From Nageia nagi (lineage: Eukaryota > Plantae > Pinophyta): a stretch of 64,000 nucleotides of DNA. Every line of letters begins with the position of its first letter. Position 1 is the first letter of the stretch. Location: positions 101,804,001-101,868,000 of the forward strand of contig JBITNC010000001.1 of the NCBI GenBank assembly GCA_050084985.1. Direction: 5' to 3'. Shown piece after piece: positions 1 through 64,000 of the stretch. The notes below the pieces were generated by a model. That model was not told where the DNA came from. It did no database searches and saw only the letters and a program-made list of their open reading frames with translations. The position numbers were made by a program, and so were the translations under genes.

Positions 1-475
1 TCATATATTAATTGGATAAAGCATTAGAAGAGATAATTTGAACTCATTTGAATTGGAGAGAGAAGCATGAGAGAGAAAGGAGGTTTCCAATGGTCAAGTA
101 AGTGTCTGTTATGCTTTGTTGTTATGTTTTTCTTGGGATTTATAATGTAGGAATTTTCTATTTATTTGTATTATGTATCAGTTGGACAAGTATTTGTCAT
201 GCCTTGTTGTTATGTTTTGCTTGGGATTTATAAAGCACATGTTCTTGCTTTATTTATTTTGCATATTAGTAGTTTGGATAAAACACCAAAAGAGAAAGCA
301 ATGGAAGAGATGACATAGTTATTCTTATGCTTTGTTGTTATTCTTTCCTTGGAATTTATTTGTATTATATATTTTTGGTCAAGCATTTTTTGTTTATTTA
401 TATTATGTTTCAATTACTCAAATGTGTGTCTAGTATGCTTCCTTGTTATGCTTTATTGTGATGTTATGTGTATCA
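1..475. mobile_element. Probable LTR/repeat fragment truncated by the window edge
   Basis: Recurring sub-repeat TTATGCTTTGTTGTTATGTTTT..TTGGGATTTAT at ~110, ~200 and ~326. Ends ...GTGTATCA, immediately before PPR-like sequence. Confidence 0.35.
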
Positions 476-819
476 GTAGACCAATCATAATTCAACTTTC
501 CCAACATCCTCAAGGAATGCACCAAACTAGATAAATAGTAGGAAAATAGATGCATTGAAATGGCTTGTGAATCTATTAACATTATTTCAACAAATGCAAC
601 AAACAATAATATTAGTGAAACTAGATTAATCCAACTTTGCCAACATCCTTAAAGCATCCAACACACCAAAATTTTTGCAATAAGGTTTATACATATATCA
701 AAGACGCTTTAAAATTGAATTTTTGTCAAATATTTTGGTCGTACATAAAACTAGTAGACATGTATGCAAATTATGTAAGCATATATAAAGTATATAGGAA
801 GTATTTTTCAAGATGCATG

Positions 820-1326
820 TGAGAGAATTGAACTATAACAAGAACAATCATAAACTACCAAGATCACATGAAAGTTCTCAATTCACATCTAACAATTTCA
901 CAAATAAGACAATCTCACAAAGTAACTCAATATGTAAAGTGGTTCCTCTAACTAGGAGTACATCCACTAACTAGATCTTTACTTCAATCACAAATACAAC
1001 TCTCTTACAATTCTTTTAATCTCAACTCCTACACTTCTATCCTATAGCATAACTTTACTCCACAATTGGTGTATGATCACAAAGAAGGAGCCTTCTATTT
1101 ATAGACCAAAATCCCTCTTTGGATCACCCTTTTATCCAATGTACAAAAGCATGACATGCACATCCTTTTAGCCAAGGGACATGCTCATGACATGGAGTGT
1201 AGGACAAGTTACATTATCATATTCACTTAAATACTTTAAGGTATCAAATGATACCCTTAAGTATTAATGAACTTACATAGAAGATTTAATACAAACCTTT
1301 ATAATAATGCATTATACATTTCAACA
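820..1326 (-). mobile_element. Solo LTR of the same Copia family as 39387-46097
   Basis: Reverse complement aligns end to end with LTRs 39387-39886 and 45600-46097. TG..CA termini; flanks GCATG/ACATG (degraded 5-bp TSD). Confidence 0.9.
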
Positions 1327-1483
1327 ACATGATGTAAAGACATGATCATATACTATAATGATCTTAAGATATACATATAATGCAAACACATTTCCAGCCA
1401 ATGCAATGAATCTATGTTGTTTCACTAAATGTAACAAACAATAACAATAATAGCATTAAATGTGCACCACCTCCCCACTTTGT

Positions 1484-1992
1484 TGAAGGAGATGAAGTAA
1501 TTCTTTATCTCATCTAAGATTACCTTGTATGGAATCTTCCACTATTCTTAAGAACACATAAATCATTCACACAAGAGAACACAAAAATATATAATGGTTC
1601 CTCCAACTAAGGGAGTACATCCACTTGAACCATCTCTAATTTCTATTATCTCAAGAACTCTAACTCTCTCTACAACTAAAAGCATTTTAAGCTTCCTACA
1701 AGATCAAGTTGTCCTCATACTACAAGCATAAGAGTGCTTTCTACAAGTGTGTATTACAACAAGCCCATGCCCTCTTTTTATAGGTGAGAACCTCACCTTA
1801 ACTCACCTTTTAACAAAAGGTTTACATGGGGTTACCATGGACAAATGTCATGCTTGGGTGAAGTTAAAGTCTTCCACTACTTTATCACTTTTAGTTAATT
1901 AGTGATAAAATAGGGAATTACATAAAATGATTATTAATACTTAGATACCATCTAAATATAACTTACACAATAATACATTATATATTCTAACA
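1484..1992 (-). mobile_element. Solo LTR of a related family
   Basis: Termini TGAAGG...TTCTAACA; flanks TTTGT/TATGT. Shares the GGTTCCTCCAACTA..GGAGTACATCCACT motif with the Copia LTR, and the PPR frame resumes after it. Confidence 0.75.
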
Positions 1993-2289
1993 TATGTAAC
2001 CTTTTCCAATATTCTTCAACCATGTGCCACCATGTTAGCTCTAGAATAAGGTATGGACATCCTTCAAAAAGTAGTTGAAAATGATTTTCACTGAATGTTG
2101 TGCTTGTGAGCACCCTCATAGGCATGTATGCAAAACGTGGAAGATTATATAAGGCCTCAAGATTATTAACAAGATGCATAATGCAATCACAATTCAATGG
2201 AATGCAATGATTTTATGATATATAATTAATGGCTATAGAAAATATTCCTTTCAACTATTTAATCTAATGAACATAATTTAGATATTGAT

Positions 2290-2470
2290 ATAAGTGGTGC
2301 ACCTTAACTTTAAGCATCCAAGTGGAGTGCCACATGGATGAAAAAATCATTAAAAATTAATTGTACATCAACATGCCAACATGGATGATGGCAATTTTGT
2401 TTCAACCTAGTCACACCTCTTTTACCACGTGTATATATCAGATTGGTCAGGTGTGTCACTATTCATTATT
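2290..2470 (+). repeat. Left long terminal-inverted-repeat-like arm (pairs with 14930-15125)
   Basis: About 180 bp aligning by eye (~70%) to the reverse complement of 14930-15110, e.g. CATCAACATGCCAACATGGATGATGGCAATTTTG vs CGTCAACATGCTAGTGTGGATGATGGTAATTTCG. Confidence 0.65.
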
Positions 2471-2982
2471 TCTAGTGCATTGACCTGTCATCAATCGGGC
2501 CCACCTCTATTGGTGCACATAGCAAACCTAGCAACAAGGTGCATTGATAGGTGTTCTTCGACCTACATATTTCCACCATCGACTAGCAAGTGATTCCATT
2601 GAATGCACACCGCCCCACCACTCCAATATGTATTCTCCCTCTTACTACATATCCTTCCACATTTGCTCATCATGCATGGCACGTATGGTCGAGGTAGTAG
2701 GAATGTTATTAGTTTCTATTAGTTTTCATACCAATCATTTCATCCTCTAAATGTTCCTATGTTTTATGGAGTCTTTATTTTCTTTGGCATCCATACATGT
2801 TTCATTTTCTGTCTATGGTTCATTATTCATCATGAATTAAGAAAATTATGTAATTACCTTATTTTTTTATAGTTCCCCTTATACATAGGTGTGGTGTGAA
2901 ATTTTATATTTTTTGCCTAAGTGTAGAAAAAATAATAAATAAATAAATAAATAAAAATAGTAAAGGGGTAATAAAGATCATG

Positions 2983-4320
2983 TGTTAGGAGCCCCATTAA
3001 TTGTTAACGAAGAAATATAACAATTTTCCTATATAATAAAGCATAGGGGGTCATTTATGTTATGTTGGGATTACTATTTATTTCTATTTGGTATGTTTGA
3101 TTGAAAGGTTGAAACCCTACTCTCTTGTGGACAAAAACCCTATGAGAGATTTGACTCTTATGGATGGAAACCTGCAAGAGCCAACCTTGAGGATGAAAAC
3201 CCTCTTAGTCGATGAGGACTTAGGATGAAAACTCTTTGTCTTCTTAAGGTAAATCCATTTTAAGGTTTACATTGGTACATCACTTTCATATTGAGGAGCT
3301 TTTAGTGTTGATTCAGCTAACTAAGGTATTTTATCAGTATTAGCATTATCAAAGATACTTTTGTGGGCATCATTGACTAGATTTGAAGGTATTAATGTGA
3401 TCAGTAGATGGATGCTCATTTTGAGGGAAATTCGACAAGTTTTAGAAGTAATAGAGAGCATCCTTAGTTAGGCATACTCATTGAGAGGCTTTCTAATCCA
3501 TTACAATAAAAAAATATAGTTTGGGGTTGGACATGGGCCTATTGTAGAGAAAATTCTACAGATTTCCACTAGATGTCCCACCATTGTGGATATAATTGAG
3601 GTTTATTTGATTTGTGCACTATCAGGCAACATTGATATTAAGGATTATCAATTATTAATCATCATAACAATCATCCATGCTTAGATGTCCCAATATAGAG
3701 AGACTTTTTGCCTCTATTAAGATACATAAATTAGAGTTTGCAATTTATATGAAAAATTGATAAGGTTGGAGGCAAGACATCCCATCACTCTTGGGCATAT
3801 TAATTAGTAATTGCAATCAGCTAGGATGATTTATCATATTTTACTAGATGTCCCTTATTAGCAGGGTTATTTTGGAGATTTCACAATTGTTAGAAGATAG
3901 AATAGATCGCTTTAGGTGTGACATCCCTTTTTAGCAGTGTTATTTGTAATATTTACCTTGTTTGGCATCACTTATTAGAGGATCAACTTGTAAATCAAGT
4001 TCCATTAGAATTTATCTTCTAAATTTTATCAAAATTTATGTATCTATTATGATGAATTACCATTATTCATTTTACACTTTTTGATCTCTTGTAACACATT
4101 ATGAGTTATCAATATTTACAATAAATATACAATATTTATGGATTTCTCTTTCTGGGTATTGCCAAATTGGGATGTTCTAGTATTAGGCATTGTTAATTGA
4201 TGTGATTCAATGTTTATGGGTTATGATTTATGTGATTTTGATGTAAGAAACTTGGAATAGTATTGGATTTTGGATAAACTATTAGCTAAGGTTAGATAAA
4301 TCTAGAAAAGTGATATTTCA
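2983..4320 (+). mobile_element. 5' LTR of a Gypsy-type element
   Basis: TGTTAGG...TTTCA termini followed 2 nt later by the PBS TGGTATCAAA. Gag follows downstream; no 3' LTR found in the window. Confidence 0.65.
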
Positions 4321-4322
4321 AG

Positions 4323-4333
4323 TGGTATCAAAT
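4323..4333 (+). promoter_or_regulatory. Primer binding site (tRNA-iMet), degenerate
   Basis: TGGTATCAAAT vs canonical TGGTATCAGAG, directly after an LTR-terminal CA. Confidence 0.65.
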
Positions 4334-5266
4334 AATGATCTTGCCATCCTATGGGAGAAAAAGTGAAATTTTTTAGTGATTCAATGATAGTTGTGGAAGA
4401 TTTATTAGATCTAGGATTGATCTAATAGATCTTGGGCATTGCATCATTGATGCATCTTGATTGACACTTGATATTTGGCATTCTTGAGATATATTTTTCA
4501 CATACTCTTATACGTTTAGCATTTTGGGAGACTTGATACCATATGTTGAGCATATTTGGTTATTCCCTTTATTTATTGATGTTATTAAAAATCTAGATAT
4601 CTTATATAGGAGATAAAACTTGATTGTGTGCATCCCAATTTAGCAATCATTTTATTCTTCCTTAAGGCAATGCATGAAATAAGTATAGATAGTATTGAAC
4701 ATTGGCAGTTCTCATTAAAATCAATGAGAGCAAAATTAGTAATCCAAGGTAGCCTAAGGCATTGTTATTGATAGATCAGAATTTTACTTAGCAATTTGTA
4801 GAGCTAGTGAGAAGCATTGTATCATAGAATAATATGTAGTGATTGAGTATTGGCAGAATTGTAACAAATAGCATTATATTTGTAGCATTTAGAATATATT
4901 TCAAATAAGTTCAAGGCTATTATAGAATCTTCCATTCAATGCTTTGTAACCCATATATTTGATCATTATGAAGTCTAGTCCATCAGATTTTCCATTGATA
5001 TAAGGATTGCTTTATTTTGTAAAATAGTTGCAACAATGTACATTGATGTATATGGTGATAACAAAGATTAAAATTTACCATAGTTTTGACTGTTCTTGCA
5101 ATAGGAAGTTAATAAATATTTGGGGACTATTTTGGGTTTTGTAGTGTTGGCAGCCTCGTGTATTATTTTTACAGTGATTGGATTGGTAAAAATTATAATT
5201 TTTAAGGATTTTTTACTTGGTTAAAAGTTCAGCAGTGTTAGAGTTTGTAGAGGTTAACAATAGAAT

Positions 5267-6474
5267 CACTACTACATTTTAGCGATTTTGCATCATAACA
5301 TACGTCATATAATTGCATTTGATTCCATGATGCAAGATGCATCATTGTTTAGCATGTATGTATCAATCTATGCTAAACCAATTTATTTAATGTATTGGTT
5401 AACATATGGATTGACATATTGGTTGATGTATGGATTGATGTATTGATTAACATATTGGTTGATGTATGGATTTATGTATTGATTGCATCAAATAATGCAT
5501 CAAGTCAAAAAAAGAATAGAAAAAAAAGGAGTGGATCATGCACACATATCATGGCATGATTCTCTATCTATCATTGATGCATTCCCTTGATCGATGATCA
5601 ATTTTTAATAGTGGGTATGATGCCATTTATGAGTGAATGAAGGATCTTTCCCTCTATAAGGGCATTATTGGTGACGTAGGTTTGCAAGAGCCAAAGACAA
5701 GTTGAAGAACATAAATAGTAGTGTGTATATGTATTTTTTAGTAAGCAAAATGTGCATTGCATGCTTCAACCACCCATCTCAATAGTATGTGAGATGCCCA
5801 TGAAATTTGGTGGATGCCCACAAAGTTTGGTGGATGCTTGTGAAGTTTTGGATTGTATGATCGAATGACAAATCTTCTCATAGAATATGATAATTTCAGG
5901 TTACCAAAAACATGGCTTTCCTTGACATGCATTGAAACTATTTCACCAAATGTAATAACACCAACAATAGTACAACCAAATGAATTCACATTTTCTAGCA
6001 TCCTTAAAGCATGCACCAAACTGAGATATTTGCAAAAGAGTTTTTACATACATCAAAGACTCTTTAAATCGGATTTTTTTTTGATGTTGTGGTTGTGAGT
6101 TCCTTGGTATACATATATACAAAATATGGAGGTGTAGAAAAGATACATGAATTATTTGACAAGATGCATGATGCAAACAAGAAATCTTCCCATGGAATAT
6201 TATATCTAGATCAATTAACCTTTCCCCTACATCCTGTTATTTTGATGCTATAAATAATGCTTTATACATCTTGTATAATGTCACTTATTTGATCGTTCAA
6301 ACATCAATATACAATGCAATGAATGATGTTACAATTGATGAAACAAATGACATTTTATTTTATAATACTGTTAGCATCAATTGATACATCTGATTTATAC
6401 AATTTAAAAAAATAAATAAATAATACTATGGATTGATGCATGGTATGATGTAAAATTGGTTAAGTGTAGTAGTG
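5267..6474. mobile_element. Non-autonomous CACTA element carrying a PPR fragment (Pack-CACTA-like)
   Basis: Termini CACTACTACA.../...TGTAGTAGTG extend to ~40-bp imperfect TIRs. 3-bp flanks AAT/AGT; subterminal TATGGATTGATG repeats; internal PPR fragment. Confidence 0.85.
5760..6230 (+). pseudogene. PPR fragment inside the CACTA element
   Basis: FS*NMIISGYQKHGFP (~5875) and VQPNEFTFSSILKACTKL (5970-6023), followed by a SLVYIYTKYG-type motif. Confidence 0.75.
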
Positions 6475-6572
6475 AGTGTATTTATAATGTTGTTGTGGTG
6501 AGTACTTTGAGTTGATGGTAGTAAGCATTTTGATCTAAATTTTCAACTGAGTTCTCTTATTCAAAATAAAAA

Positions 6573-7145
6573 ATGGTAAACAATGGGTCACATCCTAGAA
6601 AATATGGAGAAAAGATAATGCTTGACAAACTTGAGAAGATTGATAAGGCCCAAGATAATATGAGTGAGCTTTTGAAGAGGATGCTCCAACTCCAAATAGA
6701 ATCAGCTTACAATAAAACTCCTTCAAGGGTTGCATCACCAATGGGAAGTACCTTTATGCCTTGCCAACCAACCCCATTACTCAAACCTTCCAAGCCATCA
6801 ACAAGAGGTTAATTTAGGTACTTTTTCTATTTCTTAACAAACAACATTGTTTGAAGAATACCAAGGAACACTAGAGGTTTTAGGAAGTAAGTTTCTTTTT
6901 ACAAGTTTTTAGAGTACTAGGGCAAGAAGCCCAATCACAACTCTCCTCTTAGACATGAGCAAAGGTCTCCTCCTATAGATAAGCATAAGAGGGAATTTAG
7001 GAAAAATCATATTATTGTCCACAACAAAGTAGTGTCATTTGAAGAATTATAGGGTTCAAAACTATCACCAAAGAGCAAAAATTAGTTAAGAAAAAAGCAA
7101 TTATGCTTTAGATGTCAAGAGGCTTGGACACCTAAACATGTGTGT
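6573..7145 (+). pseudogene. Ty3/Gypsy gag remnant (N-terminal coiled-coil segment plus zinc knuckle; capsid domain apparently absent)
   Basis: ORF 6573-6812 followed by stops and frameshifts, then KLSPKSKN*LRKKQLCFRCQEAWTPKHVC, a chromovirus-like CxxC-x7-HxC knuckle at 7104-7145. Confidence 0.75.
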
Positions 7146-7178
7146 GAAGATACTCAATCAGATTTGGAAAATGATCAT

Positions 7179-7356
7179 ATTAGAGTTACAATGATGAAAG
7201 TTGATGGTAATTATTTGTTAGAGTCATTTCTTTTAGTGTTTATTTCAAATAAAATAAAAATCCTCCAAAGCATAACACTATTAGAAAAATAGTCAAGGAT
7301 TTAAAAACAAAAATTGTAAACAAATTCATAGAAAGGATTATAGAAATAGAAGGGCT
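7179..7356 (+). pseudogene. OTU deubiquitinase domain, N-terminal half, in frame with the gag zinc knuckle
   Basis: IRVTMMKVDGNYL(fs)RVISFSVYFK*NKNPPKHNTIRKIVKDLKTKIVNKFIERIIEIE matches the OTU catalytic motif DGxCLFR; the Cys codon reads TAT at 7212-7214. The rest matches the ..DELR..VADEFIKRR.ETEW helix of plant OTU4-like proteins. Confidence 0.75.
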
Positions 7357-7799
7357 TGTTACCACCCATTTTTTGATCAATAATTTTTTCATCTTTTTTT
7401 TCGATTTAGGTATTTAAGAAAAGTTTTATTGTTTGGTTTAATAAACAAAAAACTCATAAAAATTGAATAATCAAAAATTTAAAAATAACAATTTTTCAAG
7501 ATCTCATCTTTTCATCACAAAAAGAGTTTGGACTGTTGGGTAGTATCTTTCACCATAGAGGCAAGCGCATATTCTGAACATTGACATCTAAATCAAATTC
7601 TATGAAACTATTAAATACCATCCTATAATTTTGATCATGAGTGGAACTCGGTCCTACTTAACTGTTGAATTACGAGAATCGAAATCTCTTTTTTGAAGCC
7701 AAGTGTTCATTCTAAACACTGAAAAATGGAATTCAGTTCTCATCATGAACTAAAAGCCAAAAAGTTCTTCATTTTCAAAACTAGAGTAAAAAATGATGA

Positions 7800-8965
7800 A
7801 TTTTAACTGTAATATTATTTCCTTTGGTCGCATTGAGTTAATAATCAACTTGAGTGTGAATAAGCGCTTTTTTTTGGTTGCATCATCTTGATTTTCAAAC
7901 TAGCATGACTTAACCATTTTCTTTGGTCACATTGACATATACCTCAACCTTGCAATGACTAAGGACTTTCTATGTGGTTGCAATATCTTACCTTCCAACT
8001 AGGTATGATAAGGGGATTTTTCTTTGGTTGCATCTACTTGTTAACCTACCCAAAGTGACTAACACAAGCCCTAATCGCATCGACTTCAACTTCTACTCAT
8101 GCCGCCTAAAGTTGCCTATTGATTTTCTCCCCACCGTCAGATCTATAGCTACAATGTTTAGATTTTTGCCACATTTCCCTTGGCACCTTTTGCACCCATA
8201 TATACCCCAACCTACCTATCATTTTCAGCATAGCACTTTTGGATCATCCCTTGTTTGAGTGTGTCTACTTCCAAGTCGGAGCAACTAGGAAATAACTAAT
8301 GGGCATGTTGAGTTAAGTGTGAAGAGAGAGCGACTAAGGCTTGGTTAGTAGTTGTGTCAAGTTGAGATGAAAGTCGAAGTGACTTAATGCTACCTTGTCC
8401 TTACTAGTTTCTTATATCGATCGAAGACCTTTCTAAGCCAGGTCCATGTGGCTTAGATTGATTGAGACCCTCTTTTCCTTTATCGCATCAAATTTTAAGC
8501 TTGATTTGAAAGCAACTAAGTTGAAATCCCTTGTTGTATTATTTGTAAGCTCTAAATGAATGCAACTAAGCCCAAACCTTTCTATCACATTAACATGAAC
8601 TTGACCTTGAAGCGACATAGTTAAGGACTACTTATCACATGGACTTAATGCTTAAGTCAAAGTAACTAAGTAAAACATTCAATTATCACATTATGTTGGA
8701 AACTTGTTCAGAGCGACTAAGACATCCCATCATCGCATCATTTTGAGTCTCAATGAAAAATGATTAAGTTTTTTTCATATTTCACATCTTATTACATGTT
8801 AACTCAAAGCAACCAATGCATTAAGTTGTTGCATATTTTATCCTTCAACTCGAAGCAACAAAAACATTACATTATCGCATCCTATTGAACTCATTCTCCA
8901 AGTGAATTGGTCAATTTTTGCTAGTCGCAACCACTTAGACTATGAACTCAATGCGACTAAAGAAA
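7800..8965. repeat. Degenerate ~50-bp tandem array of GCGACTAAG / TTGGTCGCA motifs
   Basis: TGGTYGCA-type motifs at ~7825, 7875, 7924, 7976, 8025. GCRACTAAG-type motifs at ~8512, 8562, 8612, 8661, 8713, 8953. Confidence 0.6.
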
Positions 8966-9058
8966 AATGAATAATTTTGAGAAAATGAAATTTTTCTAAA
9001 ATTATGTTTTTCATCTTGTCTTGAAATGATGGCTAATTAAATTTTTTCATTTTATAGG

Positions 9059-11280
9059 ATGATCAAGTCAAATAAAGACATGGGTGGTTATTCCCATTTT
9101 ACCAAGAGCAATTTTGTTGAATTGAAGAAAGATGGAAAAACCAAACAAAGGGCCCGTTATTATGATAGACTCAAGGATATTAGAGACCCTAAATGGAACC
9201 ATATTGATTCGATATTTATGATCAAGGAGGTCGATGGAATACTAGAAGAAGTTAAAGAAAAAGATATTCTTAATTCTTCAAGACTCTTCACAGCTGTAGT
9301 GATTCCTTTTTTAGTAAACTTTCCAGAGTTGGTACTTGAAGTTGCATAACATACAGACTTTGCAAGTCGGGTTATCAAAGATGTAAAAGGAAATATAATT
9401 GCAGATTTAACTAAGTAAGGCATAGATAAATCTACGAGTTGGTCAAACAAAGGTATCATCTTCATCTAAAAAGATGCAAACCATAAGTACGAAGAATATA
9501 ACAACAAATATAGACCTAGCGATTTTATTCGAGATTTGATGAAACTAAAAAATCATGGTTTGGCTCATCAGGCTATTATGAAAGCACAAAGATGTCTATT
9601 TCATGATACTACAAACAAAGCCATCAATTTTTTATGTAGAATTTTGGGAAAGTACACTTATATTAGATTCAAAAAAAACTTGTTTGGCTTCCTCTATAAG
9701 GTGAACAAAGGAGAAAGTATCTAATGGAGCTAGGTTATCAGTGATAAGATGATAAATCAATTGAAGGAAGTAAAAAAAATAAGGAGTTTCTTTTATATGT
9801 CCTATTTGGTTTTCCTGTTGTTGAAAGGAAAAAATTGACCTTGAGCTCATGGTATCAAAAATGTCATCTTTAACAAAAAGGCTAAAATTTACATGGCCTA
9901 TCCAAAATTTCATAAGGTCAAAGAATGGACCTACATTCAAATGAGGATTGATGAATGGGAATATGCAATCATCAAAGAATTAAAAAGGGCTCAGCATGTT
10001 CCTAGTATTTCCATTGAGGTAGTTGATTTTTTGAAGAGGTTTGTTGATTTTTACCTCGAATAATTTGATAATTCTTATACGAGGGTTTTTGGTGCAAATG
10101 TATCACCGCTCAAATTACTGTGTTATCTTAGAAATAGGATGGTTTTCCTTGAATTTGTGAGACAAGCTTTCTATTTACATGAAAAGTTTTCTAAGGAGAA
10201 GAAAGAGGTACCCATCACGATGCATATTACTCTTTCTTGATATTGTTGTAATAATTGGTTGGAAGTAGAAACAATCAAGTGTGAGATTGAAGGTTACAAT
10301 TTTGAAAGCCACATATTGAAGATGCATTATGATCCAATTGGTGTAGTTGACAGATTTTGCCAAAAATTTCACACAAATTATAAACATCACTCTCTCGGCA
10401 ATCTTGAAATATATAGAAATGTTTATTCAGAGTTACAAATGCAAAGAATCTTTGAACAACTAGCACATGATGAGAAAGAAAGAAAGGATTATACAAAGAT
10501 AAAAGTTGTAGAATTGAGCAAGATTTCACTAGAGATCCTAGTTTCAATCAATTTGGCTCAATGCAAGAATTCGATGTATTGAAGAACATTAATGCATCTT
10601 TTTCAAACATTTTGACACCTAGATTCATAGATTCATAAGTTGTTGAACACCCCAAATCCCACTTTGAAAGTGGATAACGTAGTCATGATGTCAATCCAAG
10701 TAGAGATCCTTCTTCTAGCAGTAGCTCTTTAGAGAGCTCTAATGATTCTGACAGCGATGACTAGTCAAAATATGTAGGTAGTAATAATAGGTCAAGAAGT
10801 CATAATGAGAGTGAAGAAGAATCTGATGAAGATGAGGGGAGGTACGAATAACAAACTAAAGAAATTTTTGAAGAGTATCAAGACACTGGCCCGACTACAG
10901 ACACTCATACTGAAGGAGAAGAAGACTTCATAAATAATACAGACTCTGAAAAAGAGGGTCAAATCAAATAAGATGTCTTTATCCCTACAAGGGTTTTTTT
11001 TGGCATGGATTTGATTACTACTTATTCTTCTTCCACCTCGGAAGAGTCATAGCAAGAGGATGTAGCTTTGGACGTCCCCATGCAACAAGCTATGAAGGGC
11101 TCTACATAAACTACAAAACACCCAACCATGAGGTCAGAGGAAAAGAAAGGCTTTACTCCTCACAAAAGTTTTGGCTTACAAAAATCTTCATTTAAGCAGT
11201 CGTATAGAGTAATCAGAGGGGATGGAGATAGAAATGATGATGATGAAAATGAAAAAAGGAGAAAAAAGAAAATAAGATGA
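9059..11280 (+). pseudogene. Decayed retrotransposon accessory ORF with acidic C-terminal tail
   Basis: Collinear + ORF pieces 9059-9349, 9536-9724 and 10259-10582, with motifs FPELVLEVA and MVFLEFVRQ and a D/E/S-rich tail. No RT, integrase or transposase motifs recognised. Confidence 0.55.
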
Positions 11281-11381
11281 ACACAATAAACAGATTATCA
11301 CAATTGATAATACCACCACCCTTGATCAACTCAGCTCAGAGAACCTCCTAAGCTATAGGAAATGGTGGCTATAAGGTAAAT

Positions 11382-13741
11382 TGTGGGTGGATCATTAACA
11401 ATGGAGTGAAGTTCTTGCTCTAAGTAACATAAAAGGGGTCAAATTCCAAACAACACAAGTCTTATATGCAAATCATAAACTATTGCACATCAAATCTCAC
11501 TCAATGATCACTTTAGATAGTATTTAACAAATTCTTTCATCCACTTCAACACAAGGTTTATGAAATGTACTAAGTAAGCTTGATCAATACAATATAGGAA
11601 TATAATTCAATCAAGGATTCAATAATGCATTCAACAAATGTTCATGATTCCATTAATGAGAGCATTCACCATTCAATTGCTTGAGATAATACCACATTCA
11701 CAAATGGAGCAACTTGTTTATTTGGAAGTAAAATTTAAGTCTCTCATAAGTTTAAAATGTTTAATCCCCTATAAAATAAGCCCAAATGGGATATAAATAG
11801 TTTTTGTAGCAACCCCATGCATTACCCTAACCCTAATGCAAATTATGAGAAAAATAAAAGTGGTCCAATGAAAATTCACCACATGGCATTATAAGATTTA
11901 TTCTAGCACTTATGGGAGCAAATCCTCATCCGTCACAAGGCTTAACCAAATTTAAAAAGTATTTGAAATCCACATTTAAAATAAATTGCAATAATATAAT
12001 TAAATTAAATTATTGCAACTGCAACAAGAAGTTGGTATGCTCCTCTAATACTCAAGGATTCGTCCATCTTCCTTACTTCTGCAACACTTGATATTGAAAC
12101 ACTCCTACTAGCAATTGGCGAGGATATTCTAAAAGCCTACATTTATTACTAGAACATATTGGGACCTTGTGATGCAATGCCTAAGCTATGTGAGACCTAG
12201 GCTAACCAACTTCAGGATGTGTGCCCTCTTGAAATTGCATGTTTGGCCACCACAAACTGGACGTGGGGGTTCTGGAGCACTTCCAAGCCTAGCACATGCC
12301 TAGAAAAGATAAGATTTTATCTTTCTAGAGCATGCACTAGCCTTGGGGATAAATGCTTTCTACTTGTTGGTGTTACTCACTCCCCTGCTTGTCCATTTTG
12401 ACCTTGAAGCTTACCCCGATACCTAAACTTGTTTGATTTTTACTCTTTCTAGTGCCCAAGCTTGTCATATTTGATCATTGTGCTTGACTCGAACACCTCC
12501 AAAGCTTGGTCCATGGTTCAAAAAGATAAGATTTTATCTTTTTGAATTGTGCACTCAACCTTCCAGCTCTTCCAATTTGAGCACATGCTCCAGAAAGATA
12601 ATATTTTATCTTTATGAGGCATGAGCTGGCTTGCAAATGCCTAGATTTGGTAAGTTCCAGGTTCCTGCTCTCAATACTTTTCTAGATTTTCATGATTTGA
12701 ACATCCTGAAGCCTCCCTAAGTCTGGCACATGGTTCAAAAAGTCAATATTTTGTCTTTTAAAATCATGCGCCAACCCCTCTAATCCTATTGAAGCTAGTT
12801 TCAAACTTCGAGGCTCCATGCCTTAGCCAAATTTCACCTTTCAAAAGAAATGGATGCCTCTTTTCCATGAGCGCATGCCCTCAAAAGATAAGATTTTATC
12901 CTTTTGAGGCATGCGCTAGCCCCATGGATGCTTGAAGTTCACTTTCTCTTCCTCGAACTCAAATTGTGCAACCGTCCAGTTTGAGCGTATGGTTCAAAAA
13001 GATAAGATTTTATCTTTTGAAATCATGCACCAACCTTAGAGTGTCTTTAACTTATATTTTTCGTACTATGTATCAATCTAAGATGCTCCTTGACCCAAGT
13101 GCATGCTTAAAAAAGATAAGATTGTGTCTTTTGGAGGCATGCATTGGGCCTCAAAGTGGCCAAGTTTGGTTTTCTTATACTTGATTCTAATTTGGATGAC
13201 CCTTTGACTCGAGCGCATGTCTAGAAAGATAAGATTTTTTCTTTTAGAGGCATGCATTGGGATTCAATGTAGCCCAGTTTGACTAGATTTAGCTTCCACT
13301 CAACTTGGATCCCATGACTTACCTAAGGCCAACTTTTGGTCTTTCAAACTTAGCCACATTTGGAATTTCATATTTGGTTCAATATGAATAAGACTATACG
13401 AATGATAAGACTTAGGCTTGGGACAACCTAACATGGTAAACAGGTCATAGAAAACTTCTCGAGTCGGATGATACAAATACATGACACTACATGGACACGA
13501 GTTGTTAAGGGTCCCCAAAATCATTGGATTTTGGGACATGTTATGTTAGTCATAACACTCGTAACTTGGATAACTCGAGCAAGTTTAAGACAACTGAGTT
13601 ACAAACATTAAGCAATTGCTTACTTTTCAAGAATTAGTGGAGCAAATATTTAATCTAAGTATGGGAAAGATTGCAACAAAAATAACATTAGTGTTAACAC
13701 AATCTATTAAACACTAAGCAAACACATCGAGGACCACCTCA
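11382..13741. mobile_element. Probable solo LTR (~2.36 kb) nested in the 7357-13807 element
   Basis: Imperfect inverted termini TGTGGGTGGATC...GGACCACCTCA with TAAA-containing flanks. Non-coding; contains the palindrome array. Confidence 0.5.
12290..13258. repeat. Array of eight ~48-bp palindromes
   Basis: Consensus AGCGCATGCCTCAAAAGATAA-GATT-TTATCTTTTGAGGCATGCGCT, starting at 12290, 12507, 12579, 12724, 12869, 12983, 13097 and 13211. Confidence 0.9.
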
Positions 13742-13807
13742 TTAAAAGGAGGATCATAGATCCTTTACTATCCCCTTTTTCTCCTTAATAAGAAAAAAGG
13801 GTTAACA

Positions 13808-14023
13808 TGGGCTATAGAAGGAGATTTTGATGTGTATGCTCAGCTTATTAGAGAGCCACATGTATGGGGTGGTGAACTTGAATTGTTAATGGCCTCACAT
13901 ATAATCAAAATGCCCATAGTAGTTCACTTGTATGATGAAGAGTATGATAAGTTTCCGTCCATAGTAGAATATGGGCAAGAGTATAAATAAGAGAATGTCG
14001 TTAGAGTTTTGTATGATGACCAT
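13808..14023 (+). pseudogene. OTU deubiquitinase domain, C-terminal half (plant OTU4-like)
   Basis: WAIEGDFDVYAQLIREPHVWGGELELLMASHIIKMPIVVHLYDEEYDKFPSIVEYGQEYK*ENVVRVLYDDH contains the OTU WGG..E motif and the EYGQEY/RVLY motifs. One stop at 13988; the catalytic GHYD segment is missing. Confidence 0.88.
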
Positions 14024-14585
14024 AGGAAAAAGATGAAGAACAAAAATATTCAAATACATCATCCCTTCTTGAGCAAAAACTTGAAGACAATGAACCATCA
14101 AGTGAAAGAAGTAAAGCAAAAAATGTTGAGTGCAAATCATATCTAATTATTGCAACTTCAAGCACAAATAATGAAGGCTTCAAAAGAGGATATATAGCTG
14201 AAATAGGTGAGAAAAATTCCAATTTATATGACAACCCAACCATTCATGAAAATTATGAAAAATAATGATGGGACAAGATGGAAGAGCTGGGTTTTCAAAT
14301 CTAACTCATTGAAGAAAGCACATATGATAATTTCAATATGAAAGGTTTGAAGAATGATGATGAAAATGAAAATAAAACTTTATACTTAAGATTGCATTGT
14401 TAAAGCAGACGCACGTCTTTAGAGGCAAGATATCGAGCATCTTCTAGAACTTAATTTTGATCCAAAGGGAGTCATGTGACCATTCATTTCATATGTACTC
14501 GACAAGATCTATCCTATGATGAAGTTATTTCATCATTTAGAGATCACATTTGGTCTAAATTACTAAAATTAAGTTTGAGCAACCT

Positions 14586-14720
14586 GTATCTTCAATAACA
14601 AGTCGTGCATCTTCAATAACAAGTCGTGCATCTTCAATAACAAGTCATGCATCTTCAATAACAAGTCAAGCGTCTTCAGTCACAAGTCAAGCGTCTTCAG
14701 TCACAAATCAAGCATGTTCA
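14586..14720 (+). repeat. 21-bp minisatellite, ~6 copies
   Basis: (GCATCTTCAATAACAAGTCGT)n drifting to GCGTCTTCAGTCACAAGTCAA. Confidence 0.9.
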
Positions 14721-14929
14721 TCTTCTCCTCTTACAAATATATTTATTAAAAATATCGCCATTTTTTAACATCACAGTTCCTAAAAAATTAAAATATCGTC
14801 ATTATGTCTACATCGGTTCGAGATTGAATAGCTACGATTTCGAAATCAATTCGCCACTATTTTATTTATTTTGGTTCACCAAAATTCCTTACGCATAACC
14901 CTACGATCGATGATCAATTAACCTACTTG

Positions 14930-15125
14930 AAATAGAGAATAGCGACACCTCCGACCAATATGACATGTACATGTGGCAAAATAGATGCGACTAAGCTAAA
15001 ACGAAATTACCATCATCCACACTAGCATGTTGACGTGTCGATTAATTTTTTATATTATTTTCATACATCTAACATCCATGTGGATATGAAAAATTAAGGG
15101 GTACAACTATGGGGCCCTCTCCCCT
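14930..15125 (-). repeat. Right long TIR-like arm, possibly a Mutator-like element end
   Basis: Inverted copy of 2290-2470; on the minus strand it begins GGGGAGAGGGCCCC. Confidence 0.6.
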
Positions 15126-17224
15126 AGTGTGTTTGACATCGCATGAATGAAAATGAATATTAACATTGTTTAAGGAAAGATATATTTATCCAGTACGTTG
15201 CAGCTGACTCTTTGACTTTAGTTGATAAACCCTTTCTTATATATCAAAAATTGTGAGGTCATTTTGTTTTCCGGTAATAATTGCCGGAATAGTTATGTTG
15301 GTAAACCTGGAGTTTATCAATATTATGGAATGTTCAACAAAAAAAAAGCAAAAAAAAATCTAAAGTGTCCGAATACACAAGATTTGAACTTGTACCATTT
15401 ATTTAAAAATTCAGATTTAATTTTGTATACATAAGATCAATATCTAAATGTTGATATACCCGTCGAGTTTATACATGCCGGACAAAAAAGGGAACCACGA
15501 GATATTTGCTGAAAAAAGACTGATATGTGATACGAGTTTATCAACTGCAGTGAACAAGTCAATCACAACGTACGTTTCCATTATTTAGCCAGAATTTACC
15601 AGGCGAAAATTGCAAGAAGGAAGTTGCGTTAATTAGTAGGTGCCAAATGCATAACTAGGAAATCAAATAGGTAGTAGGTGTATCCATTTGTTAATATTTT
15701 GAATGGTTCCGTCTAAACATGATTGTGAGAGCTCAGAAAGAGGGGGTGTGCAAAAGAGGTTGTGCCCAATAATGAAAGGGCAGTCAGAATGTCATGTATT
15801 ATCCTAGTTAAACTTGCACACTATTTGATGATAAACCATCTGAAGAGGTATCCAAATAGGAAGCGTTTCATTTGTGTGGAAGCTAGGCTCTTTAGCCGTC
15901 CTACATCTCTATAAATATGTTTTCTCTTTCTTTTGAATAAGCAAGTCAAAATGCAAAATCGAAAGCAATGGAGTTACTTGGCTATCTCGCCAATTAGACA
16001 AGTCGAATGCAGAGTAAGAAATAAATGAAAATGTGTATTAGACCATATAATCCTCTTAGTTGTAAGGGTAAATTAATTGCAAGTACTGCGTAGAGGAAAT
16101 TTCATCTAGAATAAATTAAAACAACGTAATGAGCTACTTTCTCTCTTAATAACTAAAATATAGATTTTTAAATGCACATGGAGTACCCAAACTCCTGAAT
16201 CTTAATAGAAAGAAGCAATCTAGAATACTATATTATTTATAACTCTGCTCTACACATACACCTAATATGAGGTGCGGTGTTATGAAGAGAAACTACTAAT
16301 GCAATGGAATGTAAGTCTAGATGAAAAAGATTTTTCTTCATAACCGTAGTAATAGTAGCTCTTAACCATATTCAATTGATGAAGGCATTTCCTTAGGAAA
16401 TTAAGTACTATTTTGTCTTTATATAAGTTTGCATGAAAGTCCGGGGGTGAAACGGCTGGAGAGCTGTTATTTGTTAGGGAGCAGAGAACTTTATTATAGT
16501 CTTAAATCAAGTCATTCCAACATCTTCCGTAAATATCAACACCCACCTGGCGTGTGGGATGGATTTGGCCAGAAGTTTTCAACTAATAATAATGTTGTGA
16601 AGGGATATGATTCTGTTACTGTGAGTAGATCAGGTTAATGTACACAGTCTATGCTGCAACTCAAAGTAATTCTCATCACATGGATGCTAACAAGTCTTCA
16701 AGTATGATTGGTATCTGATTTCACACAAAAGAATAAGTGACCATCTTCTGCTGATATGTCATTTTGTATTACGATGGAGTCATGATAACAATTGCCTATT
16801 GATAGAGAGATGGTCTTTGTGGAGGCTGCTAGAGATATAGTGGCAACTGTTCCAGCATTCAACCAGGATTCAGCTGTCTTTTGAAGAATTATCTTTCTAA
16901 ATGGTAAAATGAAACTGCATGACTGTGACTCCTAAGTAATCAGTGCATTGAGTGATCTGCTAGGTATTTCATCAGTCAAAGTTAGAAGGTTTTTGTGTTG
17001 TGTGCATCTGTATGTAAAATAGTCATACAACATTAGTATGACGTGTAAAACAATTGTACGATGTCACAACTCAAAAAAACTCATTCGCCATCCATCTAAC
17101 AAACAACTCACAAGCATAAACTCTGAACCTCATAAGATATCTATTTCTAAAAGCAATTATCCAATGGTGATATTCCAACCTCAACATACAAAATACGTGC
17201 TCATGAGATATAATGATTACTGTC

Positions 17225-18150
17225 TATGCATAGAATGGTTTTGTCATTAAGCATTGAGATTTTTAAAGTAAATATCTCAAAGAGATACAATCTTTTGGAA
17301 GGCAACGATCACAGGATATGCATAGGATTCTTATGGTTTAAAGATCCTTAGTGGTAGTTTCAGAAAATGCAATTAGATAGATAGATAGATGTTAATGTTC
17401 TTTTAAAGATGTTAATTTGTAAGATCTATCAAAATTTGTTCAGAAGTAAATATATATTAAATAAATAAAAAACATTAACCAAATACAATGCACAGAAAGA
17501 ATACTTTTAAGGACAATTGTTGAATTGACTGATATGATTTCTTTAGATGCATGTGATTGTGATAGTAACTCTCATTAACATGTATGAAAAATGTAGCAGC
17601 ATCATGAAATTCCAATTAGAATTGAGTTCTAAGGAAAATGCTCACGTCTTTGTACAAGTAAGCACTAAAATGGAGTATCAAATGGAATCGACTCTCATGA
17701 AAAAATGGAATTGAACTATCTATTTACAAAAGCAATTCACCAATGGTGAAAGCTCTCTCGTATGGTTGGAATATGCTCAAACCTTGCTTACTGTTTGATA
17801 AAATAACAGACAGGTTCATCTTCTCATGTAAAACAATAATTACAGACTATGCACAGAATGGGCTTATGTGAAACTTTTAAAGTAAATAACTATAAAGAGA
17901 TACAATCTCATGGAATGCAATGATCAAAGGATATTCACGGAACAGGCATTGTTTAGAGGCCCTCTTAAGTGTTTTAAAAAATGCAATTGAATGGTCTCAC
18001 CCGAGACTCAATAACCACCACAAGTATTCTGGCTGATTGTACAACTGTTGAAGCTTTAAATAGAGCATGAACATTGGACAAAGAATTAGATACAGGTTTC
18101 TTTTAAATGTAATTGTGATAAAAACTGTGATGGTCAGGTAGGAAAAATAT
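17225..18150 (+). pseudogene. PLS-class PPR pseudogene fragment
   Basis: RDTIFWKATITGYA (~17282); RDTISWNAMIKGYSRNRHCLEAL..MQLNGLTRDSITTTSILADC (~17897-18040). Confidence 0.8.
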
Positions 18151-18356
18151 ACGAACCTTAAAATAAAGTGTCAAAAGGATTTGAGTTTTAAGAAAAAAAT
18201 TTAACATGTGTATCTGTAAAAGGGTAAAGGCCCTTTTCAAAATCCTTCTTGTTTAATTCAACTAAAGAAAAAGGCAGAGCAGTGAGAACTGAGAATGGGT
18301 AAAATTCCAGACTGAAGTGGAAACTAGCGACATTGGAAGCATCTTCTCCAACTTGC

Positions 18357-18428
18357 TATCAGAGACAGGTTTCGATCCTGTGACCTGTGGGTTATGGGCC
18401 CACCACGCTTCCGCTGCGCCACTCTGAT
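18357..18428 (-). tRNA. tRNA-iMet-CAT: Initiator tRNA-Met (CAT), A49-U65 T-stem variant
   Basis: ATCAGAGTGGCGCAGCGGAAGCGTGGTGGGCCCATAACCCACAGGTCACAGGATCGAAACCTGTCTCTGATA. Has A1-U72, the AUCG T-loop and G-C anticodon-stem pairs; intronless. Confidence 0.97.
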
Positions 18429-18503
18429 GTTGAATATTATCTACCGATCTAAGCAAAATTGTGCAAGTACACAAAATGAAGCGGAGCACAGTGCAAAAGA
18501 AAA

Positions 18504-18528
18504 TGCGCCGAGCGTGGATCGAACACGC

Positions 18529-18571
<43 letters not shown>

Positions 18572-18576
18572 CCCGC
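18504..18576 (-). tRNA. tRNA-Phe-GAA: tRNA-Phe (GAA) with altered acceptor stem, possibly impaired
   Basis: GCGGGGATAGCTCAGTTGGGAGAGCGTCAGACTGAAGATCTGAAGGTCGCGTGTTCGATCCACGCTCGGCGCA. The 3' strand is TCGGCGC vs TCACCGC in the other two copies; TTTTCTTTT terminator follows. Confidence 0.9.
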
Positions 18577-20535
18577 ATGTATTTTATTTGCCAAATTAGT
18601 CGTTTGTCACCTGTGCCATGTGCTGCTGGGTTCCAACCCAAGTGTACATGTGCAAGTTCTTGGATCGTCTAATACCCCGACAAATAGACATTAAAATACA
18701 TGTTTAGATTTATGCCATTCTTTCTTGTTTTGATTTATGTTAAGATATTTATACCAAAAAAATCATTAGACACCAAATTTCAATTGAAATTAGCTATTGA
18801 AAAATAAATTTAGGAGTGCACAATTGACATAAAGGACAATAGTGCTATTTAGGGATTTGAAGTAGAGGGACAATAATATTATTTAGAAATCATTTTTATT
18901 TTTTACAATAAAAATTAGTCATATAAACATATTAAAATAATTTAAATTAAATATTTAAAGGGAAGTTGAAAGATAATTGTGATCCATGTATTAGGTAAGA
19001 AAGGTGATCTTAAGATTATTTCTATGATTCAAATTAAAGGTAAAAAGGAGAAAATAACTAAGGTAAAGAAACAACACACCAAAGGAATAAAGACGAGGGT
19101 TCAAGGTGAACATATGAATAGAGGCAACAATATAACTAACCTAATTAACAAAAACATTGATTATGAGATGGAGGTGGATATACTAACTACCAACTTGAAT
19201 AGTTTTATACGACCAAAGATGTATCAGATGAAGATGCAAGTGAAGCAAATGGAGCAACACAAGGGAAGAGTGAATAAAGAATTAGGAACATAATGATGGA
19301 AGAGGTTGGGGAACCACTTATAGCCACCTTATCTCTAGCATAAGGTAGAGGTAGAAGGCCTAAAGGAGCTCTTATCTAACCACCAATAGAAATTCCTTTA
19401 TACAAAAGAATGCTTGTTGAAGTAATTATCTAAAAAGTCAATCAAATCATGTGTTCGACATCATTGTAGAGAACCCAAAGTTGACAAATTTGATGAAAAA
19501 GTTGGTGTATAACAAGCTCTTCAAGCACCACTATAAACATATGGTATTCAAATTTTTTAGGGATCCTAGGATGATTATTCTACATATGGGGGAAAACTTG
19601 GGGCAAACTAGTAGGATTGATTCCTAAAAGCAAGGGTACATGTAGTTGAAAAAAGAATGAAGCTAAGTTATTTGGGGCCCTGATGGACTTATTTTGTAAC
19701 AAAGCTATAAACGTCAAAGTAGCTTTTTGAGATTTAGGTCTCCTATTACTACATAGTTTTTATTTACTCTTGAAACAGAAAAATATAGTCATAGTAGAAA
19801 GTCTACTTTAGTCTATTAGAGATTGCTTAAAATACCTACATAACATAATGAAGCACTTCAAAATTTGTAATTTTTTTGTGAAGTTGTAATAGAAACATGA
19901 AAGTTTATAACTTGTAAGGTTTTTTTTTAAGATCATATAAAACTTCAAAATTGTTGCTAGAGATTGCTTAAATCACATACAGAGTAGAATGAAGCACTTC
20001 AAAACATGTAGGTTTTAAGGTTGTAATAGAAACACACAAATTGATAACTTGTAAGGTTTTTAATAAAACTCCAAACTTTTTATTATTAAAAATTTATCCT
20101 ATTTATAAAAAAAATCCCAAGCAACACATCAAGGTTTTAAACCTAATATAAAGAATCCCTTTCACATGCTTCAAAAAATGGGTGTTACAATAGAAGACCA
20201 TGAGTGATTAGCCTTGAATCTCTTACAAACTTGAGTTAAAACTTAGTTTCAATTTTTTTTCTCATTTTTCTTCAATTCATAATTATACACGTTATTAACT
20301 ATCCAACCATCCAAAGTGCATGTCTTAAATGAAACTACTGTTGACTCCTTACTTTTAAGTAAATCTTACTCAAACCATAATTTCTAATAAAATCGTAAAT
20401 ATATTTAACCATATAATCTAAAGAAGAGATTTTAAATCAATCTTACCAAACTCATCAAAATTCAAAACATCTATTACAATCTCTTCAAACCCTCTCTTTA
20501 GGAGAGTTCAAATCAATCTCTTCAAATTCTTCCAT

Positions 20536-22025
20536 TGACAGTTATTGGCGTACACTATGAGATAACTGTGAACCAGCAAACGATTCATTTTGCAGCCACA
20601 TCCGTTCAAATCGAAAAAGGGAACTCACCTCTTACCTTGTATGTCTACGGTGGTGGCAATGGGTAGGCGATCAGATTCTCCTGTTAGCATTATTTCTGAT
20701 TAGATAAGAAAGCCTTGGTCAGACCAGTGAGGGGTGAAAAGAAATCGATCCAATCTCTTCAACACTTTGTGGTCCTGTGAACGCTTGTTCGACCATATAT
20801 CCCCCTTTTCGCAAAAGGGTTCAAATGAATTGCCATTTATGAAATTGCTGAATTCTCTTTCATATCTCTTCAATTTTTGAGATGGTCCCTGTTTTTCAGT
20901 AAGGTTACAGATTGCATTGAAATCACCTCCAACTAATCTTGGCAAGTCCCCATATAAAGCTAACCAGGCAGAAATCTGTCTCCAGCATTCAATTCTTTTA
21001 TTTGAGTCCTGAGGAACATAAACATTTATCATGCCAAAACGAAAACCTGTATCTACTTATCAAGCATGGACAACCATCCAAGATTCATAGTCATTAAGGT
21101 ACATTAAAGTTTTGACTTATCCCACAAAATGGAATGCCCACCAGATTGACCAATTGCATCGCTGTCTAGAGAGGAACTCTTGGGTCAAAATTTGTGCCTG
21201 AATCGATTGATTTCAGAGGCAGTAGACTTGGTTTATTGAATGAAGAGCACATAAGGTTTTTCCAGTTGAAAAAAGGATTTTACCATTCCAATTTTGTCAA
21301 GGGGAATGGAGGCCCCGAGTGTTCCATGAGTGTATGCTCATTGATCACTTAAAGTTTTTTGGGGCCTAACAGCTCACCAGCTGATACTGTGTTCCTGCTT
21401 CAATAGCGTCTCTTATTGTTTGATGCAGCTTATCTTTCTTTGGGAAACGGCCTCTCTTCTAATGAATGCCCACGTTTGAAGCTTTTTGCTGGTTCAGAGT
21501 TTGTTTGATGGCCAGGCCCTTGGAGATTTTCTTTTGTTTGGAATTTGAAATATTGGGTATAATGATTGGCTCCAGTCGGTTGATGGCTTGGGCTTTGGGG
21601 GGACTACCTAACATATTGGTATCCATTTCTTGTAATGGCGTATCTTGCTCAGAGATTTCCTTGTCTGAACCAATCTCCATTTAGAATGGAGGGTTGTTAA
21701 CTACTGGAGTAGGGGTGGTGTTTGTCTTAGATCCAGGTATGGATCTGAAGTATCCATGGCTAGGGAGGTTGTTTGTGATGGGCCCTGGGCATCTACTAGG
21801 TCTGCTTCAGTTTGAAGACAATGAAAGCAGTTATGGTTCGGAGTGGTAGTGTTAAGACTAGTCAATTTGTGTGAGTTTTGATTGCCAGGACCTAGGTGTG
21901 TTGTGGGTTTACTTGTGTGGTTCTTTCGTTTCGATTGTTGGAAACCATCAGCTGGAACTTCAGGCATTGAGGTAGTTGACAGAAGAGAGGCCCAAGACCA
22001 ATTTCTGAGATACATCCCAAACACT
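20536..22025 (-). mobile_element. L1-type LINE, inverted 5' segment (ORF1 C-terminus + ORF2 endonuclease)
   Basis: ORF2 start MSIHSWNTRGL at 21341; INVYVP, LVGGDFN, KRLDRFL and FRFERMWL motifs; ORF1-like frames 21459-22024. Confidence 0.9.
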
Positions 22026-22029
22026 AGTT

Positions 22030-23235
22030 AGCCCCACCCAAAATGAAATGCGCTCAGGTCCTATCTCTGAAGAAGAAGTGTTCTCAACGGTCTTACAGAT
22101 GAAGAGTTTTTGTGCATCAGGCCTAGATGGATTCCCTCTAGGATTATATCAGCGCTTCTGGTACTTGTTAAAAGATGAAATTGTTGAGGCTGTTCGGGAA
22201 TCTTTCCACTCTAAACAGGTTTTGGGCAGAATGAACTACACTTTTCTAGCCTTAATTCCAAAAGTAGTTGATGTTGGTAGTTGATACCATTGAGGCCTTC
22301 CACTCTATCTCACTCTGCACTTGCATCAAGATTATATCCAAAGTGACAGCCAACCGTCTCAAAATGGTTATACCTACCATTATCTTGGATGAGCAGAAAG
22401 CATTCGTTGAGGGAAGACAACTCATGGATGGTGCCATCCTCATTCATGAAGTTGGATATGATGAAAGCCTTTGATGGTATAAATTGGAGCTTCCTTCTCT
22501 GTATGATGGAGAAATTTAATTTTGGAGCAGCCTAGATTTAATGGACATCAGCCCTCATCAGCAACCCTTCCTTTTTCATCCTCATAAATGGAAGTGCGCA
22601 AGGATTCTTCAAAAGATCCTGTGGCCTGCGACAAGAAGACCCTCTTTCTCCTTACTTTTTTATTATTGTCGTTGAAGCCCCTGGAAGGGGTCTAAATTAC
22701 CTTTGGTCGATTGGCAAAATTAAAAGCCTGCACATCAACACCTTATGCCCCCATTACCCACTCCTAATTTGAGAATGACACCCTCCTTGCAGTCTACCCC
22801 TTAATCCAAGAGATTCGTATGATAAAATCCCTTCTCATCTCCTATGAGCTTGCTTCAGGGCAGGCAGTGAACTACTGAAAAATCTAAAATCTATGGCCTC
22901 AAACTTCCACCGAGCCTTTTAAACATGTCCCATCGCACTGGAATGTCCATTGATACACTACCCAACACCTACCTTTTGGACTTCCTCTCTTCCAAGGGGG
23001 TCGTGGGAAACTTTTGGGAAAATATCGAAGCAAAGCTCTTCTCCAATCTAGCAAACTGGAAATCAAAATGGGTATCTTCTGTTGGTCGAGTAGTTCATAT
23101 CCAATCTGTCCTAAATTCTTTACCAACTTTTTGGTTCGGAGTTTTTTTTGGCTCCCTTCCAAAACACTCCTAAAATTGAAACGCATCATGCAAAATTACC
23201 TTTACAGGACAATTCAGAAGAGAAAAAGATTCATT
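22030..23235 (+). mobile_element. L1-type LINE ORF2 reverse-transcriptase segment (decayed)
   Basis: ASGLDGF, TFLALIPK, QKAFVEGR, DMMKAFD, GLRQEDPLSPY and WKSKWVSSVGRVVHIQSVL motifs. Confidence 0.9.
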
Positions 23236-23834
23236 GCATAATAATATAAAGGCATAAGTATTATTCCAAAAACACAAACCTATAAAACAGAAATATTCAT
23301 CAAAATACATTGATAAAATAAATAATTTTTATACAAATAAATCCAACCTCAACTTCCTCTTATTATAATTTCACTCCAAACATTTGAGAGAGTTAAAACA
23401 AACGTGAGCAAAGACCCTTATTATGGTCTAGAGGCCTCTATGTGTTTTCAAAAATGCAATTGAATGGTTTCAGAACAGACTCTTTGTATTCCGGCTGATT
23501 GTACAACTTTTGAACCTTTAAAATGGAGTATGAAGATTGGACAAAGAATTAGATACAGGTTTCTTTTAAATGTAATTGTGATAACAACTGTGATTGTCAG
23601 GTTTGAAAAATATAGGAACCTTAAAATAAAGAATCAAAAGGATTTGAGTTTAAAGAAGAAATGTTAACATATCTCTGTAAAAAGGTAAGGGCCCTTTCAA
23701 AATCCTCCTTGCTTAAGGTGTTGAAATTGCAGATTAAAGTGGAAATTAAACCCAACTTTGGTGTTAGCTTTAGACAACCCTGCACTGCTGCTTCCTGCGA
23801 AAGAGGAAAAATGAAAGTAACTTCTCCGACTTCT

Positions 23835-23906
23835 TGTCAGAGCCAGGTTTCGATCATGGGACCTGTGGGTTATGGGCCCACCACGCTTCCGCTACGCCGC
23901 TCTGAT
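23835..23906 (-). tRNA. tRNA-iMet-CAT: Initiator tRNA-Met, degenerate copy (probable pseudogene)
   Basis: ATCAGAGCGGCGTAGCGGAAGCGTGGTGGGCCCATAACCCACAGGTCCCATGATCGAAACCTGGCTCTGACA. Changes: U8>C in the A box, C13>U, G52>U T-stem mismatch, and A1:C72 mismatch. Confidence 0.85.
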
Positions 23907-24000
23907 GGCCAATTAATGCATGATGTATGGGTCTAAACTAAAACTCTACAACCACACAAACTGAAGCAGAACAGATAGCAGCTTCGAGTATAGAATAAAA

Positions 24001-24025
24001 TGCGGTGAGCGTGGATCGAACACGC

Positions 24026-24068
<43 letters not shown>

Positions 24069-24073
24069 CCCGC
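24001..24073 (-). tRNA. tRNA-Phe-GAA: tRNA-Phe (GAA), canonical plant sequence
   Basis: GCGGGGATAGCTCAGTTGGGAGAGCGTCAGACTGAAGATCTGAAGGTCGCGTGTTCGATCCACGCTCACCGCA followed by TTTT. Confidence 0.98.
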
Positions 24074-24233
24074 ATGATTTTTGTCTTGCCATATTAGTCC
24101 TTCGTCACCTGTGCCATGTGCTGCTGGGTTTAATTCAACTAAAGAAAAAGGCAGAGCAGTGAGAACTGAGAATGGGTAAAATTCCAGACTGAAGTGGAAA
24201 CTAGCGATAATGGAAGCATCTTCTCCGACTTGC

Positions 24234-24305
24234 TATCAGAGACAGGTTTCGATCCTGTGACCTGTGGGTTATGGGCCCACCACGCTTCCGCTGCGCCACT
24301 CTGAT
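24234..24305 (-). tRNA. tRNA-iMet-CAT: Initiator tRNA-Met (CAT), A49-U65 variant, identical to 18357-18428
   Basis: Same 72-nt sequence as the 18357 copy. Confidence 0.97.
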
Positions 24306-27300
24306 GTTGAATACTACCTATGGATCTAAGCAAAATTGTCCAAGCACACAAGTGTGTATGTGCAGGTTCTTGGATCGACTAATACCCTGACAAATAGAGT
24401 TAAAAATACATGTTTAGATTTATGCCATTCTTTCAGGTTTTATTGGCTAGTTTTTGTTATAATGAATTGGCTTGTTATATCTACATTATGACGAAGATAT
24501 TATGGGATTCTCTTTTGTATAGTTTTTTTTTAGGTTTTATTTGGTAAATTAAAAGATTTTTGTCCTTTGTATCAGGTACTGTTTACTTTAGGTTTCGAAT
24601 CAATAGAGAGGTATTTACATTGTCAAAATCCATCAAGGATTTCCATTTTTCCATTTGAGAGTTTTAACAACTTGACATAGTTTTGTTGCTTGATGTCCAT
24701 TAAGCATAATAAATAGTTTTGAAAGGGCTTAAAACTTTTTATAACTTATAAATGCTATGATAAGTATAATATATCTTATATATTATGTAACATACTATAA
24801 ATATAAAGCACTATTTTTAACTTGTAAAATGAATATATATATAGAGAGAGATCTAGTAACCTCTATTTCTGTAGAAGTTTGGTAATTTGAAGCATAATGG
24901 ACTCATACTTCCGTTCATACAATTCGTTGTTGCATCTGTTCCATTTTTATTTGTTTTGTTTTTTTTTTTTTTTTTTTAATTATGGCACCTCATAGTTCAA
25001 AGTACAAAATGTAACCACAAATCAGACATGATGAAGAAGATTTTGTTTAAGCACGACAACCTCGTGCCCTCCAACACCCATTGTTGTTTGAAAATCAACT
25101 TTGATTTTGAGTCCCAATATAACCATATCCTTTTAGTCTAATAAATCCAATCATTACAAATTGGACACGCTCAAGAGGTGCTCCTTTTAAGCCATACAAT
25201 TGTTTGATATTATCAACTTTTTTAATATAATACAAGTAAAATTTTGGTTTTTGTATTATATGTTGAGAATTTTGGCACTATTGGTATTATATTATATTTG
25301 ATATAAATTAGGAGTTTTTATCATCAATATTTTAAGAGGGATTTTCAACAAATATTTTTCTTGAATCAAGAATTATATGTTGTAAAACTCTATGATTCTA
25401 TATTGCAAGTTCCTTACTACACAGTGATAAATACTTGAAAAATATTAAATACTTTTTTTAAAAAATAGAAGAATACTAAAAATGTTAAACATAAAGTACT
25501 AAATTTGGTTGTAAATGTTTAATAATCTAAAACAATTATGGTTTCAATATCCCAAAAAAAGTGAAATTCATATAATATTAGCAGAAAGCCAAGGAACTTA
25601 TGAATGAACTATTCAACTAGAATAAAACGTGCATAAACAAGACAAGAAATAAGGAAACATGAATTCTAAGATTTTTATACCAAAAAAAATCATGAGACAT
25701 CAAAATCTAGTTGAAATTAGTTATTGAAAAACAAATTTAGGAAGGAACAATTGCCATAAGGGACAATATTTCTATTTAAAGATTTGAAGTAAAGGGGCAA
25801 TAGTGCTATTTAGAGATCACCTTTCTTTCTTACAATAAAAATCAATCATACAAGCATACTGAAATTAAATACCCATTACCATAAATACACCCAAACAACA
25901 CAAAAGAAACTTTCTAAGATTTATTCAAGGTTTCAAACCTAATGTTAAGAATCCCTTTCACATGCTTCAAAGTATGTTTGTCACAATAGAATACTATGAG
26001 TGATCAACCTTGAATCTCTTACAAACATAAGCTAAAACTTAGTTTCATTTTTTTCTCGTCTTTCTTCAATTTATAATTATACATGTTAGCATATCCTAAA
26101 TGAAGCTACTTTTGACTCATCACTTCTAAGTAAATCTCACTCAACCATAATTTCTAATAAAAACATAAATATCTTTTACCATATGATCTAAAGAGGAGAT
26201 TTTAAATCAACCTTATCAAACTCATCAAAGTTTAAAATATCTATTGCAACCTCATCAAAAGATAAAAGTTTGAATCAATCTCTTCAAACTATTCCACTAT
26301 GAAAGTTCAAAATATCTTCTTGTTTTTTGGTAAAGGTAAAATTAAGGGGTTTTTTTTATACAGGATTACAAATTTAAAATAGTCTTTGCAACATCGTACC
26401 ATTGTTTATTTTGTACAATTTCAGGATGTTCTTCATTAATGTAACCTAGATATCCAAGAATATATTGGATACCAGTTTCATACAAATTTTAAACTAATAA
26501 ACATCTACTTTGAATTTGCTATAGAAGCCATAGCGTGTAAATAAACAATCTATTATATAATATTTTTTTTTCAATTTTAAGGAGAAAACCTTTCCCAAAA
26601 CCAACAAGTGTTGATTGTTTTCCATTTGCAATTTCATTGGCATTTTCTTTTTCTCTAATCACTCCTTCATTTGGATGCCCAACATGTCTTTGTTATATAT
26701 CTAACTTCTTTGAAGCACTTTGTGTTATTGTACGATTACTTTTGGGTATTTGTGTATCTTCATAATTTGATTGACTCTCCAAAAGCATGCTCTGCTATCT
26801 TTTTCTTGAAACCACTTATTTTCAACCATCATTCATATGCATTTCTTGCAGTTGCATATTCTAATCACCTTTCTTGTGAACCTCATTTGTATTTGCATTT
26901 TCCTATTCTACTTGATGTTCTTGGTGTGGGTGCTCAACTCTATTATATGCCATATCTTCATTAGGTTGCTCTACTTTCGTAGCAATTTCTTGGTAACCAC
27001 CAACCTCTCTTGGAGTCTCAGCGGGTATGTCACCTTCTGTAGGTGAATCTAGCATACCTTGCTTTTGCTTTGGTCTCTATTCTTTGCAAGTGCATTGGCT
27101 ACAGTAAGCCTTATTGGGCATGATTACAAATTGTGTCATGCCCTACCTAATTATAGGTTTGTCAAAAGCACTCATTTCTTTCATAGCAGAATTCTTGGAC
27201 CTACTCTCCCAATCTTGATTCAAGTGTTATTTTCTCAAATAGTATCAATTTGAACTTAACCATCACACAAAATCTTGCATCCAACATCATTGTACGAAAG

Positions 27301-27734
27301 TTTTGAATAGCATAGCTTAGGAAATTTTATAGATCATAAATTCACACCAAATGAAAAACATACTTATAATGGAAGAAAGATGAGTTATAACATAAATGTT
27401 TTATATGAAAATTAAGAGAAAAATATTAAATTATAAGACAAAGATATAGAAATTATTGGATAAGTATGAAAAAAGATAGTTGGATGCAAAGAATAGTCGC
27501 ACGTGGTTAGTACGAGGTGTAAAATAATTATGCAAGTGTAACCTTGTATGATGTGTAAAATAGTTGTACTATGCTATAACTATTTTAACTTTCACACTAT
27601 TCCATCTACTTGACAAAAAACTCAAAAGCATAAACACTTAACCGCACAAGTTATCCATTTACAAAAGCAATTATCCCATGGTGATATTCCAACCTCAACA
27701 TACAAAATACGTGCTCATGAGATATAATGATTAT

Positions 27735-28660
27735 TGTATATGCATAGAATGGGTTTGTGATGTAGAATTTAGACTTTTAAAGTAAATACTTCAAAGAGAT
27801 ACAATCTTTTGGAAGGCAATGATCACAAGACATGCACATAACTAATACAGTTTAGAGATCCTTTGTGTTTTCAGAAAATGCAATTAAATAATTAGATATA
27901 TAGATGTTAATGTTCTTTTAAACTTCTTGGTTTATAAGATCTATCAAAATTTGTTCAGAAGTAAACACACATCAATTAAGTATTTAAATGATTGTTTTTT
28001 ATATAAAGAAAACATTGAACAAATGAGAAAGAATGCTTTGAAGAAAATTTGACTGATATGGTTTCTTTCAATGTGATTGTCATAGTAACTCTCATGGACA
28101 TGTATGAAAAATGTAGGAGCTTCACGAAATTCCAATTAAAATTGACTTCTAAAGAAAATGCTCACATCTTTGTAAAAGTAAGTACTAAAATGGAGTATCA
28201 AATGGAATTGGTTCTCATGAAAAATGGAATTGATTCATCTATTTAAAAAAGCAATTAACCAATGTTGAAAGCTCTCCCATGTGGTTGGACTATATGCTCA
28301 AATCTTGAGTACTGTTTTGATAAAATAACAAACAGGTTTATGTTCTCATGGAAAACAATGATTACAGACTATGCAAAGAATGGGCTTCTTTGATGAAGCA
28401 TTGAAACTTTTAAAGAATATAACTAAAAAGAGATACAATCTCATAGAATGCAATGATCAAAGTACATGCACGGAACTGGCATGGTTAAGAGGCCCTCTAA
28501 GTGTTTTCACAAATGCAATTGAATGGTTTCCAAATTCAGACCAGATTCAGTAACTGCCACAGGCATTCTGGTTGATTGTACAACTTTTGAAGCTTTAAAA
28601 TGGAGTATGAACATTGGACAAAGAATTAGATACAGGTTTCTTTTAAATGTAATTGTGATA
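27735..28660 (+). pseudogene. PLS-class PPR pseudogene fragment (paralog of 17225-18150)
   Basis: RDTIFWKAMITRHA, VTLMDMYEKC, GFFDEALKL and RDTIS*NAMIK motifs. Confidence 0.8.
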
Positions 28661-28731
28661 ATTGTGAGAATGGTTGAAATTTCAGATTGAAGGGTAAACT
28701 ACCCTGCACTGCTACTTCCACAGAAGGAGAG

Positions 28732-28742
28732 AAAAAAGAAAA
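28732..28742 (-). terminator. Pol III oligo-T terminator of tRNA-iMet 28766-28837
   Basis: TTTTCTTTTTT on the minus strand, 23 nt after the discriminator base. Confidence 0.75.
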
Positions 28743-28765
28743 TGGAAGCATCTTCTCCGACTTGC

Positions 28766-28837
28766 TATCAGAGCCAGGTTTCGATCCTGGGGCCTGTGGG
28801 TTATGGGCCCACCACGCTTCCGCTGCGCCACTCTGAT
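28766..28837 (-). tRNA. tRNA-iMet-CAT: Initiator tRNA-Met (CAT), canonical C49-G65 type with U47>C
   Basis: ATCAGAGTGGCGCAGCGGAAGCGTGGTGGGCCCATAACCCACAGGCCCCAGGATCGAAACCTGGCTCTGATA. Confidence 0.97.
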
Positions 28838-28916
28838 GATTCATATGCATATGTTGAAATTATACAGCCAGACAAAATAAAGCAGAAGAGATGGCAATTT
28901 CGAGCGTAAAACAAAA

Positions 28917-28941
28917 TGCGGTGAGCGTGGATCGAACACGC

Positions 28942-28984
<43 letters not shown>

Positions 28985-28989
28985 CCCGC
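28917..28989 (-). tRNA. tRNA-Phe-GAA: tRNA-Phe (GAA), canonical
   Basis: Identical to 24001-24073; followed by TTTTGTTTT. Confidence 0.98.
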
Positions 28990-30588
28990 ATGAGTTTTAA
29001 CTCTTAATCTTAGTTTATCTAACATGCGCCATATGCTGGTGGGTTCAGGTCCAAACCCAAGTGTGTACGCGCAGGTTCTTGGATAGAATAATACCCTCAC
29101 ATACGGCCTTTAAAATACGTGTTTAGATTTAGGCCTTTCTTTCATGGTTTGATTGGCTAGTTTTTATTATAATGAATTGGCTTCTTATATTTAACATTAT
29201 GAAGACGATATTATGGGATTCTTCTTGACATAAATTTCGCTGCTTGATGTACTCCATTAAGCATATTCTTATATTTAATATAGGATAAGTAAAATTTTGG
29301 TTATTGTATGATATGTTGGGTAATTTTTTGAATGGGATTTTTTTTTTTGAGAAATCTTATTTGAGTTAAGTGATCAAAGAGTATTTATGTTATCAAAATT
29401 TATTGGGGATACTATCCTGCCTCACGTCTACCAACAATCAATTCAATAGGTTTTTTTTGGTATGTTTCAATTTTTTAGGAGTAAATAATTTTGAACTTTA
29501 AGCCTTTCTCATGAGAGCTTTCAACTACCCATCTCTCCAACTTCTCTATCAATTAATTCATTATTGAGCATTTTGGCACTACGGGTATTATATATTTGAT
29601 ATAAATTAAGGGTTTTAACCATCAACATTTTAAGAGAGATTTTCAACAAATATTTTTTCTTGATTCTTTTGAAAAAGATCCAACTAAATGCTAGATCATT
29701 TAGGAGATGTAATCCTTTATCAAGAATTATATATTATAAAACTCTATGATCCTATATTGCATGCTTCCTCACTACATAGTAATGAATACTTAAAAAAATA
29801 TTCAATAAGTTTAAAAAAATAAAAGAATACTAAAAATCTTAAATTTATAAAGTAGTAAATTTGGTTGTAAATGTTTAAGAATCTAAAACAATTATGATTT
29901 CAAAATCCACAAAAAAATGTGAAATTCATACAATAAAAAGAAGAAAGCCAAGGAACTTATGAATGAACTACTCAACTGGAATAAAACATACATAAAAAAG
30001 ACAAGAAATAAGGAAACATGAAATCAAAGATTTTTATGAAAATACAAAAAAATCATACACAAAACTTCAATTAAAAATTTGTTATTGAGAAATAAATTTA
30101 AGAAGAAATAATTTACATAATAAATAATAATGCTATTTGAAGATTACCTTTCTTTCTTACAATAAAAATTAAACACACAAACCTATTAACATGACTGAAA
30201 TTAAATACCCATGACCATGAATAAACCCAAACAACACAAAAAACTTCCTAATATTTATTTAGGGTTTCAAACCAAATATAAATAATCCCTTTCACATGCT
30301 TTTTTTTAATACCATATCACCATTCAGTTCCTAATTCAAAAATATGTCCCATTGTACTTGTATATTATTTGTGAACCCTCCACTATCACTATGCCCAAAT
30401 TATAAAATCCTTTAACTATAACCATAAAAAACATAGAGGGCAACCGTAATCCATGCATGGCAATCCATAAGCTGAAGAACATAACACAAGAAATGCAGTT
30501 AAAGTTTTTCTTGAGAGACAATGCGTGGATAAACAACATATGTTTAGAGTTTCAATCCATATTATAGAATCGATCCCACCTCAGACCA

Positions 30589-30828
30589 TTAATTCCCACG
30601 GCAGTTCTGAACAGTCTCCCAATCTACGTGGGGGCAGCTGCTCTGTATTTGCTGCAAAGGCGTTGGTTGCTGTTGCTCAGCTTGTAATGGCATCTCATGG
30701 GGTGGAGGTGGGTGCTGATGGAGCTCTTCATGTAATGGCAATGGCGTAGCATTCACATACTCTTCTGCTCCCACTAAAAGGCAAAGCGGCACTCGACATA
30801 ACACACAAACTGTGAGTTTTATATCCAT
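30589..30828 (-). CDS. Candidate small secreted Pro/Gln/His-rich peptide precursor (79 aa)
   Basis: ATG start and hydrophobic N-terminus, PL[H/Q] repeats and two C-terminal Cys. GC-rich and CpG-retaining relative to flanks; TATA box ~96 nt upstream. No family recognised. Confidence 0.42.
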   Translation of the reverse strand: MDIKLTVCVLCRVPLCLLVGAEEYVNATPLPLHEELHQHPPPPHEMPLQAEQQQPTPLQQIQSSCPHVDWETVQNCRGN

Positions 30829-30923
30829 CTGAAACGAGGCAGAGTCTCAACAGTGGAAAGAACAACACCCGAATAAATTGAAAGAAACAAGAATGAATGA
30901 ATGCAATGTTTTTTGTGCGCTCC

Positions 30924-30929
30924 TTTATA
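30924..30929 (-). promoter_or_regulatory. Putative TATA box of the small ORF
   Basis: CAATATAAAGG on the minus strand, with pyrimidine-rich CATTCATT ~25-30 nt downstream. Confidence 0.4.
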
Positions 30930-31039
30930 TTGCGTGCTGTTCTATTTTTGACAATCAAAATTTAAATAAACAATAAAGAACAACACTAAAATAAGAAATA
31001 GATATCAAACGATATGGCCGTCAACTATATTGCATGTTA

Positions 31040-31790
31040 CTTCATTGAGTTATTGTTTGGAACATTTTTTTACATTAGTACATGATTTTATTATGGAAAA
31101 CTTGAAATAGGGTAATATTTAATCACGAAGATTCTTTTTCTTTTTCATTTGGTGATAAGTACTATATTTTCTATGATTGTTGATTGCAAATCATTGTTAA
31201 GTTAAAAAAGTTAAAATGGAGGTTTCCTCCCAACTCACCACCTCGTGGTTGTCAACGATCATGTTCTCACTCCCAACGGAGCTTACAACCATGACTCATG
31301 GTTTCGCATGAGCAAGACATTGGTTGCATGCTACATCAAGGGAGCCCCTCTTACCATATCTCTAGCTGGGACATACTTGGAAGCTTCTTTGTTGATAATT
31401 GGATGGGGTGATACTGAGATTGCTACTACGACTACTTCAGACATTCGCCATGGTGAGGATATTAATGTCTCTAGTGATGATGGTTAGAATGTTTACACAT
31501 CCTCTTCAGGTGGGTGGTGTTATCATCCCATTAAAGAGAATTTTCATCTTGCCCCCATATCACAATTATTGAGAGTGCTTTGTGTCAACTATGAAAAATG
31601 TCCCTTTTTGGTGTGTGTGTTTGGCGGTCATGTTACTAGATTACATAATGTACTAGACTACGTAATGTTTTGATGTTTTTTACCTAACTTGTCTCATTAA
31701 TTAATGTGTTATCTTAGGGTGTGTTAAGTCCACCTACCCTTTTTGTATGAAATCACTTTATTAATATAATTTAACCTTGTATTAAAAAAA
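31040..31790 (+). mobile_element. 5'-truncated non-LTR retroposon (LINE 3' end) with poly(A)
   Basis: 16-bp TSD ACTATATTGCATGTTA (31024-31039 / 31791-31806) and an A-tail. The 3' tail is homologous to that of the LINE at 32106. Confidence 0.8.
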
Positions 31791-32105
31791 ACTATATTGC
31801 ATGTTATTCTTTTTTTTACCATCAAAACAAATTAAATAAAAAGGAGAAGTGGATAATTATATTTTAAAAATATTATAATAAAAATAATAATAACAAAAAT
31901 GATAATAATATCAACAATCAAATATATGAATGATAATAACAATAACAATAAAAAGTAATTATTGAGATCACAATTCAACCTAAATGATAAATCGAACTTT
32001 CTTCCATATAACTTTTTTTGTTTATTTTGCTAAATTGAATCAATTGAATTGAAAATGAAAATATATTTTCTCATTTCAATAGTCATGTACATAATCATTA
32101 TTCTA

Positions 32106-33080
32106 TTTTTTTGAATGAAAAAGCCTTTCTATTATATTAAGAAACCTTCTTCATACAAAAAGGGTGGGTGGGATTTGCACACCCCGTATACCATGCCACC
32201 AACATTATAAAAAAATTCAATGAATCATAGAAAGCACAACTACCAAGGAAATTGTTACCACCAACACACATCTCAAAATCCAACTAACTAGCCAATAAGC
32301 ATTTAACAGTATTCAGACATCGGAGTGGATGAGGTGAAAGTTATCAACAAAGTTCATATGCTCCCACCCCCCATTATCATCAAACATGACATTCTAACCA
32401 TCATTATTGATGGCTCCATCATTAGCTTCCCCTCCTTCAATGTGGGCATGCTTCTCATTCCCTTGAAGCTCATAAGAATTGGGTTGCGATTCATCTCCCC
32501 AACCCACCACATGAGCATATGAGGAGGGTCAAACATCTTATTTGTTGTTTATATGGAGGTTGTACATCCAAAATATATGCCAAACTTCACCAAGAGGTTC
32601 TGAAACAACAACATGATCTCCTAGGATATCCCAAACAACATGAGAAGTAAAGAAAGGATTGAAAAGAGAGAGAAGCCAATCCCAGGCTTCATGAGCTTTA
32701 GGACAAAACCAAAAAATATGAACAAAATCTTTCGATTTCAAACAAAAAGTACAAGTCAGGATAACCACACCCAAATACACTCGATGATGGCCAATAGGAA
32801 GTCCCTAATGAAGCAAACTCTAGGAAAAAAAACTTTTCTTAGGTTCTAAATACTTAGCCTAGACTACATTGAACATAAGAGACCATCGAGACTAAGAAGA
32901 CACCAAATCCCATAAGTTCAGAGTATCAACCATGGGAACGTTGGGGAAAAGCCAAGAATATCTAAGATGAGGCTTATGTTTAAAAAAATTGACATTCTTG
33001 GGCCAAGATCAATCAGATCACTAAGGTTTTTGAAAATGTTTGCTAAGTCGAGACCAAACAGAGAAGGGAGTACATTCAAT
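32106..33080 (-). mobile_element. L1 LINE 3' fragment (zinc-finger region + 3' UTR + poly(A))
   Basis: CTFCLKSKDFVHIFWFCPKAHEAW (CCHC, zf-RVT type) in ORF 32538-32780; T-run at 32106. Confidence 0.75.
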
Positions 33081-35899
33081 CACAACATCAAAAGTATTAA
33101 TTATATTTTATTCTCAAGCATTATCAAAATTTAATTATATGTTTTTTTTAAATAATCATTTTGATAGTTTTTATTTTTTGAGAAATAGATTCGTGATGTG
33201 CACTCTTGAACCTTTTAATAGGGAAGTTCATCATTTATTATGATTTATCTCCATGGATCATAGAAATCATATGTATTCTTCTTCATTTGTATAATAGTTT
33301 TTAAAAAAATTAGATATATATACCCAATAAATTATCATATATTTTTAATTTGCTATTTATTTGTATTTTATGCTTTACTTTTTTATTTGTGAAAGATTGT
33401 TTATCATTTCATGGTAAAGTTAACTTTGTACCTTATTTTGATGAACCTAACTTTCTAGTAATTTATTAGTGATTTATTTTTGTTACGATATGATGGAGAA
33501 GTCTAAAAGTCCTTAGAGAATGTTTTTTATGTGGCTTTGATGCATAAATATAAAAAGATTAGAATTGTTTTGATGGAGGCCCATTTTTATTTATTAATGA
33601 GCTCTAAAGGCATATATTATGTGATCAAGTGGGTACATTCCATGTCCAAGGAAAGAAGAATATGGTGTTTTAAGATACTTAACATCACACAAAATTCTAT
33701 CGGAGGAGGTCCTTGACATGGAGGATGATATAGTATAATATTTGAACTCATTATATAATTAAAAAAAGGTAGTTCTTGTCAATATAGCACTAGATCAAGG
33801 ATAAGGAAGAGCTTTAGACACTAAATATTATTTAGAAATCCCCAATAACAACTAAAGAATGTACTGTAAAATCCCAAGATCATAAAAAAAATGTCAGAGT
33901 GAAATCCCTCTTGTGTGAGGAGCATTTACTCAAATAAGTGGGAGAAAACCCTAGAGAATAGGATTAGGGTACAACTTTATTTTCCTACAAAAAGTTCATA
34001 GGACTCAAAGGTCTCCTTGGATGTGTAGGAGACTTGAGGAGTCTTTTGTTGCAATTTGATTGATGAGGGTTTGTTTTGAGGTGGCAATTTCTATTTTTCT
34101 ACCCTTTATGGGTTGAGTTTCATGCAAGGGTTTTTTCCTGTAGGAGGTTCATTGGCCCCGAAGGTCTACTTAGATGTATAAGAGATTCAAGGTTTATTTT
34201 GAAGGCTTGTAAGGATTTCTAGAGGTGGTGGATGGTGGCAACATTGAAGTAGTCCCATTAGAGATTCATTAGGGAGGGTTTTGAGGTGTGATCTGGATGT
34301 GGGGTGTTCTAGAGGTATAAGGATCCCTCTTCCAAGATGAATCTATTCGAGGGGTATTTTACGCATTGGGATTTTCTATGGCTTCTGTTGGTTCTATAGA
34401 GGATCTAGGATCCATTTGTTTCTTTTGCTCTTTTTGGTCGATGTGCTAGTTTTATTCCTGATCGATAGCTTGGGGTCTTGTTTTTTTGATGAGGGTCCTT
34501 CTCAAACTCAATACATATGGGATAGTTGGGGGTGCTTGGTGTTATGGTTATGAGTCTATAGTGGGTCCTCTTTACCTTGATCATGTTTAGTACTAGTTGC
34601 ACCTGTTGGCTAGGGTAGGATGATGTATGTCTTAGAAGTTACAAGACTATGATCTTTCTCTGTATGGATGTTATTGATTGTTAAAGATATCTTGAAAGAG
34701 CATAAACTGGGAGGGTTATGAGTTGTAATCTTGAGGAGGGGCATTATAAAGGTTTGATGATCTCTATCCCATGACAATCTTAGAGGGTTTTTTGGCAATT
34801 CACTTTAATAGTTGAGAATTTTTGTAGTTCCAATTTTGACTTGATTTAATGGTAGTTACAAATGTATAGGCTCTACAACTGGTGATACAAGGACCTAAGT
34901 ACCCACACAAAGTAATATTTGTTGGTTAGTAGTGTGTAGTTTAGGGTTTGAAACATGAGTGAGAGAAACTGATGCAAAGTTTAGGGTGAAACCTAAGTAA
35001 GGGAAACCGTCTACCATTGAACCAATAGTTCCTTGGTGATGCTTGGTATGAAGGAAAATTTAGGGGGCTTGTAATGGTAAACTTGGAGCATGGATTTTTT
35101 GATATGTGGAGGAGAAGTATTCTCAAACTCAACACCAAGTGTTGGAGGTGTCTTTCATGTGTTCTCTTTGCATTAAGGTTTTTCCTTTATGACATCTTTG
35201 TGATTTCAAGTCCCTTATTGTTTCCTTTGGTCCTTACAGAGGAAGTTCTTGTTAGATTTCAAATTGTTATCGTTTTTATTTTAGTTGAGGGGATTTTAAA
35301 ATTCCATGTTTCATTTTATAGTTTAGAGTTTTATTTTCATTCCTATTTCAGTTTGGTGGATTCTTTGAATTCCATAGTTTGATGCCAAATTTGAATTTGG
35401 GCTTCTCCAGCTGGCCATCTATAAGCCTGTGTCTCTCATGTGAGCTCAATTGTAATATATTCAAAAGAAAGAATATGCAAAATGTTATGATTCATTTCAT
35501 AAATCCATCATCTAATTTAAGCAAAAAAAAAACAAAGATCATTAATTTTTTATTAGGTTTCCCCATTATGAATATCTCTGATCTGATAAGAAATCAAGCT
35601 TATTTTAAAAAAAATGAATTTTAGAAGAGCATGAACCAAAATTGGAGGAAAAAAGTAAGTGAAAACAAGATGAATTTTTAAAAGGTCAAAAATAAAAAAT
35701 AAAGTTTATAAAGAAAATTAGCATGATGTTTCCAAATCTGAAAATTTATCCATAAACTATCCCATATTCTTCATCAATTATGATAGTAAAAAATAAGAAT
35801 GATTTATTGAGGATTGAGCATTTGATTAAATTAATTAGGAATACCAAACCTATAAAGAAAATATCATTTAGGATAAATTTGTATTTCTCTAAGAGTGTT

Positions 35900-36850
35900 T
35901 AGATAAGCGTGTTTAGAAGAGAGTTGGTAAGGTATTAAATGCAAGGTTTATCTTTCTTATAGATAATTTAAAATGAATTTCTCCTATTCTAGTATTTATA
36001 AAGAAGAGCAATAATATTAGAATACATATAGATTACCAAAAGTTAAATAAATCCGCAAATAATGATCCTTATTTTCTTCCCCTCTCAAATTAAATTTTAT
36101 ATGAAATGGTAGAATATGATTGTTACATTTGTTCATATGGTTATAGTGGATATAAAAAGGTTTGCATAACAAAGAAGGATTAGCTAAATATAACCTTCAC
36201 CACATTATAGGATACATTCTCTTACCAAGTGATGTCCTTTGGATTATGTAATATTCTTACTACATTCCAAATATTCATGCAATATTTATTAGAGTTTTAC
36301 TAGATGATTTTGTCTTTATGGGAAAAAGGAAGATAATTTGGGATAATTTTAAAAGGCTTTTAAATATATATAAGAACCAAAAGCCTCGGTGAACCCAAAT
36401 AAATATATTTTTGTATATTAAAAAAAGAGTACTCCAAGCACATATCATATCCAAAAGTAGTATTGAGATAAATTTAGAGAAAGTGGTCAAGATTAAGAAA
36501 CTTTCATTTGTAATTAATAAGAGTAAATTAATATTCTTAGGACATGTTGAATATTGTAGAAGAATCATGAACTTATATAAGACTCCATAACCATTGACAC
36601 AATTCCTAAAGAAGGATATGCCTTACAAATTAGGAAAGGAAACATCATAAGCGTTTGAAAAGTTAAAATAAGTATGGATAATAACACCAATATTAAATAA
36701 TCTTGATTGGAAAAAACTATTCATAGTATAAAATAATATGCAATATATATAAGGCTTTTTGTAGCATACTCAACTAGAAGGATGAAGATGAAAATAAGCA
36801 CTCAATCTATTTTGGACATTGAAAAATGAGCTAGAGTGAACCTTATAGGA
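35900..36850 (+). mobile_element. Decayed Ty3/Gypsy (Athila/Tat-like) RT-RNase H remnant
   Basis: GYSGY, VMSFGLCN..TTFQ, LLDDF, FLGHVEYCRR, PLTQFLKKD and PILNNLDWKKLF motifs. Confidence 0.75.
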
Positions 36851-39800
36851 GGATTATTTGTAATTATTATCTAATCTAGAAAGGTTTATTTGCAAATCTT
36901 ACACTATTCATATACTCAATAGACAACCCATAATTTTAAGAAATTCTAATTCAATTAAGGATTTAAGAAGATATTTAAATGAATGGTATAATTTGAGCAT
37001 GTTTCTTTTATCTCCTGGCAATACTTCTAGATCAAGGATACTAATATGCCTTTACTATAATAAGGTTAAATCATATCTTACCATTTAGAGATATGTTCAT
37101 ATGATCACAAGAATAGGATTACTTAACCTAATCCTAGGAGTTATTTATTTACCATTCAAAAGAAATGAATAGAATAACTTGATGCCAAATGTCTTATTTT
37201 TACAAACTAAGGTATTTTCTTTTAATATCATAGTTATATGAATTCATTATTAACCCTAAATGATCTTATTAATCCCTTCTTAGTTATAGTTCATATTATT
37301 ATAAAATAACTATGGTATTATTAGTTAGTTTCTTTCCTATGACACTTAAATCATTACAAATATCCTTTAAACAGAGGTTACTTCATTAACATGATGCTTT
37401 TTTTGGTAAGGGCAAATTAATTAAGGGGGTTTTTAAACAAGCTACCAAAACCTATATTTACATCAATTTCATATATATTCAGAATATACATTTAAAATAA
37501 AAAAAATTCATATTCTAAATAATCTAACTTTACATAGAAGACTAGGTATTAGCCTAACTATAGTCACTGATGATCATATCAGGATCCATGACCATGACAA
37601 GATAGTTTAAATCTAGGACCTTATTTCTAACAAAGGAAGGATATGAACTTCTTAAATAAATAAAAGGGCCAAAGAAATTATAATTTTCTTCAATGAAATC
37701 AACACATTTCTTCATTAGTTCACCAAATGGAATATCTTCAGTTGTCATTACAATAGTGATCGTACCTTTCCCTTTGTTCTATTAACTACGAATATAAGCA
37801 TTATCAAAATGAGATCTCAATGCCATTTTGAATATATTTGCTTTGTTCTAATCATCAATATTGCCAAAGAAAACTCATTTGAAGAAGAAATAAAATTTAC
37901 ATCTGTGATTATGATTGGCATGTTTCTCCATACTTTGTACTTCAACCAACTTAGGTTATTTCTCTTTCATTTCAAAATCTAATTCAATAGAATCTAAGGA
38001 GATTCAACATTTTTGGTAGAATTTTCCTTTTAAAATAGGTTCAATATCAATTTAAGGATACAACAAAGGTAGGGGAGAGGCTTAGACAAGGCTCAAGGAT
38101 TTTGAAGAAGATAAATATAAAATGGAAGAGGGGGGGAGGATGAAGGGGAGAGGGATACAAAGAAAGGGGTAAGATGGAAGTATGAGAAGGATATGAGAGC
38201 TTCAAGTAAGGGTGGTTGTAGGTATGCAAAGGGGAATCATATGCAAATTATTGTAGGGGAACCACAAATATAGCTCCACAAAGGCCAAAATTTACCAATA
38301 CCTTAATCAAACATTGATGAATAGGTATGTTATTATGGTTCCATCGAATTTAGGTATCTAATGAATGAAAAAGGAAAAAATAAAGGTTAACCTCCTTTTG
38401 AAATGAGAGAGCAAGAAAAATTGGTACCCATGAATCTCTGAATAATGCCCCTCCAGAGTAAACAATGAGATGATAAGCTTTGCCATCTCATTCCATGGGT
38501 AAACCATGAAATCAACAATGCAGGTTGACCTCCTTTTGGTGGGTATCAACTCCCTAAGGTCTAAAAAGGAATTAACTTCATTAAAGGTAGACTATATATC
38601 ATGATTATATAGTATCCTAACATTCTTCATAGCCATAGTAGCATCAATCAGGTTGGAAAAAATAGTGAAATGGTAATCATTCATTAAGACCTGAACCTCA
38701 TCCCATATTTTTGCTACATGATATGATCATTAAATATTGTGACCTTACAAAGTATTAATGAAGCCTCTAACATCATTACTGCATAATATTTTCCACACCA
38801 CAAGATTCACCATGAACATATCCCCATTATCTAGTTCTAGATTCTTCTACCCTATCATGATGTCATAATGAGATAGAATCAAATTTAAGGGATATGATGT
38901 TACTTCCACCATAGTTAATAATATCCTCCACCTTGAATGATTAATTTAGGATTTCCTTAACATGGAATGATCAACAATTTTTAATGCCTTAATTCATTCC
39001 CATATTATGAAGACATCATGAGACTTTAAGTCCCATGTATTCTACTTTATCTTCACTATTAATTTTGGATTCCATGTGATTAAAAATTGAGCCTTCCTTC
39101 TTAGCATCAAATTCTTGATTAAGGATATTTATATGGTCAATACTGTAGTTTTTCTCAATCATTTGTAGGATTTTATGAACCAATTGTTGTGGTGTCATAT
39201 TCTTTTCTTAGAAAATTCTATGATCTCTCCTTCCATAATTTCCAAAAGGTATGATGGAGAGAAAAATATAATCATTTATTCTTGGATTTGTTGGGGATAA
39301 TAAGTGACCATTTGGTGACAACTTTAGTCACCAAAATAACCAACTCATGCTTGTTGTTATGAAGTATTTCTACCCACACCTTATTGTGTTGGAATTTTAA
39401 TGCATTATTGTAAAGGATTGTTTATAATCTTCATTGTAAATTCACTAATTCTTATAGGTGTCATTTGATACCTTAAGTATTTAAGTGAATGTGATAATGT
39501 AACTTGTCCTACACTCCATGTCATGAGCATGCCCCTTTTGTAAAAGGGAGTTGCATGTCATGCCTTTGTACATTGGTTAAAAGGATGATTCAAAGGGAGA
39601 TTTTGGCCTATAAATAGAAGGCCCCCTCTTTGTGATCACTCACCAATTTGTGAAATAAAGTTATGCTATAGGATAATGTTTAGGTGATGAAGTAGGAGAA
39701 TTGTAAGAGATTTTTCTTTGTGAATAAAGTAAGATCTAGTTAATGGATGTACTCCTAGTTGGAGGAACCACTTTATCTCTTAAGTTATTTTGTGAGATTG

Positions 39801-40250
39801 TCTTCTTAGGTTATCTTGATATTAATATGGGCTTCCATGAGATATTGGTAGGTTAGGATTATTTGAGTTATATTTTAATCCCTTCATTTGGTATTAGAGC
39901 ATATATATATATTTTTATATACATAATATATTGTTGATTAAAAGGAATTATACATCTTTTTAAAAAATGTAATTACTAACTATAAAGGAATTGTTAGTAA
40001 AAAGCAACAATATATTATGATATTTGAGGCAAATTTTATTTGTGAGAGATTGGATTATACATTTAAAAAATGTAAGAGATTGAACTAACATAATCATAAT
40101 AAAAATGTTAGTACCATACAAAGTAAAAAAAATTGAAGGAGAAATCATACCATCAAATATTTTTACCACACAAAGATGCAAATGAAGGAAGAATACCTCC
40201 AAATTGAAGAGAAGCCTTAACACCAAGTTGAAGAGAAGATTCCACACCAA

Positions 40251-40485
40251 GCTCTGATACCAAACAAAGGGATTGAAATATAACTAAAATAATCTTAACC
40301 TACCAAGATGTCATGGAAGCCCATACTAACATCAAGATAACCCAAGAAGATAATCTCACAAAATAACTCAAGATATAAAGTGGTTCCTCCAAATAGGATT
40401 ACATACACTCACTAGATCTTACTTTATTCACAAAGATAACTCTCTTACAATTCTCCTACTTCATCACCTAAACACTATCCTATAG
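40251..40485 (-). repeat. Inverted copy of the LTR 3' half + PBS inside the Copia element
   Basis: GCTCTGATACCA followed by the reverse complement of ~39667-39886 (roughly 85-90% by eye). Confidence 0.9.
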
Positions 40486-40987
40486 GTGGATAGGCATGTG
40501 TGTAGTGATACCACATGTTTGCATATCTATTCAAGGATTATCCTAATAACCTAGGAGGACAACTTGAAACCTAATCAAGATTAATAATTTATTTAATCCA
40601 ATATACATCATAATTTTGAAAAATAGTAGGTATTCCTCCTTGTGAGAGTATATTACTACCCAAGGCAAACTAGTTGAGGATTGGTAGTACCTGGGCTCCA
40701 CCTTATGGGCATCCAAGTGAAGGTTTAATTTTAGATAAGAAAATAAGCCTCAATAATATTATTTACAATTCTTGGTATTGACAAAAGTGTTGAGTACATG
40801 GGATGTATATTTGAGTTTTTATTGTAAACATTTGCACTTGTGAACTTTGTGAAGCATGTCCTTTTATTAAACTTAACATGTATGATTGATTTACTTGAAT
40901 AAATAAAACATGTATGGATGATCAAAACTAAAAATGTAATGTTATTTTTAGACTAAATGCTTATTCTTTCACATTCTTGTGTAGAAA

Positions 40988-43900
40988 ATGGGGACACCTT
41001 CTTACCCAAGCACATTCTCGATGGTTTCAACTTTGGTATTTGGAACCTCAGATGAGAGCTGAATTATAGGCAAGAAAGCTTTGGCAAATCGTAAATGAGA
41101 ACCTTATTTCTCCTATATATGGGAAGGCACTTAAGGCATACAACATGAAGAATGAATTGATAACCTCCATAATTTTTTATGTAGTGTTAGATGATGTGCT
41201 CCTTATGATTTCATCCTCAACCTCAGTAAAAGAAGCTTGGGATAAGCTTAAGAAATTCTACCTTGAATTTAAGTTTTTTAGAAGGTTAATTATTCTCTAA
41301 AAGTTGGTTCAATCTCGTTAAGGGGAAGATGAAAATGTTTTCATTTACTTGAACAAAATCATTGACCTTAAGATCTAACTTATTGCTTGTGGATATAATT
41401 GGATCAATGATGAGTTCATGGTCTTCATCATTCTTCAAAGCCTTTCTTCAAAGTTTGGTAACTTTGTGACAATAATTGAGACTAGGCTTGATGATGAATA
41501 AGAAGTCTTCTCTCTTGAGAACTTTTTTAGGCTCCTTTTGAAGCATGAGAAAACTCTTAACAAAAAGGTGTTGATCTCTTCTCCAAAAGATAATAATGTT
41601 GCTCTAGGAGCAACCAAAAATCCTTTCAAGAAGAAGTTCAATCATCATAAGAAATCTTATCTTTATTCATTCAAAAGGGTTGAGAAAAAGGGCAACAATA
41701 ATAGCAATGATAATAACAATGGCAACAACAACCACTTCAAGTAAAGAGATGGAAAATGTAAGGAAAACAAACCAAATCCCAAGGCAAAATTCAATATAAA
41801 TTATAAATTTTATGGCAGCTATGGTCACAAAGAATTGATTGCTACAAAAATAAAGGAGAAGAAAAGAACAAGGGAAATGGAAATGGAAATGTAAAGAACT
41901 TCAAAGGGAAGAAGAATATAAAATTTGGATTTACTATTACATTCTACTCCATGTCTTACTCCTTTTCTACTGATTGGATTTTTGACCCTGGTTGCACTAA
42001 TCACATATGCTTTGAAAAGGATAAATTTGGAAATTTTTCTAAGAATAGAAAATATGTAGTTGTGATAGGTGATAATTATATCCTTGAAGTTCAAGGAATT
42101 GAGAGTGTACTAATTTATGGGAAGGTTCTTAAAAATATGTTCTATGTTCCTAAGCTTAGGATGAACCTTCTCTCTATGATTCAAGTTGCAAAAAAAGGTA
42201 CTCATTTGAGTTTAACTTAGGATCTTAGTGCATTAAGAGGAGACTTCCCACTCTAGTTAAAGGGTCAGTGAAAGATGATATTTACATTATGGATCAAGTT
42301 CCAACAAAGATGTGTCTTGCTACTAATATGTGTTCTAGAGGTAGTCTTTGGCACCAATGTTTAGGGCACCTTAACCATAAAAGCATTTAAGTCATGAAAT
42401 ACCAAGAACTTATGGAAGGTTTGCCTTCAATTTCACCTTCAATTGGTCTATGTGAGAAGTGTATCCTAGGAAAGATGAATAGATAAAAGTTTAAAAAAAA
42501 TAAAGAAATAAGAGCATCTTAACCTCTTCAACTTATGCATTTAGATTTGATGGGTCTATTTCAGACCAAGTCGCTTAGGGGAGCATCTTATATCTTAACC
42601 TTTTTCAATGATTTTAGTAGAATGACCTTTAGCTATCTACTTAAGCACAAAGATCAAACCTTTAAGGGTTTTAATAATTTTAAGGCCTTAGTTAAAAATT
42701 AGAATAACCTTAAAATCAAGATGTTGAGATCAAAAAATGTAGAAGAATATAATAGCAATGATTTTAATGAATATTATGCTAAGTATGGAATCAAAAGGCA
42801 TTTTATGATTCCTTACACTCCTCAACAAAATAGTGTTGTTGAAAAGAAAAATAGGATAATTATGGAGATGGCTAGATGCATGTTGGGTAATCTTTCTAAT
42901 TTTTTATGGAATTAAAATATAAGCATTTCTTTTTACATATTGAATAGGTGTCCCACAAAGTCATTCAAGGTAAGACTCTTTTTAAGGCTTGATTAGGAAC
43001 AAAACTTAACATTCCTCACCTTAGGGTGTTTGGTTGTGAAGCTTTCTCCTACATTGTTTATAAGAAAAAGATAAAGTTAGATAAAAAAGCTATCTTTATG
43101 GATTATGATAGTCACCATAGAGGCTATAGGATCTACTCTCCATCCTATAAAGGAGTATTCATTTCTAAGGATGTAAAGTTCAATGAACTTCTTGAAGAAT
43201 TTTCTTCTAATGAAGATATTTATGATCTAGATGACTCATCAGTTGCACTTAGCTAGTTGGATATTGATGTAAACAAGTCACCACAAGAATAAAATTCTCC
43301 AATGTAAAGAATAAAAAGAAGCATGACCTTGAACAAATCTTTATTTGCCAAAATTGATAAAAAGAATGAAACCTCATCCTTCAAAGCATGAGTGCTAGAT
43401 AGAAGCCATGAAAGTGGAGTATGAGATGCTTATAAAAATGAAAGTTGAGACTTGGTTCCTTATTCTAATGAAAAGAATGTGATTGGTAATAAGTGGATCT
43501 ACAAGATCAAGTACAATTAAATTAAGGATAATGAGAAATATAAGGCAAAGTTAGTAGCTAAAGGTTTTACTTAGAAATATGGTGTTGATTATGAGAAAAC
43601 CTTTGCTCCCATGGCAAAGATGCCCACTATTAGGATAATCCTTTCTCTTTTAGCAGCTCAAGGATAGAAAGTTTTTCAACTTGACATTAAGAGTACATTT
43701 TTCAATGGTGATTGAGATGTGAAAATCTACATAAATCAACCAGAAGGGTTTATTATAGAAGGAAAAGAATCTTATATGTGAAAGTTAAAAAAGTCATTGT
43801 ATGGACTTAAGCAAGCACCTAGAGCCTAGTATAAGAAGATTTTAGGATACTTTGCATACATTAAATTCTTTAAGTGCTTCTCTAACTTCGATCTTTATGT

Positions 43901-44870
43901 GCTCAATTTGAGAAAAGACATGGTCTTGATTCTCCTTTATGTGGATGATCTGTTGATTATTAAGAACAATGATGAAATCATTTAAGAGTGCATATCCAAA
44001 CTTAAGGTAACATTTTAAATGATTGATCTTGGTATCTTGCACTACTACCTTGGAATGCAAGTGTATCAATACAAAGATTGTATTTATCTTAGTTAATCCA
44101 AGTATATATCAGACATTTCATAGAAGTTTGGAATGGAGGAGTGTAGACATGTTGTGATCCTAATCTCTCTTGAAATCATTATTTCTCTTAGCTCTAACTC
44201 TTAGTTGGTTGATGCTATAGCTTACAGATAATTAATTGGTAGTCTTATGTATTTGACTATTTCTAAGCCAAATATTATCTTTGCAATTAATCTAATGGCA
44301 TGATTCATGCAAAAACCATATGTTGAGCACCTCAATGTTGTTAAGCAGATCTTGAGGTAAGTTGCAAGGACTAAGGATCTTGCTCTCAAGTATTCCAAGT
44401 TACCCCTATTTGTTCTCTTAAGGTTCTTTGATTCTAACTATGGGGGAGATAGAGATGATAAGAAATCAACCTCTGCATATATGTTTAGCATTGGTTTAGA
44501 TGCTATCTCTTGGACTTCCAAGAAGTAACCTAATATTTCTCTTTCCACCATAGAATTTAAATATCCAACCATGTCTATTGCAGCCCAAGAAGCTATTTAG
44601 ATTAAGCATATTCTAAAATAAAATAGATACGAGCAACTTGGCCCTTCTCTAATTTTTTCAGATAATCAATCATCTATTTATTTGGCTAAAAATTCTAGGT
44701 TCCATTAGGAACAAAACATGTGAAAATCCAAGCCCATTTTATCAAGGAGAAGGTTCTTGATGACATCATACACCTGGAGTATTTTCTATCAACCTTGAAC
44801 TTTACTGATTTGTTCACCAAGCCCTTTCCTGAAGCTTAATTTTATAAGCTTAGTGATGCTATCAGGTTGG
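40988..44870 (+). pseudogene. Copia gag-pol pseudogene
   Basis: WIFDPGCTNHI (protease), LWHQCLGHLN (GAG-pre-integrase), PYTPQQNSVVEKKNR (integrase), LYGLKQAPRA and LYVDDLL (RT), DSNYGGDRDDKKSTS (RNase H). Many stops. Confidence 0.93.
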
Positions 44871-46199
44871 TGAAGTTGCTTTCAAATTCTTATGTTGAAT
44901 TCATATTTGTGATTACAACTTCACCTTTAAGAGGATTTTTGTTGTACACCTTTATAGTAATTTCACTCTATGTGAGGAACTTGTACAATTTTTTGAGCAA
45001 AAGCTTGGCCAATATAGCATTGTTCAATAATTCATGTGTGAGGAACTCGTATGTGTCTTTTGGCACTATTCAATTATCCATATGTGAAGAACTCTTATGT
45101 GCATTTTGTTTTTCTCTATTTTGTAATGATAATTAAAACATATTTTATATACAAGTGACTATGAGTTTTGGCTTAGCATCTTCATGATGACTTATATAGC
45201 ACCATTGATCAATTTATGATGGCATTTGTTTGATTCATCTATCTTTTTTGATATGAATATATTGCATCTAACTGATCTTATTATTTGATTTGCTTATAAC
45301 TTACAAGTTTCTTTGAGATTGCAGGTTACTTACTTCAGGTGTTCAGGCTCATGTAGACTCATCATGACTACTAGTTGAATGACTACTTTATGTACATTGA
45401 AATTGATTATGGTTAATGATTGTATTGTAAACCACTTATTAAAATGGTAAAGTAGTGAGCCTTAAACTTTGATCTTGCTTAATTCACAAAGATGTAAAAA
45501 GTTCTCATCTCTAATTGTATCTCTTTGGAGGAGAACTCTCTTACTCTCTCTCTTTCTTCTCTCTTATTCACTCTATCCCAATATTGCATTAAGGGGGAGT
45601 GTTGGAATGTTAATGCATTATTGTAAAGGTTTTATTATAATCCTATTTGTAAATTCACTAATACTTAAAGGTATCATTTCATATCTTAAGTATTTAAGTG
45701 AATATGATAATGTAACTTGTCCTACACTCCATTTCATGAGCATGCCCCTTGGGTAAAAGGGAGTTGCATGTCATGTCTTTTTACATTGGTTAAAAGGGTG
45801 ATCCAAAGGGGTATTTTGGTCTATAAATAGAAGGATTCCTCTTTATGATCACTCACCAATTTGTGAAGTAAATTTATGCTATAGGATAGTGTTTAGGTGA
45901 AGAAGTAGGAGAATTATAAGTGTTATATTTGTGAATAAAATAAGATTTAGTTATTGGATGTACTCCTAGTTAGAGGAACCATTTTATCTCTTGAGTTATT
46001 TTTTGAGATTATCTTCTTGAGTTATCTTGATGTTAGTATGGGCTTCCATAAGATCTTGGTAGGTTAGGATTATTTTAGTTATATTTCAATCCCTTCATAT
46101 TGGACTAAGGGTAGAGAATACATAAATGGTTAATAGGTTCTTCTGCATTAATATATAAAGAATAAAAATTAGGGAAGATCAAACCTTTTCTTCTCAAAT

Positions 46200-47850
46200 T
46201 ATCATGAGTCAGGAATTGATTATGAAATATCAACCATAAGAAGTAACAAACTTTTGGAGTCACTCATTTAATCCATATCTTCTTGAAGGGAAAGGATCCA
46301 TCGAAGGGAGGATTAAGAGAGTCAAATATTAATTTGATAGAGTAGGCACCTCCCTTTCTAATCTTCCATATTGGCCTATTATTAACTCCATCAATTGGAA
46401 CTTAGATTATTTGGATCCTATTATTTAACTTAGAAGCCTTTGAAAGGATATTTTGATTTAAGGGTTGTAAATTGATCAAGAAGCACTACCTATCCTAAAT
46501 CTAAATATAGGAACTTACAAATATACCATTGGATTTCATCCCCCATTGAATCAAATCCATCATCCCATCCTCATGGTAGAAAGGATGATTCCCACACTAT
46601 TCATCTTCCCAAAATTTAATCAAGGCTCCATTCCCTAATTTTACAAGATGAGTTAGACTAGATCATTGGTTTGATCTTCATCAAACCCCTTTAGAAAGTA
46701 TAAATGACTTTATTTGCCTTTAGGAAATTTGAATCGTATCCCATATATTTAGATTAACATATATTAACCTAGTTCCTATACCCATCAAGAAAATAATCCT
46801 CCAATAAAGCTTCCCCCTTAGTGCAATATTAAAATTCTTAGTGTTATGAAGACTTAAACTCCTATCCTTCTTTAAGTATGTAAACGTTTTCCAAGCAACC
46901 AAATCCATCCCATCCTTTTTCTTTATTCAATCCTAGTCTATAAGAATTTATTACAAATTTGATCAATTGTATCACAAAGGTAATTAGGAAGCTCAAAAAT
47001 ATAAGTACAATAGATTGACATACTTTGCATGATAGTTTTCACCATGAGGCATTTCCCAGCAAGACTCAAAGTTACACCCTTCCATACAACTATCTTCCTT
47101 TGAAATCTTTTTAATAAAGAAATTCAAAGGTCTTTATTGGGAGGTCTAATGAACATTGGCATACCAATATAAATACATGGGAGGGATCCAATCTACCAAT
47201 GAAAGATTCAATTTATTTTTTTCTGGCTAAGAACTAGGGTGTAAGTGAAGAACAACTGGCTCTCATCAAAATTTATTTTTTTCTAGGAAGAATATTCATA
47301 ATCCTTGAGAATTGGAAGAAAGTTTCTTACATCCACCATAAAATCCTTTCTAATAATAATGGTATCATCCACAAATTTATGGTGGGTAATTGAAGAAAGA
47401 GTAGAGGATGGGGCTAGATCTTTAATCTTATCTAAAGCTTTCCTATTCCCTATTCTTCTAATGAGATATTCTACCATGATAATAAAAGAGTAAGGGGATA
47501 TGGAATCCCCTTGGAATAGGCCTCTGTAAGAATGAAAGAAACCCATAACCTTCCCATTGATGAGAACATAAAAGGAAGTTGTTCATATACATTGTAAAAT
47601 CCATGACTCCAAACCTGAGAGAGTCCAAACTTTGTACAAACTTTATCCAAAAACTCCCATTTACCCCAATTGTAGGCTTTTTGCATGTCTAATTTGAAGG
47701 TATCTTCCATTATAGTGTGGGTAGAGTGAAGAGTCTCATGTAGTTCAATAATTTTATTCATAATTTTCCTCTCTTATATAAAACCATCTTGCTTAGGAGA
47801 GATGATTTTGCCTAATAGAGGTTTAAGTTTTTTTGGTAATATTGGAGGTG
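46200..47850 (-). mobile_element. L1 LINE ORF2 RT remnant
   Basis: KLDMQKAYN, RGLFQGDSISPY, HKFVDDT and LVAW motifs in ORFs 47471-47761, 47283-47546 and 46720-46908. Confidence 0.85.
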
Positions 47851-49934
47851 GTTTTTAAGGAAACAATAACTAGTAGGTTTTGAAAGGCCCTCAGTGCCTT
47901 TTACATTGATAATAGTTTCAAAAATCTCCCTCTACCACCCCAATGTATGAACAAAGGAGTCCCTAAACCTAGAGTAGGCTTGAACACTTTCAAAATATGA
48001 AAGAATTATTACATTCTTGACCAATGTAAAAATCTTAAAATATGCATTAAACCTTGTACATGTCCATTCATTTATTCCAAATCCTTAAGAGAATTTGAAA
48101 TTCCAAACTTCCTACTCATATATACTTTGTGGTTAAGCCTTGAAAGGTGAGTTCTAAAACCATGGTTCATGCAAAACTGTTATTTTGAGGTAAGCCATGA
48201 TAATCCTAGTTGAGACTTTCTTGGGCCAAATGAATGATGGAATTGAACAATTCCATAAACCAAGATCCCTTGTAGCTTATCCATCAAATATAACAATCAT
48301 ACATCTAACTAAGTAAGAATCAATAACACAAATTGACACATAGATGTATAGTAGTTTATCTTTAAGAGAGTACTCCACTTTACTTGGAAATCTCTATTAT
48401 CGCATGGCTACTTACAATGGAAAAAACTAACTCTCCATAGTACAAACTCTAATACCTCTTCTGACATATCTCACTTCTAAAATTTCAAGTAATATATCCT
48501 ACTCATGGGATCCTTATATAGGACTCTAAGTTAACCCTAGGTGGTTAGTAATCTTTACCACCTATGGTTAACTAACCATGAGTTTATATTATAAAATTAT
48601 AACACATGAGTGGGTAGGCCACACTCCACATGGGTGCTCCATCTAATGGCATGATGCATAATATTATATTATGCACTTACTTATTACATGGACCTACATA
48701 TACTAATCACATGTGCACTCACTTACACCATGGACCTACATGTACATGTGGACAAACTCCCATTATAAAATTATGTGGGGTTCCACAATTACTTACATGG
48801 ATAATCCACTTATTAACTTAAGTTGGTTTATTCCATGTTAATACAATACATCATGTAAATATCCATTTTCAAATTACATTATAATTCAATACTCCCCCTT
48901 AATGTAATCGTGGTAATGTTGATAACAATATAAGTAACCAGAGTATTTCTCCCCCTAAATATAAAAATGTGGATGAGAATGGAGATAATAGATATTTCTA
49001 AGCTTTGATATAGACTTTCAAATAGTGTTGACCATCTTGTTGTAGATTTACAGATTCTTTAGCTACCAATAGAAACCTACATAAATTGACCATCATATTT
49101 GCAACTACAAGCAAGAGATGTCAATTCTCATGTAAACCATATCAAGAATGATATTTATAAAATAAAGAGATGTAAAACCTCATGTAAACCATATCAAGAA
49201 TGATATATACATGTACTCATCATAAAAAATATGATATCTAACAATATCATCATAACATGATATCAATAATATCAATATGTGCACAACATACACAACATCA
49301 TCAAAACAATATCATATGTGCACAACATCAACATAACATGATCTTAACAATATCATAGGTGCACAACATCATCAAATAATCTATCAACCAATATCATATG
49401 TGCACAACATCATAAAAAAAATTTGATTTTTGTTTAATTTATATCATTATTTGTATTTGTTTTTTTTTGGTATATGATGGTATCATCACATCATAAAATT
49501 TACATGTCATCACAACATAACATATTTATCCTTCTTGATGACAACTTCACCAATCAAATACTTATTTGGCCATTGTATCTTAACTATGTCACAATATATC
49601 AATTACCAACTTAACTAAACCACCAAGTCAAGATTTATAAGGTAAAACATAAGCCACATACATAAGTTCTTATCTATTTACAAACATGTTGATTTGGAGG
49701 TTTAAGTTCTCCTTCAACAATATTGTATCATAGATGAAGAACAAGCCACAAAATTCCAACTTGACCAAACCACTAAGTCAAGATTTAAAGGCATAATCAC
49801 TTGACCAATTTAATATTTATAAGCCAAAAAAATGCTAACTTGACTATGCTACTAGTAAAAATGCATATAATAAAATTTTATAGCATTAATACAATAATAT
49901 GGATTCAAATTTCATCAAACAATTTGTAATTTTA

Positions 49935-50185
49935 GAGAATGATAGACCTTTTTAACCACTCCAACAATCTACAATCATGGAGAAAGGTGAACCTTTTTAA
50001 CCACTCCATTAGTGTGCAACTTTGGAGAAGGGAAAACCTTTTTAACCACTCCAATAGTTTGCTATTTTGGAGAAGGGTGAAGCTTTTTAACCATACCATT
50101 AATGTAGTCATGGATAAGGGCAAACCTTTTTAACCAATCCATTAATATAGTCATGGAGAAGGGTGAACTTTTTTAACCAATCCAT
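49935..50185. repeat. 43-45-bp tandem repeat, 6 copies
   Basis: TGGAGAAGGGTGAACCTTTTTAACCACTCCA core; CCTTTTTAACCA at 49947, 49992, 50037, 50082, 50125 and 50168. Confidence 0.9.
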
Positions 50186-50843
50186 CCACTACAACTTGCT
50201 AATAAGTAGCAATGTGGTAATCAATCCATCATCATAGATATAACTTTTCAAAATAGAAATAAAAATGTAGCAAAACATTATCAACCATAAATGATTCAAA
50301 TAATATTCATGCAATAATATGTTGACATGATGAGCCTCCATGAGCCTAGATACCCAAAGTAACTTGTAATCTCTAAGAGAAACCTATAAATTTCAAGCAG
50401 CTCATAAACCAGATCAATTAGATGCATCATATATATACATTTATATCACATAAGTTCAAATAATCAAATAATATCATCCATAAATTGATTAAATGGAGCA
50501 CTATAAGTCATAAATTTTTCAAATGATACTCATACACTTCCTTTTCAAAACAAGATTTTTATTATGCAAAAGAAATCAAAATTGCATTATCACAATAAAC
50601 AATTTGTGATAATATCCTCAATAAATCTTGTGAAGAAAGTTTATAAACTTTTCACTCCAACAAGTATATTAATCAATGTGCACAAGTAAACAATTTTAAG
50701 GATTAATTTTTTATCCAATCAAATAATGTGCACAATCAATAAGAATAGTTTGAAGAAAATTTGCATAAACTTTTACTTCAAACAATGTGCATAAAAGAAA
50801 TTATTTTGAAAGTTAAATCAACTTTCATATCAACCAATGATAT

Positions 50844-50848
<5 letters not shown>

Positions 50849-50879
<31 letters not shown>

Positions 50880-50897
50880 ACACACACACACACACAA
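50849..50897. repeat. (AT)n(AC)n microsatellite
   Basis: Read directly from the sequence. Confidence 0.9.
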
Positions 50898-51984
50898 TTT
50901 TGAATATATCAAACATAATAAGTCAAATGCAACCAATAAAGATAGTGCATATTATAAAGTTTGAAAAAATGACACAAATTTAAATTCAAACAGTATGCAG
51001 TATGCACATCCAAACAAACTTAATCAAATTTTCATTATTAACAATGTGCATATACAAGCACATAATGCAACTTCTCCCTTTTCCTTTGTCATTATAACAA
51101 CAAAAATCCATAAAATGACATAAGAAAAAATTTGCATTAAAAAGAAGTGTGAAAACAAATTGGTTTGCAAGGTATTGGACATAATCAATTTTGGCAAAAA
51201 ATGATTATTGCTTGCAAAAAATTATATTACTTGATAAATTAATCCAATTTGGTTATACTTGTAAAAATTGTGGCATTGAAAAATTACAAAAATGATTTTA
51301 CCTTTCAAATTTTTTGCAAAAAACTTTTGGCACAAAAAATATATGCATATAAAAAAAAAACAAATTAAGCATGTTCATACTTGAAAAATTTATCATTTAG
51401 TAAAGCTTAAATTATTATCTAAAAATTTACTTAAAGGATAAGAAGGGCCACATGCCTTTCCATAAAATGAGATTTAAAAGAAGAATTAAAATATTTGTGC
51501 ACATGATTAAAGTTCATGACACTTCATATAAATTAAACCCACTAGTAATGTTATACCATTAAAGATGGTATATTTCACATGCTTGAAAAGTCATTTCATA
51601 TAATTTAATCCCTAAATTTAAGGACCAATTAATTTAATAGCCAAAGAAAAGCACTTGAAAAAATTCTTTAAAGTAAAAAAATGTGCATCCACATTTATTG
51701 TCCTTAATAAACATATTTTTTCCAATAAAAAAATATAATTGACCAAGAAAAAAATATAATTTGTTAAAGGCCATGCTTTCACATGCCAAAAGCTTCTTCC
51801 ATTTTTTCTTTATTTTCCAACCTTCATTAAATCAAATCCTCCACCAAAAAAATTCCCACACCTTTTTTAAATAATAATACCCTCACTTTTTTTAAAAATA
51901 AGAGGGTTTGGAGAAGAAGAGAGCTCAATGAGTAAAGAAGAGACATGCAATGAGATTGAAAAAAGAATCCTTATTTAGAAGGCT

Positions 51985-52255
51985 AGGCAACCCCCATGAA
52001 GGAGTTAATGTGCACCATTTTGGTTGGCAACCTACTATGGGAGCATGCACCCCTTTAGGTGAACATGACCTCCTTAGGTTACATGCCTCCCCTTTGGGGT
52101 AGACGCAACCTCCATTGGGCATGCACCTCCCCATTAGGGTCGATGGCCCCTCGAGGATCTGCTCCCCCTTAGGTATAGCACATCCCTAAGTGGAATGCAT
52201 GCCCCAAAATGGGGTGGCTTCCCTTAAGGGCATGTGCATCCCCTCTTTAGGGCTA
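51985..52255. repeat. GC-rich degenerate ~20-bp repeats
   Basis: Recurring CATGCACCCC(T)TTAGG-like units. Confidence 0.55.
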
Positions 52256-55200
52256 GACTACTAATCTAAAATGGATTTTAGTATTAAAAAGGTGATTTTT
52301 GAAGTTCTTAATTTTATTGATTATTATCTTCTATATTAAAGAGCTCTCTTCCATGATTTCAATGCTTCAAATGATGAATAAAATGGAGCTATGTTTTGTA
52401 AGTTTTGGCTTTTCGAAATTTGAAAGTAAATATAAAAATGCAAAATATGCATGGAAGTCTCTATTGATGAACTCACCAGGAAAATCTCAAATTGATTCAT
52501 AGCTTGAAATTTGAATCATTGGTACCTCATATTATGTTGAACATTTGGTTAAAATTTTAAGGCATTTAGATTAAATAATTAAACTTTATGGCACTCACAA
52601 AATGGTAAATTATCATTCTACGTTCATGATAGTCAAAATTTTGATAGTTGCCAACTACAAATCTATGTTAGAGGTTAACTTGATGATAATGTTTGAAGCT
52701 ACCAATAAAGATTAAAGCATAAAATTTGAACTAGGTAATATAATTATATTCAAGAACACCTAGATAAAATTTCATTTCATTTAGAATTATGGTTAGGCCA
52801 AAATGGAACTAGAAGCATTTTTGATAATTTTGCAAAATCCAATAAGATAGGAGAATATAACCATATGAGGCCAAAACAATGTTATAGGAATACAAATGAG
52901 GGATATTATTTTTTATGAGAATGAGAGAGCATATTGTAAAGGAGGAAAAATAACAAATATTATCTTATCACCATGTAACCATAAACTCCAAATTTGTAAT
53001 CCCTTAATGTTATAAAAGGGAACATGGAGTATGAAAAAGTGAAAGTCCTTTAGTGTGGATTTCCTTCGAAGGGGAGTGAGTGAGTGTAGATTTGAATAGA
53101 ATGTATAAGACTCCATTTTATTGTAAACTCCATGGAAAATAACAAAACCATGAGAATAATATTGGAGGTGCATTTCAAGCTTCCATAAAAGAAGAAAAAA
53201 TAACATGGACAAGATTATTGCCATGGAGAAAGAAGTGAATGACATAATCACCATTATGTAAAGAAAAAAAGAAAAAGAGTAGTTATAAATATGTCATCCT
53301 AGTACAAGAGACATGGAACTATGTTCAAGGACTTTCATTGAAAAGAGAGACATTTTTAAGAAAGAGATTCAATGGAGAGCCTGTGAAGTAAGAAGGATCA
53401 TACAAGTGACATTATAAAATGGACTCTACAATAATGGATTGCTATGTACTAAATTTAGACCACATCTATCGAACCAAGGTAACTATATGTGTACATCATT
53501 TTGTGTGTTTTTGATTTGGTTTGCATTTTTATTTTTGTAAGCACTAAAATTAACAAAGTGTGAAGATTCAAATTAAATCCTAAAGTAAGGTTATTGAATT
53601 AGTTGTGCGCCCCTTCTTGGAGTGGTAGTCAACCCTTAAGGTAGCGTTGTTATTTTTTTCTTCTTTAATAATAAATTCTATTTAAAAAAAAACAAAAATA
53701 GAATATAAAAAAATTAATAAATTCTATCTAAAAAACTAAATATATAAAAAAAATTAATTCTCAAGATAAAAAAAGGAAAAAAAAATTATTGTACGCACAA
53801 TAAAAAAGTTTTGCAAACTTTTGTTAAAAAAATTGCATGAAACAGTAAAATTTTACAATTTTTACTATCAACCATTATTAGCTTTCTTGCAAAAAATAAT
53901 TATTACAAAATATCACTAATGGGATTTTTGTAAGTTTGCAAAAAAACAAATTAAATAGATCTTATCATAGTTCTAACTCTAATTATGTAAATGTTAGATT
54001 TAGCTATGAGAGTAAAATTAGATTATACTAATTTTCACAACATTTACAATCTAACCATATAGCATATGTTAGATATTTTTAAATACTACTAGCATGTAAA
54101 TAAGGTAAAATTTTACCTTAGATTTTAGCCCATTATTCTCAAGATAAAACATGTTAGTATAGATATCAAATTTCAATCTTTAAAATAAGAAATTGAAATG
54201 GACTAACCATTGAAGTTTCAAATAAAAATTAAAACAAGTTTAGAGGTTAGATATACCTTAAATTTGAGAAGAGTTACATGGAGATCACCAAGTAGAAATT
54301 TGAAGGAGATCACCATAAGGAGGCTCTGATACCACATGATGGAATTGAAGGATTCCATAAATCAAGATCTCTTGTAGCTTATCCATCAAATCTAGGAATC
54401 ATACATCTAACTAAGCAAGAATCAATCACACAAATTGGCACATAGATGTATAATGGTTCCTTTTTAAGAGAATACTCCACTTTACTTGGAAATCTCTATT
54501 ATTCCATGGCTATTTACATTGGATAAAACTAACTCTCCTAAATACAAACTCTAATACCTCTTCTAACATATCTCACTTCTAAAACTTTAAGTAATTTCTC
54601 CTACTCATAGGGTCCTTATATAGGACTCTATGTTAACCCTAGGTGGATAGTAAACTTAACCACATATGGTTAAATAACCATGAGTTTAAGTAGGCCACAC
54701 TCCACATGGGTGCTCCATCTAATCATATGATGCACAATATTATATTGTGCACTTACATATTTCATGGACCTACATGTACTAATAACATGTGCACTCACTC
54801 ACACCATGGACCTATAGGTATATGTTGACAAACCCCCATTATAAAATTATGTGGGGTTACACAATTACTTACTTAGCTAATCCACTTATTAACTTAAGTT
54901 GGATTATTCCATGTTAATACAATACATCATGTAAATAGCCATTTTCAAATTACATTATAATTCTAATAATGAACAGGGTCCTTCTCGTAGCGCTCCTACT
55001 ACCAGCTTGAAATAAACTCCATAAACCCTCCAAAAAGACACTAGACCATCACCAAAGCTTAGAGGATAGAACCACCCATGGGGGAAGGAGAAATGAGCAA
55101 GCCAAATAGTAGTAAAAGCCACTTATGCTCATAGGTTCAAGACCCACTAGAATATAAGAAAATAGCAAGATCACTGACACCCTCCCAAAAGCCTTAAGCA

Positions 55201-56169
55201 TCACTACAACACCAAAGAGAATAGGGAGAAAATAGGACCCAACTACTTGAACCCTAAAGGGATCCCAACCACTCTGGTTGAAAATAGTCCCTACAACCAC
55301 CTAAGAAAACCTAGGAAAAACTATAATCCAAAGAGAGCTAAGATGCAACTCCTTGACCTCAAATCCAAAACCATAATAGAGAGGCTTTGGGGAGCACCTA
55401 GCAAAATAAGCCCCAAAATCCTCCAGTAGACTAACCACCAAAGGAAGAGAAAAAAAGCCCTTCCACCCTCTACATAGAGAACCATATGACTCTCTATGAG
55501 CCAACACCAACAAGAAGAAGCCCCCTCCCAACACACCACTCATCTCTCCAAGTAAAGAATAAAACTTTGCTCGATGAGCCAACACTAGTATGAGTAAGCC
55601 CCCTCCCAAGAATTGAAAGCCTCACATATCCAAGGAGCCCCTCCCAACCAGGGATTTTTTTAAGCTCAATTCCTCGAAAAATACCTATTTTTAGGATTTC
55701 TAAAATAATTTGAGGAGTAAAATATTATTCTAAATTGCCAAAATTTTATAATATTTTTTTCCCTAATTAAATAGCCAAAAATATATATCATTTAAGAAAA
55801 TAAAATTGAAATATCCATCTCCAAGAAAGTAAAAATTAAAATTAAAATAGCCAAAAAATTATAATAAAAAATTATTAATTGTAAAAACTGGCCTAAATAC
55901 TATAATTACATTTTTTATGTAATAAAAATCATCAAAGTTTAATAAATAGTATTTATATATTTCCTTCAAAATTTAAAAATTAATAAAAATAAAATCTCCA
56001 ATCCCTATGTAACTTTGAAAACCTAAAAGTTATAAAACAAAATTAATATCATTGAATCCACTTGCACTAGACTCAAAAATATTTTTCCTGCCCCATACCC
56101 ACATACCCCTGATTTCATTTTGAATTTCATTTTGGTAGAGAGGAAGGAGAGGGAGGCCAAGGTTTGTGA

Positions 56170-56800
56170 AGCCATTCTCTGTAAACTTTGTCAACATTCT
56201 TCTAACATGTGCCACCATGGGAGCTCTAAAATAAGGTATGGACATCCAATGAAAAATAGTTGAAAATGGTTTTTGATTGGATATTGTGATTGTGAATGTC
56301 TTGATAAAATACACAAAATATGTTTTACTTGCATTCAAACATGTAGGTTTAGCGGATGTGGGATATAAATTATGTAAGACCATGAGTGACACTTATTGCA
56401 TTATTCCTAGGTAGAATCATTACAGTTGCATTATTGATCTTCATGGTCATGTTGGAACCTCCATCTCCTCCTCTTTTAATGTAATGATCTTTTCATGTCA
56501 ACTATAGAAGTTTGTTGGGCATCTCTCAACCTTTCTTTCTAGAAAATGAATACCCACCACATGTACATTTCCCACTTCCACCACCATTGTTGCACTTTGT
56601 AGAGAGGGTCATCTCAACAAGGTTGTGCATGTGTTGGATATGCGAAAGTTTAGTAGAGGCCTATGAAATTTTCAACTATACAACTAAATGAGACATTTTC
56701 TCATGGAATATGATAATTTCAAGTTACCAAAGGCATGGTTGTCCTCTATAAGCAGTGACATTATTTCACTAAATGCAATAAATAGTAGCAGTAGTAAAAC
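56170..56800 (+). pseudogene. Scrambled PLS PPR fragments
   Basis: CATMGALK*GMDIQ*KIVENGF, HYSCIIDLHGHVG, IVALCREGHLNKVVHVLD and FSWNMIISSYQRHG. Confidence 0.7.
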
Positions 56801-58505
56801 CAATTCACATGACTCTATGTAAATATAAGTCTATTGCATGTAGGTGTTAAATTGAATCCCTTGAAGAACATCATTTTTAATTGACCCATCCCTCAAATTG
56901 TGACAAATGGTCAAAGATACATTTCAATTAGTGAATGATCTATGGAAATTGTGTTCCCATGCTATTTTGGAATGAACATTTTATGGAGGGAAGAGGAAGA
57001 GGAATAGGATGGATGACTAAATCTTTATTTGAAGAAAAAGATTGAATTGATTGCATGCATCATGTTCCTTCCAATGTAGTAATGGGATTGGGAGGGGATA
57101 AGTTGGCCATGTGCTACTTAGTAAGGGTTGAAAGCCCTTTTTAATTGGAAGCCTTGGATGCCATGTGACCATGTACATTGCATCTCATGCTAAGAAATAA
57201 AGCACTTTTCACCTACATCATGAGGATGGGTGTCTGCACTCTCCCTAGCTTTTGATTATAAGACAATAATTTATTTACATTCTTTTAAGATCTAAGAATA
57301 ATATTTTTTGACACACGCCCTTTTCTTATGGGATACAAGAGTTTTACAGCTAAGAGTTATGGTATTAGGATATGAGAAGTTTTTTCAATCATTATCTCAT
57401 CGAATAATTGATTATTGTAAATAAATTTTGAAATATTTTTAGATAGTTTACAAGTATGCTAATGATGTTGTTCTAGAAATGTTATGCTATCTCAAAATTA
57501 GAATGATAAAAAGGTAAAGATTCTCATCCTAATTCAAGGAGTGATTTTTTAGGTTTCAATGGTATCATCAATGAATATGATGAATAAATATTACAAACAA
57601 ATATAAATATTGAATAATGAATTATATCTAGGATAATTTATGCTTTGTTTCTCTGATAGCTTCACTTCTAGACTTTGAAGACAAAGTGAGATTGCAAGTT
57701 GTAAATGGCATATGTGACCTAGTGAAATTTGACCCTAGATATGTGTCTTTTTAAATTATTATGAATGTTGCAAAGCATTTATGTGACAAGAACGTATTTT
57801 TCCTATTGCCTTTTTTCTTAAATGCTTTCTTATCTTCCATTTTTGGCTATTTCTTCTTTTGTTTATTGATGCTAAACTTTGTATATAGGTTTATGTGTGA
57901 AAGAAAACTCTTCAACAACTTATGAAAGTTTATAAGGCTTATTGCATGAAATGCTTAGAGGGATATATTGCATGAAGTGAGCAATTTGAATGGATTCCAA
58001 GTAAAATTATAATTTCTTGTCATTTAGGTGTGGTTGGGTCCAATTCTACCTTTGTTATGTAAATACATACATAGTTTTCTAAGGATCTAATAAATTCTTA
58101 TCATTTCTATGAATATATTGTTTTTTTGGTGCTAGGTTACCAGGAATGGATCTTATGTTTGTATAAGAACTATTTATAGTTTAGCTTGCTACATATGAGA
58201 GAATCCAACATTGGATTTTAATGTTCTTAGTCTTTTTTCCTAGTGATATTCAAGCTCTAGAGCTTATTTTATCTCACAAGCAAAGGTATATCTAGCCCTC
58301 AATCAAAAGGGGATAATATCATGTGATGTTTTTATAAGTAACCTCTTGGTAATGTTTTAGGTTACAACATGAAATGTAAATATATCTATCCCTCTGTAAA
58401 AATTCAAAGGTAGTATTAATTGCTAATTTGGTATTATTCAACTCATTATGCTTTGCAGTGTTGCATGATTTTTTACTTGAGGCCTTTATTTTTTGCCAAT
58501 ATATT

Positions 58506-58679
58506 TATTAATTGTTCCCTATAAAACATCTACATAATTCTAAATGATGAATAACAATATCAATATACCCATTCAATTTATTTTCACATCATATTAATTG
58601 TTCCCTGTAAAACATCTCCATAATTATAAATGATGAATAATGATATCAATATACTCATTCAACTTATTTTCACATCATG
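58506..58679. repeat. 86-bp tandem duplication (2 copies)
   Basis: TATTAATTGTTCCCT..TTTTCACATCA at 58506 and 58592. Confidence 0.9.
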
Positions 58680-59819
58680 TAAGATGGTTGGAGCTTGTAC
58701 GTAATTAACTTTTCCATATTTTCTATTGTATTATTTTCTTCTATATGATAACTTTTGGTTTATTTTCTAAAAAATAGTGTAGAAAACAAGCAACTCTATT
58801 TTATAAATGTTAAGAGAATGACTTCAGGCTAGATATGGATAGAGAAAAGTCAGAATCATATTTTATAGATATTAACACCAATGTAATAATTCATCATAGC
58901 TTTCTCATGTGAAACATATATGGTAAGATGTAAAATTCAACAACTTTTGCATCAACAGTTGTTTTATATTATTCATCTCATATTGTTGATATTCATGCAT
59001 AAAGTGTTATACCTGAAGGGTTTTACAATAAGCAATGCTTATAGTCACAATTTGAATAAATATCAAATCAGAATGCACCAAAAAATCTCCTACCTTCCTT
59101 AGCTAATGAACCAACAAAAGACAAGAAAATGGTAATGTGTTGTTGTTTGAACCATAGCTATGAAATTCAACAAGTAGTTAGTTTTTGGATTGAATATTTA
59201 TGAATTCAATGCAAATCAACAATTGAGAAAGATTCAAGAAAAATTAGAGTCTAAAAATATGCAATTTTTTCTAACTAATTACCAAATAATCATTGTTTAA
59301 TATATTTTATATAATTTAATATATTTCTTTTTGTATTTTTAGTTTGATTCTTTTTTTCCGCATATTCTTTGAATGGTATAATTTCAAAAGTTTGAACCTA
59401 AAAAAATATTTTTTTATACTTGATATCAAAGAGCAATTGTTGTCTCTAGCCATGTATGAGAAGAGGGGGTCTTTAAAGCCCTAAATTCCACTTTTGTAGA
59501 GAGGGGCTTTTTCAATGAACTTATAAAATTTGACAAACATTTGTTTGGCATTCATGAATATTGTTAATCAAGTTCTATATGTATAAAAGTTTGTCGTTGG
59601 GATTGGAAACATTCATAAAAATGAGAATGTTGATTTAATTCAAGATTAAAATATAGCTTAATTATCATCTAACATCATTTGATTAATGTTATTGTGTTAT
59701 GCTCATTGTTTTACATTGTATCTTTCTTTTTTTTTTGAACTTTCTTATTGCCTAAAGTTTGAAATGTGAATTAGAATAGCCTTTATTTATATAATTTGAA
59801 ATTATAATTTTTTCTTAAA

Positions 59820-62229
59820 ATCAACCATTCTCCCAACCCTTTAGTTTCTTAGTAATTGAAGCTCCAGATAGACACCATGGCCAGATAACAATAGGAGTAG
59901 GATCCTTAAATGATATCCCACCAACCAAAGATAATCCATGAGGAATGTATTCCTTAGCTGTAACTTCAAATGGTTCCCACATAGTCTGGGGAAAGGCCTC
60001 GAACAACAAAGGGAGATTTAGCTTCATAGGGAGTCCTCCTTCCCTGATCCTAGCAACTGATGGATCCTCCTCCATGAAAATGGGGAGCTTTATAAAGAGA
60101 GAGATCCCATCAGTGTTAAACATCAAAACCTCCTCAATCCTTCGAAACCTAAACTACACACAACCACCTTTGATTAGCCACTACCATAATCATCTTCCAA
60201 AAAGGAGTCTATAGCATCCTCTCTACCTAGGCCACATATGTAGCTAGAACAATCTTTACCACCATCAACAAACCCATCTTGGCCCTTAAAAATATTGCAA
60301 TGCCAAGTCATCTCTATCTCCCCTAGAGCAAACTAAAACTCTAGCAGAGCCATTTTTTTCCTAAAAAATATTAGGGTAAACATATGAAGAATATATATCC
60401 ATGTGCATGTAGTGGGGAGTTATTATAACCTACTATGTAGAAAACCCTGATCGTACACAACCAGCACCTAAATTTTTACCACTTCCTTTATTACCCCTCC
60501 ACATGGGTATAACTTCCTCTCTTATCTTATGGGATTGGAACCCATGACCTCCCAAAGGAGACCAAAAACCCTTACCACTACACAATTACCTTATGTATTC
60601 ATAGAGGTTTAAGTTTATTAGCAAGAGTTTTTGTCATAATTTTGCACAAAACAATGCATAAACTTATTGGGAAAAAGTTCTTGAATTCCTTTGCATTGGG
60701 AACTTTGGAGATCAACACTAAAAAAAGTGGTATTCTAAGATTTAAAAATTTTAACAGAAGTTTGTAATTCTTAAATCACTAACAATGCCTCCTTCCCTAC
60801 AATGTGCTAAAAGGATTGAAAACAAATTAATATTAAATTCATTTGGTCTAGGGGACTTATTATGGGCCAAGGAGAAGATTGTAGTTTTAATCTCAATAAA
60901 AGAAAATAGCCCAATTAACCTTTTATTATCTTCATCAGATATCAAACATTGGATATGCTCAAGTATTCCATCCATGATATTTTCTCAAGAGTGGAATCAA
61001 GGGATAAAATATTTTGAAAAAAAGTTTACCCTAATTTCTTTAGTTTGTGTCAATTCCTACTTCAACATACCTTGGTCATTCTTAATCTCATTAATTTTAT
61101 TTATTTATCTATACTTAAAGGTTATCATTTTGAAAAATCTAATGTTAGGGTCACTCGTTTATAACCAATTCACCCTATATTTCTTCCTTTAGATATTTTC
61201 TTCATGTACTAAGGTATTGTGGAACTTAAATAGAGCCTATTTTTCTTTTATTATGATCTTTGGAGAAATCTCAAGTGTTTCAATCCATTCACCAATTTCC
61301 CTAGTTTTATATTTAATTTGAGCCTTATCATGTTGAACTTTACCAAATACCTCCTTATTCCATAATCTTAGTTTGAGCTTAATATGTTGGAGTTTCTTAA
61401 TAAGGGAGAACATCCAAGTCCCATGGACAACAACATTTCACCATTCTTGAATCTTAACTTCCATACCTAGGTGATCAAGCTACATGTTCTCAAATTTTAA
61501 AGGTGTTCTCCTTGGAATCTAAACCTCAAATTCTAATAAAAAGGGATTATGGTAAGAACCAATTCTAGGTAAGGACTTCATGTGGTAGTTTGGAAAAATT
61601 TTGATCTAGGAATGGAAACCAAAATTCTATCCAAATGAATCATGATTAAATCAGAGTAAACCCTTTGGTTAGTCCATGAATATTTGCACCCATGCAATTC
61701 AAGATCAATCAACCCAGAGCTACTATTGTGAAGATCACTCATGCTAATTAGTTGGGGGGCATCTAGGATACATCCTAGTTTTTCATTTGAATGAAGGAGG
61801 TAGTTAAAATCCTCAACCATCATCCAAGGGTCCCCCAAATTACTATTTAATAAGCTACTAAGTTATCCCCACAATCTTCTCCTTTACAAGACATAATTAG
61901 GAGCATAGACATTTACAATATGAAACTTTACTTCTAAGACCTTATCCATAAAATTTAGGTAGATCAAATTACAAGAGGAAAAAGATAACTCTCCAATTAA
62001 TTCTCCATATTCCATAGAGTCATCAAACCACTAGAGCTTCCATGGGTCAAAATAGATTCCATCCCAATAGTCTTCCAACTCAATTTTTGATGATATAAGC
62101 GTTACCATGCCTAATTTGTATTTCTTACAATAATAATACATCAAGATTATAATTTCTATAGTCATCTCGTAGAGGTCTATAATTAGAGAGGGAATTCAAC
62201 CCCTTCACACTCTAGGAGATAACAATCAT
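59820..62229 (-). mobile_element. Decayed L1 LINE ORF2 (endonuclease to RT-adjacent, internally deleted)
   Basis: Start MIVIS*SVKGL at 62229; WMMVEDFN, YSWTNQR, LDRILV and KSPRPNEF motifs. Confidence 0.8.
60425..60592 (-). mobile_element. tRNA-derived SINE
   Basis: A-box-like TGTGTAGTGG (rc 60575-60584) and B-box GGTTCCAATCC (rc 60532-60542), 32 nt apart, with no cloverleaf; lies inside a LINE. Confidence 0.6.
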
Positions 62230-64000
62230 TTTGAACCAATTTTTCAGTGTTGCTCTACCCCTAAAATTAGTAGTGGATTGTTGCCCATTTGCAACATCCT
62301 TGGTGCTTTCTTTCTCCCAAAATTCACTACATGCTAACATTAATCTTTATTAGTATTAATTATATGTCATTCATTATCTATGTGAGATCAAAATTAGGCC
62401 CCATTACCAAAACTATTTGAATTCTTAGTTCATCTATTTAATCTATTTATTTCCATTAAAGGTTGTAATATGAGATATCAAGATTTTAATTAGTCTTTGA
62501 ACCTCATTAAATATGTTTTATTTTATTTTTTCTTTACTACATAATGTTTTCACCTTTAGTACATTGTACTTATTGATAACTTTATCCCATTATTCAAAAT
62601 CATGGTTTATTACTTTATTTTTATCCTTTGAACCATTTAATTATGGACATCCATTGATAAATTACCATGATTAACCATATTATAAATAATTATTTTGTTG
62701 TATTATATTATTATCTACTCTAAATTATTTATCATCATTTTAAATGTCTTGAATTAGATATACTCTATCCCTTTTAAATACATTAAATCATGATGTCAAT
62801 TATTTACACATACACATAATGCTATTAAAATAATTTATTAAAAATACCACATAAACTATAAGAAATAAATAGTATTTCATAGCATTCACATTGGATACAA
62901 GATTTAGAGTGGTAAATCCTCTTGGCATAGGGGTAAGATCCACTTGGTAGCAAAAACTATTGATCTTGCAAATAATATAATTTATTAATTTTAAATAATC
63001 AATGTACATTCTTCTCAAGGCTAATAAAGATATTGTCGTATATTTTATTATGCTTTTGCAATTCTGCTATATCATTTAAATCCCAATGGATCCTCTACCT
63101 ATTATATGAAATATTTAACTTTTCTAAAATAAGCTTCTAGTTTCTAAATAGCTAGTGTACAATTTATTTTTGTTGTTCAAAAATTAATGGCATCTTTTAC
63201 AATATGTAATACTTGTGTACAATCCCTACATACATAGATGTATTTCCTTTATTGTATAAAACCAAGTATGCACTTAAATTATAAAAACTATATGCAAGTT
63301 ATTTAACTATACAAGTTTAACCCTTATATGGTTCTCTTTTTATAAAAAATAATCTATCTCTAAATATTTCTCATGGGATCTTCTGCCTACACATGGTTTA
63401 AGGCTAAGCATGAACTCAAAAATAAACTATATGACCATAACCAAATTGTAGACAAGTTCCATGGCCTTTTATATGTAACCAATGCAAACTATATTTACAT
63501 TAACCTAATCTATTTTGAAAAGGTCTATTCATCTAGGTTATTACTTGGTACTTGCTAAACTTCTTGTGTGCAAGTAATGGACCTATAATTTCTATTAATG
63601 CAAACAAATATGTTAAGCCTAAGCTTGGAGCTCTCAACCAACATCATGACGTCCAAAAGACTTATGGATCAAAACAAACACATGAATATTGACATAACAT
63701 GAAATATAATGGTTGTGCGTATGATCTCAATGAAAACCATATATTTTTAAAAATGCAAATATGGTTTCTTTCTGATATGGGTATCATTATTCATTTTTTA
63801 TATTTCTAAATATAATGAAGATTTTATACCATACCTAGTCTAAATAAAGAACATAAACATATCAATGTCACTCTTACAATTATGTCTAATTCAAATAGTA
63901 ACCATAAAGTATTGCAAGATGCATTAACAACCTAGAATCTTCTTTCGTAGCCTATGTATACTATCACTTGGAAATATAATCAAACAATGAGAAAAACCTA

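What the first reader, a model, noticed from the sequence alone, without database searches (positions are those of the whole stretch)
6573..14023. Gypsy-type element encoding a Gag zinc knuckle-OTU deubiquitinase fusion, hidden by a nested insertion
Seen: downstream of an LTR and iMet PBS (2983-4333), the gag knuckle CFRCQEAWTPKHVC (7104-7145) continues in the same frame, after ~19 codons, into DGNYL-R (7203). This is the OTU catalytic motif DGxCLFR with TGT>TAT. Removing 7357-13807 joins ...KFIERIIEIE to WAIEGDFDVY..PHVWGGELELLMASH..EYGQEY..RVLY, giving a nearly complete OTU domain resembling plant OTU4-type enzymes (Arabidopsis At3g57810 family, from memory). It lies where the aspartic protease normally follows gag; no capsid domain, pol or 3' LTR is visible. 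Known: OTU domains occur in RNA viruses (tymo-, nairo- and arteriviruses, acting as deubiquitinases) and in some Helitrons. I do not know of a Gag-OTU fusion in plant LTR elements. Inference: the family captured a host OTU, perhaps to protect its particle or proteins from ubiquitin-dependent clearance. This copy is dead (stops, a frameshift, Cys lost, His segment missing).
Basis: partly seen in the sequence, partly recalled or inferred. Interest (0 to 1): 0.9.

Follow-up and report, generated by a model that had tools for sequence, protein, structure and literature searches.

The report
Dead Gag-knuckle/OTU4 chimeric retrocopy
A long-dead, intron-less copy of a plant OTU4 deubiquitinase domain sits in frame behind a retrotransposon-style zinc-knuckle motif and is split by a later 6.45-kb insertion; it looks like a one-off gene-fragment capture, not a proven new kind of retrotransposon.

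Summary
The core observation holds. The piece 13760-13987 hits Pfam OTU above threshold. Its best relatives in 1.84 billion proteins are plant OTU4/At3g57810-type deubiquitinases, at 50-58% identity. Four stop-free pieces (7176-7262, 7259-7351, 13808-13987, 13991-14023) map colinearly onto that domain. The break at 7357-13807 is a non-coding insertion with TGTTA...TAACA ends and a GGGCT direct repeat on both sides. A CX2CX7HXC motif of the plant gypsy-Gag type lies 19 codons upstream, in the same open frame. At least four inferred host introns are absent, so the copy came from RNA.

The proposed LTR has no partner in the window, and its PBS match is at chance level. No capsid, protease or pol domain was detected. 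A PPR pseudogene fragment lies between the proposed LTR and the ORF. No relative sharing the junction was found anywhere I could search. Loss of host-invariant residues, including most of the catalytic motif, fits neutral decay.

The best reading is a single chimeric retrocopy of the maize Bs1 kind.

The parts
6573..6809 (+). Start of the decayed ORF: an ATG followed by 79 open codons with a coiled-coil-like sequence. It is in the same frame as the knuckle. It has no recognised domain.
   Evidence: no credible Pfam hit (one sub-threshold AHH match, 14.5 bits against a cut-off of 22.3); no homologue.
6810..7103 (+). Decayed stretch between the ORF start and the knuckle, with six in-frame stops, four of them clustered in 6810-6920. 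It is far too short to hold a Gag capsid domain.
   Evidence: 6 stops in 239 codons against about 17 expected from the background rate.
7104..7145 (+). Zinc-knuckle-like motif CFRCQEAWTPKHVC. It has CX2CX4-x-X4C spacing, with Thr at the canonical His position and a His two residues before the last Cys. From my own knowledge, this is the pattern of many plant Ty3/gypsy Gag proteins.
   Evidence: The regex occurs once in the window and in 0 of 200 shuffles. No Pfam zf-CCHC hit.
7176..7262 (+). First part of the OTU domain, holding the catalytic motif region. DGNY is at 7203-7214, with Tyr (TAT, 7212-7214) where the catalytic Cys belongs. A frameshift follows in the A-rich run near 7251-7265.
   Evidence: It is placed correctly by hmmalign, but it is too decayed to score alone.
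7259..7351 (+). Second part of the OTU domain (the PPKHN...FIERIIEIE region), in a frame shifted relative to the first part.
   Evidence: Local phmmer search restricted to the 150 retrieved relatives: P0056 gives E 2.8e-6. The piece aligns just upstream of the C-terminal piece and covers host-HMM positions 44-82.
7352..7356 (+). Left copy of the GGGCT direct repeat, the target-site duplication of the nested insertion.
7357..13807 (.). Nested non-coding insertion of 6,451 bp with TGTTA...TAACA termini. It has no internal LTR pair and no protein domain on either strand. Sub-repeats with a palindromic core lie at 12282-13281. It is a solo LTR, a non-autonomous LTR-type element, or a composite.
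13809..13813 (+). Right copy of the GGGCT direct repeat.
13808..13987 (+). Third part of the OTU domain (the WAIEGDF...VWGGELELLMASH...EYGQEY region). It ends at the in-frame stop at 13988-13990.
   Evidence: PF02338 38.9 bits. phmmer best E 8.5e-18, with 223 hits. Host HMM E 2.3e-26.
13991..14023 (+). Last recognisable part of the OTU domain (the VVRVLYDD region). The segment that should hold the catalytic His (GHYD) is not found after it.
2983..4334 (+). It is not shown to belong to the unit.
   Evidence: No second copy in the window. The PBS match is 9 of 12 bases, which is chance level. A PPR fragment lies between it and 6573.

Best explanation
This is the relic of a single chimeric reverse-transcription product. 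A short piece of an LTR-retrotransposon Gag, its C-terminal zinc-knuckle region, is joined in frame to an intron-less cDNA fragment. That fragment covers most of the catalytic domain of the host's OTU4-type deubiquitinase gene.

The join was most likely made while a retroelement RNA and an OTU4 mRNA, or a read-through spliced transcript of both, were copied by reverse transcriptase. This is the route that produced maize Bs1. The product once formed one open reading frame of roughly 330 codons. It then decayed neutrally: Cys became Tyr, and it gained stops, one frameshift and the loss of the His segment. It was later split by a 6.45-kb LTR-type insertion.

Shown here: the OTU4 homology, the colinearity of the pieces, the lack of host introns, the nature of the insertion, and the dead state. 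Inferred: the Gag origin of the knuckle and the template-switch or splice route. Nothing indicates that the OTU domain served a retroelement.
For: OTU identity and parentage.

The four pieces are colinear on the host domain. The distance from DG to the EIE/W junction is 48 residues, against 47 in host proteins.

Host intron sites were read from genomic-ORF fragments and from intron-retaining or exon-skipping models. Examples are P0127, P0138, P0037, P0071, P0007, P0017 and P0062. The window is continuous across at least four of these sites, so the copy is RNA-derived.

The knuckle motif is not a chance product. It lies in the same 68-codon open piece as the OTU start.

Stop density is well below background across the whole unit: 7 stops in about 345 codons, at a background of 0.070 per codon. 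This suggests one former ORF.

The insertion has TG...CA ends and a 5-bp direct repeat.

One third of host-invariant residues are lost, including most of the catalytic motif, as expected for neutral decay.

No relative with the junction was found.

There is a precedent: Bs1 has gag fused to transduced host gene fragments, and template switching during reverse transcription can create chimeric retroelements (PMC13317346).
Against: No LTRs bound the unit, so retroelement mediation is inferred only from the knuckle, which no HMM recognises.

A PPR fragment directly upstream on the same strand could point to a mosaic made by another kind of transposon.

The break lies within 0-3 nt of a host intron site, which is a 2-9% coincidence under the insertion model.

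The absence of relatives is weak evidence, because no plant genome DNA could be searched.
Confidence: 0.42

Rival explanations
1. A Ty3/gypsy family acquired a host OTU domain between Gag and protease and used it as a deubiquitinase. This locus is one dead, truncated copy of that family.
For: The fusion is in frame, and stop density is low across the junction. The OTU sits where the protease region would follow the knuckle. Directly after the OTU homology, a 79-codon open piece (14026-14262) has an acidic stretch and the sequence LIIATSSTNN. By eye, this recalls the LIDSGSTHNF protease motif of plant gypsy elements. Other transposon classes carry conserved OTU or ULP1 domains (PMC2836005, PMC13317346).
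Against: No LTR pair, capsid, protease, RT or integrase was found. The protease-like piece gives no Pfam hit even at E up to 10. None of the best 150 OTU relatives carries a knuckle or a TE domain. The junction piece has no relatives. The catalytic motif is among the worst-kept parts. No paper in the library reports OTU in a retrotransposon polyprotein.
Confidence: 0.15
2. An ordinary LINE-made processed pseudogene of OTU4, truncated at its 5' end, landed by chance inside an old Gag remnant, in the same orientation and frame.
For: The copy is intron-less. LINE fragments are present in the window: Exo_endo_phos, RVT_1 and zf-RVT. The chance of the same strand and frame is about 1 in 6, which is not small.
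Against: No poly(A) tract or flanking duplication was found around the OTU part. Homology stops inside the coding region, before the His segment and the stop codon, rather than running into a 3' UTR. Low stop density runs through the junction.
Confidence: 0.18
3. A decayed DNA-level duplicate of an OTU4 paralogue, in which 7357-13807 is a retained and expanded host intron. The upstream knuckle would be an unrelated neighbouring fragment.
For: The break falls at the host intron that interrupts the Trp codon before FIEGDF. A pyrimidine-rich tract followed by AG lies just before the right boundary. HMMER alignments extend 7-9 residues upstream of 13808.
Against: At least four other host intron sites are continuous in the window. 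Under this model the donor would read GC and the acceptor TG. The GGGCT repeat and the TGTTA/TAACA termini fit an insertion much better. The knuckle shares one open frame with the OTU start.
Confidence: 0.1
4. A mosaic of gene fragments (PPR, Gag-like, OTU4) gathered by a DNA transposon such as a Helitron or Pack-MULE.
For: Fragments of three unrelated genes lie in the same orientation within 8 kb once the insertion is discounted.
Against: DNA-level capture normally keeps introns, and this copy lacks them. No terminal inverted repeats or Helitron ends were identified. The PPR fragments may simply be an older resident pseudogene.
Confidence: 0.07

Closest known systems
Plant OTU4 deubiquitinases (Arabidopsis At3g57810 type)
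   Same: This is the sequence family of the OTU part. The best hits are so named, at 50-63% identity over 57-68 residues, and the pieces are colinear with the whole catalytic domain.
   Different: The window copy lacks the long N-terminal region and lacks the host introns. It has Tyr at the catalytic Cys and no His segment. It also carries stops, a frameshift and a 6.45-kb insertion. It is a pseudogene fragment, not an OTU4 gene.
Maize Bs1 LTR retroelement (gag plus transduced host gene fragments in one hybrid ORF)
   Same: A retroelement Gag-type sequence is fused in frame to an RNA-derived host gene fragment, with no pol (PMC13317346).
   Different: Bs1 has LTRs, is a defined element and is expressed. 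Here no LTRs, no other copy and no intact ORF are seen.
Ginger1 DNA transposons and animal Helitrons/Helentrons with OTU domains
   Same: A transposable element carries a PF02338 OTU domain (PMC2836005; PMC4067079).
   Different: Those are animal DNA transposons in which OTU is fused to the transposase or Rep/Hel protein and recurs across multi-copy families (Ginger1: PMC2836005). Here the context is a plant Gag-like piece in a single dead copy, and the OTU is a recent offshoot of host OTU4.
Kaonashi / KI-MULE ULP1 capture in plants
   Same: A plant transposon acquired a host cysteine isopeptidase domain of the ubiquitin-like pathway (PMC13317346).
   Different: That case involves the ULP1 (C48) domain in a Mutator-like DNA transposon, and it is conserved across eudicots. 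Here the domain is OTU, the copy is RNA-derived, and there is no evidence of conservation.
Dispersed OTU4 fragments in Camellia gene models
   Same: At least six Camellia models on different contigs end in the same OTU4 fragment. It is joined across the Trp-codon intron site and includes the Pro-to-Leu change in GGE[P/L]ELL that the window also has.
   Different: They are only 63% identical to the window, cover only about 47 residues, have no knuckle, and are fused to varied unrelated N-termini. Their relation to the window element is unknown.

Membership tests
OTU cysteine protease domain (PF02338) | Profile match above Pfam's gathering score | tested here: met
   Piece 13760-13987 scores 38.9 bits against a cut-off of 23.3, on profile positions 40-105 of 128.
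OTU cysteine protease domain (PF02338) | Catalytic Cys in the D-G-x-C motif | tested here: not met
   The motif reads DGNY at 7203-7214, with Tyr (TAT) at the Cys position. The Asp is present.
OTU cysteine protease domain (PF02338) | Catalytic His (GHYD segment) near the C-terminus | tested here: not met
   Homology ends at VLYDD(H) near 14023. No frame shows the segment.
Plant OTU4 (At3g57810) subfamily | Closest relatives are OTU4 proteins rather than other OTU clades | tested here: met
   The top representatives are named OTU4 / At3g57810-like in Daucus, Eucalyptus and Helianthus, with unnamed relatives in other plants.
Ty3/gypsy LTR retrotransposon | Pair of LTRs with a target-site duplication around the unit | tested here: not met
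   Self-comparison of the window finds no partner for 2983-4320 and no repeat flanking the unit.
Ty3/gypsy LTR retrotransposon | Primer-binding site next to the 5' LTR | tested here: inconclusive
   The site at 4323-4334 matches the iMet PBS at 9 of 12 bases. There are 37 such sites in the window against 37.3 expected.
Ty3/gypsy LTR retrotransposon | Gag capsid domain (Retrotrans_gag) upstream of the knuckle | tested here: not met
   No Pfam gag hit in the 6570-7289 pieces or in any + strand piece of at least 45 aa in 1-24000. Only about 177 codons lie between the ATG and the knuckle.
Ty3/gypsy LTR retrotransposon | CCHC zinc knuckle at the Gag C-terminus | tested here: inconclusive
   The CX2CX7HXC motif is present and is not due to chance, but no Pfam zf-CCHC model hits it. 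The match to the plant gypsy pattern rests on my own knowledge.
Ty3/gypsy LTR retrotransposon | Protease, RT, RNase H and integrase downstream | tested here: not met
   No such Pfam hit downstream until a weak RT fragment at about 22.3 kb, which lies inside an unrelated tRNA-repeat unit.
Processed (RNA-derived) gene copy | Absence of the parent gene's introns | tested here: met
   Five host intron sites were inferred from fragment and mis-spliced models. The window is continuous across four of them, and the fifth coincides with the insertion. This is indirect, because no host genomic DNA could be fetched.
Processed (RNA-derived) gene copy | Poly(A) tract and flanking target-site duplication | tested here: not met
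   No A-run longer than 6 within 750 bp downstream, and no shared k-mer of 12 or more between the flanks. Decay could have erased them.
Multi-copy TE family carrying the fusion | Other copies sharing the knuckle-OTU junction | not testable with these tools
   There is no second copy in the window, and the protein, metagenome and viral collections gave nothing.

The most novel reading that the evidence does not exclude
A lineage of plant LTR retrotransposons really did carry a host-derived OTU4 deubiquitinase domain in its Gag or polyprotein, between the knuckle and the protease. This locus would then be a decayed, truncated member. It would be the first retrotransposon-borne deubiquitinase, parallel to the OTU domains of Ginger1 and Helitron elements and of RNA viruses.
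Probability: 0.13. Interest if true: 0.7.

Novelty: new member of a known kind. Interest (0 to 1): 0.3.

Why it matters
As it stands, this is one more example of how reverse transcription shuffles host gene fragments into retroelement sequence in plants. It is useful for annotation: the locus should not be called an OTU gene or a gypsy element. It is not surprising.

It would matter if the same junction recurs in LTR-bounded copies with an intact catalytic triad. That would show a retrotransposon borrowing a deubiquitinase, and it would make testable the idea that such elements counter ubiquitin-dependent control.

Tried and rejected
- Pfam on every stop-free piece of at least 45-48 aa on both strands of the whole window, plus targeted sets. 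Near the finding, only OTU, weak PPR and weak RT hits appeared. No gag, protease or knuckle model hit.
- Word-index protein searches with the junction piece and the N-terminal piece found nothing. The OTU piece found one host-type fragment.
- Metagenome and viral contig scans with the junction and OTU pieces found no relatives.
Intron sites were inferred from protein fragments instead.
- A search for an LTR pair inside the 6.45-kb block and for partners of the proposed LTR found none.
- A search for a poly(A) tract or TSD around the whole unit found none.
- tblastn of all pieces against the window found no second copy.
- The protease-like LIIATSSTNN motif at about 14140-14170 is rejected as evidence, because it has no HMM support.
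- I considered reading 7357-13807 as a retained intron. I rejected this as less likely than an insertion, because of the GGGCT repeat, the TG...CA termini and the non-canonical splice sites that the intron reading would require.
- Long OTU hits (P0137, P0035 and others) were checked for TE domains; none was found.

Full report
**What is in the sequence**

The window is AT-rich (27-39% GC) and has only one ORF longer than 130 codons. It is plant-like and full of decayed repeats.

In frame 0 of the + strand, an ATG at 6573 opens 79 codons. A messy stretch with six stops follows. Then comes a 68-codon open piece (7086-7289) that holds CFRCQEAWTPKHVC at 7104-7145. Nineteen codons later it holds DGNY at 7203-7214.

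A frameshift lies in an A-rich run near 7251-7265. It leads into the piece 7253-7414.

After 13807 the frame reads WAIEGDF...VWGGELELLMASH...EYGQEY. There is a stop at 13988, then ENVVRVLYDDH.

**OTU identity**

The piece 13760-13987 scores 38.9 bits on PF02338, against a cut-off of 23.3. Searched against 1.84 billion representative proteins, it has 223 hits at E up to 1e-3. The best is 8.5e-18, at 50-58% identity.

The named hits are 'OVARIAN TUMOR DOMAIN-containing deubiquitinating enzyme 4 / At3g57810-like', from Daucus, Eucalyptus and Helianthus. Unnamed relatives come from Striga, Eruca and Solanum.

The piece 7253-7414 matches the same proteins immediately upstream. P0056 gives E 2.8e-6 in the set of 150, with 15 of 30 residues identical.

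I built an HMM from 64 host domains. It places the four pieces 7176-7262, 7259-7351, 13808-13987 and 13991-14023 colinearly along the domain. The distance from DG to the junction is 48 residues, against 47 in hosts.

The first piece is too decayed to score on its own. I kept the pieces apart throughout.

**The break**

The block 7357-13807 (6,451 bp) begins TGTTACC and ends GGTTAACA. GGGCT flanks it on both sides, at 7352-7356 and 13809-13813. The colinear coding ends are 7351 and 13808.

The block has no internal LTR pair and no Pfam domain on either strand. It has sub-repeats with a palindromic core at 12282-13281. I read it as a non-coding LTR-type insertion: a solo LTR, a non-autonomous element, or a composite.

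**Host introns**

Intron sites were read instead from genomic-ORF fragments and from mis-spliced or exon-skipping models among the hits:

- after HGKK, and after CLRS (P0017);
- after ELRA[RK] (P0007);
- inside the Trp codon before FIEGDF (P0127, P0138, P0037, P0071);
- after SHVL[KQ] (P0138, P0142, P0114);
- after TIA, before EYGQEY (P0062).

The window is continuous across four of the five sites that lie inside the copied region, so the copy is RNA-derived.

The fifth site coincides with the insertion to within 0-3 nt. Under the insertion model that is a 2-9% coincidence, and I could not explain it further.

The retained-intron alternative would need a GC donor and a TG acceptor. It would also leave the repeat and the termini unexplained.

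**The Gag-like part and the proposed LTR**

The knuckle pattern occurs once in six frames of the window. The specific form occurred in 0 of 200 shuffles, and the general CX2CX7HXC form at 0.075 per shuffle.

Its resemblance to plant gypsy Gag knuckles (LCFxCxExWxPxHxC) rests on my own knowledge. No Pfam knuckle or gag model hits it. Only about 177 codons precede it, which is too few for a capsid domain.

The proposed LTR at 2983-4320 has no partner in the window. Its PBS is at chance level, whereas perfect iMet PBS sites exist elsewhere in the window. PPR fragments at 5844-6250 lie between it and 6573.

**Downstream**

No protease, RT or integrase follows. A weak RT fragment at about 22.3 kb lies inside a repeated tRNA unit and is unrelated.

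The piece 14026-14262 has an acidic stretch and LIIATSSTNN. By eye this recalls the gypsy protease motif, but it gives no Pfam hit at E up to 10. I do not count it as evidence.

No poly(A) tract or flanking duplication surrounds the unit.

**Search for a family**

- None of the best 150 OTU relatives has a knuckle or a TE domain.
- The junction and N-terminal pieces have no relatives in the 5.8-billion index.
- The OTU piece finds one host-type fragment, at 63% identity.
- The metagenome and viral scans are empty.
- There is no second copy in the window.

These blanks are weak evidence. The word index sees only short proteins for short queries, and no plant genome DNA could be searched.

**Selection or decay**

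Stops are fewer than background across the unit: 6 in 239 codons, 0 in 34 and 1 in 72, against 0.070 per codon. A single ORF therefore once existed.

The window keeps 24 of 36 host-invariant residues, and only 3 of 7 in GDGRCLF. A rough estimate from that retention gives about 16% nucleotide divergence and 2-3 expected stops in the OTU part. One stop and one frameshift are seen, which is compatible with neutral decay since capture.

There is no positive sign that the OTU was maintained for a function.

**Literature**

OTU domains are known in Ginger1 DNA transposons and animal Helitrons (PMC2836005) and in Helentrons (PMC4067079). Among plant transposons, capture of ULP1 by MULEs and the gag-plus-host-fragment ORF of maize Bs1 are established (PMC13317346). 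I found no paper reporting OTU in a retrotransposon polyprotein.

**Verdict**

The unit is best read as a single, dead, chimeric retrocopy of the Bs1 kind that was later split by an insertion. The Gag-OTU family hypothesis remains possible, at about 0.13, but it has no support from the data within reach.

The step of building a family consensus with restored residues and assaying it was referred and not taken.

Noticed in passing
window 18357-18577, 23835-24305, 28766-28990 (- strand): There are three tRNA-Met(CAT) plus tRNA-Phe(GAA) pairs and one weaker tRNA-like hit. They lie in segmentally repeated units about 5 kb apart (17099-18735 is similar to 27613-29154, and 23771-24514 to 28695-29226, at 80-96% identity). 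This looks like a nuclear tRNA gene cluster or a tRNA-carrying repeat.
   Followed up: partly
window 39386-46103 (+): A Ty1/copia element. Its LTRs at 39386-39891 and 45599-46103 are 89% identical, and a one-mismatch iMet PBS lies at 39889-39900. It holds copia gag (41070-41297), Pol_BBD (41807-42217) and integrase/SH3 pieces (42229-43253). A related LTR fragment in reverse orientation lies at 827-1326.
   Followed up: yes
window 48234-54968 (-): A direct repeat pair at 48234-48891 and 54336-54968 (86.5% identical) has a perfect iMet PBS at 54323-54334 on the minus strand. This is a second LTR element. Its coding content was not mapped.
   Followed up: no
window 489-724 and 5844-6250 (+): PPR-repeat pseudogene fragments on the same strand as the finding, 74-76% alike. 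They may be two parts of one old PPR pseudogene separated by insertions.
   Followed up: partly
window 7352 / 13808 versus host OTU4 proteins: The 6.45-kb insertion sits within 0-3 nt of the host intron that interrupts the Trp codon before FIEGDF. A pyrimidine tract followed by AG lies at about 13765-13792. This is either a coincidence or a hint of a more complex history.
   Followed up: partly
proteins P0070, P0073, P0076, P0077, P0085, P0103 (Camellia lanceoleosa and C. sinensis): Six or more Camellia gene models on different contigs end in the same 47-residue OTU4 fragment, fused to unrelated N-termini. This suggests that an OTU4 fragment has been dispersed in Camellia, possibly by a transposon.
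   Followed up: partly
window 12282-13281: An array of diverged sub-repeats (spacing about 113-290 bp), each with the palindromic core AAAGATAAGATTTTATCTTT, lies inside the nested insertion.
   Followed up: no
window 14564-14731: A tandem repeat with a 21-bp period (about 7-8 units) lies about 540 bp downstream of the OTU remnant.
   Followed up: no
window 24000-64000 (-): LINE-type RT pieces (RVT_1 at E 3.3e-7, zf-RVT at E 6.5e-8) lie on the minus strand. An Exo_endo_phos piece lies on the minus strand of 1-24000. Their exact positions were not mapped.
   Followed up: no
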